Virus record (IMG/VR): IMGVR_UViG_2565956731_000004
Location: 1-38,221 of that record
Length of the DNA: 38,221 bases
Source of the DNA: a virus
Lineage: Duplodnaviria; Heunggongvirae; Uroviricota; Caudoviricetes
Reading direction: 5' to 3' (one strand)
Shown: piece by piece, positions 1 to 38,221 of the stretch
How the letters are laid out: every line of letters begins with the position of its first letter
Numbering within the stretch: the stretch's first letter is position 1
Translations under genes and position numbers: made by a program
Notes under the pieces: model-generated
Seen by the model: the letters and a program-made list of their open reading frames with translations, nothing else
Told to the model about the DNA's origin: nothing
The model's database searches: none

Positions 1-1005
1 TTAATCCCCCGTGGACACTGCGTGGACACTCACGCCACCTTTCAGCGGATTAAGGGCCACCGCATCCTGCAGGTAATCCGGTGCAAAATGTGCATATGCC
101 ATTGTTTGCTGAATGGTTGCGTGGCCAAGAATCTTCTGAAGCGCAATAATGTTTCCTCCGTTCATCACAAAATGGCTGGCGAACGTATGCCGCAGCACAT
201 GTGCAGCCTGGCCTTTTGGTAAATCGGGCTTAACTCTTTTCAGCGCCAAGCAGAATTCCCGGTACTTCACCTCAAACAAGCCGCCTGTTTCTCTGGTTTT
301 GATCGCCTCACAAACTGCCTGCGAAATTGGCACTGTTCTCTTTCGGCCATTTTTGGTTTCAAGAAACGTCACTCGGTTATGAACTATCTGTTCACCACGG
401 AGCTTACAGGCTTCACTCCAGCGCGCTCCTGTGCTTAAACACAAAAGAGCAACACGCCAGTAATCGCCCTCCAATGTATCGAGCAATAACGCAACTTCCT
501 TTTGTGACAGGAACGCCATTTCTCGTGGAGATACATAAAGAATAGAAATTCCCCTTACCGGATGTTCTGCATCCCAAAGACCTATTTTTTTCAGCACGGT
601 AAACATTCCGGATAACCGATTCATGTACCTGTTAGCAGATGACGGTTTCAATCCATCAGCTATCTTTTGAGAACGCCACGCGATAATTTTCAGCTTATCA
701 AGATCCACAGCCTGCATATCAGCGCCAAGCTCATTGATTATGTTGCGCAGTTGTTTTCGGTCTTCTTCCGCCTTACGCCTGTGTTGACCGTGATACATCC
801 ACCACAACTCAAGCAAATCATTTAGCGTTCGGCGATCACGGTAGCCCTGTATATATTCCCGCTTTTCAGCGTTCGCCATGATGTAGCGTTCAGTGGCCAC
901 CGCTACCGATTTTTTGTCAAATACCTTACGCACGCGCTTTCCCTTGCGTCCGTTCGGCCTGATGTCCAGCAAATAACGACCATCTTCGAGCTTCTTAATT
1001 GACAT
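1..1005 (-). CDS. int: tyrosine integrase (P2 Int-like)
   Basis: 334-codon ORF; ATG is the sixth codon of the track ORF, with GGAGGG 7 nt upstream; C-terminal HVLRHTFASHF...Y tyrosine recombinase signature; at the prophage end, divergent from the repressor/cox switch. Confidence 0.9.
   Translation of the reverse strand: MSIKKLEDGRYLLDIRPNGRKGKRVRKVFDKKSVAVATERYIMANAEKREYIQGYRDRRTLNDLLELWWMYHGQHRRKAEEDRKQLRNIINELGADMQAVDLDKLKIIAWRSQKIADGLKPSSANRYMNRLSGMFTVLKKIGLWDAEHPVRGISILYVSPREMAFLSQKEVALLLDTLEGDYWRVALLCLSTGARWSEACKLRGEQIVHNRVTFLETKNGRKRTVPISQAVCEAIKTRETGGLFEVKYREFCLALKRVKPDLPKGQAAHVLRHTFASHFVMNGGNIIALQKILGHATIQQTMAYAHFAPDYLQDAVALNPLKGGVSVHAVSTGD
11..30. other. candidate attL core, inside the 3' end of int
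   Basis: gtggacactgcgtggacact, itself a tandem GTGGACACT repeat; 17 of 20 identical to 37041..37060 (gtggtcactgcgtggacata). Confidence 0.4.
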
Positions 1006-1101
1006 TGCGAAGCCCTCCAATGAACCGCTCTACAATTTCTCCAGCCTCTTTCCAGCAATAATCAGACCAGACAAAGAGCAGGTCTAACCAGTTTTCTGGC
1101 C

Positions 1102-1422
1102 TTAGCGGGGTGATTTTTGGTTTGTTTCGGTTGAAACCTGATCGCCCTCCGAATCGAAGAAGCCATCAAGAGAGAGAGGCGGAGCAATCTGCCCCGTCGC
1201 AGCATTAGTTTGATTAAACATCACCCAATCCGAATACTTCCGAAAACGAGGATGATTCAAAATCAGGAGTAGCGTTTCTCCAGGTATCATTCTTCCCAAT
1301 ATTTCATAATTTTTGAGATTGTTTTGAGATACCCCTGTCACCTCTTCCATCTCTCTACGTGACAATCCCTCTGCCTCTCGAATCAGGCGAAGTTTTTCTC
1401 CAAGGCTTGATTTATGGATCAT
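1102..1422 (-). CDS. immunity repressor (P2 C-type, HTH)
   Basis: About 106 aa from the internal ATG (MIHKSSLGEKLRLIREAEGLSRREMEEVTGVSQNNL: HTH); sits between int and divergent cox as in P2; start codon choice uncertain (track ORF starts at 1440). Confidence 0.7.
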   Translation of the reverse strand: MIHKSSLGEKLRLIREAEGLSRREMEEVTGVSQNNLKNYEILGRMIPGETLLLILNHPRFRKYSDWVMFNQTNAATGQIAPPLSLDGFFDSEGDQVSTETNQKSPR

Positions 1423-1440
1423 ATGTGATCTAAACTCCAC

Positions 1441-1537
1441 GCTATTGGGTTACATGTAATACAAAACATTCAAATAGCCAAAATAAGCCTATATAAGCCA
1501 TTTTGGGCCATTTGGACGAATTAAGGAGATTACCACA
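1441..1537. promoter_or_regulatory. lysis-lysogeny switch region (divergent promoters and operators)
   Basis: 97-bp AT-rich gap between divergent repressor and cox; three roughly 10-bp-phased repeats ATAGCCA / ATAAGCC / ATAAGCC at 1474..1499 around a TATATA box; AAGGAG RBS for cox at 1523..1528. Confidence 0.45.
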
Positions 1538-1825
1538 ATGAGCGAATCAGAGCTTGAGGGGTTCATTCAGGTAGCACCATATCCACTTGAAGCGGTGCCA
1601 TATCAACTATTTGCCAAGATGATTGGTCGCAAAGAATCAACCGTCAGAACCATGATTGACGCTGCAAAGTTACCAACGATTGACTTTGTGAAACCAGGTT
1701 CAGTGAAGACGCGAGCATCAGAAAACTGGGTATATCTGCCAGCATTTAACGCAGGTATGCGCAAAGCGTTTTTTGATCAGCCGAAAGAACGCCGCGATGC
1801 ATGGTTGTTGTGGCTGGGGCTTTAA
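1538..1825 (+). CDS. cox: Cox-like excisionase / early regulator
   Basis: 95 aa; first rightward gene after the repressor with strong RBS; size and position as P2 Cox. Confidence 0.75.
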   Translation: MSESELEGFIQVAPYPLEAVPYQLFAKMIGRKESTVRTMIDAAKLPTIDFVKPGSVKTRASENWVYLPAFNAGMRKAFFDQPKERRDAWLLWLGL

Positions 1826-1831
1826 TCATAA

Positions 1832-2038
1832 ATGACCAGCAATATCACCAGCGCCATTTTGGACCTTGTATTCCTAGAAGTGGGTGTAATAGCGATTTAT
1901 CTGCTTAGCAAGCTAACAGGACAAAAAGAACGCTTTATTGTTCTCAACGTTCATTACCTCGCCGCTTATGCCAGAGGTCTTTTTCCGATCACCATTGGTG
2001 CGGTGCTCACAGCGTTTGTTATTTGGCTCATCGGGTAG
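1832..2038 (+). CDS. small hydrophobic early protein (two predicted TM helices)
   Basis: 68-aa ORF 7 nt after cox; hydrophobic stretches VFLEVGVIAIYLL and ITIGAVLTAFVIWLIG. Confidence 0.5.
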   Translation: MTSNITSAILDLVFLEVGVIAIYLLSKLTGQKERFIVLNVHYLAAYARGLFPITIGAVLTAFVIWLIG

Positions 2039-2049
2039 AGGCACGAAAA

Positions 2050-2508
2050 ATGAATAAGCAGCAGCGAAATGGCAAGCCCCACAACACGGGATTTCGTCGC
2101 AATTACTTTGAAAATGGGCGTTATGCCGGGGAAGTAAATAGGTACGGAGTTTTTGACATGAAGCAACAGTGCAATTCTTCACAGCAACGCTTCCGCAACG
2201 GGGCGGAACGCCATGCTAACCGTTTCGCTAACAGTGCATCGCGTAGCAACTCTCGCTACAGCCTGAGCGAAACACACGCCACACCTGATGGCCATCCCGT
2301 AAAACAAATTGGTGAACACACCTGGCTGATTGAGAAAGCTGGAATCGTGGTTCACAGATGCCCGCACAACCCATTTACCGGAAACCGCATTTTTGCTCTG
2401 AGCAACGGCGACAATCAGTTCGGGCAGGATTTCACATTATACGAAGCACTTCGCACGGTTGATCGTCTGCTTCGCGGGCAAAGTTTTATTAAACAGGCTG
2501 ATTTATAA
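2050..2508 (+). CDS. hypothetical early protein
   Basis: 152 aa from the ATG at 2050 (tenth codon of the track ORF); same-strand early operon; no family recognised. Confidence 0.5.
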   Translation: MNKQQRNGKPHNTGFRRNYFENGRYAGEVNRYGVFDMKQQCNSSQQRFRNGAERHANRFANSASRSNSRYSLSETHATPDGHPVKQIGEHTWLIEKAGIVVHRCPHNPFTGNRIFALSNGDNQFGQDFTLYEALRTVDRLLRGQSFIKQADL

Positions 2509-2518
2509 CAGGTGCTTT

Positions 2519-2806
2519 ATGACCAAAGACCATGCACAAGGTGTATTTATCCGTTTTATTGATTTTCGCGGCGAACTGTTATTACGTGCATCCGCTATTG
2601 ACGGAGTGACTCCGGCGGGTAAAAACGGAGCCGACGAAGCCACTTACGTTTATCTGAACGGCACGCGACTGCTTGTGGAACTTCCGTACCAGACCGTACG
2701 AGAAATCATTAGCGAAGCTGAAAAGGCACGCCAGGTTAATGGCGATGAACCCTATATCGAAATTATTTGTATGGATTCAGAAGCTGAAATACAGAAAGCA
2801 GATTAA
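2519..2806 (+). CDS. hypothetical early protein
   Basis: 95 aa from the internal ATG (MTKDHAQ...); tightly packed in the early operon. Confidence 0.5.
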   Translation: MTKDHAQGVFIRFIDFRGELLLRASAIDGVTPAGKNGADEATYVYLNGTRLLVELPYQTVREIISEAEKARQVNGDEPYIEIICMDSEAEIQKAD

Positions 2807-2817
2807 AGGGCGTTGTG

Positions 2818-3060
2818 ATGGGCAAAGAATATAAAACTCTCATTAACAAAGCACTTGAGCGTTTTTATTTTCGCTTAAGTGCATCAGGCGCTCATGCTGA
2901 ACGTGCAGCCCGTGACTCATTGACCAGAGCAATCCGGAGTCTGTATGACGTGGCTTTTTACGCTGATGATCTGGATGCACTTAACGAACTTTCCGAGTTG
3001 ATCTGTGCCGCAGAATGCGGGGAACATATTGAACCGTATAAGCTGGGAAATATCGCATGA
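2818..3060 (+). CDS. hypothetical early protein
   Basis: 80 aa; AAAGGG RBS 7 nt upstream of the ATG. Confidence 0.5.
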   Translation: MGKEYKTLINKALERFYFRLSASGAHAERAARDSLTRAIRSLYDVAFYADDLDALNELSELICAAECGEHIEPYKLGNIA

Positions 3061-3170
3061 GTATATTTATCTCATGGCTTGTTCTGATTATTTCGGTGGT
3101 CTGCGCCATTGGGATTATGCGAATTATTAATTCAGTAAAAAAGATTGAACGTTTTTTCACTGACAAATAA
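3057..3170 (+). CDS. possible 37-aa hydrophobic micro-protein (MSIFISWLVLIISVVCAIGIMRIINSVKKIERFFTDK)
   Basis: ATG overlaps the upstream stop (ATGA coupling); single predicted TM helix followed by a basic tail; below the ORF-track length cut-off. Confidence 0.3.
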   Translation: MSIFISWLVLIISVVCAIGIMRIINSVKKIERFFTDK

Positions 3171-3262
3171 CAGATTAAACAAAACACCAGATTAAACCCG
3201 AAAACCTGAAAACTATCCGCATTCGCGGAGGTATTCGCACACGTAAATAACGGAGATATAAA

Positions 3263-3679
3263 ATGAATGCAAAAGAAAAAAATATTATCAATACATTAAA
3301 AATAGTGTCAGCAGAGCAAGACAAGCTGTCCAGGGCAGCCCAGAAAGATAATCAACATATGGCAGCGCTTTACGCACTGACCATCGCAATAGCCACCTCT
3401 GAAGCAGCCAAAGTTATTGAGGAACAGAGCAAAGAAATCGACACTCTTAAAACACAGTCAACAGTTGCAGCCATGAATCCGTCCAGCATTGGACGCTGCA
3501 TTTATATTCTTGGTTCAGCAATGATGCTGCAATACACCATTATTGCCGAACTGCACGGCAAATACCTGATAACGCCTTACCACACAAAAGAGTCAGAGCT
3601 TCTGACAAATCTCCGCCTGATAGAACGCTCTCAAGCTGTATTCATTGATGACGCGCAACGTGCCGTATTTAACGCATAG
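3263..3679 (+). CDS. hypothetical protein, AT-rich gene
   Basis: 138 aa; GGAG RBS; preceded by about 90 bp of AT-rich non-coding DNA with direct repeats CAGATTAAAC at 3171..3180 and 3188..3197; composition visibly AT-richer than neighbours. Confidence 0.6.
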   Translation: MNAKEKNIINTLKIVSAEQDKLSRAAQKDNQHMAALYALTIAIATSEAAKVIEEQSKEIDTLKTQSTVAAMNPSSIGRCIYILGSAMMLQYTIIAELHGKYLITPYHTKESELLTNLRLIERSQAVFIDDAQRAVFNA

Positions 3680-3702
3680 GGTTACTGGACAAAGGGGGCG
3701 CA

Positions 3703-3906
3703 ATGGCAATTAAGCATTTTCCCGTCGTTCGCTTTACCTCCAGAGGGCGCGAATACGAGGTCGACGAACGCCTGATTACCACTATCGACAAACATCGTTC
3801 GGAAAAGGATGCACACCACATCTACCTCACTGACGGCACTTACTTCTGCGCCACCAACGTGGCGCGAGTAAATCTTATCCGACAGGTACAGGAGCCACGC
3901 AGATGA
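3703..3906 (+). CDS. hypothetical early protein
   Basis: 67 aa; AAAGGGGG RBS; stop overlaps next start. Confidence 0.5.
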   Translation: MAIKHFPVVRFTSRGREYEVDERLITTIDKHRSEKDAHHIYLTDGTYFCATNVARVNLIRQVQEPRR

Positions 3907-4169
3907 CCATTCTGGACTACATCGCTACTCATCCGGGGTGTAGCGGCGGAGAGATCGCCGCAGCACTGAATACCCCAGCCACAGCCATTAATGCTGAGTT
4001 ACGCCGACTTTGGCGCGGCGGCTTAGTCATCAGAACAAACCGCAGCACAGGTGGTCGCGCTCGCAAAACAGGAGGCCGGGCTTCTTACCACGTAAACCCG
4101 ATGCCGTTCGGGTGTAGCAATCCACTTACTCACATGTTTAACCAGCTACTGGAGGAAGCCAGAGCATGA
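3903..4169 (+). CDS. hypothetical early protein, possible small DNA-binding protein
   Basis: 88 aa; ATGA coupling to both neighbours; basic C-terminal half. Confidence 0.5.
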   Translation: MTILDYIATHPGCSGGEIAAALNTPATAINAELRRLWRGGLVIRTNRSTGGRARKTGGRASYHVNPMPFGCSNPLTHMFNQLLEEARA

Positions 4170-4465
4170 GCACCATCAACCACCAGAAGCTACGCGAACT
4201 GGCATTTGCCCTGCAACGAATGGCAACGCCTCAAAAATTACTGGCATTTCGCGCAATGCTCTCGCCGTCTGCTGTGCTGGCACTGCTGGATGAGCTAGAG
4301 CACGCCAGAACCACGGCTCCTGCCATTCGCCTGACGCTCCATCATGAAATCGCTGATTTCTGCGCGACGTTGGAGGCGCCGGGCGAACCGGAAACGCCGG
4401 AAGCAATACAGCAAGAGCTGCTGCAACGCATTGACAAGGTTTTTGATTTTTTTCTGAACCAGTAA
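4166..4465 (+). CDS. hypothetical early protein
   Basis: 99 aa; ATGA coupling; acidic, helical-looking. Confidence 0.5.
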   Translation: MSTINHQKLRELAFALQRMATPQKLLAFRAMLSPSAVLALLDELEHARTTAPAIRLTLHHEIADFCATLEAPGEPETPEAIQQELLQRIDKVFDFFLNQ

Positions 4466-4532
4466 GAAACCAGAACATGCACACACAAAAAAACCGCTTG
4501 CCATGCCTCAATCGGTCAGGTTACATTTCCGC

Positions 4533-4608
4533 TGCACCTCATAAAACGGGTGCCGGGATTCTCAACCCGATACAGAGCAAAGCGCATAACCGCGCCAGCG
4601 GTTTTTTT
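4533..4608 (+). ncRNA. candidate c4-like antisense RNA (about 75 nt)
   Basis: Sigma70-like -35 TTGCCA (4498..4503), 17-bp spacer, -10 TTACAT (4521..4526); intrinsic terminator AACCGC-GCCA-GCGGTT followed by T7 (4588..4608); lies directly upstream of an icd-like ORF as in P1 c4-icd; contains GATTCTCAAC, whose complement GTTGAGAA occurs in the downstream leader. Confidence 0.35.
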
Positions 4609-4787
4609 GTGCGTACTGTATTGCCACGTCTTTTTCGCGTCAGAATTATGGCGGGGCGTACGGGGCCGACTTCGGTCGGGCCGGATTCTTTGCTCTCCGG
4701 TGTTGAGAACCCTGTACGTCTCGCCACCCCGAGATTCTCAACTCTGGATGGTGAGTTATTTCTATCACTGAGCAAAGAGGCCACACC

Positions 4788-5018
4788 ATGGCAGACCGCA
4801 AACAGCACCGCGCTATCGCGGAGCGTCGTCACATCCAGACTGAAATCAACCGCAGACTTTCCCGCGCATCACGCGTCGCGCAAATCATGCACATCAATAT
4901 GCTGCATGAGCGCAGCCACGCACTATCAAACATTTATTCCGCCTCTGTTTTCAGCTATCTGGCGGATGATCTGCACGAGCTTCAACAGCTCATCCAGCAG
5001 CAAAACAAACTCCATTAA
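4788..5018 (+). CDS. Icd-like (cell-division-inhibitor-like) small protein
   Basis: 76 aa, MADRKQHRAIAERRHIQTEINRRLSRASRVAQIMHINMLHERSH...; AAGAGG RBS; recalled similarity to Icd-like proteins of P1 and P4-type elements. Confidence 0.45.
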   Translation: MADRKQHRAIAERRHIQTEINRRLSRASRVAQIMHINMLHERSHALSNIYSASVFSYLADDLHELQQLIQQQNKLH

Positions 5019-5090
5019 TTCCTGTTCCGGGCCTTTCCTGCACCTTGCGGCGGGAGGCCTTCGCACATCTGTAACAAGAGGATTGCCGCA

Positions 5091-5456
5091 ATGATTCTCG
5101 CCAACGACTTTCTTGAATACCTGCTCAACACAGAACGTGATCTTGCCGCTCGCGTGCGTGATCGTTATGACATGTACCTGAAATCCCTGCCTGTACCGCA
5201 GCTCGCTGACGGAAAGATTGTTATTGATGGTCGCTACATGATTGACAGCCACGAGGGAAATTACAGGCTTTACCGCATTGAAGGTGGCACCCCGTCCGTT
5301 ATTGGCATTTACCAGCGCCCATCCTCTGCAATCGTCGATGTGATTGCCGACAGCATCCGCATCACACATCGCCATGCCGACACAGAAGACACCGTGCTGG
5401 AAATTCAGCGGCTGGCTACAGTCTGCCGCGACACCCTGAATGGCATGACGAAGTAA
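5091..5456 (+). CDS. hypothetical protein immediately upstream of A
   Basis: 121 aa; AAGAGG RBS. Confidence 0.55.
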   Translation: MILANDFLEYLLNTERDLAARVRDRYDMYLKSLPVPQLADGKIVIDGRYMIDSHEGNYRLYRIEGGTPSVIGIYQRPSSAIVDVIADSIRITHRHADTEDTVLEIQRLATVCRDTLNGMTK

Positions 5457-5462
5457 ATCACT

Positions 5463-8285
5463 ATGACGGCAGAGTACATCAGGGACTGGCAACAACCGCG
5501 CCACGCAGTGGGGCGTGAAGGAACGGGGATCCCCGCTCCTGAATCCGCGCTTTCCTCCTGGCTGGATGCCTACCGGGTAGAGAACGAGCGCCGCCAGGAA
5601 ATGGCTGATGCGGCATTCTCCGCAACGCCGCTGGGCAACCTGATTAATAAAAGCCTGGACGCACAGGAAAAACAGGACAAAACCATCACACTGGCAAGAG
5701 ACGCCAGAAAACAGGCACGCGGCGCGGTGGATGAAGCCATGGCCTCGCTGCGCCTGCTGCCGTCCTATCTGCGCGATCCGCTTATTCGCCACCTCTCCTT
5801 CCTGCGCAAAAAACAGGAAGCCGATCGTCAGAAAGGCAAAAAGAGCTGGCAGGCAGAACGATATGCGCGCGGAACCCTGCGCAGGATATTCGAACGTCTG
5901 GACCGCACCGACACTCGCTGGCTGACACCGGCTTATCGCTCTCTTGCCGGACGTGAACGCCTGGATGATTTGCTTTACCTGCCGCAGCTCAACAAACACC
6001 AGATACAGACGCTGGCCACCATGACGGCGGCGATGTTCAGCAGCACTTTCGAAACACTCTGCGATAACTTTGGCGCGACCGATGGCGAGCTGACCATGAA
6101 AATCGCGCTGAAGGCGTATCAGATGCTGGCCCGCATGGCGTTACATCTGCACACCATGCCGCCGCATTACGAAGCACTGAGAACGGACAAAGACCGGAAG
6201 AACGCACCGGATACGGAGCTGCTGCCGGGGGCCATCCTTCGCCTGACCTGTGCGGAATGGTGGAAACGCAAACTGTGGCTGTTGCGTTGCGAGTGGCGGG
6301 AAGAACAACTCCGCGCCGCCTGTCTGGTTTCCAGAAAAACATCAGCCTATCTGAGCCAGGACGCGTTAAGCGAGTTTCGCGCACAGCGCGAGAAAACACG
6401 CGACTTCCTGAAAAGTTTCATGCTGGAAAACGAAGACGGATTCACGATTGATCTCGAGACAGTGTATTACGCAGGCGTCAGTAACCCGGTTCACCGTAAG
6501 GCAGAAATGATGGCCACCATGAAGGGGTTGGAACTTCTGGCCGAAGCCCGTGGCGACAAAGCGGTGTTTCTGACTGTCACCTGCCCGTCAAAATACCACG
6601 CAACAACGGAGAACGGTCATCCGAATCCCAGATGGAACGGGGCCACCATGCGCGACTCCAGCGATTACCTTGTTAACACGTTTTTTGCGGCGGTCCGCAA
6701 GAAACTGAACCGTGAGAAATTGCGCTGGTATGGCATCCGCACGGCGGAGCCACACCATGACGGCACGGTGCACTGGCATATGATGGTTTTTGCGCATCCG
6801 GATGAAATAGACACCATTGTGTCCCACGTCCGCGATATTGCCATTCAGGAAGACCGCCACGAGCTGGGTGATGACATAACCCCGCGCTTTGAGGCGGAGT
6901 ACGTCGACGGCTCAAAAGGCACACCGACCAGCTACATCGCCACCTACATCGGAAAAAACCTGGACAGCCGCGCCGTGGATGGCATCGACCCGAAAACGGG
7001 CAAGCCACGCGTTGACCACGAAACCGGAAAATCAATGGCCGAGAGCGTGGAGCGCGCCATCGGCTGGGCGCGCCTTCACCGGGTCCGCCAGTTCCAGTTC
7101 TTTGGTATCCCCTCCCGCCAGGTCTGGCGTGAACTGCGCCGCCTTGCCAGCCAGATGGCACGCAATCCGGGAGGCCCGCAACGTCTGGAAAATGACGCAA
7201 TGGACGCGGTACTCGCTGCCGCTGATGCCGGGTGTTTTGCCACCTACATTGAGAAACAGGGCGGCGTACTTGTTCCACGCAAAGACTACCTGATTCGCAC
7301 CGCCTACAACCTCGCAGATGAACTGAACGATTACGGCGAACAGAGCGTACAGATTTACGGGATCTGGTCGCCGCTCATCGGGGAGTCTTCCCGTGTGTGC
7401 ACGCACCCGGATAACTGGAAGCTGGTAAGACGTAAACCGGAAGCGGAAGACAGTGCCCACGAAAATGGTTTTGACCTTCAGGGCGGCCCTGCCGCCCCTT
7501 GGACTCGTGGCAATAACTGTCCCCGTGTACAGGAAACGGACAACAACGGGACAGAACAGCCGGAAGAACGGCCAGCACCGTGGCCGCAGCTTCCTGACGG
7601 CATTGAAGTGAACGAATGGATGCGCTCACTGAAACGGCACGAACGCCGGGCGCTGATGCGTTCGCTGCGTGACAAACAGGCCAAAAACAGCAGTGATGAA
7701 ATGCAGAGCTGGACACAGAGCCGCAAACAGCCGCGGCCTTTGCCTGATAACCACGAATTACTCGCTAAAGAATGGCGGGAGTCTGCTGAATCTCTCGGAC
7801 TGCATATTGGTGAACAGCAGATGCAGCACCTGTTACGGGGCGGCAGTCTGTACGTTGACGGCAGCATCATTGCACCGCAGGGATTTGAAATTGTACGCAA
7901 ACCGGATACCCGCCCGGACAGCCGAATCACGCAGCTCTGGCAGCGCCTGAGCCGTAATCACGGCGTAAGCAGCACGGAGATCCGCCATAACCCGGTCGCC
8001 AGCTATCTGGAACAGCTGGGGGCATCAGACCCTGAAGCCGCCACACGCCTGGCATCCACACTTCAGCAGGACCAGAACACCATGAAAACACCCGTTACCG
8101 TGCTTTCTGACATGCTGCGCGCCATCCGCGACGCAGAGCACGCACAGAGAATCAGTGAAACCACTGAACGTGCCCGCCGCAAAGCAGACCTGCTGCGGAG
8201 TGGCCTGACCAGTGGAAACAAAAAACAGACAGAAACGGGATTCACAAATCCCGTAAATGAGCAAAAAACGCGCCGCGATATATGA
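5463..8285 (+). CDS. A: replication initiation endonuclease (P2 gene A-like, HUH rolling-circle initiator) with long C-terminal extension
   Basis: 940 aa; HUH motif HWHMMVF and catalytic tyrosine pair SYIATYIGKN; from memory, about 180 aa longer than P2 A at the C-terminus. Confidence 0.9.
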   Translation: MTAEYIRDWQQPRHAVGREGTGIPAPESALSSWLDAYRVENERRQEMADAAFSATPLGNLINKSLDAQEKQDKTITLARDARKQARGAVDEAMASLRLLPSYLRDPLIRHLSFLRKKQEADRQKGKKSWQAERYARGTLRRIFERLDRTDTRWLTPAYRSLAGRERLDDLLYLPQLNKHQIQTLATMTAAMFSSTFETLCDNFGATDGELTMKIALKAYQMLARMALHLHTMPPHYEALRTDKDRKNAPDTELLPGAILRLTCAEWWKRKLWLLRCEWREEQLRAACLVSRKTSAYLSQDALSEFRAQREKTRDFLKSFMLENEDGFTIDLETVYYAGVSNPVHRKAEMMATMKGLELLAEARGDKAVFLTVTCPSKYHATTENGHPNPRWNGATMRDSSDYLVNTFFAAVRKKLNREKLRWYGIRTAEPHHDGTVHWHMMVFAHPDEIDTIVSHVRDIAIQEDRHELGDDITPRFEAEYVDGSKGTPTSYIATYIGKNLDSRAVDGIDPKTGKPRVDHETGKSMAESVERAIGWARLHRVRQFQFFGIPSRQVWRELRRLASQMARNPGGPQRLENDAMDAVLAAADAGCFATYIEKQGGVLVPRKDYLIRTAYNLADELNDYGEQSVQIYGIWSPLIGESSRVCTHPDNWKLVRRKPEAEDSAHENGFDLQGGPAAPWTRGNNCPRVQETDNNGTEQPEERPAPWPQLPDGIEVNEWMRSLKRHERRALMRSLRDKQAKNSSDEMQSWTQSRKQPRPLPDNHELLAKEWRESAESLGLHIGEQQMQHLLRGGSLYVDGSIIAPQGFEIVRKPDTRPDSRITQLWQRLSRNHGVSSTEIRHNPVASYLEQLGASDPEAATRLASTLQQDQNTMKTPVTVLSDMLRAIRDAEHAQRISETTERARRKADLLRSGLTSGNKKQTETGFTNPVNEQKTRRDI
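8233..8257. repeat. 25-bp repeat with internal palindrome ACGGGATT-N4-AATCCCGT (copy 1, inside the 3' end of A)
   Basis: aaacgggattcacaaatcccgtaaa; second copy 73 bp downstream. Confidence 0.7.
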
Positions 8286-8305
8286 AGCGCACACAAAACA
8301 GGCAA

Positions 8306-8330
8306 AAACGGGATTTCAGAATCCCGTAAA
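8306..8330. repeat. 25-bp repeat with internal palindrome (copy 2, upstream of the parM-like gene)
   Basis: aaacgggatttcagaatcccgtaaa; flanks the presumed promoter of the parM-like operon; candidate centromere or operator site. Confidence 0.7.
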
Positions 8331-8361
8331 CGATTAATTAATCAACATAAGGAAAAGCGAC

Positions 8362-9321
8362 ATGAAAATTTGTATCGACGACGGCTCCACCAACATCAAG
8401 CTGGCATGGACTGAGAACAGCGAACGCCGCAACGCCATCAGCCCGAACAGCTTCAAGTCGGAATGGTCTGCGCCGTTCGGTGGCTCGCAGCCTGCGAACT
8501 ACATGCTTGATGGCGTGCGCTATGGTTTTGATCCGGTCAGCGATCGCTTTGTCCAGACGACCGACACGCAATACCAGTACAGCGATGTGAATGTAATCGC
8601 CATTCACCACGCGCTGGTCAAATCAGGCATCACACCACAGGAGGTGGATGTGGTTGTCACCCTGCCACTGAGCGAGTATTTCGACACAAACGCACAGCCG
8701 GACATGGCCAACATCAACCGCAAAAAAGCAAACGTCATGCGCCCGGTGGAGTACCAGAACGGCGAAGCATTCACTATCCGTAACGTGCGGGTTATGCCTG
8801 AATCCATTCCGGCTGGCTTTAAGGCACTGGCTGACATGAGTCCGTTTGAATCCCTGCTGATTGTGGATTTAGGCGGAACCACGCTGGATGTGGCAAAGGT
8901 CCAGGGACAACTGGCAGGTATCAGCCAGGTGTTTTGCGATCCACACGTAGGCGTTTCCCTGATGGCCGATGCCGTACTGTCGGTGATGGCCACTAACGGT
9001 ATGCGTACCAGTCACCATATCGCCAATACCATTATCGAACATCGCCACGATGAAGCCTGGCTGCGCCAGCACATCCACAATGACGCGCATTACGACAGCC
9101 TGATGGCGGTTATTCGTGAAAAGGAAGAAACACTGAAACAACGAGTGATCCGCGCGCTGGCGGGTTTTTCGGGTTACGGGCGGGTGATGGTTGTCGGTGG
9201 CGGGGCGGAGATTGTGGCACCCGCTATCCGCGAAGCCTGCGGAGTTAATGCGACTTTCATCGCGGACGGGGTGCCACAGTTTGCTCTGGTTAATGGGCTG
9301 TACGCAATGGACAAGGAGTAA
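8362..9321 (+). CDS. actin-like ATPase, ParM/StbA family
   Basis: 319 aa; N-terminus MKICIDDGSTNIKLAW...ISPNSFK...YQYSDVNVIAIHHAL closely parallels the recalled plasmid R1 ParM N-terminus (MLVFIDDGSTNIKLQW...SPNSFK...WQYSDVNVVAVHHAL); glycine-rich VDLGGTT and VVGGGA motifs. Confidence 0.8.
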   Translation: MKICIDDGSTNIKLAWTENSERRNAISPNSFKSEWSAPFGGSQPANYMLDGVRYGFDPVSDRFVQTTDTQYQYSDVNVIAIHHALVKSGITPQEVDVVVTLPLSEYFDTNAQPDMANINRKKANVMRPVEYQNGEAFTIRNVRVMPESIPAGFKALADMSPFESLLIVDLGGTTLDVAKVQGQLAGISQVFCDPHVGVSLMADAVLSVMATNGMRTSHHIANTIIEHRHDEAWLRQHIHNDAHYDSLMAVIREKEETLKQRVIRALAGFSGYGRVMVVGGGAEIVAPAIREACGVNATFIADGVPQFALVNGLYAMDKE

Positions 9322-9325
9322 ACCA

Positions 9326-9637
9326 ATGACGACACCAACCAGACGGATAAGTTTCTATCTGAAGCCCGCCGCCGTCAAGAACGAAGGCGAAGCATGCGCC
9401 TGGCTGGACAGCCTTACACCAGAAGCCCGCAAAAGCGGCCAACGTGTGGCTTTTCTGGCCGGGCTGGCACTTCTGAAAATGAATCCGGCAGAGGCTTACC
9501 GACTGGCTGCATGGGCTGACGATGAGGCGTTATCAGTGACACAAACCAGGACAGAACGCCCCGCGTCACAGCCAGTACCAACCTCACAGATAACCAGTCG
9601 GATGGCCGGAAATATCAGGGCGTTATTTCCCGAATAA
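9326..9637 (+). CDS. ParR-like small DNA-binding adaptor
   Basis: 103 aa from the ATG 4 nt after the parM-like stop (AAGGAG RBS); RRISFYLKP...LDSLTPEARKSGQRVAFLAGLALL...IRALFPE resembles the recalled R1 ParR pattern (RRTIAFKLNP...LDSIP...AALTAGLAL...LRSLFPKE). Confidence 0.6.
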   Translation: MTTPTRRISFYLKPAAVKNEGEACAWLDSLTPEARKSGQRVAFLAGLALLKMNPAEAYRLAAWADDEALSVTQTRTERPASQPVPTSQITSRMAGNIRALFPE

Positions 9638-9642
9638 CACAA

Positions 9643-9666
9643 CATCAGGGCGCATCCGCCCTGATG
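9643..9666 (+). other. perfect 10-bp-stem hairpin between the parR-like gene and the next cassette
   Basis: catcagggcg-catc-cgccctgatg; a third copy of ATCAGGGCG at 9614..9622 inside the parR-like 3' end; no T-run follows, so not a canonical terminator. Confidence 0.5.
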
Positions 9667-9700
9667 ACTTTAATCCGGGAACATAAACAAGGGGGACACA

Positions 9701-10033
9701 ATGCAACACATTGACAGAGAAAAAGCGCAGCGACTGATTGAGCGGATGGAAGCGCTGGCGAAAGAAGAAAATGTCAACATCCAAAAAATAGCTGAATGTG
9801 GCCAGATAGTTCTTCGTCGTGAAAAAGACCTCAAACAACTGATGTCTGGCGAAACCAGCAAAACATGGACTTCAGGCGAGGAGACGATTTATTGCAGCTT
9901 CTGCAATAAATCTCAGTACGAAGTCACAAAGGTGATTGCCGGACCGTCTGTTTGCATCTGCAATGAGTGCGTGGATTTGTGCAATGAAATTATCAGGAGA
10001 GAAGTGACAGACAAAAAGGGAAAAAACGCATGA
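9701..10033 (+). CDS. protein with C-terminal ClpX-type C4 zinc-binding domain
   Basis: 110 aa; C-terminal [34 protein letters not shown] is near-identical in pattern to the E. coli ClpX N-terminal domain ([34 protein letters not shown]); about 60 aa of unrelated N-terminal sequence; AAGGGGGA RBS. Confidence 0.7.
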
Positions 10034-10368
10034 ACAGAAAACAAAAACAAGAGTTGAAATACTTTTTACGTAAAGAAATTGCCAGGCTTGAAGATGCAGA
10101 ATCACAATCATCAGAAATTCCGTTCGGAATGGATATCAACGACGCCCGTATGCTCCAGGCATACCGCATAGCTCAGGCTGCACTACAGGCAAAACCGTCA
10201 GATGGACTGGTTAGAGCAGTACGATTCTATGAACTGGTAAAGCGTGAGAATCCGCCAGCCGAAACCGGAGCATGGAAAGACGCTGTTGACTGGGTACTCA
10301 AAGAGGCTTGTCAGGTTGTAAACACTGGCATCAAAGGAGACCTAGCCCAGCCTGCATCAAAGCTATAG
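10030..10368 (+). CDS. hypothetical protein translationally coupled to the ClpX-zinc-finger-domain protein
   Basis: 112 aa; ATGA overlap with upstream gene; followed by an intrinsic terminator. Confidence 0.55.
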
Positions 10369-10379
10369 AAATGAGCCAA

Positions 10380-10406
10380 AACGCCCTCTTCCAGGGCGTT
10401 TATTTC
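10380..10406 (+). terminator. intrinsic terminator closing the cargo operon
   Basis: AACGCCCT-cttcc-AGGGCGTT followed by a T-rich tract, 12 nt after the stop. Confidence 0.7.
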
Positions 10407-10408
10407 AA

Positions 10409-10435
10409 TGCACAATAGTGCACAAATTTGCACAA
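10409..10435. repeat. three TGCACAA repeats with exact 10-bp phasing
   Basis: TGCACAA at 10409, 10419 and 10429; a fourth copy at 10501..10507. Confidence 0.6.
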
Positions 10436-10478
10436 TTTTTTTGAACGACTTTTTGCCCTTCCGGCCCGCGTGGCGGCT

Positions 10479-10522
10479 GGATCCGTCAAGGATCCGTGCG
10501 TGCACAAAAAAACGCGTTTTTT
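10479..10522. repeat. tandem 11-bp repeat GGATCCGT plus palindrome A7-CGCG-T6
   Basis: ggatccgtcaa / ggatccgtgcg at 10479..10500; aaaaaaacgcgtttttt at 10506..10522. Confidence 0.55.
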
Positions 10523-10810
10523 CTGCGCGCAGGTGACGGGGGAACAGCCCGCGTTTCAGGGGGTAAATAGCGTTCCCTTAACGATGTCGCAGCGACACGA
10601 CAGAATGGCCGTATCTCTCACGCTGAGCGTGAAAAAGACGTGAGGGATTCTGATTTGATGGAGTGAAAGGTAAGGCCGTCAAAATCGCACTGAGGCGGCG
10701 AAGAACATGCAGTCAACGCGGTGGGATTGCGTAAGAGCCTGACCGTCGATGATGGCAAAAAGCTGGAAGGCGTCGTGAAATTATCTGACTGATACAGGAG
10801 CTGGAGAGTC

Positions 10811-10852
10811 GGGGCATAAATTTTTTATGCCCCGGCGAGGCAGCAGACAAGC
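10811..10852. other. candidate cos region (hairpin plus GGCGAGGC-type cohesive-end sequence)
   Basis: Palindrome GGGGCATAAA-TTTTTTATGCCCC (10811..10833) followed by GGCGAGGCAGCAGACAAGC (10834..10852); from memory the P2 cohesive end begins GGCGAGGCGGGG; located just outside the 3' end of Q, where P2 cos lies. Confidence 0.35.
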
Positions 10853-10860
10853 GAAGCGCG

Positions 10861-11907
10861 TCAGGATGTGGGCTGGGTGTCTAACAGTGCGTAAGGGTTA
10901 AAGCGGATCACCTCTTCGCCAAGCCAGTCATTGATGTGCTTCATGGCCTCCATAACGGGCATCAGCTCGTTAATTGCGTAAACCCGCGCTGCCTTCTCCA
11001 CATCACCAAACGCACTTTTTTCGCCCGGCATCGCCCCCATCAGTTGCGGCGGAACGCGGTGCGCAGCCAGCACATCATCACGGGATGCCGCCTTAACATT
11101 CATGAACTCATCCTTTGCGGTGATCTGCTGGAACGGCAAAATTTGCACCCCCTCTTTGCCCCCGTTGGGCGCATGAATGAGCACGTTTTTAAACGCACCA
11201 CCACCACGTGCACCCTGTAGCGTTTCTTTCAGGGAGTCCATGCTTTCGCGGTTTACCTGCGCTGCACCGATGTAGATGATGCACCCGGCGTGGGATCCGT
11301 TGTCGTAATACAGTTTTCTGAACATGTCCGCCGAATGAGACAGGCTGGCCGAGAGTAATGCGCCAAGATATTCCGGCATGCCGTAGATTTCCTGGTTAAT
11401 GTCAGGATTCATCAGGTGGCACACTTTGCCAGGGCGAAACTGAAACGCATCCTTGCCATCCTGCACATACCACCATGATTCAAGATCGCTTCCGCGTCGC
11501 ATGTATTTCGCCAGGGCGTGCCGTAATTTAAGCGGTTCGCCGAGCATATTGCTTCGAAGCTCAAGGAATGCGTTACCGAACACAAACCAGTCCAGCGCCA
11601 GCGCCGAAAAATCCTGCCGGGAAAGCAGCGGGTGCGGAATATAGCAACCGAGCAATACATTGCGCTTAAAGTAAAGCGCAGACTGATGCCAGGACGTTTG
11701 CCGGGCGGCTCTTGCCAGACCGTACCAGTCCACCGGGGTTTCATACCACCGCCCGTTATCAGCACAGTACATATTGTCCAGCAGGTCATGCCCGGTCAGG
11801 CGATAAGGACCATCAAATGTGAATGCACTGAGCGACGATTCTTTCCTGAGCGCATCAGCGAGATCAATGCGTGAACTCATGCGCACTTTTTTATTTTTTC
11901 TGCTCAT
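10861..11907 (-). CDS. Q: portal protein (P2 gpQ-like)
   Basis: 348 aa; size, position and leftward orientation paired with the large terminase as in P2. Confidence 0.85.
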   Translation of the reverse strand: MSRKNKKVRMSSRIDLADALRKESSLSAFTFDGPYRLTGHDLLDNMYCADNGRWYETPVDWYGLARAARQTSWHQSALYFKRNVLLGCYIPHPLLSRQDFSALALDWFVFGNAFLELRSNMLGEPLKLRHALAKYMRRGSDLESWWYVQDGKDAFQFRPGKVCHLMNPDINQEIYGMPEYLGALLSASLSHSADMFRKLYYDNGSHAGCIIYIGAAQVNRESMDSLKETLQGARGGGAFKNVLIHAPNGGKEGVQILPFQQITAKDEFMNVKAASRDDVLAAHRVPPQLMGAMPGEKSAFGDVEKAARVYAINELMPVMEAMKHINDWLGEEVIRFNPYALLDTQPTS

Positions 11908-13658
11908 CAGAACTCCATAACCGTGAAACGCTCGTTTTCACCTTCGCCGCCAATTGGTTCGTTAATGACAGCAAGCATGGTTGCCCACGCAAGGTCGCCG
12001 TGGCTGATCCCCCTCGCGCGGTCCGTTTCGTAAGTGATAAAGCCGCCCGGTGTTTTCACCTTACGCACGGCGTTAAAGGCTGCGACCAGCTCGCGTTCGG
12101 CGCGATCGTATTCCCACCGCCCGGCGCGCATTATTTGCAGCATTTTCAGTACCAGCGACCGTTTTGATGACAGTGTGAAGGTGTACGGAATAGCAGCAGG
12201 AAAAAACCTTTTCACTATCTGATAAACAGCCTCCCCGTTCCCGCCTGTCACATCAATGCCGATGTGTTCCACGTTGTAGCGACACGTGAACTCTTCAATG
12301 ACTCTGGCCTGTTCTTCAAACTCCAGCCCCTGAACGCGTCGCGTCTCCACCGTTCTAAAACGGCCACCAGGAACAGCCGGAGGAACCACCACGGACACAG
12401 CGCCGCTGTCGCCGTTGCCACTGCTGCCGTTTGCGTCATACCCAATCCATACCGGACGATTCCCCATCGGGCGGGGAGCAAAAGGTTTCCAGTCTTTCCA
12501 GTCGTCGTATCCGTCAACACCGCAGCCAATCAGGATATTCAGGTTAAATGCCGATTCCCCTTCGCGGACAAACTCACACATATAGAGATTGAGGAACTCG
12601 TCTTCGGTGTTTTCATCACGAATTTCGTCGATATCGGTGTGTTTCCAGCCGTGATTAACCACATCTTCCAGCGTGACAATTTGCCGCCACGTCCGGTCAG
12701 GGCAGATAAGCCCGTTATGCAGCGTTTTCCAGTCCACAGAAAAACGCTGGCGTTTATGCGAGGCCTTTTTCTCGTTCCAGCGGTCGCCGTTCCAGTAGGC
12801 GTATGCCTCGTGCGTTTCGGTGGATGGCGTGGAGAAGTAGGTGCGCCGCAGTCCGCTGAGGGTTGCCATAGCGCCAGCCACCTTGCGCAGTTCAGCAAAG
12901 CGACTGACCCAGAAAAATTCATCAAAATAAAAATTGCCCGTATAGGACTGTGCCGACGCAGCAGAAGTGCCGAGAAAATGCAGCTCTGCGCCGTTGGAGA
13001 GGATGATTTTATCGCCCCCTTTCAGCTCCACATCAACTTCAGCCGCGGCCTTCTGAATAATGCTTTTAAACTGGAACGCCTGACGACGCGACGCAGACAA
13101 AAAAATCTGGTTACGCTGGTAAGGTTGCGCCACATCGTCACGCAGCGCCATCAGCAGTGCTTCCTGTGCAAAATACCAGGTCGCCCCAATCTGTCGTGAT
13201 TTCAGGATCATCCTGTTACGTATCCCGGCTTCCCTGCAAAGGGTCAGGGAGTCAAACCAGCCCCGCTGATGCCACTCCAGCCTGCTGATGATTTTTTCCC
13301 GCAGTGCGGCAATCTGTTCCGGCGTGAAATGATTTTTGAGTTTTTTCGCCCGGCCTTTCTTTCCTGCGGCCATCACATCCGGCTGGCCATCATGCAGCTT
13401 TTTAAGCTGCCGGGTCAGCAGGTCTATTTCCTTAAAGTCACCGCCTGTTTTATTCTGTTTTTCAGTAAGCTGGATGAGGCGCGCATCAATGGACTGCGTG
13501 ACACGCTGCACGGGTGGCGTTTCATCCCACTGGTCGCGTTTTTTCCACGCATAAATCGTGTTCGGGTTTATTCCCATCAGACGTGATATTTCTGCGGGCG
13601 GATAACCCTGCCAGTAAAGTTGCCGCGCACGCTGGCGCACAAAAGCGTCCTGAATCAT
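11907..13658 (-). CDS. P: terminase large (ATPase) subunit (P2 gpP-like)
   Basis: 583 aa; position upstream of Q and divergent from O as in P2; N-terminal HTH-like segment. Confidence 0.9.
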   Translation of the reverse strand: MIQDAFVRQRARQLYWQGYPPAEISRLMGINPNTIYAWKKRDQWDETPPVQRVTQSIDARLIQLTEKQNKTGGDFKEIDLLTRQLKKLHDGQPDVMAAGKKGRAKKLKNHFTPEQIAALREKIISRLEWHQRGWFDSLTLCREAGIRNRMILKSRQIGATWYFAQEALLMALRDDVAQPYQRNQIFLSASRRQAFQFKSIIQKAAAEVDVELKGGDKIILSNGAELHFLGTSAASAQSYTGNFYFDEFFWVSRFAELRKVAGAMATLSGLRRTYFSTPSTETHEAYAYWNGDRWNEKKASHKRQRFSVDWKTLHNGLICPDRTWRQIVTLEDVVNHGWKHTDIDEIRDENTEDEFLNLYMCEFVREGESAFNLNILIGCGVDGYDDWKDWKPFAPRPMGNRPVWIGYDANGSSGNGDSGAVSVVVPPAVPGGRFRTVETRRVQGLEFEEQARVIEEFTCRYNVEHIGIDVTGGNGEAVYQIVKRFFPAAIPYTFTLSSKRSLVLKMLQIMRAGRWEYDRAERELVAAFNAVRKVKTPGGFITYETDRARGISHGDLAWATMLAVINEPIGGEGENERFTVMEF

Positions 13659-13812
13659 TGCTCCCCCTGAGTAATTACAGGAAGATTACCCGCGCGCGAA
13701 ACCGTTCTCCTTAACCCCCTGTTCTGGCCGTTTTCTTACAACAAAAGCCCTTTGTATCAGCCTGTTACGCTTTGCCATCATGACTGAAGAACCAGTCAGA
13801 GGGGCAAAAACC

Positions 13813-14649
13813 ATGGCTAATGAAAAAAAGACATCCCGCAAAAAGTTTCGCGTGGCTGTCTCCGGATCAACTGTTGATGGCCGCGAAATCAGTCCGGTAC
13901 ATCTGCGTGAAGCCGCCGAGAACTTCAACCCGGATGTTTACGCTGCCCGCGTGAACGTTGAGCACTATCTCTCGCCATGCCCGTCAAGCGAATTTTCCGC
14001 AATGGGCGATGTCACCGCGCTGAGTACGGAAGATATTACGGAAGGCCCGCTGGCCGGACGTACTGCGCTGTATGCAGAAATCGAACCGACCGAGCGCATG
14101 AAGCAGCTTGTCGCTGACGGCAAGAAAATCTATTCCAGTATCGAACTGCACCCGCAGTTCTCCGTTAACGGGCGCGCCTATCTGGTCGGGCTGGCGATGA
14201 CCGACACCCCGGCAAGCCTGGGCACTGAGCGCCTGAAATTCACGGCACAGCAACGTCAGGCGGTGATGACGTTCAACAGTGTCCAGGGTGAAGCACCGCT
14301 TATCTCCGAAGCCATCGAGTCTGAAATCATCGAAATGGCAGAACAACGCCAGGAAGAAGGCACCCAGTGGTTTAACCGCGTAATGGGGATTATTGGCCGT
14401 GGCCGCAAAGCGGATGACGCCAGTTTCTCCCGCATTCAGGAAGCGGTGGAAGGCGTCGCAACGTCACAGGCCGACATTATCGACCGTTTTAATGCACTGG
14501 AAACCCGCCATCAGCAGGACAGCCAGAAAATCACTTCACTGACCACAGAGCTGGCAGCACTGAAGGAAAAACTGCGCACGCAGGACGGCGATCCGCAGAA
14601 CCGGTTCACCGCAACGGGCGCAGCCTCCGACCAGCTGGCTGACTTCTGA
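13813..14649 (+). CDS. O: capsid scaffolding protein (P2 gpO-like)
   Basis: Start taken at the internal ATG (MANEKKTSRKKFRVAVSG...) with AGAGGGG RBS; divergent from P across a 120-bp gap. Confidence 0.85.
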   Translation: MANEKKTSRKKFRVAVSGSTVDGREISPVHLREAAENFNPDVYAARVNVEHYLSPCPSSEFSAMGDVTALSTEDITEGPLAGRTALYAEIEPTERMKQLVADGKKIYSSIELHPQFSVNGRAYLVGLAMTDTPASLGTERLKFTAQQRQAVMTFNSVQGEAPLISEAIESEIIEMAEQRQEEGTQWFNRVMGIIGRGRKADDASFSRIQEAVEGVATSQADIIDRFNALETRHQQDSQKITSLTTELAALKEKLRTQDGDPQNRFTATGAASDQLADF

Positions 14650-14672
14650 TAAGACAAAGGAGCAAATTTTTT

Positions 14673-15725
14673 ATGAATCTGGTGATGTCAGATATTACCC
14701 GCAACAAGCTGGGTTGCTATATGGCGCAGCAGGCGTCGCTTAACAATATCCCGGTTTCCGCACTGGTATCGCGATTTACCGTGGAACCCTCGGTACAGCA
14801 GCGTTTTGAAAACGCCTCAAAGGAAAGCACCGAATTTACAAAAAGAATTAACGTGATCGGCGTGACCGACCAGAAAGGCGAAAAAATCCTCCTGGATACC
14901 ACCGGGCCGATTGCGCGCACGAATACCAGTTATGACGGCACAAAACGCCGTAACCCGAATAACGTGGTTGATCTGAAAAACCGCAAATACCAGTGCGAAC
15001 AGGTGAACTACGACACGTTTATTTCGTATCCGCAGCTTGATGCCTGGTCGGCACACCCTGATTTTCAGTCCCGCATCAGCGCACAGATTGCCCGACAGGT
15101 GGCGCTTGACCGCATCATGATCGGTTTCAACGGCACGTCTCACGCGGATGAGTCCAACTTCAGCACCAACAAGCTGCTTCAGGACGTTAACGTGGGATGG
15201 CTGGAGCACATCAGAACCGACGCCAGCGAACGCGTTATGAATGACGTGACACTGACCTCCCGCAACATGGACAACACCGTAGCGCACGCGGGTAAGTATG
15301 CGAACGCTGATGCACTGGTACAGGACGCGCGTTCATCCCTGCTGGATGAATGGCACAAGGAAGCTGACGACCTTGTGGTGATTATGGGGCGCAACCTGTT
15401 TAACTCGCTGCGTCTGCCCGTGCTGAACAGCATCAGCGGCCAGAATCCCAATGCGGAATTACTCGCCGGGCAGCTCATCCTGTCATCGCGCACCATTGGC
15501 GGGCTGGGCGTGTTCCTTGCGCCGTTCTTCCCGGATGCAACGATGCTGATCACCTCGTTCAACAACCTGTCGATTTACTGGCAGAAAGGTTCAATGCGTC
15601 GCCTGATGAAAGACGAGCCGGAATACAACCGCATCGCCACCTACCAGTCCATCAATGACGCTTATGTCGTTGAAGACTATGGCAAGTGCGCGATGGTCAC
15701 TGGCCTGAAGTTCGCCGACAGCTAA
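14673..15725 (+). CDS. N: major capsid protein (P2 gpN-like)
   Basis: 350 aa; AAGGAG RBS; position between O and M; recognisable similarity to recalled P2 N (FTVEPSV..., ...YVVEDYG...). Confidence 0.9.
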   Translation: MNLVMSDITRNKLGCYMAQQASLNNIPVSALVSRFTVEPSVQQRFENASKESTEFTKRINVIGVTDQKGEKILLDTTGPIARTNTSYDGTKRRNPNNVVDLKNRKYQCEQVNYDTFISYPQLDAWSAHPDFQSRISAQIARQVALDRIMIGFNGTSHADESNFSTNKLLQDVNVGWLEHIRTDASERVMNDVTLTSRNMDNTVAHAGKYANADALVQDARSSLLDEWHKEADDLVVIMGRNLFNSLRLPVLNSISGQNPNAELLAGQLILSSRTIGGLGVFLAPFFPDATMLITSFNNLSIYWQKGSMRRLMKDEPEYNRIATYQSINDAYVVEDYGKCAMVTGLKFADS

Positions 15726-15770
15726 TCAACTCACGGCGGGCATCATGCCCGCCTGTAACGGAGAGAAAAA

Positions 15771-16571
15771 ATGATTACTCCTGCACAACAACACTGGCAG
15801 AACGTGATGGCACAGCGCGCAGGCCGGGCGAATGAAGGCGTGGACCACGCCGCGCGTACCGCGCATGAAGAGGTGCTGTATCGTCTGCGTCTGGCACAGG
15901 CCCGGCTTAAGGGCGTACAGGCCAGAAGCGCGAAAGCCGCCATCAAAAAAGAGTTGTTGCCGGATTTTTCCGGCTGGATTGAGGGAACGCTGGAGGCTGA
16001 CGGCGGGCAGCAGGATGAAGTGATTGCCACACTGATGGTGTGGGCGATTGACTGCGGCGATCTTCCGCTGGCGTTGCGTATTGGTGCGTATGTGGTCCGT
16101 CATAACCTCATTATGCCGGATAACTTTGGCCGTACTGCTGCCACAGTGCTGACCGAAGAAATCTGCAACCCGGTACTGACGCAGGCCGGGACGGATGCCG
16201 ACGCGGATCTGTCCGCCTTTATCAAACCACTGGATACCCTCCGGGAGATTGTCACAGACCAGGACATGCCGGACGAAGTGCGCGCCAAATTATGCAAGGC
16301 GTGCGCCTTTGCCCGCCGTGGCCTGACCGATGCGGACAGCATGGCCTCATCACTGAAGCTGCTGCGCGAAGCGATGCACCTGAACCCGAACGCAGGTGTG
16401 AAACGCGAGATTGCAACCCTTTCCCGCGCCCTGAAAAAAGCCGATTCCGCAGCCGCACCAGAAGATGCCAGCACACCGCAGGCGCAGGACGAAAGCAGCA
16501 AAAGTAAAAAGACAACGCGGAAGCCTGCAACACGAAAAACCACCGCGACGCAGAAGGCGAAGCGCGGTTAA
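15771..16571 (+). CDS. M: terminase small / endonuclease subunit (P2 gpM-like)
   Basis: 266 aa; basic K/R/T-rich C-terminal tail; conserved DMPDEVRAKL segment as in P2 M. Confidence 0.85.
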   Translation: MITPAQQHWQNVMAQRAGRANEGVDHAARTAHEEVLYRLRLAQARLKGVQARSAKAAIKKELLPDFSGWIEGTLEADGGQQDEVIATLMVWAIDCGDLPLALRIGAYVVRHNLIMPDNFGRTAATVLTEEICNPVLTQAGTDADADLSAFIKPLDTLREIVTDQDMPDEVRAKLCKACAFARRGLTDADSMASSLKLLREAMHLNPNAGVKREIATLSRALKKADSAAAPEDASTPQAQDESSKSKKTTRKPATRKTTATQKAKRG

Positions 16572-16672
16572 CGACTGACCCCGTCAGCGGGCGGCGTGCG
16601 CGGTGTTCCGGTTTGACTCCGTGACCGTTTACACCGCGCACCCACCGCCCGATTTTTTTCAGGAGTGAACCC

Positions 16673-17167
16673 ATGAGTATGGTTGCCAGAACCAACCCCG
16701 GACCCGCAGAGGACGACATCACCGATACCGATGATGGTGATACCCGTATCTCAGCGGGCGCATTCTGGCCGGATATTGTGCTGCGTGAGCTGCGTCTGGC
16801 GATACGACTGCCGGGCCGTGTGACCACCTCCCGCCTGCTGCATACCGCCACCGGGGCCGTGGCACACGTTACCCGCGAGCTGGAAGCGTGGCAGCAGGAA
16901 CAGCAGGCGGCTGGCCATCAGACGCTGGCCGATGTTCCGGCACCCGTAATTAACGGAGAAAGCGTCAATCTCTGGCACTGGCGCAATGCTGTCTATACCG
17001 CCACGCGCGCCCTGATTCTGGAGCGTTATCGTGATGCAGACACAACGGACAAGGGCGACCGCCGGGCGGACGCACTGGATATACAGACATCGGATTTGTG
17101 GCGTGATGTGAGCTGGGCCATCTCTGACATTCTGTGCCGCCCGCGAATCTTTGCGGAGTTGTGCTGA
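16673..17167 (+). CDS. L: head completion / stabilisation protein (P2 gpL-like)
   Basis: 164 aa; position after M. Confidence 0.8.
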   Translation: MSMVARTNPGPAEDDITDTDDGDTRISAGAFWPDIVLRELRLAIRLPGRVTTSRLLHTATGAVAHVTRELEAWQQEQQAAGHQTLADVPAPVINGESVNLWHWRNAVYTATRALILERYRDADTTDKGDRRADALDIQTSDLWRDVSWAISDILCRPRIFAELC

Positions 17168-17367
17168 TGAAAGTGAAGGCACTGGAAGGCGACACCGTGG
17201 ATTCGCTCTGTTTCCGGTACTACGGCACGACGCAGGGCGTCACCGAAAAGGTGCTGGATGCTAACCCCGGACTCTGTCAGCAGGTATTTCTGGACGCCGG
17301 GCAGGAAGTGGAGATGCCGGAGCCGGAGAAGAAGAAACGAGAAATGATTCAGTTGTGGGGGGAGTAG
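17167..17367 (+). CDS. X: tail protein X (P2 gpX-like)
   Basis: 66 aa from the ATG overlapping the L stop (ATGA); size and position as P2 X. Confidence 0.7.
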   Translation: MKVKALEGDTVDSLCFRYYGTTQGVTEKVLDANPGLCQQVFLDAGQEVEMPEPEKKKREMIQLWGE

Positions 17368-17369
17368 CA

Positions 17370-17693
17370 GTGAGCACCATTCAAACAGGGATCACAGAGC
17401 AGGTTATTGCATGGCTCTTTGACCACCTGCCAACGGTGTATGCAGTGGGCGCGGCAGTCAGCATTTCCGCGCTGATGAGTCTTTATGACGGACGAACACT
17501 GGTTCAGACCGTAACGGGATCGCTGGCGTGCGGCGTTCTTGCCATGGCCGTGGCCGGGTCGTTGCGCTTCTTCGGGTTTCCTGAAGATGCTGTGACGTTT
17601 ATCGGCGCATCAATCGGTTTTATGGGTGCAGAGAAAGCACGCGACAAGGTTATTGCGGCCTTTAATCGCAGGGTGAAGGAGAAGGACGAATGA
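17370..17693 (+). CDS. Y: holin (P2 gpY-like position)
   Basis: About 107 aa from the GTG at 17370 (GGGGGGAG RBS); three hydrophobic helices; first gene of the lysis cassette. Confidence 0.55.
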   Translation: MSTIQTGITEQVIAWLFDHLPTVYAVGAAVSISALMSLYDGRTLVQTVTGSLACGVLAMAVAGSLRFFGFPEDAVTFIGASIGFMGAEKARDKVIAAFNRRVKEKDE

Positions 17694-18082
17694 GCAACAC
17701 ATTTAAATTCAGCAGCCGGAGCGAAAAGAATTTGCAGGGCGTAAATCCTGATCTGGTGAAAGTGACCCGACGGGCACTGGAAATCTCGGAAGTGGATTTT
17801 GGTATCACCGAAGGGTTGCGCAGCCGTTACCGCCAGAAGCAACTTGTGGCCACGGGTAAGAGCCAGACCATGAACAGCCGCCACCTTACGGGGCATGCCG
17901 TGGATGTTGTGGCTTATATCGGCAGCTAGGTGTCATGGGAATGGCCGCTGTACGAAAAAATCGCAGCCGCATTCAGACAGGCCAGCCGGGAACTGAATAT
18001 TCCGGTGGAATGGGGCGGCGACTGGAAGACCCTGAAAGACGGACCGCATTTTCAGTTACCACACGGAGCCTATCCGGCATGA
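17690..18082 (+). pseudogene. endolysin, peptidase M15 family, interrupted by an in-frame TAG at 17927..17929
   Basis: N-terminal 79 codons end at TAG; the same frame continues open for 50 further codons (VSWEWPLYEKIAAAFRQASRELNIPVEWGGDWKTLKDGPHFQLPHGAYPA) to TGA at 18080..18082; SRHLTGHAVDV metal-binding motif of M15 peptidases lies just upstream of the TAG. Confidence 0.7.
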
Positions 18083-18486
18083 AGCTCTGGCCCACGCTGG
18101 GCGTCGCTTTTCTTCTGATTGCCGCATGGGGAACATCCATGCGTCTGTCGTGGTCGCTGGGCCGGGAGAACGCCAGAAACGAAGCGCAGGCCAGCACCCT
18201 GAAAAGTACCGTCGACACCCTGAATATCATCAGCACCGGGGTACAGGATATGCAGCAGGTGCTGGCGCAACTCCGCGTGGAAAATCAACAGCGAAATCAG
18301 GACGGAGAGGCCAGACGTGAACAGCTACGCAACGATATTGCAAAAGATGAATGCGCCCACGCTTTGCCTGACGCTCGTTTTACTGACAGGTTGCGCAGGC
18401 ACGCAGAACGCGCCACGGCCAGCGCCGTCAGTCCGGCTTATACCGCAGACGCTGACCATACCGGTAACGCCTCCCCCATTCCCTGA
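18079..18486 (+). CDS. lysB: inner-membrane spanin (LysB/Rz-like)
   Basis: ATG overlaps the endolysin-frame TGA (ATGA); N-terminal TM helix MKLWPTLGVAFLLIAAW followed by a coiled-coil-like region. Confidence 0.65.
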   Translation: MKLWPTLGVAFLLIAAWGTSMRLSWSLGRENARNEAQASTLKSTVDTLNIISTGVQDMQQVLAQLRVENQQRNQDGEARREQLRNDIAKDECAHALPDARFTDRLRRHAERATASAVSPAYTADADHTGNASPIP

Positions 18487-18637
18487 CACTCCCACATGGG
18501 GAAATCTCGGTATATGGGGCGACCGCCTTCTGGATGCACTGGAAACCTGTAACGCGGATAAACGGGCCATTGAATTACTGGAACAGCGCAGGCTGCAAAG
18601 ACTGAACAACGAGGACAACAACCATGCTGAAAACTGA
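18347..18637 (+). CDS. lysC: outer-membrane lipoprotein spanin (LysC/Rz1-like), embedded in lysB in another frame
   Basis: Signal peptide with lipobox MNAPTLCLTLVLLTGC; proline-rich; overlapping arrangement typical of Rz/Rz1. Confidence 0.6.
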   Translation: MNAPTLCLTLVLLTGCAGTQNAPRPAPSVRLIPQTLTIPVTPPPFPDTPTWGNLGIWGDRLLDALETCNADKRAIELLEQRRLQRLNNEDNNHAEN

Positions 18638-19091
18638 TTCCCTGCGTGAAGCCATGACCCGTTCATGCCGATGGTGTCAGGCTAACCCGGAAAAATTCAC
18701 CATTTTCGTGGAGAGCGGCAACATTGAAACGACAGGAGAAACCCCATCGTTTGTTTACCGCTATCAGATGGTGATGTTTGTCATGGATTACGCCGGGGAG
18801 CTGGACGACATCACGCTGCCGCTGCTGGCGTGGTTATCCGAAAATCAGCCACAGTTGTTGCTCAACCCTGAGCGTAATCAGGACATCAAATTCTCCGCCG
18901 TTATCAATGACGATGACAGCGCCGATCTCCTGTTTACGCTCCCTCTGCGGGAACGCGTTCGCATCACGCGCAGCAGTAAGGGCACGCCGCAGGCAGAACA
19001 CCTGCCGGAGCCAAAACCCCGCCTGCCCTCTTCCGAAGGCGACTGGTCGCATGTATTCCAGGATGTGACGTGGGGTGAAAGCGATGGATAA
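18624..19091 (+). CDS. R: tail completion protein R
   Basis: 155 aa; position after the lysis genes as in P2. Confidence 0.8.
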   Translation: MLKTDSLREAMTRSCRWCQANPEKFTIFVESGNIETTGETPSFVYRYQMVMFVMDYAGELDDITLPLLAWLSENQPQLLLNPERNQDIKFSAVINDDDSADLLFTLPLRERVRITRSSKGTPQAEHLPEPKPRLPSSEGDWSHVFQDVTWGESDG

Positions 19092-19719
19092 GGCATTCAC
19101 CCGCGTGGATGAAACCTTTGAGGCCATCCGCGACAGCCTGAATCAGCAGGCCATCAATAACATTGCCAGAAAGCTGGCACAGGATTTACGCCGCGCCCAG
19201 CAGGCGCGTATCCGGTCACAGAAAGCGCCGGACGGGACCGCGTGGACACCACGCAGACGCCGCGTAACCCGGATACAGGAACGCATTCGCTTTATCTGGA
19301 ATAACGAAGCACGCACGCTGAAAAACTGGCATCACGACACGGGGAAATACGGGCGAACCATTACCGGGTGGGATGAGGATAAAAATAATATCCGCACGTT
19401 TTACCGGGATGACATCGACCGTTTTCTGGAAATACGCACCCGGCGCATCAACCAGGACAGCACCAGGCGCGTCCCCATGTTCGTAAAACTGCGCACCGCC
19501 CGCTACCTGAAAGCCCGTGCAGATGCTTCCGGTGTGACGGTGGGTTACAGCGGCGTGGCCGCACGTATTGCACGCGTTCATCAGTTCGGTGAGCGCGATC
19601 AGGTTGCGCCGGGCATTTTCACCGATTACCCGGTACGTGAGCTGTTGGGCATCAGTCAGGCAGATGAACGCCTGATTTATAACACGGTGCTGGGCCGGAT
19701 TGCGGAGGCTGTACGGTGA
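19084..19719 (+). CDS. S: tail completion / virion morphogenesis protein S
   Basis: About 211 aa from the ATG at 19084; position between R and V. Confidence 0.75.
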   Translation: MDKAFTRVDETFEAIRDSLNQQAINNIARKLAQDLRRAQQARIRSQKAPDGTAWTPRRRRVTRIQERIRFIWNNEARTLKNWHHDTGKYGRTITGWDEDKNNIRTFYRDDIDRFLEIRTRRINQDSTRRVPMFVKLRTARYLKARADASGVTVGYSGVAARIARVHQFGERDQVAPGIFTDYPVRELLGISQADERLIYNTVLGRIAEAVR

Positions 19720-20297
19720 GCGCAGAACTCATGCGACTGCTGAGCAACATCATCCGCACCGGGATCATCTCTGAAGTTGATGAGGAATCCTGGTGCGTGC
19801 GCGTTCGCAGCGGCGAACTGGAAACAGGCTGGTTGCGCTGGAACACCACGCGCGCGGGAGCCTTCAATGTGTGGCTGCCGCCATCACCAGGCGAACAGGT
19901 GGTAATTGCCTGCATCGGCGGCAACCCGGAAACCGCCATGATAATTGGCAGCCTGTGGAGTGATGCCAGTCCGGCCCCCGGCAAAAGCCTGAAAGAAATC
20001 GTGGTCAGCGCGCCGGATGGCGCGGTGTTCCGCTACGACGCGGACGCAGGCGCACTGAGCGCCAGCGGCATGAAAACGGCCACTTTACAGGCATCCGTCA
20101 GCGTGAAACTGGACACGCCCGTCGTGGAATGCACAAACCTTCTGAGAACGGCGACGCTTGACGTCACAAAAGGAGGAAAGATGAGCGGCAATATCACGCA
20201 CAGCGGCGGCAACTTCACCTCAAACGGCATTACCGTGCATACGCATAAACACGGTGGCGTGAAAGGCGGCAGCGATTCGACAGGAGGCCCGCAGTGA
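19716..20297 (+). CDS. V: baseplate spike / assembly protein V
   Basis: 193 aa; GTG start overlapping the S stop; GGAGG RBS. Confidence 0.85.
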   Translation: MSAELMRLLSNIIRTGIISEVDEESWCVRVRSGELETGWLRWNTTRAGAFNVWLPPSPGEQVVIACIGGNPETAMIIGSLWSDASPAPGKSLKEIVVSAPDGAVFRYDADAGALSASGMKTATLQASVSVKLDTPVVECTNLLRTATLDVTKGGKMSGNITHSGGNFTSNGITVHTHKHGGVKGGSDSTGGPQ

Positions 20298-20644
20298 CAA
20301 CCCGCTACACAGGAATGAATCCGGACGGGACGGGAAACCTGAACGATATGGAGCACCTGAAACAGTCAGTCAGGGATATCCTGACCACCCCGCTGGCAAG
20401 CCGGGTTATGCGACGGGAATATGGCAGCCTTGTGCCTGATTTGATTGACGAACCCATGAATAACACCACGCGTCTGCAATGCATGAGTGCTGCCGTGATT
20501 GCGCTGACACGATGGGAACCCCGCATTGCCCTGGATGCCATCGACGTTGTCTGGAAAGCGGGAGGCCGCGCCGGGGTGACGCTGTCGGGCACTGTCATGC
20601 AGACCATGCAGAATGTTGAGTTAACCATCACGCTGAGGGAGTAA
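20294..20644 (+). CDS. W: baseplate wedge protein W (gp25-like)
   Basis: 116 aa; GTG start overlapping the V stop; AGGAGG RBS. Confidence 0.85.
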   Translation: MTTRYTGMNPDGTGNLNDMEHLKQSVRDILTTPLASRVMRREYGSLVPDLIDEPMNNTTRLQCMSAAVIALTRWEPRIALDAIDVVWKAGGRAGVTLSGTVMQTMQNVELTITLRE

Positions 20645-20647
20645 ATC

Positions 20648-21544
20648 ATGCCCGCTGTTGACCTTTCCCAGTTACCGGAACCCGCCATCATCGCGGAGCC
20701 TGACTTTGAGGCAATTCTGGCTGACACAAAGGCCATGATGATTGCGGCTTATCCCGCCGAACAGCGTGAAGCCGTCTCCGCCGCGCTGGAGCTGGAATCG
20801 GAACCCCTGAACGTTATCGCCCAGACAACAGCGTTTCGTGAAATGCTGTTACGCCAGCGGGTCAATGAGGGGGCACGCGCCTGCATGTTAAGCCACAGCG
20901 CCGGGACAGACCTGGACAACCTCGCGGGCAATATGAACACAAAGCGCCTGACCATCACTCCGGCAACGGATACCACCGACGCAGTGATGGAAAGTGACAC
21001 CTCGCTGAGACTGCGGGCGCAGCGGGCGTACGATGGTCTGAGTGTTGCTGGCCCGTCAGGTGCATACGAGTATTTTGCACGCAGCGCCAGCGGTCTGGTA
21101 CGCGATGCGCGGGCCATCAGCCCGTCTCCGGCCAACGTGACGGTTTCCATCCTGTCCACTGAGGGCGACGGCACAGCAACGGAGGCGTTGCTTAATACCG
21201 TTCGCGCCGTTCTGAATGCAGAGGATACCCGCCCGGTGGCCGACCGCCTGACCGTACAGAGTGCCAGAATCATGACATGGCGGCTGAATGCAAAACTGTA
21301 CTTTTACCCCGGCCCGGAATCCGAACCTATTCTGGCCGCGGCGGAATCGTCGTTCAGGAAGTGGCTGTCTGAGCAGGGGCTTATCGGTCAGGACGTGGCG
21401 TTGTCAGCCATTGCTGCCGCACTGCATGTGCACGGTGTGCAACGCGTGGAGATAATCGAACCCACACAAAATATGGCCATCAGCGACATACAGGCGGCGC
21501 GCTGTGAGTCATTCACCATCAGCGAAGGTGGGCGTAATGAGTAA
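20648..21544 (+). CDS. J: baseplate protein J
   Basis: 298 aa; position and size as P2 J. Confidence 0.9.
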   Translation: MPAVDLSQLPEPAIIAEPDFEAILADTKAMMIAAYPAEQREAVSAALELESEPLNVIAQTTAFREMLLRQRVNEGARACMLSHSAGTDLDNLAGNMNTKRLTITPATDTTDAVMESDTSLRLRAQRAYDGLSVAGPSGAYEYFARSASGLVRDARAISPSPANVTVSILSTEGDGTATEALLNTVRAVLNAEDTRPVADRLTVQSARIMTWRLNAKLYFYPGPESEPILAAAESSFRKWLSEQGLIGQDVALSAIAAALHVHGVQRVEIIEPTQNMAISDIQAARCESFTISEGGRNE

Positions 21545-22067
21545 TTCACTGTTACCGCCATCAGCCAGCAATTTCATGCGTTGTGCCGAAGCTATCGGAA
21601 CGCGCATTACAGACATTCCGGTAGACCTCAACACGCTGTGGTCGCCGGACACCTGCCCGGTGCATCTGCTGCCTTATCTCGCCTGGGCATTTTCCGTTGA
21701 CCGCTGGGATCGCAACTGGCCGGAAGAGACAAAGCGACAGGTGATTCGTGATGCATGGCTGATACACCGACACAAAGGGACCATCAGCGCACTGCGCCGG
21801 GCCATTGAGCCGCTGGGATACCTCATTCGTGTGTCTGAGTGGTGGGAGTTCGGCGGAGAACCGGGAACATTTACCGTTGAAGTCGGCACGCTGGACAGTG
21901 GCGTGACGGAGGAAATGTATCTGGAAATGGAGCGGTTGATTGCTGATGCCCGCCCGGTCAGCCGCCACATGACAGGGCTGAATATCATTCAGGAGATCCC
22001 GGGGGATATTTTCGCGGCGGCAGCAACTTACGACGGTGAAGTCATTACCATTTATCCGGACGATTAA
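21537..22067 (+). CDS. I: baseplate / tail protein I
   Basis: 176 aa from the ATG overlapping the J stop. Confidence 0.85.
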   Translation: MSNSLLPPSASNFMRCAEAIGTRITDIPVDLNTLWSPDTCPVHLLPYLAWAFSVDRWDRNWPEETKRQVIRDAWLIHRHKGTISALRRAIEPLGYLIRVSEWWEFGGEPGTFTVEVGTLDSGVTEEMYLEMERLIADARPVSRHMTGLNIIQEIPGDIFAAAATYDGEVITIYPDD

Positions 22068-22069
22068 GC

Positions 22070-24241
22070 ATGAGTACCACAACACGAAAATTTAAAACCA
22101 TTATCACTGATACTGGTGCCAAAAAATTAGCTCAGGCAGCCGCGCCAGATGGTAATCCTGTCCGCCTGACTCACATGGCCGTGGGCGACGGTGGCGGCAC
22201 GTTGCCCACACCAGACAGTAAGCAGACCCGTCTGGTGCATGAGGTGTGGCGACATACTGTTAATCGCGTCATCCTGGACGCAACACATCAGAACCGCATT
22301 ATTGCGGAGCTGGTTATTCCTCCTGAAACGGGCGGATTCTGGATCCGGGAAATTGGTGTATTTGATGAGCACGGCGATTTGATCGCGGTGGGCAATACTG
22401 CCGAAAGTTACAAGCCAACCGTTGCCGAAGGATCCGGACGTGCACAAACATTTCGCACCATTCTGACCGTATCCAGCACTGCCACCGTGGCGCTTACCGT
22501 GGATAACACCATGGTTATGGCCACAGTGGATTACGTGAATGACAAACTGAAAGAACATGAACAGTCACGACGTCACCCGGACGCCTCGCTGACCGCAAAA
22601 GGCTTTGTTCAACTCAGTAGCGCCACTAACAGCGATTCTGAAACGCTGGCTGCAACGCCGAAAGCGGTTAAGGCCGCGTATGACCTGGCTAACGGAAAAT
22701 ATACCGCTCAGGACGCCACGACGGCACGAAAAGGGATAGTCCAGCTCAGCAGTGCAACCAACAGCACGTCTGAAACGCTGGCAGCGACACCAAAAGCGGT
22801 TAAGGCGGTAATGGATGAAACGAACAAGAAAGCCCCATTAAACAGCCCGGCACTGACCGGAACGCCAACAACACCAACTGCACGACAGGGAACGAATAAT
22901 ACCCAAATCGCAAGCACGGCTTTCGTTATGGCCGCGATTGCCGCACTTGTAGATTCGTCACCTGACGCACTGAACACGCTGAACGAGCTGGCGGCGGCGC
23001 TGGGCAACGACCCGAATTTTGCGACCACCATGACTAACGCGCTTGCGGGTAAGCAACCGAAAGATGCCACCCTGACGGCGCTGGCCGGGCTTGCTACTGC
23101 GGCAGACAGGTTTCCGTATTTTACGGGGAATGATGTTGCCAGTCTGGCAACCCTGACAGAAGTCGGGCGGGATATTCTTGCGAAATCGACCGTTGCCGCT
23201 GTTATCGAATACCTCGGTTTACAGGAAACGGTAAACAGGGCTGGTAACGCCGTTCAGCGTTCCGGCGATAAAATGACCGGAGAACTGAAAATTGGCACGA
23301 TGAATGCGCTGCGAATTTTTAATGATGCCTTCGGTCTTATTTTCCGTCGTTCAGAAGAGTCCCTTCATTTCATCCCTACGGTTGAAGGACAAGGCGAAAA
23401 CGGTGATATCGGCCCATTAAGGCCATTCGCTATAAATCTAAGAACAGGTGCTATATCTGTCAGCCACGGGGCCAAAATTGATGGTGGGCTGGCGCTTGGT
23501 ACGGATAACGCACTGGGCGGTAATTCAATTACTCTCGGAGATAACGATACCGGTATTAAACAGGGCGGCGACGGTGTCCTTTTATTCTATTTAAATGGAC
23601 AACTGGCATTTGGGCTTCAACCCGCATCTGCTGATTTTTATAAGCGGGTTGCATATACTCATCAGGGAATAGTTCCTGAAGGAAGTGGCGCATTTGCAGA
23701 CCAGTTGAATAATGCCACCGCGCCTTTTGTTCAGACACGGTTTGCCTGGAATCCCGCTCCTGGTGGTCATTACGTGCCGATAGCTAAGGGCCTGTCTATT
23801 CGCAATGGACAGGGGTATCCGGGTGCTGTCAGCTTTGGCTATTTACTGACAGAACAAATGGGATTTCCAATTCCATGTGTTCATATGCGTGGCGATGGCG
23901 GTAATGATGTTTTATGGCAGTTTAACCCAAACGACAAATCTTTTATTTCACCGGGTTCTCTTGTTGCGGGCGGAGTACGTTATAACACCGATGGAAATAT
24001 ATTTGGCGGGTGTTGGGGTTCAAATTTAGCTGATTATCTTAATAGCACATATGTAAGAGACATTCGACTTGGAAGCGCAGAATCAATATCAGCATGGCGA
24101 GGTCCTGGTTACTGGGATACTTCTGGATATGTTCTGACCGCAGCCGGAAACAGCAACACCGATGAATTTATTGATACATTAACCAGAAGGCCTATTCAGA
24201 AGTTGATTGGTGGGACATATTATAACGTTGTGAGTATTTGA
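22070..24241 (+). CDS. H: tail fibre protein H (constant N-terminal part plus currently expressed variable C-terminal part)
   Basis: 723 aa; tandem protein repeat ([26 protein letters not shown] twice); the invertase crossover site lies inside the gene at 23202..23227. Confidence 0.9.
23202..23227. other. DNA-invertase crossover site (hix/gix/cix-like), left
   Basis: TTATCGAATACC-TC-GGTTTACAGGAA; 23 of 26 identical to the reverse complement of the site at 26216..26241; matches the recalled Hin/Gin half-site pattern (TTxxxxAAACC / GGTTTxxxxAA). Confidence 0.8.
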
Positions 24242-24242
24242 C

Positions 24243-24770
24243 ATGATGCATTTAAAAAACATTAAAGCAGGGAACCCAAAAACACCTGAACAATACCAGT
24301 TAACCAAAAAAGCTGGAGTGGTCTGGCTTTATACTGAAGATGGTAAAAACTGGTACGAAGAACAAAAAAACTTTCAACCAGATACTATAAAAATTGCATA
24401 CGATAAAAATAATGTGATTGTTACCGTAAGCAAAGATGTTTCAACTATTAACCCGGAAGGTTTAAGTGTTGTTGAAGTATCCGATATTACGGCAAATCGT
24501 CGCGCAGACAATAACGGAAACTGGATGTTTCTGGATGGTAAAGTAGTAAAGCGGGAATATACAAAACAGGAGCTGCAACAGCAGGCAGAGTTACAAAAAG
24601 CCACTTTGCTTTCCGAAGCGGAGTCTGTGATTCAACCGCTGGAACGTGCTGTCAGGCTGAATATGGCAACTAATGAGGAACGCGCACGACTGGAGTCATG
24701 GGAACGCTACAGTGTTCTGGTCAGCCGTGTGGATACGGCAAATCCTGAATGGCCACAAAAGCCTGAATAA
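24243..24770 (+). CDS. G: tail fibre assembly chaperone (P2 gpG-like), currently expressed copy
   Basis: 175 aa immediately after H; N-terminal half nearly identical to the inverted copy. Confidence 0.8.
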
Positions 24771-24775
24771 AAATT

Positions 24776-24795
24776 AAGGCCCGATAGCGGGCCTT
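24776..24795. terminator. bidirectional hairpin between the convergent chaperone genes
   Basis: AAGGCCCG-atag-CGGGCCTT. Confidence 0.6.
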
Positions 24796-24798
24796 GTC

Positions 24799-25332
24799 TC
24801 ATTCTGGTTGTTCCGGGAATGTTACAGGAAGAACAGAGGTATCTGTGACATCAACCTGCTGCATGTATAACATCCAGTTAATGAGTCTTTGCCTGTCTGA
24901 ATCGCTGATAATTCCCAGCGCAAGCTGTGTTTGCCAGCACTGCGTTTCCTCTCTGGCCTGTCGCAGCAAAATCTGTTTCTGAATTTCAGCCAGTTGACGT
25001 AGTTCTTCATCAGTCCGGGGGCGTTTCATGACCTTGCCATCCTGAAACACCCAGTCACCGAGAATATCGGCCCGGCGATTCGCTGTCGTGTCGGGTAATT
25101 CGACAACGCTCATTCCTTCCGGGTTAATAGACGACACATCTTTTTCAATATAGCGAATGATACCTCTGTCATCGTAAGCGATTTTTAGTGTGTCTGCCTG
25201 AAAGGCTTTTTGTGCCTCATACCAGTTCTGACCATCTTCAGCGTAAAGCCAGATAACACCATGTCTCTTTGTTAACTCATACTGTTCCAGTGTTTTAGCA
25301 TTACCCGCTTTTATGTTCTTTAAGTGCATCAT
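24799..25332 (-). CDS. alternative tail fibre assembly chaperone (G'), silent orientation
   Basis: 177 aa; [11 protein letters not shown]... N-terminus shared with G, divergent C-terminal half. Confidence 0.75.
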   Translation of the reverse strand: MMHLKNIKAGNAKTLEQYELTKRHGVIWLYAEDGQNWYEAQKAFQADTLKIAYDDRGIIRYIEKDVSSINPEGMSVVELPDTTANRRADILGDWVFQDGKVMKRPRTDEELRQLAEIQKQILLRQAREETQCWQTQLALGIISDSDRQRLINWMLYMQQVDVTDTSVLPVTFPEQPE

Positions 25333-25333
25333 A

Positions 25334-26233
25334 TTAAACGCTCGCTACATTATACCAGGTGCCATTTATATACTTTTGAACGGGTCTGTAATAAACGCCC
25401 GCTATATTATCGGCAGAGTTGGACCCTGTATCCTGAACATTAATACCAGACAATACATGACCTGACGGGCACTGGAAATTCCATGTTTGCCAGTTGTTCA
25501 CACCATGATATTGCTGTGAACCAAGACGAACATCTTTCACATAGCGGGAATCAAAATTCCCCCAGTTACTGGGTTGTATCTGACCGTTAACAGCAAATAT
25601 TACTGAGTTATCTGTATTTCGCTGACTATAGAAATGCCAGCCTGAATCATCACCAAGCTCTGCAACAGTTGGTCTTGATGAAGTGCCCCATAAATTAAAC
25701 CCTACGTTCTTCGTGGAGTTGTTGGAGCTGGATAGCGTGAATTTTTTACCATCCCCAGCCTGAATATTTTTAAAAGCAATAGCCACTCCATTCTGAAAGC
25801 GGAATACACGCTGACTATTAGCATAAACATCAAGAATACCGTCTCCATTCTGTTTAAATCCGGTATCATTATCACCAAGAACAATAGAGCTACCACCTAA
25901 CGCATTCGTCGTACCGATCCCCACACTGCCATTAATGACAGCATTAACAAGAATATTTAGTGCATCCCATTTCAGCGTCATCAGATCTTTTGTTGTGGTA
26001 CTTTGTTTGCTTCTCCATTTGAAATATTCATTGCCGTTGTCGCCTGTTTCAAACCACATGTATGAATCAGTATCGCTGTCGGCATCATTTTTAAATCCAA
26101 TCTTTGCCCAGTCAGTATTTCGAATCCAGGCAAGGATTGAGTCGTTTTCAAAAGTAAGTCCACCGGACAAGGTATCGCCTGTCTTTTGAACGGCGTTAGC
26201 AGCCTTGTTTACCGTTTCCTGTAAACCGAGGTT
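25334..26233 (-). CDS. alternative tail-fibre variable C-terminal segment (H'), no own start, silent orientation
   Basis: Open frame runs from the right crossover site; begins ...[31 protein letters not shown], which matches the H constant-variable junction ([17 protein letters not shown]); shares LGG-SI-LGDNDTG-KQ-GDG motif with the expressed variable part. Confidence 0.75.
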   Translation of the reverse strand, partial: NLGLQETVNKAANAVQKTGDTLSGGLTFENDSILAWIRNTDWAKIGFKNDADSDTDSYMWFETGDNGNEYFKWRSKQSTTTKDLMTLKWDALNILVNAVINGSVGIGTTNALGGSSIVLGDNDTGFKQNGDGILDVYANSQRVFRFQNGVAIAFKNIQAGDGKKFTLSSSNNSTKNVGFNLWGTSSRPTVAELGDDSGWHFYSQRNTDNSVIFAVNGQIQPSNWGNFDSRYVKDVRLGSQQYHGVNNWQTWNFQCPSGHVLSGINVQDTGSNSADNIAGVYYRPVQKYINGTWYNVASV

Positions 26234-26241
26234 TTAGATAA
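26216..26241. other. DNA-invertase crossover site (hix/gix/cix-like), right
   Basis: TTCCTGTAAACC-GA-GGTTTTAGATAA; inverted partner of 23202..23227. Confidence 0.8.
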
Positions 26242-26295
26242 TGGCCGTTTCCGGCCTGCATGGCATGATTTGCGCTTTTGGACGGGAGATTCAGC

Positions 26296-26883
26296 GTGCT
26301 GATTGGCTATGTAAGGGTATCAACAAATGACCAGAATACAGACCTGCAACGAAACGCTCTTGTTTGTGCAGGATGTGAACAAATATTTGAAGATAAATTA
26401 AGCGGGACAAAGACAGACCGACCGGGATTAAAACGCGCTTTAAAGCGCCTTCAAAAAGGTGACACGCTGGTTGTCTGGAAACTGGATCGCCTCGGGCGAA
26501 GCATGAAACATCTGATTTCTCTCGTCGGGGAACTACGGGAGCGAGGAATTAATTTTCGCAGTCTGACCGACAGCATAGATACATCTTCTCCAATGGGGCG
26601 TTTTTTCTTCCACGTGATGGGTGCCCTGGCTGAAATGGAACGTGAATTAATTGTTGAACGTACACTGGCCGGACTGGCGGCAGCACGCGCACGGGGGCGC
26701 ACAGGCGGACGTCGACCGAAGCTGACAAAAGAACAGCATGAGCAAATAGCAAGGCTGATCAAAAACGGGCACGACAGAAAACAACTGGCAATAATTTACG
26801 GCATTGGTATATCGACGATTTATCGTTACCACCCCGCAGGAGAATCAAGCGGAACAATAGAGAAGAGTCAGGAAACAAAATAA
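26296..26883 (+). CDS. serine DNA invertase (Hin/Gin/Cin/Pin family)
   Basis: About 195 aa from the GTG at 26296 (GGGAG RBS); VLIGYVRVSTNDQNTDLQ catalytic-serine N-terminus; C-terminal HTH (IYGIGISTIYRY); adjacent to the invertible segment. Confidence 0.9.
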   Translation: MLIGYVRVSTNDQNTDLQRNALVCAGCEQIFEDKLSGTKTDRPGLKRALKRLQKGDTLVVWKLDRLGRSMKHLISLVGELRERGINFRSLTDSIDTSSPMGRFFFHVMGALAEMERELIVERTLAGLAAARARGRTGGRRPKLTKEQHEQIARLIKNGHDRKQLAIIYGIGISTIYRYHPAGESSGTIEKSQETK

Positions 26884-26910
26884 CCGCTAATCTGACCATT
26901 AGCGGTTTTT
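26882..26910. terminator. hairpin terminator between the invertase and convergent U
   Basis: AACCGCTAAT-ctgacc-ATTAGCGGTT followed by TTTTT. Confidence 0.7.
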
Positions 26911-26918
26911 GTGTTAAA

Positions 26919-27413
26919 TCAGAACAGCCCTTTAACGGAGCTGGCCGCGCTGTTAAGGGATGATGTGACCTTATCTTTGAAGCCGGACAGCATATCACTG
27001 AACGATGAGGATTGCAGGCGCTCCCGCAAATCCTCATCACAGCGTTCAAGAGTCAGTGAAAATTCTATCTTTTTCGCCTTACCGTAGCGATCAAACTCGG
27101 AGCGGGTCGTATTCGTTTCAGTCAGTACATACATGCCGTAAATCTGCCCGACACCATCAATCAGAGGCCAGGGGCGTCCTGTATATGCCTGCGTGGTCAG
27201 CAGCGAAAGCGACACTTCGCCACCTGTAATTTCAGGATAAAGCACGCCGGAAAGCACAATGCGATCATCACCTGCACCGATATACTGCCAGCTTGCTGAA
27301 CGGTTAACGCGTTCATTTTTCACATGCCGCCAGCTTTTGTTTTGCTGTAACTGCTGATGCGGCAATGTGCGCAGCTCAAAAACAAACATGCCGTAGATCA
27401 TCATCATGGCCAT
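26919..27413 (-). CDS. U: tail protein U
   Basis: 164 aa; recognisable similarity to recalled P2 U (FVF-LRTLP, SGVLYPEI-GG); last gene of the leftward tail block. Confidence 0.85.
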   Translation of the reverse strand: MAMMMIYGMFVFELRTLPHQQLQQNKSWRHVKNERVNRSASWQYIGAGDDRIVLSGVLYPEITGGEVSLSLLTTQAYTGRPWPLIDGVGQIYGMYVLTETNTTRSEFDRYGKAKKIEFSLTLERCDEDLRERLQSSSFSDMLSGFKDKVTSSLNSAASSVKGLF

Positions 27414-27419
27414 GACTCC

Positions 27420-30233
27420 TCAATCTTTATCGTAAAAACTACCACGCCCGGCACGGGCGCGCCGTTCCATTTCTGCCCTGACCATTTCACCGACCAGTTT
27501 CGCCACTTCGCGGGGATTCTGCGTAACAACGTTATGCAGATGAACATGAATTTCACCGCCAAATCCGGAGACAGCAGGCTCCCGATTACGGGAAGCTGCA
27601 GGAACTGATGCCACTGGCGATCGTATGGCCTCCGCCACCGGGCGGGAGCTGGCCGCAACAACAGGGACCAGCGCCGGAGGCAGCGGAGCCGGGACTACGG
27701 GTGTGATATTAATTGCGGGGGGCTTACTGATCTGCGCAATCTTCCGCTCCTGCCACTCCCCACGAACAGCAAGTGCGCGGGGCAGGTTCTTAAAGACAAT
27801 ATCGCCGGGGCCAATGCGTTTTTTCGTCTCATCAACCAGCTTACCTGTGTTATCAGCAATTTTGCTGAGTCTGCGCAGCGTACCGGTATTGCTGTCTGTG
27901 AGCGGTTTATTGTCTTTGGGGTTATCACCTCCGGTGCCATTGCCATTTTCCACAGGCTTCGGCGGATTGATTTTCGCCAGGTCCCCCTGAAGCAAGGCAA
28001 CCTTGTCCTGAAGAATGGCCGCACGCTGTGCGTCTTCGATTTTCTTGCGCGCCCTTTCCGCTTCATCCGGAAGGACGCCAAGTTTTTCAAGTATCCACGC
28101 CAGCGTATCCAGCAGCATTTTTGCAGGTGTCAGAACAAGCTGTAACGCATCGCCAAGAACGTTACCGAATATCTCGCCAGCACTGGTACATTTATCCAGC
28201 GTTTCCTTGCTGGACTCCATCGGTGACAGCAGCGATTTAAACCAGTTAAACACCTGGCTGATCCCGCTCCCGATTGCGTCAAAAACAGGACCAAACCGTT
28301 CAAAGGTTTCGCGCAACGGGGTCAGCCTTTCCATAATCCCGCTGAACACCCCAGCAAAAAATGCCCTGATGGGATCCCAGTATTTCCAGATAAGAACGGC
28401 AGCTCCGGCAAGCGCAGCCACGATAAGACCAACCGGACTGAACAGCGCCCCGATAGCGCCTCCCAGTAAAGAAACGGAACCCGTCACCATTCCCCATAGT
28501 GCTGGCAGGACCCTGACAGCATTCATTGATCCGGTCAGGAGAGAAAAACCAAGACGCAGTTTTGCCAGCGGACCAGCAAGCACACCAATAGCCAGCGACA
28601 ACGAGCCAACCGTTGCAGTCACTGCCAGCAACGCACCGCCTGCTATCAGTAGCTGGCGCGTCAGTGCCGGATGGGCCTGCGCCAGCGCCGTCACCCTTGA
28701 TACCACCCGCGTGAGCCACTGCGTGACAGAACGCAGCGGACCGTCAATCAGATCTGCAATGCGGATGCGCAACCCTTCCCATGCACTGCCGAGTGATTTC
28801 AGATCGCCGTCAAGGTTGTTGGCCATAACCTTTGCGGTGCGTTCAGCCTCACCGCGCGCGCCTTCAAGTTCTTTTCTCAGTTTGGGTAAGGAACCGTCAC
28901 CCGCTGCATCAACGAGCGCCATAAACGATGTGAAAGCCTCTTCTCCGGCAATGTCCTTAAAGAACGATACCCGGTCAACTTCCCCGTATTTGCGGGTGGC
29001 TTTATAAAGGTCGGCCAGCACATCCTCCATCGGGCGCATTTTGCCCCCGGCATCCGAGACGGACACGCCCAGCTCTTTCAGAGCTTCTGCCGCCGCCTTT
29101 GGCGGTGATGCCAGACGAGCCAGGCTGGCACGCATTGCCGTCCCGGCATCACTCCCTCTGATGCCCATATTCGCCAGCACGCCAGCCATCGCTGCGGCCT
29201 GCTCCAGCGATATTCCCAGCTTACCCGCCACCGGGCCTGCATATTTCATGGTTTCGCCCAGTGCGCGAAGGTCAGTGTTGGTACGGGTAAACGCTGCGGT
29301 GAGTGTGTCACCGACCCGGTCCATCTGGTCAGCAGAAAGGCCGAACTGCGTCAGGATATTTGAGCCAATATCTGCCGTCTCGCCGAGATCCATACCGCCA
29401 GCCGTTGCCATGCTCAGCACGCCGGGAAGCGCAGCCTGAATGGCCTGCGGAGTGAAGCCAGCCATTGCAAGAAATGCCTGTCCACTGGCGGCATCGCCTG
29501 CGGTGAACTGCGTTTCAGAGCCAAGTTTTAACGCCTGCTCACGCAGCGCCTTAAACTGCGGGCTGTTCTGGTCGATTCGCGTCAGTGCCTGAACGCGGGA
29601 CATCTCTTTGCCGAACCCGATCGCAGGCTGCAAAAAACGCCCGGCAGCATAGCCGCCCGCCGCTGCCGCACCAATTGCCAGCGCACCACCTGTTTTCAGT
29701 TTTCCCGCTGTTTCCTGCGCGCGCGAATACCGCTCACGCGCCCGCGTTACACGCGCAAGCGCCTGCCGTTCGCGTTCAAGCTGGTTGTTGTACTGTTCGG
29801 TGCGTCTGATGGCCTGCTGGATGGTGTTATCGCTGCCTGTCAGGGAAATGCCGTGGCGTTTCAGCTCTCCGCCAAGTTCCCGCATTTTCTGAATTTCCCG
29901 TGTGCGCGATTCATTCAGGCGCTCAAGCCGGGTGCTTAACTGCTGCATCAGCTTTTGTTGTTTTTCGCTGAGCACTGTACCCGTGCGTTGTAACTGATTA
30001 AGGGCGTTAAGCTGGCGTCGTGCTTTCACGATGCCAGCATCCGCTTTACTGACAGCGTCACGGGCGCGCTCAAATGAACGCGCCTGACGCTCGAGATTTT
30101 TGATCGCCCCCTGCGTTCGCTGGATGGAGTCACCAAACTGCCCCATCAGGCGGCGGGCGTTTTCGGCAGGCCGGGTCAGCCTGTCAACGGCGCTGAAAGC
30201 GACCCGGATATCAAGAGTCTTCATTATCTGCAT
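27420..30233 (-). CDS. T: tail tape measure protein T
   Basis: 937 aa; coiled-coil N-terminus, Gly/Ala-rich hydrophobic central region; follows the E/E' chaperone pair. Confidence 0.9.
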   Translation of the reverse strand: MQIMKTLDIRVAFSAVDRLTRPAENARRLMGQFGDSIQRTQGAIKNLERQARSFERARDAVSKADAGIVKARRQLNALNQLQRTGTVLSEKQQKLMQQLSTRLERLNESRTREIQKMRELGGELKRHGISLTGSDNTIQQAIRRTEQYNNQLERERQALARVTRARERYSRAQETAGKLKTGGALAIGAAAAGGYAAGRFLQPAIGFGKEMSRVQALTRIDQNSPQFKALREQALKLGSETQFTAGDAASGQAFLAMAGFTPQAIQAALPGVLSMATAGGMDLGETADIGSNILTQFGLSADQMDRVGDTLTAAFTRTNTDLRALGETMKYAGPVAGKLGISLEQAAAMAGVLANMGIRGSDAGTAMRASLARLASPPKAAAEALKELGVSVSDAGGKMRPMEDVLADLYKATRKYGEVDRVSFFKDIAGEEAFTSFMALVDAAGDGSLPKLRKELEGARGEAERTAKVMANNLDGDLKSLGSAWEGLRIRIADLIDGPLRSVTQWLTRVVSRVTALAQAHPALTRQLLIAGGALLAVTATVGSLSLAIGVLAGPLAKLRLGFSLLTGSMNAVRVLPALWGMVTGSVSLLGGAIGALFSPVGLIVAALAGAAVLIWKYWDPIRAFFAGVFSGIMERLTPLRETFERFGPVFDAIGSGISQVFNWFKSLLSPMESSKETLDKCTSAGEIFGNVLGDALQLVLTPAKMLLDTLAWILEKLGVLPDEAERARKKIEDAQRAAILQDKVALLQGDLAKINPPKPVENGNGTGGDNPKDNKPLTDSNTGTLRRLSKIADNTGKLVDETKKRIGPGDIVFKNLPRALAVRGEWQERKIAQISKPPAINITPVVPAPLPPALVPVVAASSRPVAEAIRSPVASVPAASRNREPAVSGFGGEIHVHLHNVVTQNPREVAKLVGEMVRAEMERRARAGRGSFYDKD

Positions 30234-30749
30234 TCCCGCTGCGAAGTGCCGCCCGCTCGCGCCAGCTAACCACTTCGCCGGGCGTCATCATGAAGATTTC
30301 GGCAGGCGACCAGTTAAAAATGGCGGCAATATCCGCCACAAGATCTTCGATGTGCTCAAAGCACACCAGGGTGATTACGCTGCCGTCTCCTGCACGCTCT
30401 TCGCGCCAGAGTCTGGCTCGCTCATAAAATTTACAGCCACAGCGCACAACTGAATAAAATCACGTGACGACATTTTTTTAATCATCACTTCATCCAGTCG
30501 TGGCGAGGTCACGCGAGGCAACAGCGTGAACATGGTATCCGCTTTCAGATTCAGCACATCAGACAGCGACAGACCACGCAGGGATCCAGCCTGCTCAATA
30601 GCCCCGGTGATCTCCACATACGTGATTTTTTCGCCACCACGCTCAATTGGTCGGGTCAGTTTTACGCCACGTTCGACAGCCATATCCTCACCTGCCGTCA
30701 CATCATCCGCCACGGTGTTATTCCGGGTTTCAGTATCGATGTCTTTCAT
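30211..30749 (-). CDS. tail assembly chaperone E+E' (predicted -1 programmed frameshift product)
   Basis: Slippery heptamer A_AAT_TTT on the minus strand at 30426..30432; the -1 frame is open from there to 30211 and overlaps the T start, as in P2 E/E'. Confidence 0.6.
30375..30749 (-). CDS. E: tail assembly chaperone E
   Basis: 124 aa; AAGGAG RBS; between tube gene and tape measure gene. Confidence 0.8.
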   Translation of the reverse strand: MKDIDTETRNNTVADDVTAGEDMAVERGVKLTRPIERGGEKITYVEITGAIEQAGSLRGLSLSDVLNLKADTMFTLLPRVTSPRLDEVMIKKMSSRDFIQLCAVAVNFMSEPDSGAKSVQETAA

Positions 30750-30804
30750 CAGTTGTCTCCTTTTCAGTCAGAGGCGACGCACTGCGCCGCCTGCATATTA
30801 CTTA

Positions 30805-31317
30805 TCAGCCAAGCCCAAGCGCGGAACGGATGCGGTCAGGCACAATGTCCTTGCCGTCCTTCCGGTAGATGTGGTTCAACAGGTCGATTTCCCACAGCGG
30901 GCGATCGTTAACGCTCAGCTTGTAGTAGGTGTTTTTGACAGCGTAAGTGTGTGATGTGGCTTCGCCCTGTTTGGCTTCCCCCATATCAATTTCCGTCACA
31001 CGTCCGCGCATCTCAATTTCATACAGATCGCTTTCTGCATCGGTGTAGTATTCACCCGCAAAACGCAGCAGCGTGCCGTCAATCGTGCCGCCATATTTAA
31101 GGAACAGCGCACGAACAGCTCCCCCCATGACAAAGCTCGCATCAAGCGCGGAGTCGTCCAGACCGAGATCAATACTTACTGCCCCCATCATGCCACCACC
31201 CCGGTAGCTGTCGGTTTTGCGCGTCAGCTTAGGCAGAGTGACGGATGTCACTTTACCCACTTCGTTTTCACCATCCACAAACAACGTAAAAAAGCGAAGA
31301 TGTTTTGGTACAGCCAT
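30805..31317 (-). CDS. FII: tail tube protein FII
   Basis: 170 aa; directly downstream of the sheath gene. Confidence 0.9.
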   Translation of the reverse strand: MAVPKHLRFFTLFVDGENEVGKVTSVTLPKLTRKTDSYRGGGMMGAVSIDLGLDDSALDASFVMGGAVRALFLKYGGTIDGTLLRFAGEYYTDAESDLYEIEMRGRVTEIDMGEAKQGEATSHTYAVKNTYYKLSVNDRPLWEIDLLNHIYRKDGKDIVPDRIRSALGLG

Positions 31318-32501
31318 CAGGCACCTCCCAGCACCGCAAATGCGGGACCAAAGAATTCATCAGTAAACGTCTGGTAAAGCTCCATGTCTTCCAGCGGGGG
31401 AACGGGCGTATATTTGTAGCGAATACGCACACGCCCCTGACGTAAATCCGTGGTGCCGTTATCCACCACGTCATACCAGCACTCCGCGCCAATCAGTTTC
31501 CCGGCAGTAACCAGCGAATCCAGTTTTGCCCTGATGGCGCTGATAACATCCTTCACGTTCGCAGGCGTCAGTGGACTGTCGATGGTTTCAAACTGCGCTT
31601 CCGCAATTGAATCAGCCAGCACCTGTGCGGTTCGGGTATACACCTCAAAGATGTAGGCGTTCGTTTCCGGTGTGCGGTTGCCCCAGAAGCGGAACCCGTT
31701 GCGACGAATAATGGTCGTGATTTCTTTGTTGTTGAGGCTGTTGGCATCGCTGTCTTCGGCCTGCAACGACCAGAACACATGCCTCGACATCCCCAGCACA
31801 TTTTTAACCGGAACGTTGGACAGTGATTTGTGCCAGCCCTGCTCATGGTCAATGTACGCACGAAGGCCGCACGCATAGGCAGGCGCGGGGAACGTTTCGT
31901 TTTTGCCACTTTTCGGGTTGTAGGCGATGAAGTCCGGCCATAAGAGCATCACCTCACGTTCGTTGAATTTCTGGCGGTAGGTAATCGCATCAGCCATCGT
32001 GTCACAGCCATGACATGAGGCATACACAAACGCGCGCAGTTTACCCGCAATCACGCACAGGGATTTTGTCACCGCCTCCGTGTCCAGCTCCGGCGCGGCC
32101 AGAATACGCGGACGGTATCCGATGCTTTCATCCTGCTCTGCAACAAGCAGCGCATACATCCCCGTATAGCTGCCGTCAGATTCAGAACCACCGATAACCA
32201 GTTGATCCTGCGTCTTTCCGTCTTCTTCTTTGTGTTCAGCCACGCGAACGACGATCACCTTTGTGCTCACCTGGTCTGCGATGGCCTTAAGCGCACGATA
32301 AAGCGTCCCCGTTGTCCCGCATTTTCCCAGCACGTCATTGACGCGGGTCAGCAGTGTGGGCTTGTTCAGCGGGAACAGCTTCGCGTCCGCATCATCCGCC
32401 GTTGCCACGATACCGATAACGCTGGAATCAACATCGTTAATCGCTGTTACCAGGTCGGTATTTTCCGTAACACGGGCACCATGAAAACGAGTTTCACTCA
32501 T
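31317..32501 (-). CDS. FI: tail sheath protein FI
   Basis: 394 aa; recognisable similarity to recalled P2 FI (RAF-Y, QGWHK-LSNV, GFRFWGNRT, YTRTAQV, YTPVPPLE). Confidence 0.9.
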   Translation of the reverse strand: MSETRFHGARVTENTDLVTAINDVDSSVIGIVATADDADAKLFPLNKPTLLTRVNDVLGKCGTTGTLYRALKAIADQVSTKVIVVRVAEHKEEDGKTQDQLVIGGSESDGSYTGMYALLVAEQDESIGYRPRILAAPELDTEAVTKSLCVIAGKLRAFVYASCHGCDTMADAITYRQKFNEREVMLLWPDFIAYNPKSGKNETFPAPAYACGLRAYIDHEQGWHKSLSNVPVKNVLGMSRHVFWSLQAEDSDANSLNNKEITTIIRRNGFRFWGNRTPETNAYIFEVYTRTAQVLADSIAEAQFETIDSPLTPANVKDVISAIRAKLDSLVTAGKLIGAECWYDVVDNGTTDLRQGRVRIRYKYTPVPPLEDMELYQTFTDEFFGPAFAVLGGA

Positions 32502-32658
32502 AGCTTCAGCCCCTTGTATCCGTTAAATGATTCGGCAACAATCATCACCCACCACGCGCGTAATCTCACTCCTGCGCCATTCTCCCGCCACGGCGACAAC
32601 AAAAAGCAGTAACCCCCTCCGCACGCACATGCGACCATGCCGCACAGGGAGGGAACAG

Positions 32659-33768
32659 ATGACCGACACCACCATGCAATTGCTCAGTCAGGGCACAGAC
32701 CCCGTGAAAATGCCGGATTTTGATATTCTCGCGGAGGGTAAAACGCTGTCAGGCGTGGCAGAGCGCCTGATGAGCCTGTCACTGACCGACAACCGGGGAT
32801 TTGAAGCAGACCAGCTCACCATCACGCTGGATGATGCGGATGGTCAGTTGCAGCTACCGCCACGGGGCGCGCGCCTGACGGTTCTCATTGGCTGGAAAGG
32901 AGAACCGCTGACAGAAAAAGGCACTTACATTGTTGATGAAATCGCTCACGAAGGACCGCCGGACAGGCTGACTGTTTCAGCCAGAAGTGCAGATTTTCGG
33001 GATGAATTTAACGTTAAACGTGAGGTGTCCTGGCATGATGTGACCGTTGAACGTGTGGTATCCGCCATCGCTCATCGGTACGGCCTGAAACCGCAAATCA
33101 GCGAAATGCTGATGGATATCGAAATCGACCACGCCGACCAGACTGAAGAAAGCGACATGTCCTTCCTTACGCGCATGGCGGAAATGCTGGGCGCAATCAC
33201 CACGGTAAAAAGCGGCAATCTGTTATTCATCATGCCAGGTGGTGGCGTGAACGCACAGGGCCAGCCGTTGCCCTCGTTCGCCATTACACGCAGCAGCGGC
33301 GATCGCCATCAGTTCCGCATTGCTGACCGCGAGGCGTATACGGGGGTACGCGCCTACTGGCTTGATCTTAATTACGGGAAAAAGAAAAAAGTCAGCGTGA
33401 AACGCCGCAAACCGCCAAAACCCAAAAAGGAGAAAAGCAGCAGCCGTGAAGGTGATTATATGGAAGGCGCGGAAGGCAATGTGTTTGTGTTACGCAAGAC
33501 TTATCAGAACGAGCAGGCAGCAAGACGCGCAGCGGCGGCAAAGTGGCAGCAGCTACAACGCGGAGCCGCATCATTCTCCATCACACTGGCACGCGGACGC
33601 GCAGAACTCTACCCCGAAATGCATGGCACGGTAACAGGATTTAAAAGCGAGATTGATAATCAGGACTGGATTATTGCAAAAGTCGAGCACACCGTTGATA
33701 ACAGCGGCTTTACCACGCAGCTTGAGCTTGAAGCAAAAATCCCGGAATGGATAGCGGAAACAGAATGA
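32659..33768 (+). CDS. D: tail protein D (late control gene D-like)
   Basis: 369 aa from the ATG with GGGAGGG RBS (MTDTTMQLL...); divergent from FI rather than downstream of U. Confidence 0.85.
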   Translation: MTDTTMQLLSQGTDPVKMPDFDILAEGKTLSGVAERLMSLSLTDNRGFEADQLTITLDDADGQLQLPPRGARLTVLIGWKGEPLTEKGTYIVDEIAHEGPPDRLTVSARSADFRDEFNVKREVSWHDVTVERVVSAIAHRYGLKPQISEMLMDIEIDHADQTEESDMSFLTRMAEMLGAITTVKSGNLLFIMPGGGVNAQGQPLPSFAITRSSGDRHQFRIADREAYTGVRAYWLDLNYGKKKKVSVKRRKPPKPKKEKSSSREGDYMEGAEGNVFVLRKTYQNEQAARRAAAAKWQQLQRGAASFSITLARGRAELYPEMHGTVTGFKSEIDNQDWIIAKVEHTVDNSGFTTQLELEAKIPEWIAETE

Positions 33769-33879
33769 GCGATTTGGAGATATTAAATCAAACATGAGTA
33801 AATATTACCAATAACAGAGTGTACTTATTGGATGTATAGTTCTTTCATTTTTTAGGAGAAATTAAGAAAATTAACTCAA

Positions 33880-33911
33880 TGTGCACCTTATAAAGGCGCA
33901 CACTTTGTTTT
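33880..33911. terminator. bidirectional hairpin between D and the ParA-like gene
   Basis: TGTGCACC-ttataaa-GGCGCACA followed by a T-rich run; perfect with one G-U pair on the minus-strand transcript. Confidence 0.55.
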
Positions 33912-33916
33912 GCATG

Positions 33917-34975
33917 TTAAAAATTATTTATTATGTGTTCAGCTAAATGATCATACTCACCAGCCATCTCATTCATTAGTTCTACCTGATTAACTGCCCA
34001 TTGCCCCCGCCCACGAAGAGCATTCGTTGGCCTAACTCGAGACAAATAGCGAATAGGTATATTTTGAATAATACTATCAGGAGCCATAACGTTGAGGTCC
34101 TCAATCTTTCCAACTGGTTCATAATCAGTAAAATCAGGAACCGCGTTGTAAGATGAAATCTGTGAAAGCTGAGGAAGCATTTTTTCCTCTATCGCTTTTC
34201 TTATTGAACGGTGATGAACTGCATCTGCACCAACCTCTTGTTTAACATCATTTTGCTTTCTCGTATCAAAACCATTGAATATCCAACCGCCAAATTTAGG
34301 CATCCCTTTCTGAGATATAATATTATCTCGTGGGTTACCTGATAGATATCTTTCCTTGCCCTGCTCCCAATCACGTATAAATGATGGCAACATCTCACCA
34401 ATCAGCCCTACACAATATGAAGAGAATAAATCAGGTGTGCATGGAACTAAAAAATAGTCCGAACAGTACAATGACGATCTAACAAGCGTATTGAATGAGG
34501 GAGGTAAATCTATTAGGACATAATCATAAATAACATCATTTTTCTCTGATGCTTTTTTTGTTATCAAATCTGGCAAAATAAAACGATATAACCCTGCGCC
34601 ACTTATAACATCAGTGCCGACATTTAAAATATCTGAAAATGTATTAAGCCAAAAGTCTCCAGGAACAATATGCAAAACGCCTGCATCTGTCTTAGTCTTA
34701 GGTTCTGTTGTATAAACTTCACCTATAGTATTTTGTTGTATGTAAGGCAATGCAAATGCTTTAACCGTTTTTCCAAAAGGGAAATCATCTGAAGGTTCCA
34801 ATAACTCTGAAAATTCCTCATCACCAATACATGCAATTGAGAGATTACACTGGGGATCAAAGTCTATTAATAAAACACTTTTTCCTTTATCTGCTAGCGA
34901 TACTGCAAGATTCCAAATTATAGTTGTTTTACCAACACCACCTTTGTTATTAAAAATCGATATAGTTTTTGTCAT
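33917..34975 (-). CDS. ParA/MinD-family P-loop ATPase with about 100-aa C-terminal extension, AT-rich gene
   Basis: 352 aa; deviant Walker A KGGVGKTT near the N-terminus; LLIDFDPQCN and DYVLIDLPP motifs; flanked by AT-rich intergenic DNA; composition clearly AT-richer than the tail genes. Confidence 0.8.
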   Translation of the reverse strand: MTKTISIFNNKGGVGKTTIIWNLAVSLADKGKSVLLIDFDPQCNLSIACIGDEEFSELLEPSDDFPFGKTVKAFALPYIQQNTIGEVYTTEPKTKTDAGVLHIVPGDFWLNTFSDILNVGTDVISGAGLYRFILPDLITKKASEKNDVIYDYVLIDLPPSFNTLVRSSLYCSDYFLVPCTPDLFSSYCVGLIGEMLPSFIRDWEQGKERYLSGNPRDNIISQKGMPKFGGWIFNGFDTRKQNDVKQEVGADAVHHRSIRKAIEEKMLPQLSQISSYNAVPDFTDYEPVGKIEDLNVMAPDSIIQNIPIRYLSRVRPTNALRGRGQWAVNQVELMNEMAGEYDHLAEHIINNF

Positions 34976-35234
34976 TTACAACCCTTATTTCAGTGAAATT
35001 TTCGTTGAGAATCAGCATTTGTTTTTTTGCATAAACCACAATTCAACTTTGAGATTAACACAAGCCTTATTGTTATACATTAAAATCCTACTCAAATGAC
35101 ATCATTGAGATACTCATGTAATTTATTCGCCACGACAAAGCCTACTTCAGTGACTTGCTCAAAGCGGAGTTGCTGTTGGAATCTGAGTTGGGGCAACTTA
35201 GAATGGTGGCAGCACCACGTTAAGGGAGGTCGCT

Positions 35235-35495
35235 ATGTTTCGTTGTCCGCTTTGTGGCGCATCTGCCCGTATCCGCACCAGTCGTCCTGAAAATGATTCA
35301 AACACCGTGCGGCAAAAGTATTACCAGTGTAACAATCTGGAATGCGGCGTATGCTTCTCAACACTGGAAGCTTTCCATAAATTCACATCAAAACACGCCT
35401 CCGGCGCTCTCTCTTCAGAAGGTATCCCGTGGCATAAGCTGCCAGCTTCACACAGGGGAAACAATCAGATGAGTTTGCCTTTACCTCAGAATTAA
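35235..35495 (+). CDS. ogr: late gene activator, Ogr/Delta zinc-finger family
   Basis: 86 aa; MFRCPLCG...YYQCNNLECGVCF Cys4 arrangement as in P2 Ogr; located near the prophage right end. Confidence 0.75.
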   Translation: MFRCPLCGASARIRTSRPENDSNTVRQKYYQCNNLECGVCFSTLEAFHKFTSKHASGALSSEGIPWHKLPASHRGNNQMSLPLPQN

Positions 35496-35686
35496 TGGGC
35501 AGAATTGCCGGAGCAACAAAAAAGCGATAGATTACGCGCGGGTGCCTTTCGGCTGATGGTCGGAGGGAATACCCGAAGGCCAGATGTGGAAAGGCCCCGG
35601 AAAACATTTCTGTTTAACCGAGGCCCTAACATATCTACCTTAAGCAAGTGATAGGTTAGCGCCTCTCCAACAAAGGAGCAAGCGCT

Positions 35687-35827
35687 ATGTCGCAAAAATC
35701 GCTTACGGCCATCACGTTCTGCGTGACGGTAATCCTCATCATCTGGATGCTGCACGGTTCGCTGTGTGAAATACGGATGAGCTTCTGGGGAGCGGAGTTT
35801 GCGGCGTTCTTACAGTGTAAGCAGTAA
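35687..35827 (+). CDS. Hok/Gef-family type I toxin (46 aa)
   Basis: MSQKSLTAITFCVTVILIIWMLHGSLCEIRMSFWGAEFAAFLQCKQ; single TM helix plus SLCE and AAFL motifs as in recalled HokA; AAGGAG RBS; below the ORF-track size cut-off. Confidence 0.6.
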   Translation: MSQKSLTAITFCVTVILIIWMLHGSLCEIRMSFWGAEFAAFLQCKQ

Positions 35828-35836
35828 GGAAACCGC

Positions 35837-35858
35837 GACGGGGGAGTAATCCCCCGTC
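35837..35858 (+). other. hairpin immediately 3' of the hok-like ORF
   Basis: GACGGGGG-agtaat-CCCCCGTC. Confidence 0.5.
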
Positions 35859-35916
35859 AATCGGTTGCCAGGGTAAGGTCGATAAGGCACCCTATCTTAC
35901 AGACATGAACAACAAG

Positions 35917-35948
35917 CCCGCAGCGTAAAAACTGCGGGTTTTCTTTTT
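35917..35948 (+). terminator. intrinsic terminator after the hok-like locus
   Basis: CCCGCAG-cgtaaaaa-CTGCGGG followed by TTTTCTTTTT. Confidence 0.7.
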
Positions 35949-35980
35949 GGTATCCCCATCCATAAGCAATAGGCATAACA

Positions 35981-36018
35981 GATCGATGCAATAAATCCGA
36001 TCGATAAAAACGATCGAT
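35981..36018. promoter_or_regulatory. cluster of three GATCGAT motifs upstream of the com-like / methyltransferase operon
   Basis: GATC at 35981, 35999 and 36012, each within GATCGAT, about 45 to 80 bp upstream of the com-like start. Confidence 0.45.
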
Positions 36019-36062
36019 TTGTTATCATATCGGCAGCAGTAACCACACAAGAGGTGCCGCAA

Positions 36063-36260
36063 ATGACGCAAAATGTACGATGCAAAAATTGCAACAAACT
36101 ACTTGCCCGCGCCTCATTTCACTACATTGAAATAAAATGTCCGCGCTGCAAAACACTTAACCAGATAACGAGAGCCATTGAGCCCCCCACACACATGAGG
36201 AGTTATGACCGTGGGGATCGCAATCCAGCACCAACCAGCACATACACCGGAACACACTAA
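36063..36260 (+). CDS. Com-like zinc-ribbon protein (Mu Com family)
   Basis: About 65 aa from the ATG at 36063 (AAGAGG RBS); VRCKNCNKLLARASFHYIEIKCPRCKTLN matches recalled Mu Com (IRCKNCNKLLFKA...HIEIRCPRCK); 3' end overlaps the methyltransferase start by 56 nt. Confidence 0.6.
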   Translation: MTQNVRCKNCNKLLARASFHYIEIKCPRCKTLNQITRAIEPPTHMRSYDRGDRNPAPTSTYTGTH

Positions 36261-36996
36261 GGTTTATCAGACTGACAATGCCACGCTCTGTCGTGGGAAT
36301 GCGCTGGAAATATTGCCGCTGATTGAGCCAGAAAGTATTGATGCCTTAATCACTGACCCGCCTTACAGTTCGGGCGCGACACACAAGGCCGGACGCACCA
36401 ACCAGGGCAGCCACGCAAAATATCTGAACGGCGAGAACCTTCATCGCTTTGATGGGTTTGCGGGTGAAAACATGGATGCCCGTTCGTGGGCTTACTGGAC
36501 ACAATTATGGATGGCACAGGCACACCGCGCAGTCAGGCCGGGCGGTTATGCCCTGGTATTTACTGACTGGCGACAACTGCCAGCTTTAACCGATGCGTTT
36601 CAGGCCAGCGGTTTTACATGGCGTGGAATCATTGCGTGGAACAAAGGAAGGGGGTCACGAACACCCCATACGGGGTATTTCCGGCATCAGTGCGAATACA
36701 TCGTCTGGGGCAGTAAAGGCCATTTAGGTAAATCGCCTTCGGGACCGTTCGACGGCTGCATGACGTTCCCGGTTATCCCATCAAAGAAAATGCACCCGAC
36801 CGGAAAACCAGAAGAACTTATGGCAGAACTGGTCAGGACTGCGAATAGTGGTGGAACAGTCCTTGATCCTTTTATGGGATCGGGAACAACGGGTGTTGCA
36901 GCACTGAAAGCAGGGCGCAAATTTATTGGTATAGAAACCAGTGATCATTATTTTGATATAGCAACACAACGGCTCAAAACGGCGATCGAACCATAA
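36205..36996 (+). CDS. DNA methyltransferase (N6-adenine/N4-cytosine class, DPPY motif)
   Basis: 263 aa; catalytic DPPY (LITDPPYSS) near the N-terminus and AdoMet motif DPFMGSGTTG near the C-terminus; GAGG RBS. Confidence 0.85.
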   Translation: MTVGIAIQHQPAHTPEHTKVYQTDNATLCRGNALEILPLIEPESIDALITDPPYSSGATHKAGRTNQGSHAKYLNGENLHRFDGFAGENMDARSWAYWTQLWMAQAHRAVRPGGYALVFTDWRQLPALTDAFQASGFTWRGIIAWNKGRGSRTPHTGYFRHQCEYIVWGSKGHLGKSPSGPFDGCMTFPVIPSKKMHPTGKPEELMAELVRTANSGGTVLDPFMGSGTTGVAALKAGRKFIGIETSDHYFDIATQRLKTAIEP

Positions 36997-37000
36997 GACA

Positions 37001-37022
37001 AAGCCCGCAATGTTGCGGGCTT
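37001..37022 (+). terminator. hairpin after the methyltransferase
   Basis: AAGCCCGCA-atgt-TGCGGGCTT, 5 nt after the stop; weak T-run. Confidence 0.5.
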
Positions 37023-37040
37023 ACTCTACCTCTCGAAAAT

Positions 37041-37060
37041 GTGGTCACTGCGTGGACATA
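37041..37060. other. candidate attR core
   Basis: gtggtcactgcgtggacata; 17 of 20 identical to 11..30 at the int end. Confidence 0.4.
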
Positions 37061-37225
37061 CGCTGATACAAATCCTTTTATATCAAGAAATTAAATCTTT
37101 GTTTTTTTCATCAACAAGGATTTTCACGTTTGTGTTACCTGTATGAGACGAGAGTTAACCAGACAAGTGTGCCATAATCTCGCGGCCAGGCATACTTGCG
37201 AAGATTTCAGGTATAAGGATACGTA

Positions 37226-38221
37226 ATGATACAACCTATTTCCGGCCCTCCTCCTGGGCAACCACCAGGTCAGGGAGATAACCTGCCGTCTGGCGCGGGC
37301 AATCAGCCTTTATCCAGTCAGCAACGTACTTCGCTGGAAAGCTTAATGACGAAAGTGACCTCACTGACGCAACAACAAAGAGCAGAACTGTGGGCGGGTA
37401 TCAGGCACGATATTGGTCTGTCGGGAGATTCACCGCTGCTTTCGCGTCACTTCCCTGCCGCTGAGCATAATCTGGCGCAACGTCTGTTGGCCGCGCAGAA
37501 AAGCCATTCTGCCCGCCAGCTTTTAGCGCAATTAGGGGAGTATTTACGTCTGGGGAATAATCGTCAGGCGGTCACGGATTATATCCGTCATAACTTTGGT
37601 CAGACGCCGCTGAATCAGCTCTCACCGGAGCAATTAAAAACCATTCTCACCCTGTTGCAGGAAGGGAAGATGGTTATTCCGCAACCACAGCAGCGCGAGG
37701 CGACCGACCGTCCTTTATTACCGGCGGAGCACAATGCGCTCAAACAGCTGGTGACCAAACTTGCGGCAGCAACGGGGGAACCCAGCAAACAGATCTGGCA
37801 ATCGATGCTGGAACTTTCCGGGGTGAAAGATGGCGAGTTAATTCCAGCGAAACTGTTTAACCATCTGGTGACCTGGCTACAGGCGCGTCAGACGCTAAGC
37901 CAGCAAAATACGCCGACACTGGAATCACTACAGATGGCGCTAAAACAACCTTTAGATGCCAGTGAACTGGCGGCGTTATCGGCATATATCCAGCAAAAAT
38001 ATGGCCTTTCTGCGCAATCATCGCTTTCTTCTGCCCAGGCCGAGGATATTCTTAACCAGCTTTATCAACGGCGGGTTAAAGGGATTGAGCCGCGTGATAT
38101 GCAACCGCTGCTTAATCCTTTTCCACCGATGATGGACACGTTGCAAAATATGGCAACGCGTCCCGCGCTGTGGATACTGTTAGTCGCGATTATCCTGATT
38201 CTGGTCTGGCTGGTTCGTTAA
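37226..38221 (+). CDS. flk: host tail-anchored membrane protein, recalled as the flagellar regulator Flk
   Basis: 331 aa; MIQPISGPPPGQPPGQGDN... N-terminus and single C-terminal TM anchor (LWILLVAIILILVWLVR) match my recollection of enterobacterial Flk; ordinary host-like composition. Confidence 0.65.
   Translation: MIQPISGPPPGQPPGQGDNLPSGAGNQPLSSQQRTSLESLMTKVTSLTQQQRAELWAGIRHDIGLSGDSPLLSRHFPAAEHNLAQRLLAAQKSHSARQLLAQLGEYLRLGNNRQAVTDYIRHNFGQTPLNQLSPEQLKTILTLLQEGKMVIPQPQQREATDRPLLPAEHNALKQLVTKLAAATGEPSKQIWQSMLELSGVKDGELIPAKLFNHLVTWLQARQTLSQQNTPTLESLQMALKQPLDASELAALSAYIQQKYGLSAQSSLSSAQAEDILNQLYQRRVKGIEPRDMQPLLNPFPPMMDTLQNMATRPALWILLVAIILILVWLVR

Follow-up and report, generated by a model that had tools for sequence, protein, structure and literature searches.

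Which RNA governs the early operon of a P2-like Escherichia coli prophage, and on what does it act? The window, i.e. the whole stretch of DNA analysed (38,221 nucleotides), is a P88/Xuanwuvirus-type, P2-like E. coli prophage, a complete and integrative helper-type phage. The IsrK-C4 system of paired regulatory RNAs is textbook knowledge for phage P1 and satellite P4, and has also been recorded from lambdoid prophages. P2-like phages are the helper family for P4, and no published description of the system in such phages was found. We consider it likely that the region ahead of a small open reading frame (ORF) in the early operon of this prophage is an IsrK-C4 RNA immunity module (SeqA-CI in P4, a1b1-c4 in P1), which would operate by the mechanism proposed below. 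The 5' part of this region comprises the following features.

4498..4527, + strand: sigma-70-like promoter site (-35 TTGCCA at 4498-4503, 18-nt spacer, -10 TACATT at 4522-4527)
4534..4608, + strand: IsrK / P4 SeqA-type leader RNA (Rfam isrK RF01394, 62.8 bits, cut-off 50)
4559..4566, + strand: a1 site TTCTCAAC, in the loop of leader RNA hairpin 2, an exact 8-nt complement of a'
4574..4582, + strand: b1 site AGAGCAAAG, an exact 9-nt complement of b'

As an earlier note on this DNA had proposed, the region opens with a promoter-like element. In a consensus scan, TTGCCA-18-TACATT agreed with the consensus at nine of 12 positions; neither hexamer varies among 41 distinct relatives, in which conservation starts about 14 nucleotides 5' of the -35 hexamer. 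Transcription is predicted to start near 4534. The distance from the end of the -10 hexamer to the start of the RNA model, 7 nt, is identical to that at P51b of P1, and the site occupies the position of P51b in P1 and of PLE in P4. Judged by these sequence features, 4498..4527 probably acts as a promoter.

The roughly 75-nt stretch with a canonical intrinsic terminator, also described earlier, is likewise present at 4534..4608. This leader RNA of 75 nt is built from two hairpins and a single-stranded spacer, and closes with an intrinsic terminator (4588-4608), in which the stem AACCGC/GCGGTT is followed by seven T residues, and the fold expected of it was borne out (-24.2 kcal/mol, z = -3.1). 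The same stretch (4533..4608) had been taken for a c4-like RNA. It is instead an RNA of the IsrK/SeqA type that bears a1 and b1, matching the isrK model over its full length (model positions 1-77). The c4-a1b1 motif (Rfam RF03163) scored 15.9 bits at 4521..4573, against a cut-off of 46.7; the same model scores 51.0 bits in P1 and 44.1 bits in P4. As a label for the leader RNA, c4-a1b1 was therefore dropped, isrK being the better description. The structure is the same as that of the c4-a1b1 element, though the isrK model fits better, and both models are also matched by seqA of P4 and by the P1 leader. P1 shows the reverse preference, with 51 bits for c4-a1b1 and 35 for isrK compared to 15.9 and 62.8 bits here. 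In sequence terms, the leader RNA is a sense mimic of the mRNA target rather than an antisense repressor. Hfq binding and activation of a read-through mRNA in trans are known only for IsrK of Gifsy-1 (PMC4825925).

Between the terminator and the ORF, a plain leader of 180 nt had been assumed. This 179-nt stretch in fact holds a complete C4 RNA.

4644..4731, + strand: C4 / P4 CI-type antisense RNA (Rfam C4 RF01695, 78.5 bits, cut-off 45)
4686..4696, + strand: b' element TTCTTTGCTCT, in the loop of C4 hairpin 2
4702..4709, + strand: a' element GTTGAGAA, in the single-stranded C4 linker

A match to the C4 covariance model, as foreseen in the earlier note, was thus obtained, but downstream of the RNA that the note had named. 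It covers model positions 1-87, the full length, and the RNA scored 100.7 bits with a covariance model (R1) built in this analysis. The minimum free energy (MFE) of the fold is -47.6 kcal/mol (z = -4.9), and the expected C4 structure was recovered exactly, i.e. a long closing stem (17 bp) around two hairpins, with b' in the loop of the second, a' in a single-stranded linker, and a GCCACC 3' end. Among relatives, the three helices internal to C4 are paired in 100%, 100% and 89% of cases, with five pairs showing changes on both sides. Alignment with the annotated P1 C4 predicted a mature RNA of about 4650-4728, whose ends coincide with those of mature P1 C4: between AAUUAU and GG at the 5' side, and at GCCACC at the 3' side. 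Processing from a longer transcript by RNase P would accord with these sequence features, and C4 may repress the downstream gene in trans. Another promoter-like site, at 4621-4649, was rejected as the C4 promoter because its predicted start lies inside the C4 closing stem; as further evidence against it, relatives differ in its -35 hexamer, and its supposed -10, AATTAT, corresponds to the conserved sequence that flanks C4 on the 5' side, found in P1 too.

Sequences complementary to C4 lie on both of its sides, a1/b1 upstream and a2/b2 downstream, the latter just ahead of the ORF.

4735..4742, + strand: a2 target TTCTCAAC, 4 nt past the Rfam C4 match, at the position of P1 a2
4770..4779, + strand: b2 target GAGCAAAGAG, overlapping AGAGG (4776-4780), the Shine-Dalgarno sequence of the 76-amino-acid (aa) ORF, at the position of P1 b2
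4788..5018, + strand: 76-aa gene of the P4 epsilon (Derepression) family (PF25738, E 7.5e-8, 32.5 bits, cut-off 27)

The complementary pair and the second sense copy recorded earlier are all present: GATTCTCAAC occurs at 4558-4567 and again at 4734-4743, and its complement GTTGAGAA at 4702-4709. However, the copy of GTTGAGAA ascribed to the leader is the a' element of C4 itself, and a second complementary set, CTTTGCTC (4688-4695) versus GAGCAAAG at 4575-4582 and 4770-4777, had been overlooked. The complementarity of a' and b' to these sites exceeds chance. Duplex energies range from -10.2 to -14.3 kcal/mol and were equalled by 0 to 7 of 500 shuffled targets; the b2 duplex, the strongest at -14.3 kcal/mol, was equalled by none of the 500.

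The six sites also change together. Across the 41 relatives, 96-97% of cells are paired, compared to 28-59% in slid controls. When C4-a2/b2 pairing was scored along with the internal helices, 97.4% of cells were paired (38-46% in slid controls), and half of the intermolecular pairs (9/18; 4/8 for a2 and 5/10 for b2) had changes on both sides. On the upstream side, a1/b1-C4 pairing was retained in 96.1% of cells (28-59% in slid controls), and 10 of 17 pairs had changed on both sides (4/8 for a1; 6/9 for b1, for which 100% of cells were paired). The covariation score of this set, 0.632 versus 0.119 in shuffles, was equalled in 0 of 500. Loci of Salmonella, E. albertii and Trabulsiella kept the three-way match with new loop sequences. 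At least 10 specificity types were distinguished among the 41 relatives, and 13 when three further genomes were included. Column entropy gave the same picture: the six sites are variable (0.57-0.93 bits), while the promoter, isrK hairpin 1, the terminator, the spacer and the C4 stems are nearly constant (0.03-0.21 bits), and the non-pairing stretch from a2 to b2 is intermediate (0.37 bits). Within C4 itself, b' reaches 0.80 bits compared to 0.15-0.18 in the stems.

The P1 c4-type arrangement suggested for this locus, in which a small RNA pairs with sequence around a downstream ribosome-binding site, is thus upheld, and the C4 model matches. The roles assigned within it are another matter. If the terminated RNA at 4534-4608 were itself the c4-like repressor, and governed an Icd-like gene by pairing with a plain leader of 180 nt, its presence in sequence terms, the complementarity of GATTCTCAAC to GTTGAGAA at 4702-4709, and the covariation that backs pairing with something downstream would all be accommodated. 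Yet a1/b1 have the same sense as the mRNA sites a2/b2, so this RNA cannot pair with the ribosome-binding region; the C4 model matches 4644-4731, whereas the 75-nt RNA matches isrK/SeqA, and the ORF has no similarity to Icd. That assignment of roles is very improbable.

A different division of labor is known from Gifsy-1, where the IsrK RNA is an activator that works through a structural switch in cis, and not a free C4-like repressor (PMC4825925). Applied here, the C4-like element would serve chiefly in cis, by helping the read-through mRNA to adopt an inhibitory fold, and the short IsrK-like RNA would open that fold in trans. In the MFE structure of the read-through RNA (4534-4830), a1/b1 are indeed paired with a'/b' in cis, resembling structure A of the isrK-orf45 RNA, and translation of anrP in Salmonella is raised more than 100-fold by IsrK (PMC4825925). 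Such pairing in cis could, on this model, stop C4 from forming on some transcripts. On the other hand, 84 of 84 loci retain the complete C4 scaffold at high score, together with its RNase P-type GCCACC end, and a2/b2 covary with the loops, which a switch driven purely by a1b1 does not need. We judge a Gifsy-1-like mode of action unlikely, and prefer a C4 RNA that would pair with a2/b2 of the mRNA.

What, then, is the gene behind b2? The earlier note had called it Icd-like. The ORF itself is real: AGAGG stands 7 nt ahead of its ATG, and its dN/dS of 0.25 indicates purifying selection. The resemblance to P1 Icd, however, is confined to position, both being the first ORF past b2; no BLASTP alignment with P1 Icd was obtained at E <= 100, and the two proteins have no Pfam family in common. 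The 76-aa protein belongs to phrog_3688 (E 6e-46) and aligns with P4 epsilon at 32% identity over 50 aa (BLASTP, E 6e-9); P4 epsilon itself scores 170 bits with PF25738. Searches of NCBIfam and of PDB sequences gave no match. Given its place in the epsilon / Derepression family, the 76-aa protein is a better candidate for an antirepressor itself than for a division inhibitor preceding one, and of the two targets of control that had been offered, antirepressor or division inhibitor, the former is favored and the latter finds no Icd match to lean on. From its sequence, the 76-aa protein is a putative antirepressor, encoded by what would be the first gene under C4 control.

Could the same stretch encode a protein instead of RNAs? 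A 205-aa ORF (4477..5094) is open in 38 of the 41 relatives, an equivalent stretch in a close relative carries the PGAP label "similar to ash family protein", and a weak match to PF10554 (E 8e-4, below the cut-off) was found. But dN/dS is 1.03 in the 205-aa frame and 0.92-0.93 in the two remaining frames, whereas the 76-aa ORF, which the 205-aa ORF overlaps in a different frame, has a value of 0.25; moreover, the changes are compensatory at the RNA level, and in P4 it is an ORF overlapping the CI RNA gene that matches PF10554. The reading as an Ash-like protein, which we give hardly any credence, was rejected on dN/dS, and the Pfam/PGAP "Ash" label at this locus most likely denotes translated RNA genes.

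The surroundings of the module are those of a P2-like phage.

1102..1440, - strand: P2 C-type immunity repressor (phmmer match to P2 C protein, PDB 2XCJ/2L49, E 2.5e-13)
5091..5456, + strand: 121-aa ORF, function not assigned (phrog_3237), downstream of the 76-aa ORF in the same transcription unit
5463..8285, + strand: replication initiator gene A (P2 gpA family; PF05840, E 1e-127)

Cox (PF10743) adjoins the gene for the C-type repressor, which, by analogy with P4 epsilon and P2 C, is the presumed protein target of the epsilon-like product. One C4 lies immediately 5' of the ORF in all 84 related loci. The 121-aa ORF, which has no similarity to P4 orf151, was found in 60 of 80 related loci, and gene A lies downstream of the RNA module in 75 of the 80; the other five are short (3.2-3.6 kb) and may stop before gene A. 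The consensus scan found no promoter-like site from 4650 to 5600, i.e. none ahead of gene A, and transcription of this gene probably depends on passage through the RNA module. Similar DNA occurs in about 20% of complete E. coli genomes, polylysogenic ones having as many as four copies, and a genome scan with a narrow epsilon-family alignment returned only four species-level loci. SOS control was rejected, LexA-box matches being at chance frequency with none close to the module. Further C4 targets in the window were rejected as well, the 8-mers found being single, at chance level and never paired.

The mechanism we propose is as follows. Transcription from the promoter at 4498-4527 would begin near 4534, and many transcripts would end at the terminator at 4588-4608, yielding an IsrK/SeqA-like RNA of about 75 nt that displays a1 and b1. 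The C4 precursor would be contained in transcripts that read through, and in early-operon transcripts arriving from upstream; because the terminator is strong, C4 synthesis would depend on read-through. Processing of the precursor, as in P1 and P4, would give a C4 RNA of about 79 nt, whose b' loop and a' linker could then pair with b2 and a2 of the mRNA and mask the Shine-Dalgarno sequence of the 76-aa gene. Left untranslated, this gene, which encodes a probable antirepressor of the P2 C-type repressor, would remain silent, and transcription of the 121-aa ORF and gene A would probably be curtailed too by polarity. Since a1/b1, in the short RNA or in cis, would pair with the same C4 elements that bind the mRNA, they would compete with the mRNA target; the switch would be set by the ratio of IsrK-like RNA to C4, and immunity specificity by the loop sequences. 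The mechanisms described for P1 c4-icd-ant (P1 annotation), P4 CI (PMC3632133) and Gifsy-1 IsrK (PMC4825925) support the analogy, as does the presence in P1 and P4 of the same two Rfam matches in the same order.

The translational block could be secondary. We think it rather unlikely, though to be taken seriously, that C4 serves here chiefly as a transcription-termination factor, acting via a1/b1 and a2/b2 to stop transcription before gene A, so that the module would provide replication immunity with the epsilon-like gene as first passenger. Transcription termination is the main output in P4. The layout is that of the P4 immunity region (seqA, CI, epsilon, small ORFs, replication gene), and the position of gene A, downstream in 75 of 80 loci with no promoter-like site between it and the module, fits such a role; the RNA over the 76-aa ORF is rich in C and poor in G, i.e. 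rut-like, and both target sets are conserved, as both are required in P4 (PMC3632133). No terminator-like site, however, was found on the + strand from 4740 to 5460, and b2 lies over the Shine-Dalgarno sequence precisely as it does in P1, which indicates that a block of translation comes first. Termination of this kind is compatible with the mechanism preferred here, because polarity after a translational block has the same result. By analogy with activation in Gifsy-1 and termination in P4, either of these outputs may dominate here instead.

A broader reading may tentatively be advanced, as a possibility falling somewhat short of probable. P88-type P2-like helpers would carry the seqA-CI-epsilon cassette of satellite P4 directly before their replication initiator, as a second, RNA-based layer of immunity over the C repressor. 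This layer would gate self-derepression, through an epsilon-type antirepressor against the phage's own C, as well as replication; it would have diversified into many heteroimmune types (13 seen) under frequency-dependent selection, and would be a source or sibling of the immunity and derepression functions of P4. Under this reading, and given its presence in about 20% of complete E. coli genomes, the cassette would be one of the main factors governing induction of P2-like prophages and their exclusion of superinfecting phages. If the 76-aa protein does antirepress the phage's own repressor, this would offer a concrete route to induction and heteroimmunity in a prophage group found in about one-fifth of complete E. 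coli genomes. The location of the module before a homologue of the P4 derepression protein and a replication gene would tie the origin of the P4 cassette to its helpers, and the covariation of the three sites across 13 natural specificity variants offers a resource on the diversification of RNA-RNA recognition codes.

Among known systems, immI of P1/P7 (P51b, a1-b1, c4, a2-b2, icd, ant1/ant2) shows the order and spacing of all elements seen here, with a 7-nt gap between a1 and b1, a2 a few nucleotides past C4, and b2 on the Shine-Dalgarno sequence of the first ORF; its loops define heteroimmunity. Outside the loops, the C4 scaffold is 68% identical to that of P1, which makes it closer to P1 C4 than to P4 CI. 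P1 differs in being a plasmid prophage, whereas the phage here is P2-like and integrative, and in its cargo: here the first ORF does not encode Icd and Ant1/2 is absent, the RNAs being followed by an epsilon-family gene and then gene A.

In that respect, P4 (PLE, seqA, CI/seqB, seqC, kil/eta, epsilon, orf151, cnr, alpha) is the nearer relative. Both of its RNAs match the same Rfam models with similar scores, an epsilon-family gene and then a replication gene lie downstream of the RNAs, and loop types vary combinatorially among relatives. In P4, however, CI and epsilon are 245 nt apart, an interval that carries the small kil/eta genes, whereas in this phage the first ORF, 56 nt past C4, is already the epsilon-like gene; the seqA-CI spacer is 107 nt in P4 versus 35 nt here, P4 has alpha (a primase) in place of gpA as its replication gene, and P4 is a satellite rather than a complete helper-type phage. 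Comparison of 80 satellite loci with the phage set revealed no loop type in common (13 P4-like satellite types versus 10 phage types). Helper-satellite cross-talk between the RNAs was dropped as unsupported, the sole cross-complementarity being one 7-nt a'-a' match.

The isrK-orf45/STnc1160-anrP region of Gifsy-1 in Salmonella resembles the present module in its terminated IsrK RNA, in the read-through that leads to a CI/C4-like RNA and an antirepressor gene, in the complementarity of the short RNA to a downstream element, and in an alternative structure in cis, here predicted (PMC4825925). It differs in its lambdoid host phage and in its antirepressor, AnrP, which is not epsilon-like; activation by IsrK was shown there via translational coupling with orf45. 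IsrK plus C4 units also occur in lambdoid and Stx2a-converting phages, mEp460 and N15, where the whole 198-nt unit is 68-74% identical with the same spacing, adjoining antirepressor, Rha or regulator genes, and one record annotates both RNAs. The likeness is confined to the RNA unit, and both cargo and phage family differ.

The window is a P2-like prophage in which integrase, C-type repressor and Cox, early operon, gene A and late genes follow one another; positions 4166-5460 are 93.6-96.2% identical to Escherichia phages vB_EcoM-569R5, Xuanwuvirus P884B11 and P88. Within the rightward early operon, between an Ead-like gene and a 76-aa ORF, lies a pair of RNA genes that belongs to the known IsrK-C4 (SeqA-CI) kind of immunity module.

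Features of the early operon
Up to 4465: Ead-like gene, 99 aa, in the rightward early operon
4498-4527: promoter-like site TTGCCA-18-TACATT
4534-4608: IsrK-like RNA, 75 nt (Rfam isrK), ending in a stem + T7 terminator (4588-4608)
4644-4731: C4 antisense RNA (Rfam C4)
4788-5018 (+): 76-aa ORF with an AGAGG Shine-Dalgarno sequence
5091-5456: 121-aa ORF, downstream of the 76-aa ORF
5463-8285: gpA-family replication gene (gene A), 940 aa, downstream of the 121-aa ORF

A promoter scan found no promoter-like site between the RNA module and gene A, and no LexA box was found near the module. Directly 3' of gene A are genes for a plasmid-type ParM segregation ATPase (PF06406/PF21523; 8362..9321, +) and a small ClpX-type zinc finger protein (9701..10033, +); such a partition system is unexpected for an integrating P2-like phage. 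On the opposite strand, a ParA/MinD-like P-loop ATPase gene (33917..34975, -), flanked by late gene D (32527..33768) and by the gene for the Ogr/Delta zinc finger (35235..35495), resembles an accessory gene acquired by insertion.

At gathering thresholds, Rfam gives exactly two matches across the whole 38-kb window, both to full models: isrK at 4534-4608 (62.8 bits; cut-off, 50) and C4 at 4644-4731 (78.5 bits; cut-off, 45). The c4-a1b1 model overlaps the isrK match with only 15.9 bits. The earlier note had correctly located the promoter-like site, the 75-nt stretch with its terminal terminator and the small ORF, but it took the 75-nt RNA for a c4-like RNA and the next stretch for a plain leader. 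The match positions place an IsrK-type RNA at the former and the real C4 inside the latter; the proposed covariance scan did return C4, albeit not on the RNA for which it was intended. The predicted folds of both RNAs agree with those of their families: folding energies are -24.2 kcal/mol (z = -3.1) for the IsrK-like RNA and -47.6 kcal/mol (z = -4.9) for C4, whose structure has a closing stem of 17 bp, two hairpins, a loop of 10 nt and a linker of 8 nt. A second promoter-like site (4621-4649) was rejected, as its start would fall inside C4.

The TTCTCAAC/GTTGAGAA motif is present three times, as reported previously, together with a second complementary set that had been overlooked, CTTTGCTC against two copies of GAGCAAAG. 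They form the following sites.

Pairing elements
4559-4566: a1, 8 nt, loop of hairpin 2 of the IsrK-like RNA, exact complement of a'
4574-4582: b1, 9 nt, in the IsrK-like RNA, exact complement of b'
4686-4696: b', C4 hairpin loop
4702-4709: a', C4 linker
4735-4742: a2, 8 nt, exact complement of a'
4770-4779: b2, complement of b' (9 nt plus one G-U pair)

The duplexes have energies of -10.2 to -14.3 kcal/mol, and shuffling the targets gave values this low in only 0-7 of 500 cases. Searching IMG/VR with the 76-aa protein provided 80 loci (protein identity, 91-100%), whose 331-nt upstream regions are just 82-100% identical and comprise 41 distinct sequences, which were aligned. Variation in this alignment clusters at the six sites (0.57-0.93 bits per column, vs 0.03-0.21 for the promoter, isrK hairpin 1, terminator, spacer and C4 stems), and they vary in concert.

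Loop types among relatives (named after representative loci)
Window: a/a' TTCTCAAC / GTTGAGAA; b/b' GAGCAAAG / CTTTGCTC
L041: a/a' TTTCCAC / GTGGAAA; b/b' CAACTACAG / CTGTAGTTG
L048: a/a' TTTCGCAG / CTGCGAA; b/b' CTACACAAG / CTTGTGTAG
L080: a/a' TTGGAAC / GTTCCAA; b/b' CTAACAGAG / CTCTGTTAG

When the internal helices of isrK and C4 were scored together with a'-a2 and b'-b2, 97.4% of cells were paired, vs 38-46% when the 3' partners were slid by 1-3 columns, and 9 of the 18 intermolecular pairs had changed on both sides. The a1-a'/b1-b' structure behaved similarly (96.1% paired vs 28-59% slid; both-side changes in 10 of 17 pairs), with a covariation score of 0.632, vs 0.119 in shuffles, that none of 500 reached. 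Ten loop combinations occur in the 80-locus set. Three more, each with a three-way match, come from Salmonella, Trabulsiella and a contig labelled Vagococcus that may be contamination; the Trabulsiella locus keeps its match at a protein identity of only 46%. One C4 lies immediately upstream of the ORF in 84 of 84 loci. These comparative data show the pairings at the sequence level and strongly support pairing between C4 and each of the two target sets, with its loops as a specificity code.

Conservation of the module has a sharp left edge about 14 nt before the -35 hexamer (4470..4484; alignment columns 1-15), beyond which the relatives carry five different sequences. The alignment suggests that the stretch from promoter to ORF travels as one cassette between differing upstream contexts. 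Gene A lies 3' of the module in 75 of the 80 loci; the other five are short (3.2-3.6 kb) and may stop before it.

A dN/dS of 0.25, a match to phrog_3688 (E 6e-46) and many homologues named "derepression protein" mark the 76-aa ORF as a real gene. It had been called Icd-like, but BLASTP gave no alignment with P1 Icd at E <= 100. Its product instead matches Pfam PF25738 "Derepression" above cut-off (E 7.5e-8); this family was founded on P4 epsilon (170 bits), which is 32% identical to the product (E 6e-9). P4 epsilon acts on the C repressor to derepress P2 (Liu et al. 1997, as cited in PMC8628076), and a repressor of the P2 C type is encoded beside Cox in the window (PDB 2XCJ match, E 2.5e-13). 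The protein is therefore best read, from sequence, as an epsilon-type antirepressor, and its gene as the positional analogue of icd and the functional analogue of ant. Of the P1 c4-icd arrangement envisaged earlier, the kind of system stands, whereas the RNA named C4 and the protein family do not; the observation is partly confirmed and its interpretation partly supported.

The PGAP label "similar to ash family protein" on the RNA region was rejected. The 205-aa open frame there (4477..5094, +) is spurious, with a dN/dS of 1.03, and the other two frames give about 0.92. PF10554 "Phage_ASH" matches the old P4 "cI ORF" overlapping CI RNA (59.7 bits; P4 locus 8171..8584, -) and, weakly, this frame; it appears to model translated RNA genes. 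One P4-like satellite survey (PMC8628076) identified epsilon by PF10554, but the family that P4 epsilon itself matches is PF25738.

In the best-supported reading, each step of which beyond the pairings we infer by analogy with known systems, the conserved promoter would initiate transcription near 4534, partial termination at 4608 would yield the IsrK-like RNA, and read-through and early-operon transcripts would be processed to C4, with predicted ends at 4650 and 4728 (alignment with mature P1 C4). By pairing with a2/b2, C4 would block ribosome binding at the epsilon-like gene; b2 overlaps its Shine-Dalgarno sequence (4776-4780). The untranslated RNA would then probably be under polarity, so that expression of the 121-aa ORF and of gene A would also be limited, in the way described for P1 icd-ant and P4; the RNA over the 76-aa ORF is G-poor and C-rich (GC skew, -0.17 to -0.33), so Rho loading would be permitted when the ORF is untranslated. 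The a1/b1 sites would compete for these C4 elements, in trans as part of the short RNA and in cis through an a1b1:a'b' helix; the minimum free energy fold of the read-through transcript (4534-4830) contains this helix, disrupts the C4 fold, and resembles the translationally inactive "structure A" of Gifsy-1 isrK-orf45 RNA. A translation block, termination and a cis switch are rival candidates for the dominant output.

The 267-nt unit was found by megablast in 1112 of 5426 complete E. coli genomes, in up to four copies per genome. E. coli matches to 4534..4800 fall into two identity bands, at least 95% (501 records) and 80-90% (610 records), consistent with loop-type classes. The complete IsrK+C4 unit, with its internal spacing unchanged, is shared at 68-74% identity by numerous lambdoid and Stx2a-converting phages, mEp460 and N15, where its neighbours are antirepressor, Rha or regulator genes (e.g. 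AP012536.1 7895-8080; NC_019716.1 33457-33642; AF064539.1 28317-28471). Both RNAs are annotated in one GenBank record; in most of the phage records the unit is unannotated or lies under a protein feature.

P4-like satellites carry C4 matches about 245 nt upstream of epsilon, with 13 CI loop combinations in which three a' types and about seven b' types reassort freely; alpha occupies the position of gene A in 79 of 80 loci. No sign of RNA cross-talk with these satellites was seen, no loop combination being common to both sets. One satellite a', TTTCCAC, is exactly complementary to the phage a' GTGGAAA of the L041 type; this single 7-nt match may be due to chance. The module offers a helper-satellite link, high prevalence in E. 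coli and a clean natural series of specificity variants.

We found no literature description of an IsrK-C4 module in a P2-like helper-type phage, in putative direct control of an epsilon-family gene ahead of gene A. IsrK has been equated with P4 SeqA and C4 with CI, and an "IsrK-C4 immunity system" named for P4, P1, P7, N15 and lambdoid Salmonella prophages (PMC3632133; PMC4825925). The corresponding pair of Rfam matches occurs in P4 and P1 in the same order as in the window. In P4 it consists of seqA and CI RNA, with epsilon, orf151, orf106 and alpha downstream; in P1 it consists of the leader annotated as a1/b1 and of c4, after which come a2, b2, icd and ant.

Follow-up and report, generated by a model that had tools for sequence, protein, structure and literature searches.

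The P88-like prophage analyzed here carries a genuine ParM/ParR cassette between its replication gene A and portal gene Q, and our favored reading, held with modest confidence, is that it is a bona fide type II (ParMRC) segregation module of the P88-like backbone, predicted from its sequence to act on a transient circular form of the phage genome. The cassette itself was already known. It is annotated in phage P88 (RefSeq NC_026014) as 'plasmid segregation protein ParM' and 'partition protein', PHROGs contains families for both ParM and ParR, and Rousset et al. 2022 refer to a 'putative plasmid partitioning system' in the A-Q hotspot of about a quarter of the E. coli P2-like phages (PMC9122126). 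That system, StbA plus Plasmid_stab_B between gpA and gpQ, is the same one, so the cassette is not undescribed, although the earlier note knew of no described P2-hotspot system of this composition; the published account is however a single sentence with no analysis or test (PMC9122126). The paper 'Bacterial genome-encoded ParMs' does not mention phages. What is added here is the linkage to the P88-type A gene, the deep synteny of the locus, the candidate ParR sites and the selection acting on parM.

Genome context and the ParM and ParR proteins

The window, meaning the whole stretch of 38,221 nucleotides that was analyzed, is a P88-like (Xuanwuvirus, Peduoviridae) prophage of the P2 family. 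Its positions 2145–35948 align with P88 NC_026014 at 85–97% nucleotide identity over most of their length, and the cassette is 98.3% identical to its P88 counterpart. Downstream of A come parM, parR, two cargo ORFs and Q, in that order (Table 1). The cassette lies in the A-to-Q interval, which in P2 holds tin and old and corresponds to the P2 defense hotspot as defined in PMC9122126, and the earlier note was right to place it at the position of tin and old. A 19-mer of P2 cos found no match in the 38-kb window. The parMR genes follow A directly and in the same orientation, and no plus-strand terminator separates A from parM, an arrangement that fits expression together with the early replication operon; gene order would place their expression early. 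Leftward transcription of the late genes Q and P runs towards the cassette region.

Table 1. Positions of the par cassette, its candidate sites and related features in the window
Feature	Position	Strand	Description
Gene A	5463–8285	+	940 aa; Phage_GPA E 1e-127
Direct repeat copy 1	8218–8260	+	Candidate ParR site 1; palindrome ACGGGATTCACAAATCCCGT at 8235–8254
Direct repeat copy 2	8291–8333	+	Candidate ParR site 2; palindrome ACGGGATTTCAGAATCCCGT at 8308–8327
ATTAATCAA motif	8337–8345	+	Conserved; follows site 2 and precedes the parM ribosome-binding site
parM	8362–9321	+	319 aa actin-like segregation ATPase; StbA_N 7.8e-82, ParM C-terminal domain 9.9e-69
parR	9326–9637	+	103 aa ribbon-helix-helix centromere-binding adaptor (StbB); Plasmid_stab_B 1.6e-24
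Hairpin	9643–9666		10-bp GC-rich stem ending the cassette; terminator-like on the minus strand only
Portal gene Q	10861–11907	-	
hok/gef-family toxin gene	35687–35827	+	Pfam HOK_GEF 3.7e-7; outside the cassette, same prophage

The earlier note had described a ParM/StbA ATPase with a small ParR-like protein within 8229–9666 and proposed profile searches for both, and these searches bear the description out. The larger protein has the ParM/StbA actin fold and matches the structure of plasmid R1 ParM (1mwk) with an E value of 2.8e-92 across residues 2–316. Its nucleotide-binding and hydrolysis motifs (phosphate-1, catalytic Glu, phosphate-2 and adenosine), with the sequences DDGST (6–10), PES (146–148), DLGGTT (169–174) and GGGA (279–282), are intact: they are invariant in an alignment reaching down to 53% identity and align with those of R1 ParM. 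The dN/dS ratio of parM is 0.05–0.14, reflecting strong purifying selection. No plasmid ParM exceeds 52% identity to the phage protein, which belongs to a separate clade. The phage ParM is predicted to form filaments.

The smaller protein belongs to the same Pfam family as R1 ParR and shares its ribbon-helix-helix (RHH) N-terminus. Searched as a single sequence against the PDB it gave no meaningful match, and a profile built from nine ParR homologues was required to match pB171 ParR/StbB (2jd3) with an E value of 2.3e-14. Among the nine aligned homologues the beta-strand RRISFYL and the tail residues N96 and F101 are invariant, and the C-terminal tail, NIRALFPE, is a predicted peptide of the ParM-binding type. 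The R1 ParR tail is KKNAMKLIN, which the phage tail resembles; R1 ParR is however 117 aa long and the phage protein, at 103 aa, is without the middle helix region. An AlphaFold model of ParR alone was poor (pLDDT 49), giving helix positions only and no beta-strand, as expected for the monomer of a dimeric RHH fold, and it was not used. No plasmid ParR was recovered by tblastn of ParR against plasmids.

The parM stop codon and the parR ATG are separated by 4 nt and an AAGGAG lies within the 3' end of parM, so that tight coupling of the two genes is plausible, as had been proposed, although they do not overlap. The parR start is at 9326, one base from that implied earlier.

Candidate ParR sites upstream of parM

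Two palindrome-containing direct repeats are present upstream of parM, as the earlier note had reported. The copies are 43 nt each, 81% identical and 73 bp apart, and each contains a perfect 8+4+8 palindrome (a 20-bp dyad) of the form ACGGGATT-N4-AATCCCGT. The first copy sits within the last codons of gene A. With three mismatches allowed, the palindrome has only two matches in the 38 kb, compared with 0.05 expected from shuffles. The GGG-N10-CCC core of site 1 lies at -125 from the parM ATG (-131 in Plesiomonas and -128 in Hafnia) and that of site 2 at -52 (-59 and -55 respectively), and the Plesiomonas and Hafnia loci retain the GGG/CCC cores, a spacing of 72–73 bp and the distance to the ATG, with the bases between having diverged. 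A recombinant prophage with a different A gene keeps the module from 17 nt before site 1. Among the E. coli copies the candidate sites are conserved no better than the flanking sequence, and in some copies one arm of site 2 carries a point mutation, CCC to CCT; both observations count against a segregation role.

Plasmid R1 parC has ten 11-bp iterons, and the phage candidate centromere only two dyads 73 bp apart; this too was counted against segregation, and the dyads might act mainly as an operator. The core ATTAAT of the ATTAATCAA motif is invariant in E. coli, Plesiomonas and Hafnia within a spacer that has otherwise diverged, and the flanking CAA aligns with one base shifted in E. coli. 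The motif may be a -10-like element; a consensus promoter scan from A to parM called no sigma-70 promoter.

The palindromes could also have nothing to do with a centromere and instead serve leftward (minus-strand) transcription as hairpins or terminators, or be what is left of a duplication. Read on the minus strand, each scores like a terminator, its 8-bp stem running into a T-rich tail, and the Q and P late genes read leftwards to this region. In Plesiomonas, however, the palindromes survive only as GGG/CCC ends around an interior that cannot pair with itself, which means that the hairpin is lost and the dyad spacing retained. A stronger minus-strand hairpin is moreover already present at the end of the cassette, and a bidirectional terminator-like hairpin lies at approximately 10376–10402, between Q and the palindromes, and we regard this explanation as quite improbable.

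Distribution of the cassette and the variable cargo beyond it

The cassette is close to core for the P88-like lineage rather than newly captured cargo. In E. coli the junction between P88-type A and parM is intact in 1287 of 1372 genomes (~94%), and ~24% of complete E. coli genomes carry the cassette, with O157:H7, ST131 and other pathogen lineages among them. It occupies the same position in P2-like prophages from four further genera (Plesiomonas, Hafnia, Serratia and Enterobacter), with ParM proteins 53–62% identical; the Serratia and Enterobacter loci have RK in place of RR in the ParR beta-strand, and their repeats are different as well, which was counted in favor of the candidate centromere. 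These distant relatives were recovered by protein search and contig look-ups, a GTDB scan with one protein having returned three near-identical loci only. An IMG/VR scan returned only loci 98–100% identical, which were used for allele and cargo statistics and not for covariation.

The GC and GC3 contents of the cassette equal those of gene A, and those of the downstream cargo are 10 points lower. Similarity among relatives collapses past the hairpin at the end of the cassette and the sequence after 9640 is variable in E. coli genomes; truly variable cargo begins after parR. The proposal that the cassette itself is variable cargo is at the least overstated, since it does not behave as an exchangeable gene: the linkage, the cross-genus synteny and the backbone GC bring it near to a conserved core, though not fully, given that most P2-like lineages are without it and that in a few P88-type prophages the defense genes IetAS occupy its place. 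The A-proximal part of the hotspot being backbone in this lineage, the search space for novel defense genes starts after parR. The ~6% of E. coli P88-type A genes with no cassette behind them, together with the IetAS example, indicate that the module is dispensable in a minority, and three quarters of P2-like phages cope without it (PMC9122126); both observations weigh against a segregation role.

A further proposal was that the cassette acts in defense or exclusion, its filaments or centromere interfering with phages or plasmids that enter the cell. It lies within the P2 defense hotspot (PMC9122126), sharing its location with old and tin, and the same slot holds IetAS in a relative. Resemblance to defense proteins is nonetheless lacking, neither ParM nor ParR matching any PADLOC model at E <= 0.1, and rapid swapping, which is reported for defense loci (PMC13586616), is not seen: turnover of the cassette is low and its synteny deep across five genera, and it is the cargo after parR that turns over, with the GC of the cassette equal to that of the phage backbone. 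Given that ParM is no closer than 52% to plasmid ParMs and that tblastn gave no plasmid ParR, centromere incompatibility with known plasmids is unlikely, and probable expression with the early operon would leave the cassette silent in a lysogen. The literature yielded no report of the cassette being assayed for phage protection. A defense or exclusion role is accordingly without support here and we consider it highly improbable.

A putative role in segregation of circular phage genomes

As a segregation module, the cassette would work as follows, the binding of ParR to the dyads, the formation of filaments and the time and purpose of action being predictions. ParR dimers would bind the two dyads upstream of parM, with their GGG-N10-CCC cores seven helical turns apart and the first site embedded in the end of gene A, and the conserved C-terminal tail of ParR would capture ParM-ATP filaments, whose growth would push sister circular phage genomes apart. 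The substrate would be an extrachromosomal circle, present either between infection and integration or once the prophage has excised, and the A protein must first have made more than one copy of it. The benefit would be a copy kept in both daughter cells, so that more lysogens form and the excised element is lost less often, with the hok toxin of the prophage as a possible back-up. A lone unreplicated circle would gain nothing from partition, a consideration that counts against segregation.

The closest known motor is that of plasmid R1 (the parA locus), with which the phage locus shares the order of repeats, parM and parR and the full-length ParM match; the phage version differs in residing in an integrating tailed phage. 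The srpMRC system of the SXT/R391 ICEs is likewise a type II partition system on a normally chromosomal element, and it stabilizes the transient excised, rolling-circle-replicated form using a small centromere whose four repeats form pairs, with a toxin-antitoxin system alongside (PMC4489591). SrpM and SrpR are distant from R1 ParM and ParR, whereas the phage ParM is a close R1 relative; the srp host is an ICE rather than a phage, and srpMRC function is proven whereas that of the phage module is putative (PMC4489591). The phage module most likely segregates its own genome's transient circle, in the manner of srpMRC with SXT/R391.

Stable maintenance as a low-copy plasmid, with ParMRC and hok forming a maintenance kit, was suggested for P88-like phages by Rousset et al. 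2022 (PMC9122126), and the earlier note had similarly raised episomal phage-plasmid maintenance. Both of the R1 stability loci, parMRC and hok, have counterparts by homology in the prophage, and the hok gene is annotated too in P88 and in NZ_CP148288.1, a complete circular P88-like genome of 34,461 bp deposited as a plasmid. In a collection of 50,697 records, the only other sequenced phage with an R1-type ParM (StbA; 47.5% identity) is the P1-like D6, a 91-kb extrachromosomal phage-plasmid. P88-like phages integrate, however, and although they share a partition system with the phage-plasmids P1, N15, SSU5 and D6 they do not share the extrachromosomal prophage state: of the 1452 places where complete E. 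coli genomes have the cassette, 1450 are chromosomal, all beside integrases, and the integrase is kept at every locus examined. Among the 72,556 plasmids in PLSDB there is one phage-sized circular record, the six other matches being large replicons or a fragment. The integrase type of NZ_CP148288.1 is chromosomal in 308 genomes, and the record itself might represent an excised or replicating molecule that the assembly happened to capture. With 1450 of 1452 copies chromosomal, these prophages do not usually exist as stable plasmids; the data contradict such a stable state, and we judge it unlikely.

The cassette might alternatively serve the lytic cycle, its filament positioning or spreading replicating phage DNA and boosting replication after induction with no role in inheritance. 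Such a function has a precedent in AlpA/AlpC of the Corynebacterium glutamicum prophage CGP3, an actin-like ATPase with an adaptor whose binding site lies upstream of the operon that encodes the two. The pair is induced early and acts on circular phage DNA once the prophage is induced, and phage replication is not efficient without it (PMC4446434). That parMR comes directly behind replication gene A, co-oriented and with no intervening plus-strand terminator, is compatible with this. AlpC is however a divergent actin-like protein of an actinobacterial host whose reported role is efficient replication and not inheritance (PMC4446434), and the phage ParM is closely related to a proven segregation motor, that of R1, and is not itself a divergent Alp; some members of the lineage also do without parMR. 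Computationally a lytic organizer and a segregation module are indistinguishable, and we consider the former fairly unlikely.

Should the module act in segregation on a transient circle, the idea drawn from SXT/R391 that 'integrated' elements manage an extrachromosomal phase would extend to tailed phages. A bolder form of the segregation reading, tentatively advanced as a fair way short of probable, is that P88-like phages depend on an R1-type motor with a minimal two-dyad centromere, partly embedded in gene A, which would share out genomes replicated by the A protein between daughter cells ahead of integration or following excision, and that, with hok as a possible partner stability function for ParMRC, they are facultative episomes. 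This would be the first demonstrated type II partition role in an integrating tailed enterobacterial phage, one that about a quarter of E. coli genomes carry. A Dickeya ICE also holds a ParMR homologue, another par system on an integrating element.

The prophage and its partition genes

The window contains a P2-family prophage in which the integrase is followed by the C repressor and cox, replication gene A, the structural genes, ogr and hok, with a Com-regulated methyltransferase forming the right end, to ~37.0 kb. Positions 2145–35948 align to Escherichia phage P88 (NC_026014; Peduoviridae, genus Xuanwuvirus) with 85–97% identity over most of the length. Part of the tail-fibre region is inverted relative to P88 (window 25962–26245 against P88 24105–23822), near the P88 DNA invertase gene, and would fit an invertible host-range segment. 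An insertion of 35% GC between tail gene D and ogr, not in P88, codes for a ParA/Soj-type ATPase on its own (AAA_31, 8.8e-30), which weakly matches the candidate defence model PDC-M28B (6.6e-8); the insertion probably represents accessory cargo of a second hotspot. The hok/gef toxin gene (3.7e-7) lies beyond ogr and adjoins a Mu Com-like zinc ribbon gene and an overlapping N6 DNA methyltransferase gene.

Features of the prophage, in window coordinates
Feature	Position	Size	Remarks
Integrase	1–1020		minus strand, left edge
Direct repeat, first copy	8218–8260	43 nt	
Site 1 palindrome	8235–8254	8+4+8	within last codons of gene A
Gene A	3' end at 8285		
Direct repeat, second copy	8291–8333	43 nt	
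Site 2 palindrome	8308–8327	8+4+8	
Motif ATTAATCAA	8337–8345		
parM	8362–9321	319 aa	Pfam StbA_N and ParM C-terminal domain
parR	9326–9637	103 aa	Pfam Plasmid_stab_B (StbB = ParR)
GC-rich hairpin	9643–9666		after parR
Variable A–Q cargo	9701–10368		110-aa ORF and overlapping 112-aa ORF
Tail-fibre region	24248–26245		
Insertion	33770–35177	1.4 kb	
ParA/Soj-type ATPase ORF	33917–34975		minus strand
hok/gef	35687–35827		prophage right end
Com-like zinc ribbon, methyltransferase	36054–36996		

The assignment of the two genes after A to a ParM/StbA actin-like ATPase and a ParR-like protein, proposed earlier from the sequence, is secure. The larger product matches StbA_N (7.8e-82) and the ParM C-terminal domain (9.9e-69) along its whole length, and residues 2–316 match the crystal structures of plasmid R1 ParM (1mwk and others; E 2.8e-92). 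Relatives as distant as 53% identity share its phosphate-1 (DDGST), catalytic (PES), phosphate-2 (DLGGTT) and adenosine (GGGA) motifs without change. The parR ATG is 4 nt past the parM stop codon, with AAGGAG inside the parM 3' end, and the smaller product matches Plasmid_stab_B (1.6e-24). A PDB search with the single ParR sequence gave no match, and a single-sequence AlphaFold model of it was too poor for use (pLDDT 49); a profile built from nine homologues matches the ribbon-helix-helix ParR of pB171 (2jd3, 2.3e-14). In the homologue alignment the N-terminal strand (R-[RK]-I-x-F-Y-L-x-P) is invariant; two helices and a variable linker follow, and the conserved tail, whose Asn and Phe do not vary, is similar to the ParM-binding C-terminus of R1 ParR. 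The cassette is almost certainly a ParMRC module.

There are at least three alleles of ParR (the window copy; locus L002, 6965–7276; locus L009, 4127–4438), which have codons 1–17 (the DNA-reading strand) and the C-terminal tail motif in common and are ~55% identical in between. The breakpoint lies near window position 9380, parM and the dyads are unchanged, and about half of the E. coli copies have an allele other than that of the window.

Paired dyads upstream of parM

The palindrome-containing repeats reported earlier upstream of parM were recovered as a direct repeat whose copies are 81% identical and 73 bp apart, each enclosing a perfect palindrome, ACGGGATT-N4-AATCCCGT. A search of the window allowing three mismatches finds these two and no more, against 0.05 in shuffles. 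In E. coli-type relatives conservation of the sites is good, yet no higher than that of their flanks, and in at least 13 of 78 IMG/VR copies a site 2 arm has changed from CCC to CCT.

More distant loci are more informative. Relative to the parM ATG, a pair of GGG-N10-CCC elements stands at −125/−52 in the window, and at −131/−59 and −128/−55 in P2-like prophages of Plesiomonas and Hafnia (ParM 62% identical), where the ten bases between GGG and CCC and the remaining spacer have diverged; ATTAATCAA is also conserved in these three genera. The palindromes are terminator-like on the minus strand, but a reading as mere minus-strand terminators is weakened by Plesiomonas, which retains the dyad ends and loses the hairpin potential. 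The interior of its element has lost self-complementarity, so what has been conserved is a spaced dyad, not a hairpin in RNA or DNA. One E. coli prophage is a recombinant whose own A gene differs, but a remnant of the P88-type A end, starting 17 nt upstream of site 1, still leads into parMR. Taken together, the distant loci and this recombinant make the two dyads good candidates for ParR binding sites, serving as parC and/or operator. The Serratia (58%) and Enterobacter (53%) loci, whose ParR strand has RK and not RR, have different repeats, with inverted arms of 14–20 nt separated by 26–28 nt, and one plasmid-derived locus and one integrative and conjugative element (ICE) locus have many short iterons or other repeats.

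Linkage of the cassette to the phage backbone

The cassette lies in the A–Q hotspot, the interval between gene A and portal gene Q that holds tin and old in P2. The earlier note viewed it as variable cargo and knew of no system of this composition described there. That implied novelty is incorrect given prior annotation (RefSeq labels the P88 genes 'plasmid segregation protein ParM' and 'partition protein', and PHROGs has families for both proteins) and given Rousset et al. 2022, who studied the same locus, put the share of E. coli P2-like phages with a putative plasmid partitioning system there at about a quarter, and include StbA and Plasmid_stab_B arrangements in a supplementary table (PMC9122126). 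The gene appears as a 'fitness' factor in the phiSM paper (PMC6456863), a 2026 study of P2 and P4 hotspots leaves the cassette unmentioned, and no functional study of it was found in the literature. The prophage family is very common in E. coli, and its cassette had already been annotated and noted.

Its position in the hotspot stands, but not its variability. Of 5,426 complete E. coli genomes, 1,304 (24%) carry the cassette and 1,443 a P88-type A gene, and an A–parM junction probe is covered to at least 80% in 1,287 of the 1,372 genomes with any match to it. In Plesiomonas, Hafnia, Serratia and Enterobacter too, the ParM–ParR pair comes after gene A, either directly or with one or two small genes between; varying cargo (a 226-aa ORF, small ORFs, HicAB, a KAP NTPase) separates it from the portal gene. 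The window arrangement of the 1.2 kb after parR recurs in only 83 of the 5,426 genomes, unlike the last 450 bp beside Q, common to most; in 56 IMG/VR relatives the conserved Q-side block lies 538 to 2,074 bp beyond the parR stop, in many length classes. The module thus sits at the hotspot edge nearest A, and swappable cargo starts after parR. In the window copy this cargo encodes a 110-aa protein with a ClpX-type C4 zinc finger (2.9e-16); the overlapping 112-aa ORF has no Pfam match.

Composition is similarly that of the backbone, with GC of 55% in parM, 56% in parR and 58% in gene A (GC3 0.65, 0.54 and 0.65), and of 44–46% in the two downstream ORFs. For parM, comparison with seven relatives gives a dN/dS of 0.05–0.14; for parR the ratio is 0.3–0.5, with changes mostly in the linker. 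In the plasmid collection six ParM records are at least 95% identical, every one carrying the phage element itself; no other match reaches 60%, the best of the matches listed being 52%, and tblastn found no plasmid ParR related to that of the window. ParM relatives under ~52% identity lie in plasmids and one ICE, and in the phage collection such a ParM occurs only in Xuanwuvirus-type phages and the phage-plasmid D6 (47.5%). Synteny, linkage, composition and these searches together mark the module as an old component specific to one branch of P2-like phages. A defence or exclusion function, also raised earlier, finds no support: there is no PADLOC match, turnover is low, composition is backbone-like, and no plasmid has a related ParR able to share a centromere. 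By these comparisons the cassette behaves like phage backbone, not like hotspot cargo or defence.

Within the lineage the position is near-constant, and the module is not strictly essential, since ~6% of P88-type A genes are without it directly after them. In E. coli E06 (NZ_CM143910.1; locus L006, 6710–11279) a P88-type A gene is followed by IetA (1e-77) and an IetS-like S8 peptidase, without parMR, so a defence system can overwrite the slot; the IetS-like gene is split by an IS5-family element. A 97% identical locus comes from an assembly labelled as a Firmicute ('Vagococcus sp. WN89Y', NZ_JBQPOM010000071.1), likely through contamination or mislabelling.

A possible role in the circular phase

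We predict by homology that ParR dimers bind both dyads, which, being seven helical turns apart, would present them on one face of the helix. ParR tails would cap ParM-ATP filaments, and the growing filament would move sister DNA molecules apart. The sole possible substrate would be the circular phage genome, between infection and integration and again after excision. The A endonuclease replicates this circle, and its gene is directly upstream on the same strand, with no plus-strand terminator and no called consensus promoter between A and parM. We give segregation of this transient episome about an even chance of being the role; the sequence data do not separate it from an AlpAC-like organiser of lytic replication (PMC4446434).

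Maintenance of a P88-like phage as a stable plasmid, another earlier suggestion, would be favored by a complete circular genome of 34,461 bp deposited as a plasmid (L007, NZ_CP148288.1). However, its integrase is intact and its type is chromosomal in 308 genomes, the plasmid collection has no other true plasmid record, and 1,450 of 1,452 cassette placements in the complete E. coli genomes are chromosomal, which argues against such a lifestyle. The L007 element, from an E. coli isolate from a cat, carries integrase, parMR, hok and all structural genes, and represents either a genuine episome or an excised form that the assembly happened to capture.

For segregation of a transient episome the closest functional precedent is srpMRC of the SXT/R391 ICEs. 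This type II partition system, with a centromere of four repeats, makes loss less frequent in an integrating element that replicates by rolling circle once excised, and acts alongside a toxin-antitoxin system (PMC4489591). Like those ICEs, the prophage also carries a toxin gene, hok/gef. The stability loci of plasmid R1 are parMRC and hok/sok, both of which are mirrored in the prophage by parMRC and hok/gef. Another integrating element with an R1-type partition module is an ICE in a Dickeya chromosome (locus L015, 6001–7373), where a ParM/ParR pair 48% identical to that of the window adjoins TraG_N/TraU conjugation genes and an integrase.

Follow-up and report, generated by a model that had tools for sequence, protein, structure and literature searches.

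A ClpX-type zinc-binding domain encoded apart from the AAA+ motor in the cargo region of P88-like prophages of Escherichia coli

The analysis of a 38,221-nucleotide stretch of viral DNA (IMG/VR record IMGVR_UViG_2565956731_000004, positions 1 to 38,221; hereafter, the window) focused on two adjacent open reading frames, ORF1 and ORF2. ORF1 is a member of a small family of enterobacterial phage proteins made of a helical hairpin, a flexible linker and a ClpX-type zinc-binding domain (ZBD). On the basis of the sequence and of a structural model, we tentatively propose that ORF1 may be a mimic of the ClpX N-domain, competing as a decoy for the adaptors and substrates of ClpXP; we regard this as a real possibility, somewhat short of an even chance. 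ORF1 and ORF2 are two independent accessory genes, placed side by side in the cargo hotspot between gpA and gpQ, and not a two-component system.

Prophage Setting and Transcription Signals

The window is a P88-like prophage of E. coli (Xuanwuvirus, P2 family), and its region from 8300 to 10860 is 98.5% identical to phage P88. Carriers of this P88-like locus are nearly always chromosomal. The gene order is gpA, ParM, StbB/ParR, ORF1 and ORF2, running rightward, and then Q on the opposite strand. The features of the locus are listed below, with positions referring to the window.

5463-8285: gpA, replication gene A
8362-9321, + strand: ParM/StbA actin-like partition ATPase (Pfam StbA_N, E=8e-82; ParM_N, E=1e-68; PGAP name)
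9326-9637, + strand: StbB/ParR-like plasmid stability protein (Pfam Plasmid_stab_B, E=1.6e-24; phrog_2515, partition protein)
9643-9666, + strand: 10-bp GC-rich hairpin in the gap between parR and ORF1 (dG -19.6 kcal/mol, z=-4.1)
9690-9695, + strand: strong Shine-Dalgarno sequence of ORF1 (AGGGGG), with 5 nt between it and the ATG, read directly from the sequence
9701-10033, + strand: ORF1, 110 aa (phrog_6797, E=1e-57; PGAP name 'ClpX C4-type zinc finger protein')
10030-10368, + strand: ORF2, 112 aa, all-helical mosaic prophage protein (phrog_26213/phrog_660)
10381-10405, + strand: terminator-like hairpin with U-rich tail after ORF2 (dG -14.8 kcal/mol, z=-3.4)
10861-11907, strand opposite to ORF1 and ORF2: portal gene Q

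The stop codon of ORF1 and the start codon of ORF2 overlap in the sequence ATGA. The interval between gpA and gpQ of P2-like phages is a hotspot of genetic diversity, and in about one quarter of these phages it contains a partition system (Rousset et al., 2022; PMC9122126). The initial annotation had assigned the two genes to such a cargo hotspot, and their location between replication gene A and portal gene Q bears this out. In Table S5A of the same study, one row reads 'StbA + Plasmid_stab_B + zf-C4_ClpX + hypothetical' and gives WP_001163776 and WP_001080490, which are the PGAP-annotated proteins of a near-identical locus in NCTC9022. Within the portion of the supplementary text files of Rousset et al. 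(2022) that was accessible, the label zf-C4_ClpX appears in Table S5A alone, and the systems that the paper reports as protective do not include the arrangement that contains it (PMC9122126). In older database records, ORF1 is mislabelled as 'carboxylate-amine ligase'.

The hairpin located between parR and ORF1 has no U-tract on the + strand and is terminator-like only on the - strand; as far as its sequence can tell, it does not seem to be an obvious terminator for rightward transcription. The hairpin 3' of ORF2 is formed by AACGCCCU and AGGGCGUU at about 10381-10399 and is followed by UAUUUC. The terminator initially placed here is a reasonable predicted intrinsic terminator on the strength of its folding energy, although it was absent from the list of a strict terminator scanner. 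No sigma-70-like promoter was found upstream of ORF1 or of parM at the consensus threshold of the scanner, and the sole sigma-70-like site detected falls inside ORF2. Since no promoter-like site is present just upstream of ORF1, the transcription unit is more likely to be parM-parR-ORF1-ORF2, or longer, than the two-gene operon first described. By inference, the last two genes of this longer rightward unit, or of the early operon, would be ORF1 and ORF2. In every P2-like context examined, the ZBD gene lies downstream of gpA and has the same orientation.

ORF1 Ends in a ClpX-Type Zinc-Binding Domain

The product of ORF1 can be divided into three parts.

9701-9847, + strand: N-domain, residues 1-49, two-helix hairpin (model helices 6-23 and 27-48, pLDDT 73-91)
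9848-9883, + strand: flexible linker, residues 50-61 (pLDDT below 50 at residues 54-59)
9884-10012, + strand: ClpX-type ZBD, residues 62-104 (Pfam, phmmer against the PDB, alignment and model superposition)

When ORF1 was searched with the Pfam profile of the ClpX C4 zinc finger (PF06689, zf-C4_ClpX), a match was obtained with E=2.9e-16 and 59.5 bits, well above the gathering threshold of 27 bits. This match involves residues 64-99 of ORF1 and positions 2-38 of the 39 of the profile. A phmmer search of the PDB retrieved the structures of the E. coli ClpX ZBD (1OVX and 2DS5-8) with E-values of about 1e-17 to 4e-18. When the domain is aligned with residues 12-54 of ClpX, 30 of the 43 residues are identical, including all four zinc-ligand cysteines, and over 37 residues the identity to E. 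coli ClpX is 78%. The zinc ligands of ORF1 (C65-x2-C68 and C87-x2-C90) align with C15, C18, C37 and C40 of ClpX (M1 numbering) and are invariant, or nearly so, across the ORF1 family.

The AlphaFold model of ORF1 has a mean pLDDT of 76. Its ZBD superposes on 2DS5, 2DS6 and 2DS8 within 0.7-0.8 Å over 40 residues (probability 1.00); with 2DS5 and 2DS8, which represent the complex of the ZBD with the SspB tail, the rmsd is 0.7 Å and the identity 72%. ORF1 is thus predicted to have the ClpX ZBD fold, consisting of a beta-hairpin zinc ribbon and a C-terminal helix. As judged from both sequence and modelled fold, ORF1 belongs to the PF06689 domain family, in agreement with the initial annotation, which had recognised a ClpX-type ZBD in the C-terminal part of the protein.

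The comparison of the client-binding pocket between ORF1 and ClpX concerns F16 and I46 of ClpX only, whose counterparts in ORF1, F67 and I97, are both kept. In the alignment of homologues, at least 90% share the Phe of position 67; at position 97, about 90% have Ile and the others have Val. The allele of the window has a cysteine (C85) at a position occupied by Tyr, Phe or Trp in ClpX and most homologues; this corresponds to Y35C of ClpX (M1 numbering).

No AAA+ module is present in ORF1, as had been stated at the outset. In fact, the NCBIfam ClpX equivalogs TIGR00382 and PRK05342 gave 48.5 and 45.8 bits, as compared to cut-offs of 370.75 and 359, and the match spans profile positions 3-52 only. 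The possibility that ORF1 is itself a ClpX unfoldase was ruled out by its length of 110 residues, by these scores, which are far below the cut-offs, and by the lack of the AAA+ module.

The N-Domain of ORF1 Is Found Joined to the ZBD

The profile of the ORF1 N-domain was compared with 1.84 billion representative proteins and gave 17 matches at E<=0.001. All six complete proteins inspected (109-129 aa) end in a ZBD. The remaining matches are mostly short proteins of 29-111 aa, several of which are fragments, and two long ones (906 and 603 aa) that align in just 5-6 short stretches. No other fusion partner of the N-domain emerged from this search, in which only the same small ZBD family was found. 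Pfam, profile and structure searches did not reveal any fold or sequence match to the N-domain outside the family. From these sequence comparisons, the N-domain appears to be family-specific and to occur only joined to the ZBD. The linker differs in length among the homologues, with an 11-residue insertion in those from Salmonella.

Distribution and Conservation of the ORF1 Family

Full-length relatives of ORF1 are found in P88-like prophages of E. coli and E. albertii (85-96% identity), in P2-like prophages of Salmonella (about 43%) and, with an identity of about 50%, in phage D6 and in two phages of 108 kb, PhiR41_1 and CMS-2020a. A further relative, with 69% identity, is encoded on one contig, within a short series of small genes of lambdoid appearance. 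About 2% of the complete E. coli genomes carry ORF1, including those of O145, O55:H7, UTI89 and ST131 strains.

The ZBDs of the family are 51-89% identical to that of E. coli ClpX (at least 68% in eight of nine members) and 49-81% identical to that of the window protein; the identity of the N-domains to the window protein goes down to 24%. Some of these ZBDs are closer to ClpX than to one another. For example, the ZBD of one member (P0018) shares 33 of 37 residues with ClpX and 30 of 37 with the window protein. At the DNA level, the ZBD of ORF1 is 64% identical to clpX, and only 12 of the 30 identical residues are specified by the same codon. These values indicate that the similarity is old and has been held by purifying selection on the protein, which, on this sequence evidence, appears to be strong. 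A recent capture of the ZBD from the host clpX gene was ruled out, given the scrambled synonymous sites.

Bare ZBD genes were also observed in Caulobacter phage Cr30 and in Pseudomonas phage PP9W2, where the gene lies beside replication and nin genes. The use of ZBDs by phages may therefore be a general theme, since, judging from their sequences, bare ZBDs recur in other, unrelated phages. As regards the tracking of the host protein by phage ZBDs, it should be considered that the ClpX ZBDs of Pseudomonas and E. coli are themselves nearly identical; the ZBD of the Pseudomonas phage is far more diverged, and yet it scores as a ClpX-type domain.

ORF2 Is a Mosaic Helical Protein

ORF2 consists of two modules.

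10030-10200, + strand: N-module, residues 1-57, also joined to another C-terminal module in a 135-aa protein (locus L017)
10201-10341, + strand: C-terminal module, residues 58-104 (75-95% amino acid and about 90% nucleotide identity to its carriers)

The initial annotation described ORF2 as a protein of unrecognised family. This is not the case, as it matches phrog_26213 and phrog_660 with E-values of about 1e-28 and has 591 relatives. The two modules are evident in the alignment, where the C-terminal one shows high conservation and some 30 of its columns are invariant. The N-module is followed by another C-terminal module in E. coli O26:H11 11368. The C-terminal module of ORF2 is common to proteins encoded by lambdoid and Stx phages, by other phages and by plasmids about 42-146 kb in size. 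Some of these carriers are Ead/Ea22-like, but most are not. In particular, residues 58-104, approximately, are about 82% identical to the C-termini of three proteins (P0161, P0166 and P0180), two of which, P0161 and P0180, are Pfam Ead_Ea22 proteins in which the Pfam domain covers the N-terminal part. The PF13935 profile scores E=2e-18 to 1e-31 with P0180, P0161 and the Ea22-like protein of locus L003, whereas ORF2 has no Pfam match to it at E<=1. For this reason, and because it shows no similarity to the L003 protein, ORF2 was ruled out as an Ea22 homologue at the family level. Since the C-terminal module is found at the end of many non-Ea22 proteins, it does not define the Ea22 family.

ORF2 was modelled as a four-helix protein with a pLDDT of 71. 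Its sequence has no match in the PDB at E<=10, and its fold has none in the PDB and BFVD at E<=0.001, the best of the chance-level helical matches having E=0.23. RcdA, an adaptor of ClpXP, came up with E=2.2 and an rmsd of 12 Å, a weak match that was dismissed as noise. Ead/Ea22-like proteins (PF13935, such as lambda Ea22) resemble ORF2 in their swappable modules and in their occurrence in arrays of 'ea'-type genes. However, the C-terminal domain of lambda Ea22 is alpha/beta (PMC10834534), and the module of ORF2, according to the four-helix model, is helical and therefore different.

ORF1 and ORF2 Assort Independently

The co-occurrence of the two genes was analyzed in 5,426 complete E. coli genomes. 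The body of ORF1 was found in 112 genomes, the N-module of ORF2 in 184, and the two adjacent to each other in 87. Hence, an adjacent ORF2 is missing in 25 of the 112 genomes with ORF1, and ORF1 is missing in 97 of the 184 with the ORF2 N-module. In one variant of the locus, ParM-ParR-ORF1 is followed by a Doc/Phd pair on the opposite strand; in another, a gap of 61 nt separates ORF1 from an unrelated gene of 174 aa, with the gene of the YafO toxin beyond it. Outside this sample, the ZBD gene of Salmonella P2-like prophages has no co-oriented downstream gene, and the neighbours of ORF1 homologues in these prophages and in phage-plasmids are genes other than ORF2. In D6 and PhiR41_1, the ORF1 homologue lies directly downstream of Ea22-like genes. 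ORF2-like genes are found in P2-like prophages that have neither ParMR nor ORF1.

The loss of ORF1 can be traced to two direct repeats of 14 nt.

9712-9725, + strand: left copy, TGACAGAGAAAAAG, endpoint of the ORF1 deletion
10005-10018, + strand: right copy, TGACAGACAAAAAG, endpoint of the ORF1 deletion

E. coli O26:H11 11368 shows the junction of a deletion between these repeats, by which nearly the whole of ORF1 is lost and ORF2 stays in place. This natural deletion occurs widely and is evidently tolerated. Even alleles with ORF1 only keep the sequence around the ATGA overlap and diverge right after the junction; the overlap therefore marks a cassette boundary. It is a conserved cassette junction and does not prove a partnership.

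Scans with Pfam and NCBIfam did not detect toxin-antitoxin domains in ORF1 or ORF2. Among the PADLOC defence models, none matched ORF1, and ORF2 gave just E=0.013 (12 bits). Overall, no convincing match of either gene to a defence, toxin-antitoxin or anti-defence model was obtained. Of the coupled pair initially described, the ATGA overlap is confirmed; a functional coupling is at odds with the genome counts and with the other neighbours of each gene. An obligate two-gene defence or toxin-antitoxin cassette is largely excluded by these distribution data.

A Possible Decoy for the Clients of ClpXP

The N-domain of ClpX dimerises alone and docks MuA, FtsZ and adaptors, but not the ssrA tag (PMC5415555). 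SspB and RssB have their docking site on this domain, which is dispensable for ssrA tags (PMC5415555; PMC7804408). Residues F16 and I46 of ClpX belong to a hydrophobic pocket that overlaps the site for lambda O and is common to SspB, RssB and trigger factor, and the enhancement by trigger factor needs both of them (PMC7804408). The pocket residues are intact in ORF1, and the ZBD seems to be under strong purifying selection; for these reasons, a competitor for ClpX clients would be the simplest reading. The proposal, made in the initial annotation, that a detached ZBD titrates adaptors and substrates of ClpX, or pairs with ClpX itself, fits the sequence data.

ORF1 is composed of the N-domain, a flexible tether and, at the C-terminus, a copy of the ClpX ZBD. 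Without an AAA+ motor and ClpP-docking elements, it cannot itself unfold or degrade proteins. In the mechanism that we envisage, dimers of ORF1 formed through the ZBD would display the same hydrophobic docking pocket as the host ClpX and could compete for those proteins that are obliged to dock on the ClpX N-domain. The adaptors withdrawn in this way might be SspB, RssB, UmuD and trigger factor, and the N-domain-dependent substrates might be initiators similar to lambda O, MuA transpososomes and FtsZ. The turnover or remodelling of these clients by ClpXP would then fall, and substrates of the ssrA type would be spared.

If ORF1 is such a decoy, RpoS and lambda O-like initiators are expected to be stabilised, SspB-assisted degradation to be weaker, with little effect on direct ssrA degradation, and the ClpX-dependent development of Mu to be impaired. 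The main loose end is represented by the conserved N-domain and tether. The N-domain would probably add either oligomerisation, and thereby avidity, or a second binding specificity, and the conservation of this part of the protein fits both. It may also hold the real activity of ORF1, since the bare ZBDs of PP9W2 and Cr30 suggest that a decoy needs no N-domain.

Alternative Explanations

A different explanation, which we judge somewhat unlikely, is that ORF1 has nothing to do with ClpXP: the ZBD would be only a compact, zinc-stabilised dimerisation module, and the activity would reside in the N-domain, which might regulate, for example, phage development or partition, like other small early proteins of the 'ea' type. 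The genomic context speaks for this, because the gene lies in small mosaic arrays of early or accessory genes (eaa, ea22) in D6, PhiR41_1 and the lambdoid contig, and P2-like phages always keep it downstream of the replication gene and co-oriented with it. Moreover, structural reasons keep ZBDs strongly conserved wherever they occur, and the high conservation of this one could be no more than what the structure of a small dimer stabilised by zinc demands. On the other hand, simpler dimerisation modules are plentiful. The retention of the client-pocket residues, together with the high identity to ClpX in eight of the nine family members (68-89%), exceeds what the fold requires; the far more diverged ZBD of the Pseudomonas phage still scores as a ClpX-type domain.

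It is also conceivable, although unlikely, that ORF1 imitates or hijacks the adaptor function, with its ZBD pairing with that of ClpX or bridging to an adaptor that binds the ZBD. In this case, ClpXP would be redirected, a ligand of the N-domain being tethered to the protease for degradation, or the ClpX ring would be jammed. The succession of a binding domain, a flexible tether and a docking element parallels that of tethering adaptors such as SspB, and the linker of ORF1 is both modelled with low confidence and variable in length. A simple decoy would need no N-domain, and yet this domain is conserved and invariably accompanied by the ZBD. In addition, matching of the interface predicts a ZBD closer to the host ClpX than to the rest of the family, as is the case for P0018. 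However, no fold or sequence match to the N-domain points to a ligand. Furthermore, the ZBD dimers of ClpX are intramolecular within the hexamer and stable, and their exchange with subunits of free ORF1 may therefore be poor.

In a more specific form, which appears quite improbable, ORF1 would be a receptor-domain mimic that plugs into ClpXP, its ZBD pairing with a ClpX N-domain, displacing one or bridging to an adaptor that binds the ZBD, and that uses its N-domain to recruit a chosen target, redirecting the protease and not only blocking it. If this were true, temperate enterobacterial phages would gain a programmable control over the main regulatory protease of the host, which might serve for the destruction of a defence protein or of a protein of a competitor phage, or for the exclusion of Mu and other phages that depend on ClpX.

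Finally, an obligate ORF1/ORF2 pair working as a toxin-antitoxin, abortive-infection or defence cassette, for which one could invoke the overlap, the similar sizes, the terminator, the known defence hotspot and the toxin-antitoxin genes (Doc/Phd, YafO) in nearby slots of some variants, is very improbable in view of the independent assortment of the two genes, the tolerated deletion of ORF1, the PADLOC results and the position of the arrangement outside the systems reported as protective by Rousset et al. (2022).

Comparison With Known Systems

The ZBD of ORF1 and that of E. coli ClpX have in common the four-cysteine zinc site, the sequence (30 of 43 residues) and a predicted fold that agrees within 0.7 Å. 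They differ in position, being C-terminal in ORF1 and N-terminal in ClpX, and in what they are attached to, since ORF1 has a phage-specific helical hairpin instead of the AAA+ motor and lacks the ClpP-docking element. Stand-alone ClpX-type ZBDs near replication or early genes are also encoded by other phages, and include phrog_12435, labelled 'protease', gp081 of PP9W2 (65 aa) and gp170 of Cr30 (41 aa). Unlike ORF1, these proteins have no helical N-domain and linker, and they are more diverged from ClpX. In the searchable literature, we found no characterised stand-alone ClpX ZBD protein or phage inhibitor of ClpX, nor a characterised phage precedent for a decoy made of a receptor domain.

ClpXP sets the levels of RpoS, of SOS mutagenesis proteins, of antitoxins, of initiators of the lambda O type and of Mu transpososomes, in all cases through docking on the ClpX N-domain. 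A copy of this docking domain carried by a prophage would be a simple and genetically portable means of adjusting several of these circuits, in lysogens or in the course of an infection. The mimic hypothesis is specific, plausible and easy to test, and natural deletion alleles exist as controls.

What is already known about ORF1 is the domain name given by PGAP and the arrangement of the locus, catalogued by Rousset et al. (2022). As regards function, the closest terms of comparison are small accessory proteins that, as proposed for ORF1, have been proposed or shown to alter the targets of a protease. Modulators of AAA+ proteolysis include RexB of lambda, PinA of T4 and gp4.5 of T7, as well as the anti-adaptors IraD, IraM and IraP. 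To our knowledge, none of these copies the docking domain of the protease itself, and none has sequence similarity to ORF1. Phage modulators of host AAA+ proteases are known, but a docking-domain copy that carries a family-specific N-domain would be new among them.

Partition cassette and candidate centromere

The prophage, which is integrated and P2-like, holds a full plasmid-partition cassette of the ParM/ParR (StbA/StbB) type, and a repeat search of the window gave two copies, 81% identical to each other, of a 43-nt repeat, the first inside gpA at its 3' end and the second in the spacer that separates gpA from parM.

8218-8260 and 8291-8333, the two copies of the 43-nt repeat
8362-9637, ParM/ParR (StbA/StbB) cassette

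Within each copy, a palindrome, ACGGGATT-N4-AATCCCGT, was observed. These repeats may supply the prophage ParMR cassette with its parC/ParR-binding centromere and its operator. It has been raised as a possibility that P2-like phages with a partition cassette might be maintained as plasmids (Rousset 2022, PMC9122126); the matches in E. coli lie, with few exceptions, on chromosomes (2,537 of 2,570 places). The replication endonuclease gpA itself (5463-8285) is 940 residues long and has an extra C-terminal region with respect to the gpA-family proteins encoded next to zinc-binding domain (ZBD) genes in Salmonella P2-like prophages, which measure 763 and 838 aa.

Rearrangements of the ORF1-ORF2 region

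The repeat search also showed that ORF1, which encodes the protein with the C-terminal ClpX-type ZBD, is flanked by a direct repeat.

9712-9725 and 10005-10018, the two copies of the 14-nt direct repeat

The exact deletion between these copies is found in E. coli O26:H11 11368 (at about 3025-3060 of the compared locus, L017) and in many other genomes, where it links codons 1-8 of ORF1, with the frame kept, to the leader of ORF2; the product is annotated as a protein of 135 aa.

The DNA of the ORF2 C-terminal module (10201-10341) recurs with about 88-93% nucleotide identity in lambdoid and Stx phages, in isolates named as podophages and in plasmids of about 42-146 kb, and its conservation is far above that of its flanks, as if it were a recombination joint between swappable modules. 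A group of homologous proteins of 191 aa (P0072-P0078) consists of an N-terminal ParM (StbA_N) fragment fused to the last ~68 residues of ORF2, which implies that the remaining part of parM, parR, ORF1 and the N-module of ORF2 have been deleted. This fusion is widespread, one representative (P0075) being present on 143 contigs, and a parM/hypothetical junction was also encountered among the genome matches (H195).

Most ORF2 homologues end in IKGD/E. In the window, the frame continues for eight residues (LAQPASKL) past this usual end (10339-10368); a 1-nt difference where the stop normally lies (gac-c-tag) is the apparent cause. The resulting 112-aa form is common, with 230 member sequences in its cluster (P0063).

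In other E. coli strains, the hotspot slot 3' of the ZBD gene is occupied by TA genes, either one for a toxin of the YafO family or a Doc/Phd pair encoded on the other strand (L012-L016, prophages with P0007, and L018), which illustrates cassette turnover at this slot.

Stand-alone zinc-binding domains in other phages

Two unrelated phages each encode a bare, stand-alone ClpX-type ZBD.

Pseudomonas phage PP9W2 (L021), 2495-2692, 65 aa
Caulobacter phage Cr30 (L022), 1594-1719, 41 aa

The PP9W2 gene lies directly 3' of the replication genes, with a DksA/TraR-like gene on one side and ninB on the other. Free ZBDs may be a recurrent device of phages.

Follow-up and report, generated by a model that had tools for sequence, protein, structure and literature searches.

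A natural amber mutation at a Dcm site in the endolysin gene of a P88-like Escherichia coli prophage

The stretch of DNA analysed here (38,221 nucleotides, called the window below) contains a complete P88-like prophage of Escherichia coli whose endolysin gene carries a genuine amber mutation at codon 80. Probably, this amber comes from deamination of 5-methylcytosine at a Dcm site that is a recurrent mutational hotspot, and the prophage is predicted to be lysis-defective. The feature is a further amber of the Dcm-hotspot kind, in an endolysin family already known; it is ordinary recurrent mutational damage and not a new biological feature.

The endolysin gene starts within an ATGA overlap with the end of the holin gene (17690..17693) and its reading frame is stopped by a TAG after 79 codons. 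Directly 3' of the stop is a GTG (17930), and the same frame stays open for 50 codons up to a TGA that overlaps the ATG of the i-spanin gene, again as ATGA (18079..18082). The stop after 79 codons and the open frame behind it, up to the spanin overlap, were both part of a first-pass annotation, and both are confirmed on the sequence and its translation (Table 1). An open run of 50 codons after a stop is not rare by chance, with a probability of (61/64)^50 or ∼0.09, so it is homology that decides whether the frame is interrupted. In a tblastn comparison the read-through of the gene aligns with the P88 endolysin over 130/130 residues with 99.2% identity, and the sole difference is the stop. The codons after the TAG had been taken for the natural C-terminal part of the enzyme, and indeed they are identical to the P88 C-terminus, while the Peptidase_M15_4 match spans the stop. 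Aligned as DNA, the three intact homologues from PhiR44_2, P88 and E. coli CREC-591 all have CAG at codon 80, which gives CAG, Gln80, as the ancestral codon; 389–391 of the 393 bases of the gene match, with only 2–4 differences besides the amber. Since the intact homologues have CAG, the amber was made by a single C→T change. The equivalent base is C in 119 of 119 matches in IMG/VR, and the wild-type protein of 130 aa is present on at least 1000 contigs. The truncated product of 79 aa has been deposited at NCBI as ETF35166.1 / WP_024009189.1 [Escherichia coli], which is an exact match. A natural short or split gene, or programmed readthrough, was rejected, as the stop is conserved in no homologue and all 119 IMG/VR copies have the wild-type C. 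The earlier suggestion of a single nonsense mutation therefore stands: the gene is interrupted by a genuine amber (Gln80, CAG→TAG), and no homologue naturally ends at this position.

Table 1. Coordinates of the lysis genes, the endolysin residues and the Dcm codons compared in other genes (positions in the window)
Feature	Position	Strand	Remark
Holin (Phage_holin_3_1, family 3), intact	17370..17693	+	Pfam 70.9 bits; 107/107 aa, 99% identical to P88 holin
Truncated endolysin ORF	17690..17929	+	ATG at 17690, 79 sense codons, then amber stop
Zinc ligand His65	17882..17884	+	Upstream of stop; equivalent of ChiX His68
Zinc ligand Asp72	17903..17905	+	Upstream of stop; equivalent of ChiX Asp75
Former Dcm site, CCAGG now CTAGG	17926..17930		Mutated base is the inner cytosine, the one that Dcm would methylate
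Amber codon TAG, formerly CAG (Gln80)	17927..17929	+	C→T transition at 17927
Untranslated endolysin remainder	17930..18082	+	50 codons and TGA (18080..18082); open part 17930..18079
Catalytic Asp117	18038..18040	+	Downstream of TAG; equivalent of ChiX Asp120
Third zinc ligand His120	18047..18049	+	Downstream of TAG; equivalent of ChiX His123
i-spanin (DUF2570-type), intact	18079..18486	+	135/135 aa, 95.6% identical to P88 gp32
o-spanin (Rz1-like LysC), intact	18317..18637	+	PF23793 LysC, 51.2 bits; lysC annotated in CREC-591
Portal codon 73 equivalent	within 10861..11907	-	Gene intact in window
Sheath codon 77 equivalent	within 31317..32501	-	Gene intact in window
gpD codon 125 equivalent	within 32659..33768	+	Gene intact in window

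A difference of one base is the typical form of a sequencing or assembly error, in which case the true sequence would be CAG and the gene intact. The TAG allele is also rare. Allele-specific BLAST (a 55-mer query in which each 28-mer seed spans T17927) found it neither among the 1,315 copies of the complete E. coli genomes nor in the phage records, and exact-pattern scans found none in IMG/VR (vs at least 119 C alleles), in the GTDB representatives or in the JGI metagenomes. These absences fit an error, but the same T is present in the NCBI assembly and in Logan contigs of the window's haplotype that were assembled independently from several samples. The window is 100% identical to the E. coli assembly GCA_000507685.1 (NCBI scaffold KI669372.1, 4.04 Mb) and to the Logan contig SRR958768_186, although SRR958768 is possibly the read set behind the NCBI assembly. 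Its TAG haplotype is found in several samples, of which 3 share the contig, with 5 similar places collapsed. Moreover, the TAG lies inside long contigs (15–37 kb) of four further samples (SRR7894948, SRR29200030, SRR21404590 and ERR4163073), it stands on at least four other haplotypes, and analogous ambers at Dcm sites occur in other genes in both NCBI and Logan assemblies. An error at the consensus level that recurs at one base is implausible, and a miscalled CAG is hardly credible as an explanation. The first-pass annotation had left room for an error; the identical TAG in the NCBI assembly, in separately assembled read sets and on the further haplotypes speaks against it. A laboratory amber strain as the source of the TAG was considered as well, and rejected.

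It is worth noting that truncated proteins in the databases are a poor guide to such alleles. Among the first ten matches to the 79-aa protein, 4 are wild-type contigs that end inside codon 80. Most of the proteins that exact look-ups of truncated sequences turned up are gene calls that a contig end cuts short, and some of these stand in NCBI nr without the word 'partial'. Raw counts of exact truncated proteins were rejected as a control, as every truncation length exists as a 'partial' call at a contig end, and such counts are unusable as pseudogene counts. Because of these partial calls the contigs themselves were inspected for the comparisons below.

The predicted loss of function follows from where the stop falls in the fold. 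In Pfam the read-through is a Peptidase_M15_4 domain (PF13539, 45.7 bits vs a cut-off of 25) at residues 58–123, across the stop. The reconstructed protein of 130 aa aligns end to end (to residue 129/130) with solved L-Ala-D-Glu endopeptidases, matching 23ri, ChiX (5opz) and 8q2g at E ∼1e-48 to 1e-46 and the T5 enzyme EndoT5 (2mxz) at E ∼1e-22. For ChiX, cleavage of peptidoglycan between L-Ala and D-Glu has been shown, the zinc ligands are His68, Asp75 and His123, and Asp120 is essential, the D120A mutant being inactive in vitro and in vivo (PMC5778951). In the alignment His68/Asp75/Asp120/His123 of ChiX correspond to H65/D72/D117/H120 of the endolysin, with an offset of 3 residues. The truncated protein includes the His-x6-Asp zinc motif (H65, D72), but the Asp-x-x-His motif with the catalytic acid and the third zinc ligand is encoded after the stop, at 18038..18049, and is missing from the translated part. 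Besides D117 and H120, ∼40% of the fold is lost with the truncation. By descent the gene is a member of the M15/LAS endolysin family, but its product is incomplete. With D117 and H120 lost, a dead enzyme is predicted; the 79-residue product is probably inactive, and the prophage would be unable to degrade murein in a non-suppressing host, giving a lysis-defective phenotype.

The gene might still be functional by amber suppression, by leaky readthrough, or by re-initiation at the GTG to give two complementing fragments. A TAG derived from CAG is exactly what supE corrects, as Gln is inserted and the product is the exact wild-type protein; the GTG at 17930 directly follows the stop; and endolysins are catalytic, so small amounts might suffice. 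But there is no tRNA gene within the window, and no good Shine-Dalgarno sequence ahead of the GTG. The in-frame stop is conserved in no homologue, hence a recoding signal has not evolved. In sup0 hosts, classical ambers in endolysin genes prevent lysis, and natural isolates seldom carry suppressors. Taken with these points, retained function is very unlikely, and a predicted lysis defect is the preferred reading.

The rest of the lysis cassette is intact (Table 1). The DUF2570 match of the i-spanin is weak (20.5 bits, below the cut-off of 26.6) and the name is taken from annotated homologues; the gene has its own GGAG 9 nt upstream (18066..18069). The o-spanin ORF is partly embedded in the i-spanin gene, and its RefSeq homologue is annotated from the equivalent of position 18368. 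The neighbourhood consists of P2-type late genes in the order tail protein X (gpX), holin, endolysin, i-spanin/LysC and gpR. By megablast the region belongs to the P88-like phages (genus Xuanwuvirus, Peduoviridae), with 99.1% identity to Escherichia phage PhiR44_2 and ∼98% to P88, and 1,101 of the 5,426 complete E. coli genomes have related copies (1,315 places). Induction of E. coli K88 yielded P88 (PMC5285337), so the intact endolysin allele belongs to a viable phage. When all 53 P88 proteins were compared by tblastn, the replication, packaging, head, tail and lysis genes were all full length and free of stops, except for the endolysin. Once the amber is reverted, 27/27 core ORFs are intact, the endolysin stop being the only internal one, and integrase, HTH repressor, Cox and Ogr are all present. 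Cryptic prophages characteristically have more than one inactivating lesion or have lost lytic functions by deletion, and this is not seen here. The window thus holds a complete P88-like (Xuanwuvirus, P2-type) E. coli prophage whose only lesion is evidently recent; it is not a prophage in decay.

Several other parts of the window deserve mention. The immunity and integration module (1..1825) differs from that of P88 and resembles the arrangement of PhiR44_2: the integrase is only 44% identical to the P88 integrase, the repressor is an HTH_3-type protein of 112 aa (1102..1440, minus strand), and a Cox protein of 95 aa is encoded at 1538..1825. The divergence of this regulatory region from P88 is typical of the mosaicism of P2-like phages. 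As in P88, the prophage has genes for a ParM/StbA-type actin-like segregation ATPase and for a partner protein (Plasmid_stab_B; 8362..9637), which P2-type phages that integrate do not usually have. The tail-fibre segment (22070..26883) is invertible, with a DNA invertase gene at 26296..26883 and inverted repeats of 85 nt that are 81% complementary (23202..23286 and 26157..26241). The two tail-fibre assembly genes are convergent (24243..24767 on the plus strand, 24802..25332 on the minus strand), and the minus strand also encodes an alternative C-terminus for the fibre. Between gpD and ogr lies a gene for a ParA/MinD-like P-loop ATPase of 352 aa (AAA_31, 104 bits; 33917..34975, minus strand); P88 has no gene at this position, and the ATPase gene would seem to be cargo that occupies a variable part of the prophage. 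A DNA methyltransferase gene (PF01555, 117 bits, DPPY motif; 36205..36996, plus strand), which may be part of either the prophage or the flanking host DNA, lies between a hok-like gene (35687..35824) and an ORF of 331 aa (37226..38221) that reaches the right end of the window. This is the only methyltransferase in the window, and it is of the N6/N4 type, not the C5 (Dcm) type. The 331-aa ORF has no significant Pfam match; provisionally we take it to be the host gene flk.

The base that changed is the inner cytosine of a Dcm site, the codon context having gone from AGC CAG GTG to AGC TAG GTG. The whole window holds 69 CCWGG sites; in the endolysin gene, the site at codon 80 was the only one. 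In this gene 50 nonsense changes are possible in one step, 16 of them transitions, and only the Q80 amber is in a Dcm context. In lacI, the amber hotspots lie at the second C of CCAGG, where G:C→A:T changes are ∼10-fold over-represented and attributed to deamination of 5-methylcytosine to thymine (PMC12606429), and the very-short-patch repair by Vsr offsets this deamination only partly (PMC2715241). The most likely course of events is as follows. The inner C of the endolysin CCAGG would be methylated by the Dcm enzyme of the host, and the 5-methylcytosine at 17927 would deaminate to thymine and evade very-short-patch repair. The resulting CAG→TAG change would leave a 79-residue product that has two zinc ligands and lacks Asp117 and His120. 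In a non-suppressing host the prophage would then assemble virions and fail to degrade the cell wall. A classical E. coli Dcm amber hotspot would also account for finding the same change independently on several prophage backgrounds.

Whether the amber arose once or several times was approached with an alignment of 3,043 nt, from gpL to gpS, in which 67 of the 74 copies have C and 7 have T. Between TAG haplotypes, 43–72 of the 3,043 positions differ. At the same time, the TAG copy L009 has 0 differences from the wild-type copy L043 in this alignment, and another TAG copy, L004, has 1 difference from the wild-type L053. The whole overlap of L009 and L043 is 11,550 bases long and contains 4 differences, one of them the amber. 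A parsimonious reading of these distances suggests at least five independent origins of the endolysin TAG. It could instead be argued that the amber arose once and was spread between prophage backbones by homologous recombination or gene conversion, with no hotspot involved. P2-like prophages do recombine, the endolysin gene is highly conserved and could hide small patches that move, and the tracts that TAG haplotypes share around the T are 47–376 nt long, so up to 376 nt in some pairs. In other pairs, however, the shared tract is only 47–122 nt, and L009 and L004 essentially match their wild-type relatives save for the T. The rarity of the allele also makes it a very poor candidate for a donor that recombines often, and the same pattern is found at three other Dcm targets and not at non-Dcm targets. 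We consider a single origin very improbable, and recurrent mutation at the Dcm site the better account.

As a control within the gene, the truncated products of six other nonsense codons that can be reached by a transition were looked up and their contigs inspected. The independent nonsense events at these non-Dcm codons number 0 for Q49, 1 each for Q59, W83, W85 and Q97, and 3 for W112. This gives 7 events over 9 non-Dcm nucleotide sites (0–2 each), whereas the one Dcm site has 5 (Poisson P = 0.0012, or 0.008 without the event of the window itself). All event counts are lower bounds, drawn from exact-sequence look-ups, and backgrounds were judged over ∼1 kb. The Trp112 codon (GAC TGG AAG; 18023..18025) contains no Dcm site, and here G335A was found on two backgrounds and G336A on one, more nonsense events than at the other non-Dcm targets examined. 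As W112 has three independent events without a Dcm site, recurrence alone is no proof of a hotspot.

The core genes of the prophage have 26 in-frame Dcm amber targets, of which four were examined. For portal W73 (CCTGG→CCTAG), 9 of 10 among the matches listed have TAG, on 7 distinct 1-kb backgrounds, and one has TGA, from a change at the adjacent unmethylated G. For sheath Q77 (CCAGG→CTAGG), TAG is found in 10 of 10 among the matches listed, on at least 7 backgrounds, and for gpD W125 (CCTGG→CCTAG) in at least 6 places, on 6 backgrounds. These portal, sheath and gpD ambers are carried by related P88-like prophages in many other samples. No amber was found for gpS Q124, where the look-up returned only partial proteins from contig ends and had low sensitivity, given a 211-aa start (MDKAF...) vs the usual 214-aa start. 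Over all the sites, Dcm and non-Dcm targets differ with a one-sided Mann-Whitney P = 0.023, or 0.054 without the endolysin site. An excess was not seen in standing variation. Among ∼120 wild-type loci, transition polymorphism was found at 0 of 8 Dcm positions vs 16% of the other C/G positions in one test, and at 4 of 43 Dcm positions vs 18% elsewhere in another; power was low and the comparison is confounded by constraint. Constraint on the Dcm sites that survive, together with very-short-patch repair, may explain the missing excess, although this argument is post hoc. Altogether the data are consistent with loss-of-function mutations that arise repeatedly, and do not last, in silent prophage genes, mostly where methylation of cytosine by the host would make an amber codon easy to form.

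The first-pass annotation had seen in the lysis defect a step toward domestication. Domestication is a well-documented fate of prophages, a prophage defective in lysis is unable to lyse its host, and several natural nonsense alleles of the endolysin exist (Q59, Q80, W83, W85, Q97 and W112). One could thus imagine that endolysin loss is selected because it shields lysogens from being killed on spontaneous induction, with recurrence as the mark of that selection. But the prophage has no second lesion (27/27 core ORFs are intact), and its holin is intact. Holin triggering alone kills an induced cell, even without an endolysin. Each of the amber alleles is a rare tip variant, and ambers at Dcm sites in portal, sheath and gpD are at least as frequent, which means that the endolysin is not preferentially hit and that there is no sign of selection. 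The domestication reading of the amber is not supported, and adaptive inactivation seems improbable next to recurrent mutation in an otherwise complete prophage.

Another way to read the in-frame Dcm sites in late genes of P88-like prophages is as semi-reversible mutational 'fuses', a contingency switch driven by host methylation in place of simple decay. In the off step, CCAGG would change to CTAGG by deamination at an elevated rate. Vsr-dependent very-short-patch mis-repair has been reported to stimulate the opposite change, CTAGG→CCAGG (PMC2715241), and in the on step such mis-repair would restore the gene. If this were true, lysogen populations would continually generate and recover prophages that are defective in lysis or assembly. 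Only the forward direction (ambers at Dcm sites) has been seen, across four genes, and a switch of this kind is decidedly a long shot.

The closest parallel to the mutation is the set of lacI amber hotspots (Coulondre, Miller et al. 1978, as reviewed in PMC12606429), where likewise the inner C of CCAGG becomes T and an in-frame CAG becomes TAG. Compared with the remaining nonsense targets in its gene, the change is over-represented ∼6-fold in the endolysin here and ∼10-fold in lacI. In contrast to the laboratory selection used with lacI, the endolysin amber is seen in natural and clinical genomes and in a late gene of a prophage, and here it would presumably depend on methylation. With ChiX of Serratia marcescens and its M15/LAS relatives the enzyme shares the His/Asp/His zinc triad, the catalytic Asp and a single domain of ∼130 aa; unlike ChiX, the gene in the window is cut after residue 79, leaving the catalytic Asp and the third ligand untranslated. 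ChiX is also a domesticated secretion factor, whereas the protein of the window is a phage lysis enzyme in a holin-endolysin-spanin cassette. The endolysins of P88 (YP_009113074.1), PhiR44_2 (XSB42719.1) and E. coli (WP_000072327.1) have the same residues save for codon 80 and the same gene order, but are intact, with CAG at this codon. Laboratory lambda prophages with R or S ambers have a stop in a lysis gene, assemble virions without releasing them and are rescued by a suppressor host. The prophage described here is similar in having a single lysis-gene amber in an otherwise complete prophage, and the same phenotype is predicted for it; the differences are that its amber is spontaneous and from a natural isolate, and that the phenotype is a prediction.

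For the annotation, this means that the endolysin is to be marked as a pseudogene (Q80am), and that WP_024009189.1 (79 aa) should not count as an M15 protein that is short by nature. The prophage is to be scored as structurally complete and predicted to be lysis-defective, which matters for predictions of induction and phage release in this strain. More generally, the hotspot rule found with lacI in 1978 can be seen in public genomes. The first nonsense lesion to hit an E. coli prophage tends to fall at an in-frame Dcm site, and such sites offer a simple, testable predictor of where decay starts. Finally, some caution is advisable with recurrent identical pseudogene alleles, which need not mean selection or shared descent.

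Follow-up and report, generated by a model that had tools for sequence, protein, structure and literature searches.

A probable two-state inversion switch exchanging tail-fibre tips and chaperones in a P88-like prophage

Organisation of the tail-fibre region

A full-length P88-like prophage (Xuanwuvirus, P2-related) makes up the 38,221-nucleotide stretch of viral DNA that we analysed (hereafter, the window). Three active phages, P88, phiSM and PhiR44_2, matched its backbone at ~96% identity; their genes lie in the same order and include an annotated DNA invertase gene. The two crossover-site sequences of the window recur in Escherichia phage P88, Citrobacter phage phiSM and other Xuanwuvirus members, and the common order of genes is I, H, G, G′, H′ and DNA invertase, followed by the convergent gpU gene and the tape-measure operon. 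The cassette pair carried between the sites differed from that of P88, which at 88% identity aligned with just 62% of the region from H to the invertase gene. The pair was closer to Mu-like elements, namely a prophage of E. coli 2014C-3075 (96%) and Yersinia phage vB_YpM_3 (88.5%). The features of the region are listed in Table 1.

Table 1. Features of the tail-fibre region, with positions in the window.
Feature	Position	Strand	Details
H ORF, P2-type tail fibre, 723 aa	22070–24241	+	Left site lies inside
H constant N-terminal part, codons 1–382	22070–23215	+	Fused to either tip
Left crossover site, gix-like	23202–23227	+	TTATCGAATACCTCGGTTTACAGGAA = TTATCGAATACC-TC-GGTTTACAGGAA; core TC 23214–23215
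Tip A, variable, 341 codons + stop	23216–24241	+	Now in the expressed position
G, tail-fibre assembly chaperone for tip A, 175 aa	24243–24770	+	Pfam Caudo_TAP, E=8.8e-37
GC-rich hairpin between the convergent chaperone genes	24776–24795		AAGGCCCG-ATAG-CGGGCCTT; pattern match only
G′, alternative chaperone, 177 aa, silent here	24799–25332	-	Pfam Caudo_TAP, E=1.2e-27
Tip B, variable, 297 codons + stop	25334–26227	-	Without its own start codon
Right crossover site	26216–26241	-	TTATCTAAAACCTCGGTTTACAGGAA = TTATCTAAAACC-TC-GGTTTACAGGAA; core 26228–26229
Gin-family serine DNA invertase, 195 aa	26296–26883	+	GTG start, GGGAGA ahead
5′ part of the invertase gene, presumed Fis-dependent recombinational enhancer	26296–26405	+	DNA identity with Mu gin
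Two-way terminator-like hairpin, invertase gene/convergent gpU gene	26882–26907		Pattern match

The N-terminal part of H matched the Pfam Phage_tail_fib N-terminal domain (E=5.8e-54) and Phage_fiber_2 repeats. The left crossover site lies within this gene, as an earlier reading of the letters and open reading frames alone (the sequence-only reading) had proposed. Because codon 382 finishes with the crossover dinucleotide of the site, inversion trades 341 codons of H for 297 alternative ones; the sequence-only reading had correctly predicted replacement by an alternative pair on the minus strand, and its figure of 338 codons is amended here to 341. When the window was inverted in silico at the central TC shared by both sites, the reading frame was kept and a continuous 679-aa H::tipB product was obtained. 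The region thus has the arrangement of a G segment, in which a site inside the fibre gene leaves a constant N-terminus in frame with either C-terminus (723 aa v 679 aa).

In the frame of tip B, the sole start codon is a TTG located 19 codons within the segment; just outside the segment there is an in-frame TAA (26234–26236). Tip B also matched Pfam Gp34_trimer. The two tips were 28% identical overall (E=5e-30), in keeping with the divergence described earlier, and had more in common than the one short motif then reported: conserved blocks were found at the start, at GT.NALGG.SI.LGDNDTG.KQ.GDG and over the last ~65 residues. From the divergence of the tips it is reasonable to suppose that they have two receptor specificities. 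In related genomes, RefSeq calls the silent fibre copy a pseudogene "missing N-terminus".

Each tip is followed within the segment by its own chaperone gene and the silent copy has no start, again as in a G segment. The products of G and G′ were 55% identical. The hairpin between the two chaperone genes has a T-run on the minus strand only. A search of NCBIfam with the invertase, fibre and chaperone proteins returned no specific family, every match falling below its cut-off.

Crossover sites, invertase and presumed enhancer

The sites lie in inverted orientation, have an identical TC core and match each other at 24 of 26 positions. Their positions and orientation had been read correctly from the sequence, together with an identity of 23/26 that did not survive a recount. 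Alignment with Mu gix (read from NC_000929), a check that had been suggested at the same time, gave 24/26 identical positions for the left site and 25/26 for the right. A search of the 38-kb window for the 26-mer, allowing three or fewer mismatches, returned exactly two matches, and none was returned from 100 shuffles. The pair therefore has the form of Din-family sites, that is, two inverted 26-bp sites with imperfect 12-bp half-sites and a shared 2-bp core. The window held no third or cryptic site, the next-best 26-mer matching at 18 of 25 specified positions, which rules out a multi-inversion, shufflon-like system of the kind found in one EPEC P2-like prophage. The inverted repeat extends inward from the sites for 85 nt at 81% identity and includes a perfect run of 27 nt.

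A serine invertase gene begins 54 bp outside the right site; the sequence-only reading had already placed such a gene immediately outside that site, with its end at 26883. The most likely start is the GTG at 26296, as in Mu gin, rather than the first TTG at 26278. The product matched Pfam Resolvase (E=1.3e-50) and HTH_7 (E=1.6e-13), and therefore has the make-up of a small serine recombinase, with Ser9 in the catalytic domain and a C-terminal helix-turn-helix. It also matched the Gin structures 4m6f and 3uj3 in the PDB (E~1e-101), and both Ser9 and the wild-type Met114 were present; the A9 of the 3uj3 chain is an engineered S9A substitution (PMC3575834). Compared with Mu Gin, the catalytic domain (aa 1–113) was identical at 112/113 residues, and aa 138–183 at 24/46 (52%). 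Since just 52% of the DNA-binding domain is shared with Gin, the enzyme's binding to these particular sites is predicted from the behaviour of the family.

Invertase-specific contacts with Fis and the enhancer have been assigned in Hin to K47, R48 and K51 and to Q151, R154 and L155 (PMC3798978). On inspection of the translation, the first three residues correspond to K46, R47 and K50 (Gin numbering) in ...PGLKRALKRL..., and the equivalents of the others are Q, R and L within ...KEQHEQIARLI..., so that all of these contact positions are conserved. No inactivating change was found in the invertase, in which Ser9 and all the family-specific residues compared were intact.

The first 110 nt of the invertase gene were 100% identical to Mu gin, with four substitutions in the first 224 nt, and three Fis sites have been located within the gin coding region (PMC3378877). 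On that identity and that statement, a Fis enhancer is presumed to lie in the 5′ part of the invertase gene, where the sequence-only reading had suggested looking for one. Fis-like 15-mers begin at 26341 and 26389, a spacing of 48 bp, in a motif scan too degenerate for choosing sites. We infer that switching depends on Fis and supercoiling, and its rate is likewise a matter of inference. A simple scan for a promoter of the invertase gene passed no sigma-70-like candidate.

Both orientations among related sequences

A metagenome scan yielded the decisive copy in the other orientation. On contig QZLS01000691.1, the inner segment was 99.84% identical to that of the window and lay on the opposite strand relative to the flanks. 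The window inverted in silico was colinear with this contig over 7001 bp, without gaps, at 99.24% identity, and the 679-aa fusion predicted from the inversion is encoded there. The two known states of the locus, with breakpoints at the sites, come from different samples.

Complete genomes gave a sparser picture for this particular pair. It occurred on this backbone in only one complete E. coli genome, 08_3323 (98.5%), in the same orientation as in the window, and the same pair in flipped form was not found among 5,426 complete E. coli genomes. A scan of one genome per species with the flipped right junction gave 0 matches. Junction queries against the complete E. coli genomes found each tip in either position in hundreds of genomes, mostly with other partners.

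These observations bear on whether this copy has stopped inverting, with its orientation fixed and tip B and G′ carried as dead cargo. The orientation shared with 08_3323, the closest relative among complete genomes, would be expected of such a fossil, as would the lack of a clear invertase promoter. We nevertheless consider it very unlikely, given that the invertase is without an inactivating change and retains Ser9 and the family-specific residues compared, that both sites have kept the same core, that tip B and G′ are intact ORFs, and that a 99.2%-identical copy exists in flipped form.

Homologous segments elsewhere, in near-isogenic E. coli genomes, were compared by DNA search and DNA alignment, not by BLAST. 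In a Mu-like prophage of the E. coli isolates Esc30 and Esc31 there was a clean flip (2985 bp, 100% identical after reverse-complementing), whose boundaries were exactly the sites. In the ST131 isolates 4/1-1 and 4/0, the outer half-sites were as in the window and the inner half-sites swapped between isolates, so the crossover there is confined to ~11 bp around the TC. The 26-mer of the left site was itself present in strain 4/1-1.

The crossover between the window and QZLS01000691.1 could be placed only to within the 27-nt perfect run, and the arms share the 85-nt, 81% identical repeat that holds this run. Both would suit a different origin of the two orientations, by RecA-dependent homologous recombination between the inverted repeats and not by the invertase. 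The ST131 exchange interval, which contains the core TC, is too short at only ~11 bp for efficient RecA recombination; moreover, both ends of the Esc30/Esc31 flip coincide exactly with the sites, and here an intact Gin orthologue accompanies gix-type sites exactly at the boundaries. We accordingly give the RecA explanation a negligible probability.

We put at about 0.93 the probability that the tail-fibre region of this P88-like prophage holds a functional two-state inversion switch of the same type as the Mu G and P1 C segments. The proposal made from the sequence, that a Gin/Hin-family invertase flips a 3-kb segment and so exchanges the fibre C-terminus and its cognate chaperone, agrees with the gix-like sites, the preserved frame, the intact invertase, the match of its gene's 5′ end to the enhancer-bearing part of Mu gin and the flipped contig, and it named the right known class in pointing to the Mu G and P1 C segments.

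Relation to known systems and proposed mechanism

The closest parallel is the Mu G segment, which has the same succession of constant fibre part, site, Sv-U, U′-Sv′, site and invertase. The likeness extends to sites only one or two positions from gix, the 112/113 match in the Gin catalytic domain and the shared opening 110 nt of gin. The first ~100 aa of tip B were almost identical to the variable part of Mu S in G(+), the overall identity being 47%, and only the last ~67 aa of tip A were similar to Mu S′ (52%). The distal parts of both tips, by contrast, differ from S and S′, the element is P2/P88-like rather than a transposable Mu-like phage, and the constant part is a 382-aa N-terminus of P2-H type rather than the 170-aa Mu Sc. 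The invertase also departs from Gin in its DNA-binding domain, and the right site has an in-frame TAA where Mu has CAA.

Other Din-family inversion systems include the C segment of P1/P7 with Cin, the P segment of e14 with Pin, and Salmonella Hin/hix. All share a small serine invertase dependent on Fis and an enhancer, 26-bp sites and a 2-bp core. P1 and e14 exchange alternative tail-fibre C-termini with chaperones, whereas Hin flips a promoter and not coding cassettes. The locus resembles these systems by the general description of the family, the site comparison having been made to gix.

The R64 shufflon uses the tyrosine recombinase Rci, many sfx sites and several pilV segments. There, as probably here, programmed inversion swaps the C-terminus of an LPS-recognising surface adhesin. 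In contrast, our locus pairs a serine invertase with a single segment between exactly two sites, and its target is a phage fibre rather than a pilus gene; it does not belong with shufflons of the R64 type. The sequence-only reading had called it a shufflon, a misnomer for a simple two-state switch with no more than two sites and a serine enzyme. The class, its mechanism and its occurrence in P2-like prophages are already known, and inversion in P2-like prophages of EPEC E2348/69 has been shown experimentally (Goldberg et al. 2014, PMC4272514).

In the mechanism that we propose, dimers of the Gin-family invertase would bind both inverted 26-bp sites, and host Fis, bound at the presumed enhancer near the start of the invertase gene, would promote assembly of a synaptic tetramer on supercoiled DNA. 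The tetramer would then cut at the central TC of both sites, rotate by 180 degrees and religate, flipping 23216–26227. In the orientation seen in the window, the late transcript would yield H(1–382)::tipA (723 aa) and G; in the flipped orientation, it would yield H(1–382)::tipB (679 aa) and G′. The copy in the off position would have neither promoter nor start codon and would be closed by the in-frame TAA. With two alternative fibre and chaperone outputs, a lysogenic population would therefore release two virion types, a host-range bet hedge on this mechanism. Their receptors probably differ and are most likely LPS-core variants; the LPS core serves related Mu-like phages as receptor (PMC10434027).

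Alternatively, the main selected role might lie in the lysogen, where a variant fibre and chaperone would alter the cell surface or block adsorption by other phages. There is a precedent in PinQ and e14 StfE2: the inverted e14 P segment is reported to give rise to StfE2, by which the adsorption of T2 is blocked (PMC12529663). Action of invertases in trans between prophages, as in the ST131 case, also fits such a role. However, phages ~96% identical to this full-length P88-like prophage do form virions. H belongs to the late operon for the baseplate and tail fibre and is therefore not expected to be expressed in a lysogen. We give this role an exceedingly slim chance of being the main one.

A broader reading, which we regard as very unlikely, would combine a trans-acting network at the level of the lysogen, an adsorption-blocking product in one orientation and a module that moves as a unit. 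The ST131 segment, which has a truncated invertase, suggests that the Din invertases of several prophages act in trans. By analogy with e14 StfE2 under PinQ, one orientation might yield a fibre and chaperone that block the adsorption of competing phages. A unit reaching from the left site to about codon 119 of gin, with the G segment and the right site in between, seems to move among Mu-like, P2-like and lambdoid prophages.

As a two-state switch of virion fibres, the locus exemplifies, in clean and intact form, a classic way for phages to change host range. Its significance beyond correct annotation is slight, and it advances no open question. The silent fibre copy is best described as a functional alternative cassette, comparable to an exon, despite the pseudogene label applied in related genomes. 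The directly readable sites and the crossover interval could aid callers of programmed inversion and the prediction of host range for P88-like phages.

Both orientations of the fibre segment

Metagenome contigs were scanned for the predicted flipped right junction, and eight were returned. One of these, QZLS01000691.1, matched the flanks of the window on one strand (21000-23256 at 97.7%, 26187-28000 at 99.8%) and the inner region 23202-26241 on the opposite strand, at 99.84%. The window inverted in silico was colinear with this contig over 7001 bp (99.24%, no gaps), and the contig encodes the predicted 679-aa fusion of the fibre gene H with tip B, the alternative C-terminus. QZLS01000691.1 is the same element as the window in the flipped state. 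The inversion proposed by the sequence-only reading is thus represented in both orientations, each in a different sample. Three others of the eight, L011 (19-67), L013 (19-67) and L014 (12-60), end 12-20 nt from the crossover site, where an assembly would be expected to break if the inverted repeat occurs in both orientations. Among complete E. coli genomes, the cassette pair occurs on this backbone in strain 08_3323 alone (98.5%), and there it is oriented as in the window.

Homologous segments were also found flipped. E. coli Esc30 and Esc31 carry the same Mu-like prophage in the same place with the segment in opposite orientations; its 2985 bp, bounded by the sites, are 100% identical once reverse-complemented. 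In a degraded prophage of the close E. coli ST131 isolates 4/1-1 (L006, 3479-6585) and 4/0 (L007, 3808-6914), the homologous fibre segment is likewise flipped, between outer half-sites that are those of the window. A variant inner half-site, GGTTTACGAGAA, shifts from the right site to the left between 4/1-1 and 4/0, travelling with the segment, so the exchange was confined to approximately 11 bp around the central TC. An interval this short points to site-specific recombination, rather than RecA-mediated exchange, as the cause of the inversion. The recombinase gene adjoining the ST131 segment is a 180-nt pseudogene, which suggests that the invertase of another prophage acts on the segment in trans.

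Crossover sites and exchanged fibre genes

Features of the invertible fibre locus (window coordinates)
Feature	Coordinates	Strand	Details
H, tail-fibre gene	22070-24241	+	723 aa; P2-type fibre N-terminus, Pfam Phage_tail_fib and Phage_fiber_2 repeats
Left crossover site, TTATCGAATACCTCGGTTTACAGGAA	23202-23227	+	26 bp
G	24243-24770	+	Caudo_TAP chaperone
G'	24799-25332	-	Caudo_TAP chaperone
Tip B	25334-26227	-	Fibre C-terminus without start codon
Right crossover site, TTATCTAAAACCTCGGTTTACAGGAA	26216-26241	-	26 bp, inverted relative to left site
Invertase gene	26296-26883	+	GTG start, GGGAGA ahead, 195 aa; Resolvase and HTH_7 domains

The two inverted sites bracket the segment as had been described from the sequence, and are identical at 24 of 26 positions rather than the 23 first counted. 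They were the only matches in the 38 kb to a 26-bp pattern search allowing up to three mismatches, which gave none in 100 shuffles. No third site is present in the window, where the next-best 26-mer fits only 18 of the 25 specified positions; this is therefore a two-site system. The inverted repeat reaches 85 nt into the segment at 81%, with a perfect run of 27 nt within it. The right site carries, in its outer half, an in-frame minus-strand TAA (26234-26236) that shuts the silent tip B frame from outside; Mu has CAA. This outer half-site, TTATCTAAAACC, also occurs in P88 and in the Esc30, Esc31 and ST131 loci.

The left site lies within H, its central TC (23214-23215) ending codon 382. In silico, a cut at TC in each site followed by inversion of 23216-26227 kept the frame, so that, as claimed, the H C-terminus (tip A) and G are swapped for the minus-strand pair; 341 H codons (not 338) are exchanged for 297. 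The chaperones are 55% identical and the tips 28%, which upholds the reported divergence of the tips, while the one short motif they were said to share becomes three conserved blocks. Tip B begins almost identically to the variable part of Mu S in G(+) and then diverges (47% overall); the likeness of tip A to Mu S' is confined to its last ~67 residues.

A hairpin between the convergent chaperone genes (24776-24795) has a T-run on the minus strand only, a pattern that would make it a more efficient terminator for the H'-G' transcript than for H-G. The constant part of H contains a 96-nt direct repeat (22579-22674 and 22711-22806, 76% identical), corresponding to the two Phage_fiber_2 repeats. 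RefSeq labels the silent fibre C-termini of such segments as pseudogenes, 'incomplete; missing N-terminus' (L003 7369-8079, L004 6265-7161, L005 4835-5731); this label is an artefact of how invertible cassettes are annotated.

Invertase and putative enhancer

A serine invertase gene does lie outside the right site. Its start was set at GTG 26296 by alignment to Mu gin and Gin crystal-structure sequences, overruling the TTG at 26278 given by the ORF lister. In the catalytic domain, residues 1-113 match Gin at 112 of 113 positions, and the catalytic nucleophile Ser9 and wild-type Met114 are both kept; over the DNA-binding domain (aa 138-183) the match falls to 24 of 46. Hin residues K47, R48, K51, Q151, R154 and L155 are uniquely conserved in Fis/enhancer-dependent invertases (PMC3798978), and by inspection their counterparts are retained.

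The gin coding region holds three Fis sites (PMC3378877). Identity to Mu gin, complete over 26296-26405 with only four substitutions in the first 224 nt, supports a putative Fis enhancer in the 5' part of the invertase gene, where the sequence-only reading had suggested looking. A degenerate Fis-motif scan returned several 48-bp-spaced pairs (for example, 15-mers from 26341 and 26389) and singled out no true pair.

Classification and phage context

Each of the defining features that could be checked, both those of a Din-family (Gin-type) inversion system and those of a Mu G-segment-type fibre switch, is present at the locus. The first label, "shufflon", does not fit, because a shufflon uses a tyrosine recombinase, whereas here a serine recombinase goes with two sites and a single segment. 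The window is a P88-like prophage (Xuanwuvirus, Peduoviridae), ~96% identical outside the fibre region to Citrobacter phage phiSM, PhiR44_2 and P88, with the gene order of P88, whose existing annotation already includes a DNA invertase and two fibre/chaperone pairs. Inversion-driven phase variation has been demonstrated experimentally in EPEC P2-like prophages (PMC4272514). Thus neither the kind of system, as first recognised, nor its mechanism, nor its presence in the P88-like group is new.

The cassette pair, by contrast, has its nearer counterparts in Mu-like elements (96% for E. coli 2014C-3075, 88.5% for Yersinia phage vB_YpM_3). The receptor of the Yersinia Mu-like phages is the LPS core (PMC10434027). 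Near 26651, around codon 119 of gin, the DNA ceases to be homologous to Mu-like phages, so the invertase gene is itself mosaic, with its joint there. It seems that one module, made up of the sites, the segment, the enhancer and the 5' part of gin, travels between phage types. Accessory genes encode a ParM-type actin-like segregation protein, a ParA/MinD-like ATPase and an N6/N4 DNA methylase (8362-9321, 33917-34975 on the minus strand, 36205-36996); the ATPase region is missing from most P88-like phages.

The locus is best read as a switch in which Gin- and Fis-mediated inversion yields two virion types. We infer that the inversion depends on Fis and that the two types differ in receptor. A further function of the flip in the lysogen, by way of trans-acting invertases or blocked adsorption, is improbable; PinQ and StfE2 would be the precedent for it (PMC12529663).

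Follow-up and report, generated by a model that had tools for sequence, protein, structure and literature searches.

An inverted FI-to-U tail block as the probable normal late-gene layout of a branch of P2-like phages, with predicted divergent FI/D promoters

The late genes of phage P2 are organized in operons P, O, V, and F under the control of Ogr, and genes H and G are followed by FI through U and then D and ogr, all on one strand. In the P2 annotation, the divergent P and O genes share one activator site (3057-3087), and their transcription starts are at 3016 (minus strand) and 3127 (plus strand). Divergent late promoters sharing one activator site, as in the P2 PP/PO pair, have also been described in phage Smp131, and the consensus of the Ogr-type site is TGT-N12-ACA (PMC3931495). 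Several P2-like phages closer to the prophage studied here are known to be functional. P88 is mitomycin inducible and plaque forming, and its genome was obtained from phage DNA (PMC5285337); the Citrobacter phage phiSM is released spontaneously, forms plaques, and lysogenizes (PMC6456863); and SEN4/5 forms plaques and has a myovirus morphology (PMC5261728).

We analyzed a stretch of 38,221 nt from the IMG/VR virus record IMGVR_UViG_2565956731_000004 (positions 1 to 38,221), referred to here as the window. Homologues of FI, FII, E, T, U, and D, that is, a P2-like tail module of the Peduoviridae, are present at 33 to 49% identity (Pfam and tblastn with P2 proteins; Table 1), and the late gene set shared with P2 shows 25 to 78% protein identity. 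The window also resembles P2 in having an Ogr homologue, a candidate TGT-N12-ACA-type site equally far from FI, a predicted E/E' frameshift, and putative divergent P/O promoters. However, the codirectional FI-FII-E-E'-T-U-D operon that follows H and G in P2 is absent. U, T, E/E', FII, and FI (26919-32501) are all leftward, while H, G, the invertase gene, and D are rightward, FI and D being separated by a gap of 157 bp (32502-32658). An earlier note on this DNA had described exactly this arrangement, which it took for a likely inversion of the block with respect to P2, and it is borne out by the ORFs, by Pfam, and by tblastn with P2 proteins: the hits of FI, FII, E, T, and U are on the minus strand, whereas those of D, H, and G are on the plus strand. 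Unlike in P2, FI to U are inverted, so D would be transcribed separately. The P2-type order is not universal in Peduoviridae.

Table 1. Positions of the features discussed in the text (window coordinates)
Feature	Coordinates	Strand	Evidence or remarks
Second dyad of Ogr type (TCTggccgttttcttACA) in the divergent P/O gap	13723..13740		
Invertible segment: tail-fibre C-terminus and assembly gene, two orientations	23202..26241		26-bp crossover sites 23202-23227 (-) and 26216-26241 (+)
Gin/Hin-type serine DNA invertase	26296..26883 (GTG start 26296; longest ORF from TTG 26278)	+	Pfam Resolvase 1.5e-50 and HTH_7; matches Mu, D108 gin region
Hairpin scoring as terminator on both strands; invertase gene and U converge there	26882..26907		
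gpU homologue, tail protein, end of leftward block	26919..27413	-	Pfam Phage_P2_GpU 5.5e-39; 46% to P2 U; position and length as P88 gp44
gpT homologue, tape measure protein	27420..30233	-	Pfam PhageMin_Tail 3.6e-58; 33% to P2 T
gpE and E' extension	30214..30749 (E = 30375-30749)	-	Three-frame translation and slippery-heptamer scan; weak Phage_TAC_7 match; P88 annotates gp46 and gp47
gpFII homologue, tail tube	30805..31317	-	Pfam Phage_tube 8.3e-46; 42% to P2 FII
gpFI homologue, tail sheath, start of leftward block	31317..32501	-	Three sheath Pfam domains; 45% to P2 FI
Divergent FI/D control region	32502..32658		Gap 145-165 nt in most of 48 related loci; conserved alignment blocks
Predicted -10 hexamer of FI promoter, GATGAT	32541..32546	-	Predicted start near 32534; inferred from comparison
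Predicted Ogr-type activator dyad TCTcccgccacggcgACA	32581..32598, centre 32589.5		Consensus TGT-N12-ACA, one mismatch (TCT)
Predicted -10 hexamer of D promoter, GACCAT	32633..32638	+	Predicted start near 32645; inferred from comparison
gpD homologue, baseplate hub/late control D	32659..33768	+	Pfam Phage_GPD 1e-17; 49% to P2 D
Ogr/Delta-type zinc-finger late activator, CX2C-X24-CX4C	35235..35495	+	Pfam Ogr_Delta 5.1e-14; 42% to P2 Ogr

The genes of the block are intact, each of them being full length and matching its P88 counterpart. In E/E', a -1 frameshift heptamer A_AAT_TTT lies in register at 30432-30426, and the E' frame is open down to 30214, so that E' would be reached by a -1 frameshift upstream of T, as in P2-like tail modules. 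D is 99% identical to P88 D in one alignment (96.5% by tblastn) and is preceded immediately by a GGGAGGG ribosome-binding site.

Comparison with the closest relatives, which the earlier note had proposed as a check, identified phages with the same organization. A single alignment of 7.6 kb at 95.7% identity pairs window positions 26198-33769 with P88 26879-34434 and spans both junctions of the block, window positions 4484-22806 align to P88 at 97%, and the match as a whole is collinear over about 27 kb of P88 at 95 to 97% nucleotide identity. By its high identity and gene order, the window prophage can probably be classified as P88-like, within the genus Xuanwuvirus. The window, P88, and phiSM agree in gene order over the entire prophage, and they have the invertase, the invertible fibre segment, and the divergent FI/D gap in common. 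What sets the window apart is 1.4 kb of low-GC DNA inserted between D and ogr, an amber codon in the endolysin gene, and differences in the early genes at 1 to 4.5 kb. SEN4/5, a more distant relative, has the same FI-U/D order, and phiT5282H, 3LV2017, and KSP20 are annotated in the same way. Annotated public records of several recognized phage genera already show the layout, as does a partial record of a Serratia phage. In the literature searched, no paper takes up the inversion explicitly: the words invert, orientation, and gene order do not appear in the P88 and SEN4/5 papers (PMC5285337, PMC5261728), nor does inversion in that of phiSM (PMC6456863).

Together with the stop codon in the endolysin, the arrangement had previously been considered a possible mark of a defective prophage. 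On such a reading, a recent inversion of the 5.6-kb block would have cut D off from its promoter and the genome would be decaying. The order is indeed unlike that of P2 and the stop is real (TAG at 17927-17929). However, P88, phiSM, and, more distantly, SEN4/5 all form plaques with this order, an observation that the earlier note had named as refuting it and that contradicts the reading as a defect; the same order and junctions are found in 1,349 Escherichia coli genomes and the order in all 48 related loci described below; and the block genes are complete and correspond one by one to those of P88. The endolysin codon is CAG in P88 (tblastn), and the amber codon is an unrelated single C-to-T point mutation elsewhere in the genome. 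The window copy may fail to lyse cells, from a cause unrelated to the inversion. We consider a recent inversion followed by decay extremely unlikely.

The invertase-to-D stretch (7.5 kb) is collinear in 1,349 of 5,426 complete E. coli genomes, about a quarter, counting those in which at least 80% of it lies in one collinear place. An assembly artefact with the block misoriented, another possibility raised earlier, has nothing in its favor besides the difference from P2. Both junctions are identical in these independent complete genomes and in phage genomes from different platforms, and a scan for inverted repeats spanning the FI-U block found only short pairs at chance level, with no long flanking repeats able to mislead an assembler. 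This explanation can practically be dismissed. The layout is extremely common in E. coli and as such matters little for discovery, but prophage callers and readers that use P2 as a template should not count it as rearranged or defective.

Among 80 prophage loci sampled from GTDB species genomes, the inverted order was found in 48, which are all the loci whose D is 61 to 98% identical to that of the window and which represent more than 20 genera. The canonical order was found in 31 loci, with D at 47 to 54% identity, and one locus could not be classified. None of the 48 clade loci or of the phage relatives examined carries the block in the opposite orientation. The inverted branch includes Xuanwuvirus (P88), Novemvirus, Senquatrovirus, Reginaelenavirus, and many prophages of Enterobacterales. 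In its members, the orientation of the segment comprising the PF promoter and FI-FII-E/E'-T-U is invariably opposite to that of P2, U runs towards the tail-fibre/invertase region and meets it at a two-way terminator, and FI diverges from D across about 150 nt.

A split between the inverted and the canonical loci is present in all four of the neighbor-joining trees made for D, FI, FII, and U, while the tree of the baseplate protein J shows no such split. Since the J tree differs from the other four, the tail module has recombined among backgrounds, and any single inversion would concern the module and not whole genomes. It could be that the layout was acquired by recombination as a ready-arranged tail module and was not inverted in place, as a module that moves between backgrounds would suggest. 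However, the genes of the block are about as similar to their P2 counterparts as those outside it (identity to P2 of 45% for FI, against 49% for D, 47% for Q, and 44% for P), and because of this the block does not look like a foreign graft. Besides, P2 and the distant phiCTX are both canonical; since all the outgroups examined have this order, an inversion must have occurred somewhere in the history of the module in any case. Acquisition in this form is rather unlikely, and it is an explanation of the spread of the layout rather than of its origin. Outgroups and trees together suggest a single old inversion as the source of the layout, probably independent of the adjoining Gin-type invertase. 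We conclude that the inverted FI-U order is very probably the normal, functional late-gene layout of a deep P2-like branch of the Peduoviridae, with divergent FI/D promoters as a probable component.

A further explanation would have this invertase flip the block through secondary crossover sites, whether as a continuing switch or in the event that first created the layout. One junction does adjoin the invertase gene and its terminator, as noted earlier (the gene ends at 26883 and the hairpin occupies 26882-26907), and invertases of the Gin/Hin family are known to act on secondary sites. However, a search of the window that allowed up to three mismatches gave just two crossover sites, one at either end of the 3-kb tail-fibre segment (23202-26241), which carries an 85-nt inverted repeat and two Caudo_TAP genes on opposite strands. 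There is no third site near 26.9 kb or 32.5 kb at this threshold, in agreement with the earlier search of both junctions by eye. The fibre segment and the invertase are 80 to 92% identical to sequences of the Mu group and resemble the Mu G segment with Gin (and P1 Cin, e14 Pin, and Salmonella Hin), whereas the FI-to-U block has no flanking crossover sites and its orientation is fixed. Moreover, an invertase accompanies the block in only 5 of the 48 inverted loci, three canonical loci have one between G and FI, and the other orientation occurs in no clade locus. The invertase thus appears to be unrelated to the orientation of the block; an ancient event with since-decayed sites is conceivable, but a flip by the invertase is, overall, very unlikely.

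The earlier note had also considered a lineage-specific architecture with a divergent FI/D promoter region, and this alternative gains support from the relatives and from the makeup of the gap. T[G/C]T-N12-ACA is present in 44 of the 48 related gaps, many with a perfect TGT, its center lying 80.5 to 88.5 nt from the FI ATG (a dyad match is expected by chance in 5% of 157-nt pieces). The PF site of P2 is located 82.5 nt from the P2 FI ATG, and the site is at 79.5 to 83.5 nt in 15 of 20 canonical loci. The motif NANNAT occurs 44 to 49 nt from the dyad center on the FI side in 25 of 26 representatives and on the D side in 20 of 26, with two more, the window included, having it one nt further out. 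Some features weigh against the promoter model. TCT replaces TGT in the dyad, both in the window and in its close relatives; the CGCGCGCGCATGAAA block conserved in relatives is degenerate in the window (CGCACGCACATGCGA), and the predicted leader of D is only about 14 nt long. A strict TGT-N12-ACA scan of the window gave 8 matches versus 9.2 expected, none of them in the FI/D or P/O gaps, the dyads having been found after aligning the relatives and permitting TCT. A sigma-70 consensus scan of 26 to 34 kb found no promoter in the gap, with matches not above those in shuffled sequences. Both null results are expected for activator-dependent promoters, yet they provide no positive support. Two other resemblances were set aside: GATTAC(C)CGCGCG, on the P side of the P/O gap and in the FI/D gap, is common only to the window group and one further locus (L048) and is not clade-wide, and an apparent TAGC(C/G)TGA match between P2 PF and the FI side in the clade does not line up with the dyad, being displaced by 4 nt, and is not used as evidence here.

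Judging from the conserved dyad and the mirrored -10-like hexamers in the gap, D would not have been left promoterless by the inversion, which the earlier note had supposed to separate it from the operon promoter. According to the mechanism that we propose, the old inversion would have brought the dyad-symmetric Ogr-type activator site of PF between FI and D, with -10-like hexamers flanking it on both sides at mirror-image distances. With one dyad and mirrored hexamers, one bound activator probably drives both the leftward FI-to-U and the rightward D transcripts, as the single P/O site does in P2. The likeness to PP/PO extends to a single dyad placed between a divergent pair of late genes and to promoter elements lying about 55 nt away on each side, although the pair in the window is FI and D instead of P and O and is a predicted one. 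These mirrored elements around one activator site offer a simple and testable account of D expression in the branch, and such symmetry could make the inversion of an operon harmless. We lean slightly towards the view that the FI/D gap is a second bidirectional Ogr-dependent late promoter, created when the inversion moved the PF site beside D, and that the symmetry of the site let the 5.6-kb late-operon inversion survive. If so, the branch would lack a V promoter and have four late units: P, O (extending as far as G), F (FI to U), and D. Unlike in P2, S and V overlap in the window, leaving no V-type intergenic gap, and its lysis genes are unrelated to those of P2.

The ORF map, Pfam matches and a tblastn search of P2 proteins against the window bear out the earlier note's description of a leftward FI-to-U block separated from a rightward D by a 157-bp gap. 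The strand flip is limited to FI-to-U, whereas in P2 the genes H and G are followed by FI, FII, E, E', T, U, D and ogr on a single strand throughout. A GGGAGGG ribosome-binding site precedes the D ATG at 32659, so the FI-D gap spans 32502-32658. At the other end, a hairpin with a terminator score on both strands (26882-26907) marks the point where U and the invertase gene converge. The E/E' arrangement is intact, since an A_AAT_TTT heptamer lies in register within E (30432-30426) and the -1 frame is open to 30214.

Features of the inverted block and its surroundings
Feature	Position	Strand	Sequence or content	Basis
H	22070-24241	+		ORF map + Pfam
G	24243-24770	+		ORF map + Pfam
Serine invertase	end at 26883	+		ORF map + Pfam
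U	26919-27413	-		ORF map + Pfam
T	27420-30233	-		ORF map + Pfam
E	30375-30749	-		ORF map + Pfam
FII	30805-31317	-		ORF map + Pfam
FI	31317-32501	-		ORF map + Pfam
D	32659-33768	+		ORF map + Pfam
Mu G-like invertible tail-fibre segment	23202-26241		two fibre C-termini, two assembly genes	26-bp crossover sites at ends
Predicted Ogr-type dyad, FI/D gap	32581-32598		TCTcccgccacggcgACA	alignment of relatives' gaps
Matching predicted dyad, P/O gap	13723-13740		TCTggccgttttcttACA	match to the FI/D dyad
Predicted FI-side hexamer	32546-32541	-	GATGAT	
Predicted D-side hexamer	32633-32638		GACCAT	

The window is a P88-like prophage. In a megablast of positions 24000-34000 against phage records, Xuanwuvirus P884B11, Escherichia phage P88 and Citrobacter phage phiSM were collinear with it (82-87% coverage, 93-96% identity), and several further Escherichia phages matched with lower coverage. 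Against the whole P88 genome, identity is 97% across 4484-22806, and a single alignment (26198-33769, 95.7%) covers the invertase/U junction, the entire block, the FI/D gap and D. In their annotations, P88 and phiSM share the gene order of the window, and SEN4/5 likewise has U-T-E-FII-FI leftward and D rightward. P88 is plaque-forming and was induced by mitomycin C, its growth curve was measured, and its sequence was determined on phage DNA (PMC5285337); phiSM is released spontaneously, makes plaques, can lysogenise K-12 strains and gives virions when its DNA is transfected (PMC6456863); and SEN4/5 is plaque-forming with myovirus morphology (PMC5261728). The inverted layout is therefore compatible with a working phage: the functional close relatives that the earlier note thought would speak against a defect exist, and the order they have in common favours its alternative of a genuine lineage-specific architecture. 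The phiSM record (L002 among the compared records, OR565851) is mislabelled, with the name "late control gene D protein" on the sheath and "ogr/Delta-like zinc finger" on D. In the 2019 paper phiSM is called a siphovirus whose tail is non-contractile, yet sheath and tube are encoded in its genome.

The observation in the earlier note is thus correct and the feature ordinary. Publicly available annotated genomes from several recognised genera already show the layout, which is annotated also in Enterobacter phage phiT5282H (Novemvirus), Klebsiella phage 3LV2017 (Reginaelenavirus) and the partial record of Serratia phage KSP20, and we found no comment on the inversion in the P88, phiSM and SEN4/5 papers (PMC5285337, PMC6456863, PMC5261728). 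It is neither an assembly artefact, as the earlier note had allowed, nor a one-off: 1349 of 5426 complete E. coli genomes contain no less than 80% of window 26250-33770 at a single collinear location, the top matches being single alignments at 98%.

Scanning a D-protein alignment against one genome per GTDB species gave 80 loci, classed by tblastn searches with proteins of the window and of P2. The inverted arrangement (J+ I+ H+ ... U- T- E- FII- FI- / D+ ogr+) was found in 48, the canonical one in 31, and one was unclassifiable. Inverted loci are exactly those whose D is 61-98% identical to that of the window, versus 47-54% in canonical loci, and their hosts comprise Salmonella, Trabulsiella, Symbiopectobacterium, Edwardsiella, Serratia, Erwinia, Enterobacter, Pantoea, Kosakonia, Citrobacter, Pectobacterium, Brenneria, Izhakiella, Klebsiella, Xenorhabdus, Providencia, Rouxiella, Dryocola, Photorhabdus, Hafnia, Morganella and Yersinia. 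The same split appears in each neighbour-joining tree of D, FI, FII and U and is absent from that of J; the sheath-to-D module is a single lineage, recombined with differing baseplate backgrounds. Since P2 and the distant Pseudomonas phage phiCTX, taken as outgroups, have the canonical order, we infer that the inverted state is derived. A recent foreign graft was ruled out, because identity to P2 proteins is alike inside (FI 45%) and outside the block (D 49%, Q 47%, P 44%). The FI/D region is disrupted in a few members of the clade, namely the loci L031 (a 410-nt gap, with the D match beginning only at residue 73), L014 (FI split) and L067 (FI start shifted), which are probably decaying prophages or carry insertions.

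Ogr-dependent late promoters of P2 have TGT-N12-ACA in common (PMC3931495), and the window encodes an Ogr homologue (35235-35495). Aligning the FI/D gaps of diverged relatives brought to light a T[G/C]T-N12-ACA dyad in 44 of 48 gaps of inverted loci; such a pattern occurs in 5% of random 157-nt pieces of the window. Measured to the FI ATG, the distance of its centre is 80.5-88.5 nt, with 88.5 for the window and the two relatives closest to it; to the D ATG it is mostly 64-82 nt. The site of PF, the P2 late promoter of the FI operon, is centred at 82.5 nt from the FI ATG, and 15 of 20 distinct canonical loci have a site at 79.5-83.5 nt; this conserved spacing suggests that the PF activator site travelled with the block.

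When 26 representatives (<85% identical to one another) were anchored at the dyad centre, NANNAT was found 44-49 nt away on the FI arm in 25 and on the D arm in 20, lying one nucleotide further out in two more. The FI and D arms had A at position 45 in 25 and 24 representatives, A at position 48 in 25 and 21, and T at position 49 in 25 and 23, respectively. The D-side elements of the window are weaker than the clade consensus. Its two hexamers predict starts near 32534 and 32645, which would lie about 55 nt to each side of the dyad, like the P/O pair of P2, where one annotated activator site (3057-3087) serves divergent promoters starting at 3016 and 3127. D is thus probably expressed from mirrored promoters around one dyad, a model that is only a modest addition of the present analysis. 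The late intergenic gaps of the window hold only two dyad sites (13723 and 32581), and S (19075-19719) overlaps V (19716-20297), so that no intergenic space lies between them for a V promoter of the P2 type; this suggests a single long O-to-G transcript in this lineage.

The invertase was rejected as the cause of the block's orientation. At up to three mismatches, the 26-bp crossover sequence occurs in the window only at 23202-23227(-) and 26216-26241(+) (0 expected), enclosing a 3-kb segment of alternative fibre C-termini and assembly genes with 80-92% identity to Mu, D108 and SfMu sequences; an inverted-repeat scan of the window found no comparable repeat flanking 26.9-32.5 kb. Only 5 of the 48 inverted loci have an invertase, and three canonical loci carry one between G and FI; it is cargo at a junction variable in both layouts.

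The endolysin stop that the earlier note took as a possible mark of a defective prophage is real. The gene (17690-18082, M15 peptidase) is identical to that of P88 at 129 of 130 residues, and a single C-to-T change turns codon 80 from CAG into the amber TAG (17927-17929), so this copy may be lysis-defective, unable to lyse its host. The mutation is unconnected with gene order, since the same order is found in relatives whose endolysin is intact.

Relative to P88, a 1.4-kb low-GC (0.36) insertion (33770-35177) parts ogr from D; in most relatives ~40 nt lie between the two genes. Within the insertion is a ParA/AAA_31-like ATPase gene on the minus strand (33917-34975), accompanied by a terminator-like hairpin of its own, and the sole defence-database match was weak and to the P-loop alone (PDC-M28B). 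Similarity to P88 stops near 35948; the region beyond (35948-38221), with a type II-like DNA methylase gene (36205-36996) and an ORF from 37226 onward with a weak GemA-like match, is possibly another mobile element. Because the integrase gene ends at base 1, the window does not include the left attachment site. A ParM-like actin-type segregation gene (8362-9321), unusual in an integrating P2-like phage, lies downstream of the replication gene in the early region, and P88 has it there too.

What the first reader, a model, noticed from the sequence alone, without database searches (positions are those of the whole stretch)
33769..35234. AT-rich ParA/MinD-like ATPase inserted between tail gene D and ogr
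In P2, ogr follows D directly as far as I recall. Here about 1.4 kb of strongly AT-rich DNA intervenes, carrying one leftward gene for a deviant-Walker-A ParA/MinD-type ATPase (KGGVGKTT) with an extra C-terminal region of about 100 aa and no adjacent ParB-like partner. It has its own AT-rich promoter region and a terminator. Compositional contrast with the surrounding tail genes indicates recent horizontal acquisition. An orphan ParA-like ATPase with a novel C-terminal domain in a prophage is a plausible single-gene exclusion or abortive-infection factor or a DNA-positioning accessory.
Basis: partly seen in the sequence, partly recalled or inferred. Interest (0 to 1): 0.65.

Follow-up and report, generated by a model that had tools for sequence, protein, structure and literature searches.

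The report
Solitary ParA-like ATPase in prophage hotspot
A P2/P88-like E. coli prophage carries, at a swap-prone site between tail gene D and ogr, a stand-alone ParA-type ATPase from a highly conserved family that hops between phages and defence islands across bacterial phyla; it is most likely a single-gene anti-phage factor, but this is untested.

Summary
A ~1.4 kb AT-rich cassette (33770-35190; gene GC 0.36 against 0.53) sits between D and ogr. It carries one leftward 352-aa ParA/MinD-type ATPase (33917-34975), a terminator-like hairpin and no partner gene.

Two details fail:
- There is no separate C-terminal domain. The whole protein is one ParA fold with about 100 residues of insertions.
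- No consensus promoter was found.

The D-ogr junction is a cargo hotspot in P88-like prophages. It is usually empty (44 bp in P88). Otherwise it holds alternative AT-rich single genes (PIN, HEPN-like, DUF2971/PDC-S31, SEC-C). The ParA gene occupies it in 15 of 5426 E. coli genomes.

The family is narrow and under strong purifying selection (dN/dS 0.05-0.09). Members are 60-93% identical across Proteobacteria, Cyanobacteria and Firmicutes. The gene is always solitary and lies in prophages, including the classic P2 old/tin hotspot and a Mu-like early region, or in islands holding defence or toxin-antitoxin genes.

A remote homologue, GiPD474 from Salmonella Gifsy-1 (26% identity, full-length profile match), is a published single-gene defence protein. 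The best reading is therefore a prophage-borne anti-phage factor of a distinct ParA-like family, with unknown mechanism. It is not a partition system.

The parts
33917..34975 (-). CDS for a 352-aa solitary 'long' ParA/MinD-type ATPase. Deviant Walker A is K11-GGVG-K16-T17, switch I/A' is D38/D40, Walker B is D156. Invariant cysteines are C43, C179 and C188.
33770..35190 (.). AT-rich cargo cassette inserted at the D-ogr hotspot. The part unique to this cargo is about 33800-35155. The outer 20-40 bp on each side are shared with prophages that carry other cargo.
   Evidence: Breakpoints against P88, 500465-2, 520873 and five E. coli prophages with other cargo. GC profile. Identical or >=99.3% identical in 15 of 5426 E. 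coli genomes.
33878..33904 (-). Terminator-like hairpin just downstream of the ParA-like gene. It also lies just after the end of D on the + strand.
   Evidence: Scan result: 12-pair stem, 5 G-C pairs, loop of 3. Sequence read.
34976..35190 (-). Non-coding upstream region of the ParA-like gene. It holds three copies of a short motif (34978-34996, 35060-35071, 35135-35153). The promoter is presumed but not identified.
   Evidence: Repeat families D1 and D6. No minus-strand sigma-70 consensus hit. No Rfam match. Not conserved in homologous loci of other taxa.
32527..33768 (+). Tail gene D (late control D / VgrG-Pvc8 family), the left border of the hotspot.
   Evidence: ORF. Annotation of homologous records.
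35235..35495 (+). ogr (Ogr/Delta zinc-finger late activator), the right border of the hotspot.
   Evidence: ORF. Annotation.

Best explanation
The cassette is a moron-type cargo gene at a recombination hotspot between D and ogr of a P88-like (Xuanwuvirus, P2-related) prophage. Its product is a stand-alone ParA/MinD-type ATPase from a narrow, strongly constrained family. That family moves on its own between prophages and genomic islands of many phyla. Its most likely role is single-gene protection of the lysogen against other phages or mobile elements, as shown for the remote homologue GiPD474.

Proposed mechanism (inferred, not shown). The protein has every catalytic motif of an ATP-dependent dimerising switch and no nuclease, protease, transmembrane or other effector domain. 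It would therefore have to act after adsorption by ATP-dependent binding, either to DNA or the nucleoid or to a conserved component of the invader. The effect would be to sequester or mislocalise its target rather than destroy it.

Shown here: anatomy, fold, hotspot behaviour, distribution, selection, absence of a partner, and homology to GiPD474. Inferred: expression from the prophage, any anti-phage phenotype, and the binding or sequestration mode.
For: 1. Hotspot.
- In 1557 E. coli genomes with matching flanks, the D-ogr site is empty or holds alternative AT-rich single-gene cargo of 0.9-1.9 kb (GC 0.33-0.43).
- That cargo includes PIN_4, PIN_12, a HEPN_RiboL-PSP-like protein (weak match), DUF2971 (the PADLOC candidate PDC-S31), a SEC-C protein and IS elements. 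All use the same breakpoints.
- A preprint notes a third P2 hotspot next to a tail gene.

2. The same family sits in conflict contexts.
- The gpQ-gpA (old/tin) hotspot of a Providencia P2-like prophage, at 88% identity, and of another P2-like viral contig, L038.
- Between gemA and mor of V. cholerae Mu-like prophages.
- A Clostridium prophage.
- Between McrBC and a Gabija-like AAA_15/UvrD pair in Hahella.
- Among toxin-antitoxin genes in Xenococcus and Desulfocicer.
- Neighbours across 25 loci include phage integrases, terminases and portals, three OLD/AriA/GajA/PtuA-type ATPases, and PDC-S06.

3. Stand-alone unit.
- No neighbour family recurs beyond related elements.
- Only the CDS is conserved, not the flanks.

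4. Functional constraint.
- dN/dS is 0.05-0.09, with synonymous sites saturated in the more distant pairs.
- The Walker A, A' and B residues are invariant.

5. Xenogeneic signature. The gene is more AT-rich than its surroundings in 17 of 18 loci.

6. Precedent.
- GiPD474 is a 361-aa ParA/MinD-like single gene of Gifsy-1. It gives about 5-log protection against T4 and Alf5, strongly reduces FO1, and works when expressed in E. coli (PMC12724215).
- It aligns to this protein at 26% identity (E 9e-14).
- Profile to profile, the match covers 321 columns with probability 99.1%.
Against: - No experiment exists for this family.
- PADLOC gives only a Walker-A-limited hit.
- The link to GiPD474 is remote, no closer than to pNOB8 ParA or DIP2308. 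ParA-fold proteins have many unrelated roles.
- Defence sensors usually evolve fast, whereas this family is unusually conserved.
- The alternative cargo genes at the D-ogr site are themselves mostly unvalidated.
- No promoter was identified.
- In the Mu-like prophages the gene lies in the early-operon orientation. That fits a phage-side role as well as a lysogen-side one.
- The binding/sequestration mechanism is speculation from domain content alone.
Confidence: 0.55

Rival explanations
1. Phage-side factor: a counter-defence or host/competitor take-over protein made during lytic growth or induction. For example, it could disturb the host nucleoid, or disturb the ParA-dependent partition of competing plasmids and phage-plasmids as a form of incompatibility or exclusion.
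For: In V. cholerae Mu-like prophages the gene is co-oriented with the early operon, between gemA and mor. Another Mu-like contig carries it just after mor. The protein has no effector domain, which suits a binder or inhibitor. High conservation would fit a conserved cellular target.
Against: In this window the gene is antisense to the late operon and has its own terminator-like hairpin, which is typical of a moron. The family also sits in non-phage islands, beside McrBC and a Gabija-like pair and among toxin-antitoxin genes. The only tested ParA-like prophage gene of this architecture protects the host.
Confidence: 0.15
2. A genuine DNA-partition or positioning ATPase that helps maintain or segregate the phage genome or another element. 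It would be a type I par system with a missing or unrecognised partner.
For: It has the ParA fold with all ATPase motifs. PHROG 164 is named 'ParA-like partition protein'. Cyanobacterial members carry an N-terminal HTH-like extension reminiscent of type Ia ParA. The nearest solved relatives include DNA-binding pNOB8 ParA.
Against: There is no ParB or centromere-like partner in 19-25 loci. NCBIfam partition models all score far below cut-off, for example ParA_partition at 72.7 against 180 bits. P88 and most relatives lack the gene. The prophage is integrated next to flk. P88-like phages already carry a ParM/StbB module that is independent of this insert. The gene also occurs in chromosomal islands.
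Confidence: 0.08
3. A lysogenic-conversion regulator. The ParA/MinD-type switch would modulate a host process such as division, motility or transcription, as FleN/FlhG, MinD or Soj do.
Against: The gene occurs with more than 60% identity in Proteobacteria, Cyanobacteria and Firmicutes, which makes a lineage-specific host partner unlikely. The C-terminus is acidic (...EYDHLAEHIINNF), not a MinD-like amphipathic membrane helix (my reading). The genomic contexts are mobile elements and defence islands rather than division or flagellar loci.
Confidence: 0.1
4. A functionless passenger: a decaying remnant of a plasmid or ICE partition gene carried along by recombination.
For: The gene is rare in E. 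coli (15 of 5426 genomes). It persists in a prophage that has lost its tail genes.
Against: The ORF is intact, all catalytic residues are invariant, dN/dS is 0.05-0.09, and more than 100 full-length homologues share 60-93% identity.
Confidence: 0.03

Closest known systems
GiPD474 (STM474_RS13505), the Gifsy-1 prophage defence protein of S. Typhimurium 4/74 (Bosma, Noireaux & Bowden, AEM 2025; PMC12724215)
   Same: Both are single prophage-borne genes encoding ParA/MinD-like ATPases with an AAA_31 match. They are of similar size (361 against 352 aa) and have no partner gene. They share the motifs NNKGGVGKT, PQxN, PGD, PSF and PCTxD. They are collinear over 321 profile columns (hhalign probability 99.1%). 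Both families are widely transferred and highly conserved.
   Different: They share only 24-26% identity, so they are separate families by any usual threshold (the paper used >=70% identity). GiPD474 sits in the lambdoid immunity region and its close homologues were described within Enterobacteriaceae. This family sits at P2 and Mu hotspots and in islands across phyla. GiPD474 has an N-terminal 18-residue extension. The phenotype is shown only for GiPD474, and its mechanism is also unknown.
Type I (Walker-type) partition ATPases ParA/Soj, including pNOB8 ParA
   Different: This gene has no ParB, no parS and no operon. The protein is about 100 residues longer through insertions. It scores below every NCBIfam partition cut-off. 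Its genomic contexts are prophage hotspots and defence islands.
DIP2308 of Corynebacterium diphtheriae (PDB 3PG5, structural-genomics target, function unknown)
   Different: Identity is about 23%. No function is known, so it adds nothing on mechanism.
P2 accessory hotspots (old/tin between gpA and gpQ; Z/fun in the tail region) and phage morons
   Same: A variable, AT-rich, independently transcribed cargo site lies between conserved core genes, with many alternative occupants. This gene family also occurs in the old/tin position in Providencia (PMC9122126, PMC13586616).
   Different: The D-ogr junction is a separate and less described site. [quoted passage not shown] Its cargo is almost entirely uncharacterised.

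Membership tests
ParA/MinD (SIMIBI-class, deviant Walker A) ATPase superfamily | Deviant Walker A KGGxxGK[ST] with an N-terminal signature lysine | tested here: met
   K11-G-G-V-G-K16-T17 is invariant in 49 homologues.
ParA/MinD (SIMIBI-class, deviant Walker A) ATPase superfamily | Walker A'/switch I aspartates and Walker B aspartate | tested here: met
   D38/D40 (DFDPQ) and D156 (LIDLPP) are invariant (numbering +1).
ParA/MinD (SIMIBI-class, deviant Walker A) ATPase superfamily | ParA/MinD three-dimensional fold | tested here: met
   [not shown]
ParA/MinD (SIMIBI-class, deviant Walker A) ATPase superfamily | ATP-dependent dimerisation and ATPase activity | not testable with these tools
   Only inferred from the conserved motifs.
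Type I ParABS partition system | Adjacent ParB-type (or ParG-type) centromere-binding partner | tested here: not met
   The neighbours here are D and ogr. No neighbour family recurs in more than 2 of 19 loci. No partition partner appears among the 25 Pfam families most often matched by the 110 neighbour proteins.
Type I ParABS partition system | Centromere repeats (parS/parC) next to the operon | tested here: inconclusive
   Only three short imperfect repeats lie upstream. The flanks are not conserved in other loci.
Type I ParABS partition system | Scores as a partition ParA in curated models | tested here: not met
   NCBIfam ParA_partition scores 72.7 bits against a cut-off of 180. RepA, SopA and PrgP are all far below cut-off.
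MinD-type membrane-binding ATPase | C-terminal amphipathic membrane-targeting helix | tested here: not met
   The C-terminus ...AGEYDHLAEHIINNF is acidic, and it belongs to a long helix packed in the model. This is judged by eye, not by a predictor.
GiPD474 prophage defence family | Sequence membership (the authors' criterion is >=70% identity and >=70% coverage) | tested here: not met
   26% identity over 255 residues. None of the 120 listed homologues of either protein appears in the other's list.
GiPD474 prophage defence family | Single mobile-element-borne ParA-like gene of about 350 aa, homologous over its full length | tested here: met
   hhalign probability 99.1%, E 8.9e-19, 321 columns, residues 1-332 against 14-349. 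The solitary context is shown.
GiPD474 prophage defence family | Confers phage resistance when expressed | not testable with these tools
   Shown only for GiPD474 (PMC12724215).
Variable cargo hotspot of P2-like phages | Conserved flanking core genes with many alternative, compositionally foreign occupants at the same breakpoints | tested here: met
   The site is either empty or holds one of at least eight different cargoes between 33756-33799 and 35155-35194. Cargo GC is 0.33-0.43.
Known or candidate defence systems in PADLOC-DB v2 | Full-length match to a defence protein model | tested here: not met
   The only hit is PDC-M28B on residues 3-40, the P-loop. GiPD474 itself has no PADLOC hit.

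The most novel reading that the evidence does not exclude
This gene would represent a cross-phylum family of effector-less immunity proteins: a bare ParA-type positioning ATPase that blocks invading phages or plasmids. It would do so by ATP-dependent capture or mislocalisation of their DNA, or of a conserved replication or packaging component, on the nucleoid. That would be 'immunity by positioning', a mode not described for any defence system. The unusual sequence constraint (dN/dS about 0.05-0.09, 60-93% identity from E. coli to Clostridium and cyanobacteria) would be explained by a universal target rather than a fast-evolving phage protein.
Probability: 0.2. Interest if true: 0.8.

Novelty: new variant of a known kind. 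Interest (0 to 1): 0.5.

Why it matters
If the defence reading is right, ParA/MinD-type ATPases would be a recurrent class of one-gene immunity proteins with two independent families (this one and GiPD474). They are normally filtered out of defence screens as 'plasmid partition' genes. Their lack of any effector domain would point to a mechanism different from the usual nuclease, NADase or membrane effectors.

The work also defines the D-ogr junction of P88-like prophages as a compact hotspot. It is present in roughly a quarter of complete E. coli genomes. Its cargo is mostly uncharacterised single genes (PIN, HEPN-like, DUF2971, SEC-C and unknowns), so it is a ready-made list of candidates for testing.

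Practically, the gene sits in Shiga-toxin-type and other clinical or bovine E. coli isolates and could affect phage typing or therapy.

Tried and rejected
- **Novel C-terminal domain.** A phmmer search of residues 200-352 against 1.84 billion representatives found only 34 hits. Those read back or judged by length and match position have the same architecture or are fragments. One hit, a 6458-aa repetitive protein, is spurious. Structure then showed this half belongs to the ParA fold.
- **Hidden partner, small ORF or non-coding RNA in the cassette.** Upstream and downstream DNA is not conserved between taxa. Nucleotide homology to the closest homologues starts about 15 bp before the ATG and ends at the stop. 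Rfam finds nothing in the cassette; its only match is sok, downstream of ogr.
- **Link to the prophage's own partition genes.** The ParM/StbB module at 8362-9637 is conserved in P88-like phages that lack the ParA insert, so the two are independent.
- **AhCobQ, a 'CobQ/MinD/ParA' protein reported as a lysine deacetylase (PMC11856932).** It is a 264-aa chromosomal protein with a different C-terminal segment and is not this family. I dropped it.
- **PADLOC PDC-M28B.** The hit covers only the P-loop.
- **Deposited phage genomes.** No close homologue exists; the best is below 36% identity. Isolated-phage literature therefore gives no direct lead.
- **Accession and PDB code searches in the paper library** found nothing relevant.
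- **Consensus promoter search upstream of the gene** was negative.
- **Integron-cassette origin** was considered but not tested; I made no attC search.
It gives taxonomic breadth but not prevalence.
Full report
**1. What is in the sequence**

The region between tail gene D (ORF 32527..33768, +) and ogr (35235..35495, +) holds one long ORF on the minus strand. It runs 33917..34975 and encodes 352 aa beginning MTKTISIFNNKGGVGKTT.

GC content drops to 0.30-0.39 in 300-nt windows from about 33600 to 35249. The D side is 0.52-0.58 and the ogr side recovers to 0.47-0.52. The kilobase 34001-35000 (0.364) is the most AT-rich of the whole 38-kb window. The gene has GC 0.363 and GC3 0.252, against 0.529 for the rest of the window.

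A terminator-like hairpin lies 13 nt past the stop codon, at 33904..33878 on the minus strand. The same scan found no sigma-70 consensus on the minus strand in the 215-bp upstream region. 'Own promoter' is therefore an inference. That upstream region contains three imperfect copies of a short motif (34978, 35060, 35135) and no Rfam match.

**2. It is an insertion at a hotspot**

The window is a P88-like (Xuanwuvirus, P2-related) prophage integrated beside flk.

In phage P88 and several relatives (PhiR44_2, Chuche, P884B11, Shae_phiSM), D and ogr are separated by only 44 bp. Alignment puts the insert here at about 33770-35190.

Two other phages have different genes at the same place:
- 500465-2 has a 340-aa protein with a weak HEPN_RiboL-PSP match.
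- 520873 has a 132-aa unknown protein.

Across complete E. coli genomes, 1557 of 5426 match the flanks. In a spread sample of these, most have the empty junction. Others carry a PIN_4 protein (500 aa), a PIN_12 protein (356 aa), a SEC-C-motif 'YecA family' protein, a DUF2971 protein that matches the PADLOC candidate PDC-S31, a TM2-domain protein, unknowns, or IS600/IS3.

All of these use the same breakpoints: left at 33756-33799 and right at 35155-35194. All are AT-rich, with GC 0.33-0.43 and lengths of 0.9-1.9 kb.

The ParA cassette itself occurs in 15 of 5426 genomes at 99.3-100% identity. One of these is a prophage that has lost its tail genes.

[quoted passage not shown] The main surveys of P2 hotspots concentrate on gpA-gpQ and the tail-fibre region (PMC9122126; PMC13586616).

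**3. The protein**

Family-library results:
- Pfam sees AAA_31 over residues 2-189 (E 8.8e-30) and CbiA.
- PHROG 164 ('ParA-like partition protein') matches the full length.
- Every NCBIfam partition or MinD model scores far below its cut-off.
- PADLOC gives only a P-loop match.

The AlphaFold model built on 49 homologues is confident (pLDDT 88.7, pTM 0.90).
- It also matches McdA, pNOB8 ParA, MinD and FleN. Foldseek agrees.

The protein is therefore one ParA/MinD fold. The roughly 100 extra residues are insertions, judged from the model's secondary structure to lie at about 60-98, 182-225 and 270-326. This is not a new C-terminal domain.

The conserved stretch IEDLNVMAPDSIIQNxPIxYL and the last helix occupy the place of the C-terminal elements of ordinary ParAs. 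That is my reading.

The following residues are invariant in the alignment (numbering +1):
- the signature lysine K11, the Walker A residues K16/T17, D38/D40 and the Walker B residue D156;
- three cysteines, C43, C179 and C188.

There is no nuclease, protease, transmembrane or other effector module.

**4. The family**

More than 100 full-length homologues share 61-93% identity. They come from Erwinia, Providencia, Hahella, Pseudomonas, Vibrio, Aeromonas, Gluconobacter, Desulfocicer, Rhodocyclaceae, cyanobacteria, Clostridium pasteurianum and Desulfofundulus.

The C-terminal half alone finds only 34 cluster representatives among 1.84 billion. Those read back or judged by length and match position have the same architecture or are fragments. 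The family is therefore narrow.

Selection is strongly purifying. dN/dS is 0.05-0.09 at dS 0.7-0.9 for the closest pairs. Synonymous sites are saturated for the rest, while amino-acid identity stays at 64-82%.

Only the CDS is shared between loci. Nucleotide homology starts about 15 bp before the ATG and ends at the stop. The gene is more AT-rich than its surroundings in 17 of 18 loci.

Some cyanobacterial members carry a roughly 60-residue N-terminal extension with sub-threshold helix-turn-helix matches.

**5. Contexts**

| Host or source | Context |
|---|---|
| Providencia rettgeri (88% identity) | Between portal gpQ and gpA of a P2-like prophage, the classic old/tin defence hotspot |
| IMG/VR contig L038 (42% identity) | Beside the portal of another P2-like element |
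| V. cholerae | Between gemA and mor of a Mu-like prophage |
| IMG/VR contig L033 | Just after mor in another Mu-like element |
| Clostridium pasteurianum | In a prophage, next to an integrase, on the opposite strand |
| V. alginolyticus | At the end of another prophage-like element |
| Pseudomonas | In an integrase-bearing island |
| Hahella | Between McrBC and an AAA_15/AAA_21 plus UvrD pair (Gabija-like) |
| Xenococcus, Desulfocicer | Among toxin-antitoxin genes |
| Desulfofundulus | Beside an IS110 |

An all-against-all comparison of neighbours in 19 loci found no gene family shared by more than two loci. The shared ones belong to related elements.

I scanned 110 neighbour proteins from 25 loci. 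The commonest families were phage integrase, terminase and portal, GemA, ABC-type defence ATPases (three proteins with AriA/AbiL/mad3 matches, two of them also matching GajA/PtuA/Old), PDC-S06 and PIN.

The gene is therefore a self-contained module that lives in mobile elements and conflict loci. It has no ParB.

**6. A published analogue**

Bosma, Noireaux and Bowden (AEM 2025, PMC12724215) showed that a single Gifsy-1 gene, gipd474, protects Salmonella and E. coli. The gene encodes a 361-aa ParA/MinD/Soj-like protein with an AAA_31 match. Plating of T4 and Alf5 fell by about 5 logs and FO1 was strongly reduced. T7, SP6 and several other phages were unaffected. The mechanism is unknown and probably acts after adsorption.

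I recovered the sequence from a viral contig using the paper's knockout primer (L116:5723-6805).
- BLASTP against the window protein gives 26% identity over 255 residues (E 9e-14).
- Profiles of the two families align over 321 columns, residues 1-332 against 14-349, with probability 99.1%.
- They share NNKGGVGKT, PQxN, PGD, PSF and PCTxD motifs. Several of these also appear in DIP2308 and pNOB8 ParA.

The GiPD474 family shows the same pattern of high conservation across distant taxa.

The relationship is real but remote. This is a different family of the same architectural type, not a GiPD474 orthologue.

**7. Interpretation**

The best-supported reading is a moron-type, single-gene anti-phage or anti-mobile-element factor (confidence about 0.55).

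The mechanism can only be inferred. All ATPase-switch residues are conserved and no effector domain exists. The protein should therefore work by ATP-dependent binding, to DNA or the nucleoid or to a conserved invader component, and by sequestration or mislocalisation.

The unusual sequence constraint argues for a conserved target rather than a rapidly evolving phage sensor surface.

Rivals:
- A phage-side counter-defence or take-over factor (0.15). The Mu-like early-operon orientation favours it.
- A host-process regulator (0.10).
- A true partition ATPase (0.08). The arguments against are the lack of a partner, the absence of the gene from close relatives, and the independent ParM/StbB module of P88-like phages.
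- A functionless passenger (0.03). The selection analysis excludes this.

**8. Novelty and score**

RefSeq already labels the gene 'ParA family protein'. The general idea of P2 hotspots, and of a ParA-like single-gene defence, is published.

What this analysis adds:
- the D-ogr junction as a well-defined single-gene cargo hotspot;
- a second, cross-phylum, strongly constrained, solitary 'long ParA' family that is repeatedly captured by prophage hotspots.

I rate it a new variant of a known kind, with interest 0.5. It is a good experimental candidate. Its function is unproven, and a specialist who knows GiPD474 would not find it astonishing.

Noticed in passing
window 8362-9637 (within the gpA-gpQ hotspot, 8286-10860): This integrated P2-like prophage carries a type II plasmid-partition module. 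It comprises ParM/StbA actin-like ATPase (8362..9321; PF06406 E 8e-82 plus PF21523) and a StbB/'Plasmid_stab_B' protein (to 9637). These are followed by a ClpX-type zinc-finger protein (9701..10033) and a 112-aa unknown (10030..10368). The module is conserved in P88, PhiR44_2, Shae_phiSM, Chuche, 520873 and others, so it belongs to the P88-like backbone and is independent of the ParA insert.
   Followed up: partly
window 35540-35827: A hok/sok toxin-antitoxin locus lies directly after ogr. The sok RNA matches RF01794 at 35540-35697 (47.9 bits, below the gathering score of 59). The hok ORF is 35687..35827. It is present in essentially all related prophages.
   Followed up: partly
window 36054-36996: A Com-like zinc-ribbon protein (36054..36260, PF10122) overlaps the start of an N6/N4 DNA methyltransferase (36205..36996; PADLOC MTase_II, E 1e-63). 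They sit at the right end of the prophage, just before host flk (37226..). The arrangement resembles Mu com-mom-style translational control of a DNA-modification gene.
   Followed up: no
window 33769-33799 and 35155-35194: Prophages carrying entirely different cargo at the D-ogr site share the first 20-30 bp after the D stop codon and the last 20-40 bp before the ogr ribosome-binding site. These may be the recombination borders of the hotspot.
   Followed up: partly
window 34978-34996, 35060-35071, 35135-35153: Three imperfect direct copies of ACAAsCCTTAyTT(CAGTGA) lie in the 5' region of the ParA-like gene. The first overlaps the ribosome-binding site. By eye, a similar TAAGGsyT motif seems to recur upstream of the Providencia homologue (L022). 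This could be an operator or chance in AT-rich DNA.
   Followed up: no
P0098, P0084, P0089, P0090, P0114, P0118 (cyanobacterial homologues; L018:6001-7245): Cyanobacterial family members (413-466 aa) carry a roughly 60-residue N-terminal extension with sub-threshold helix-turn-helix matches (HTH_28, HTH_17, MerR_1, Cro). This hints at DNA binding or autoregulation.
   Followed up: partly
[not shown]
   Followed up: no
L022:4456-5169 (Providencia P2-like prophage): A 237-aa protein with no Pfam or PADLOC match shares the gpQ-gpA hotspot with the ParA homologue. It is separated from it by an 830-bp gap. It is not found next to other family members.
   Followed up: partly
P0155-P0274 (GiPD474 homologues): The GiPD474 family reaches well beyond the Enterobacteriaceae described in the paper. 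Members occur in Campylobacter, Aggregatibacter, Acinetobacter, Moraxella, Azospirillum, Gallionella and cable bacteria, with 54-69% identity over 94-96% of the length.
   Followed up: no
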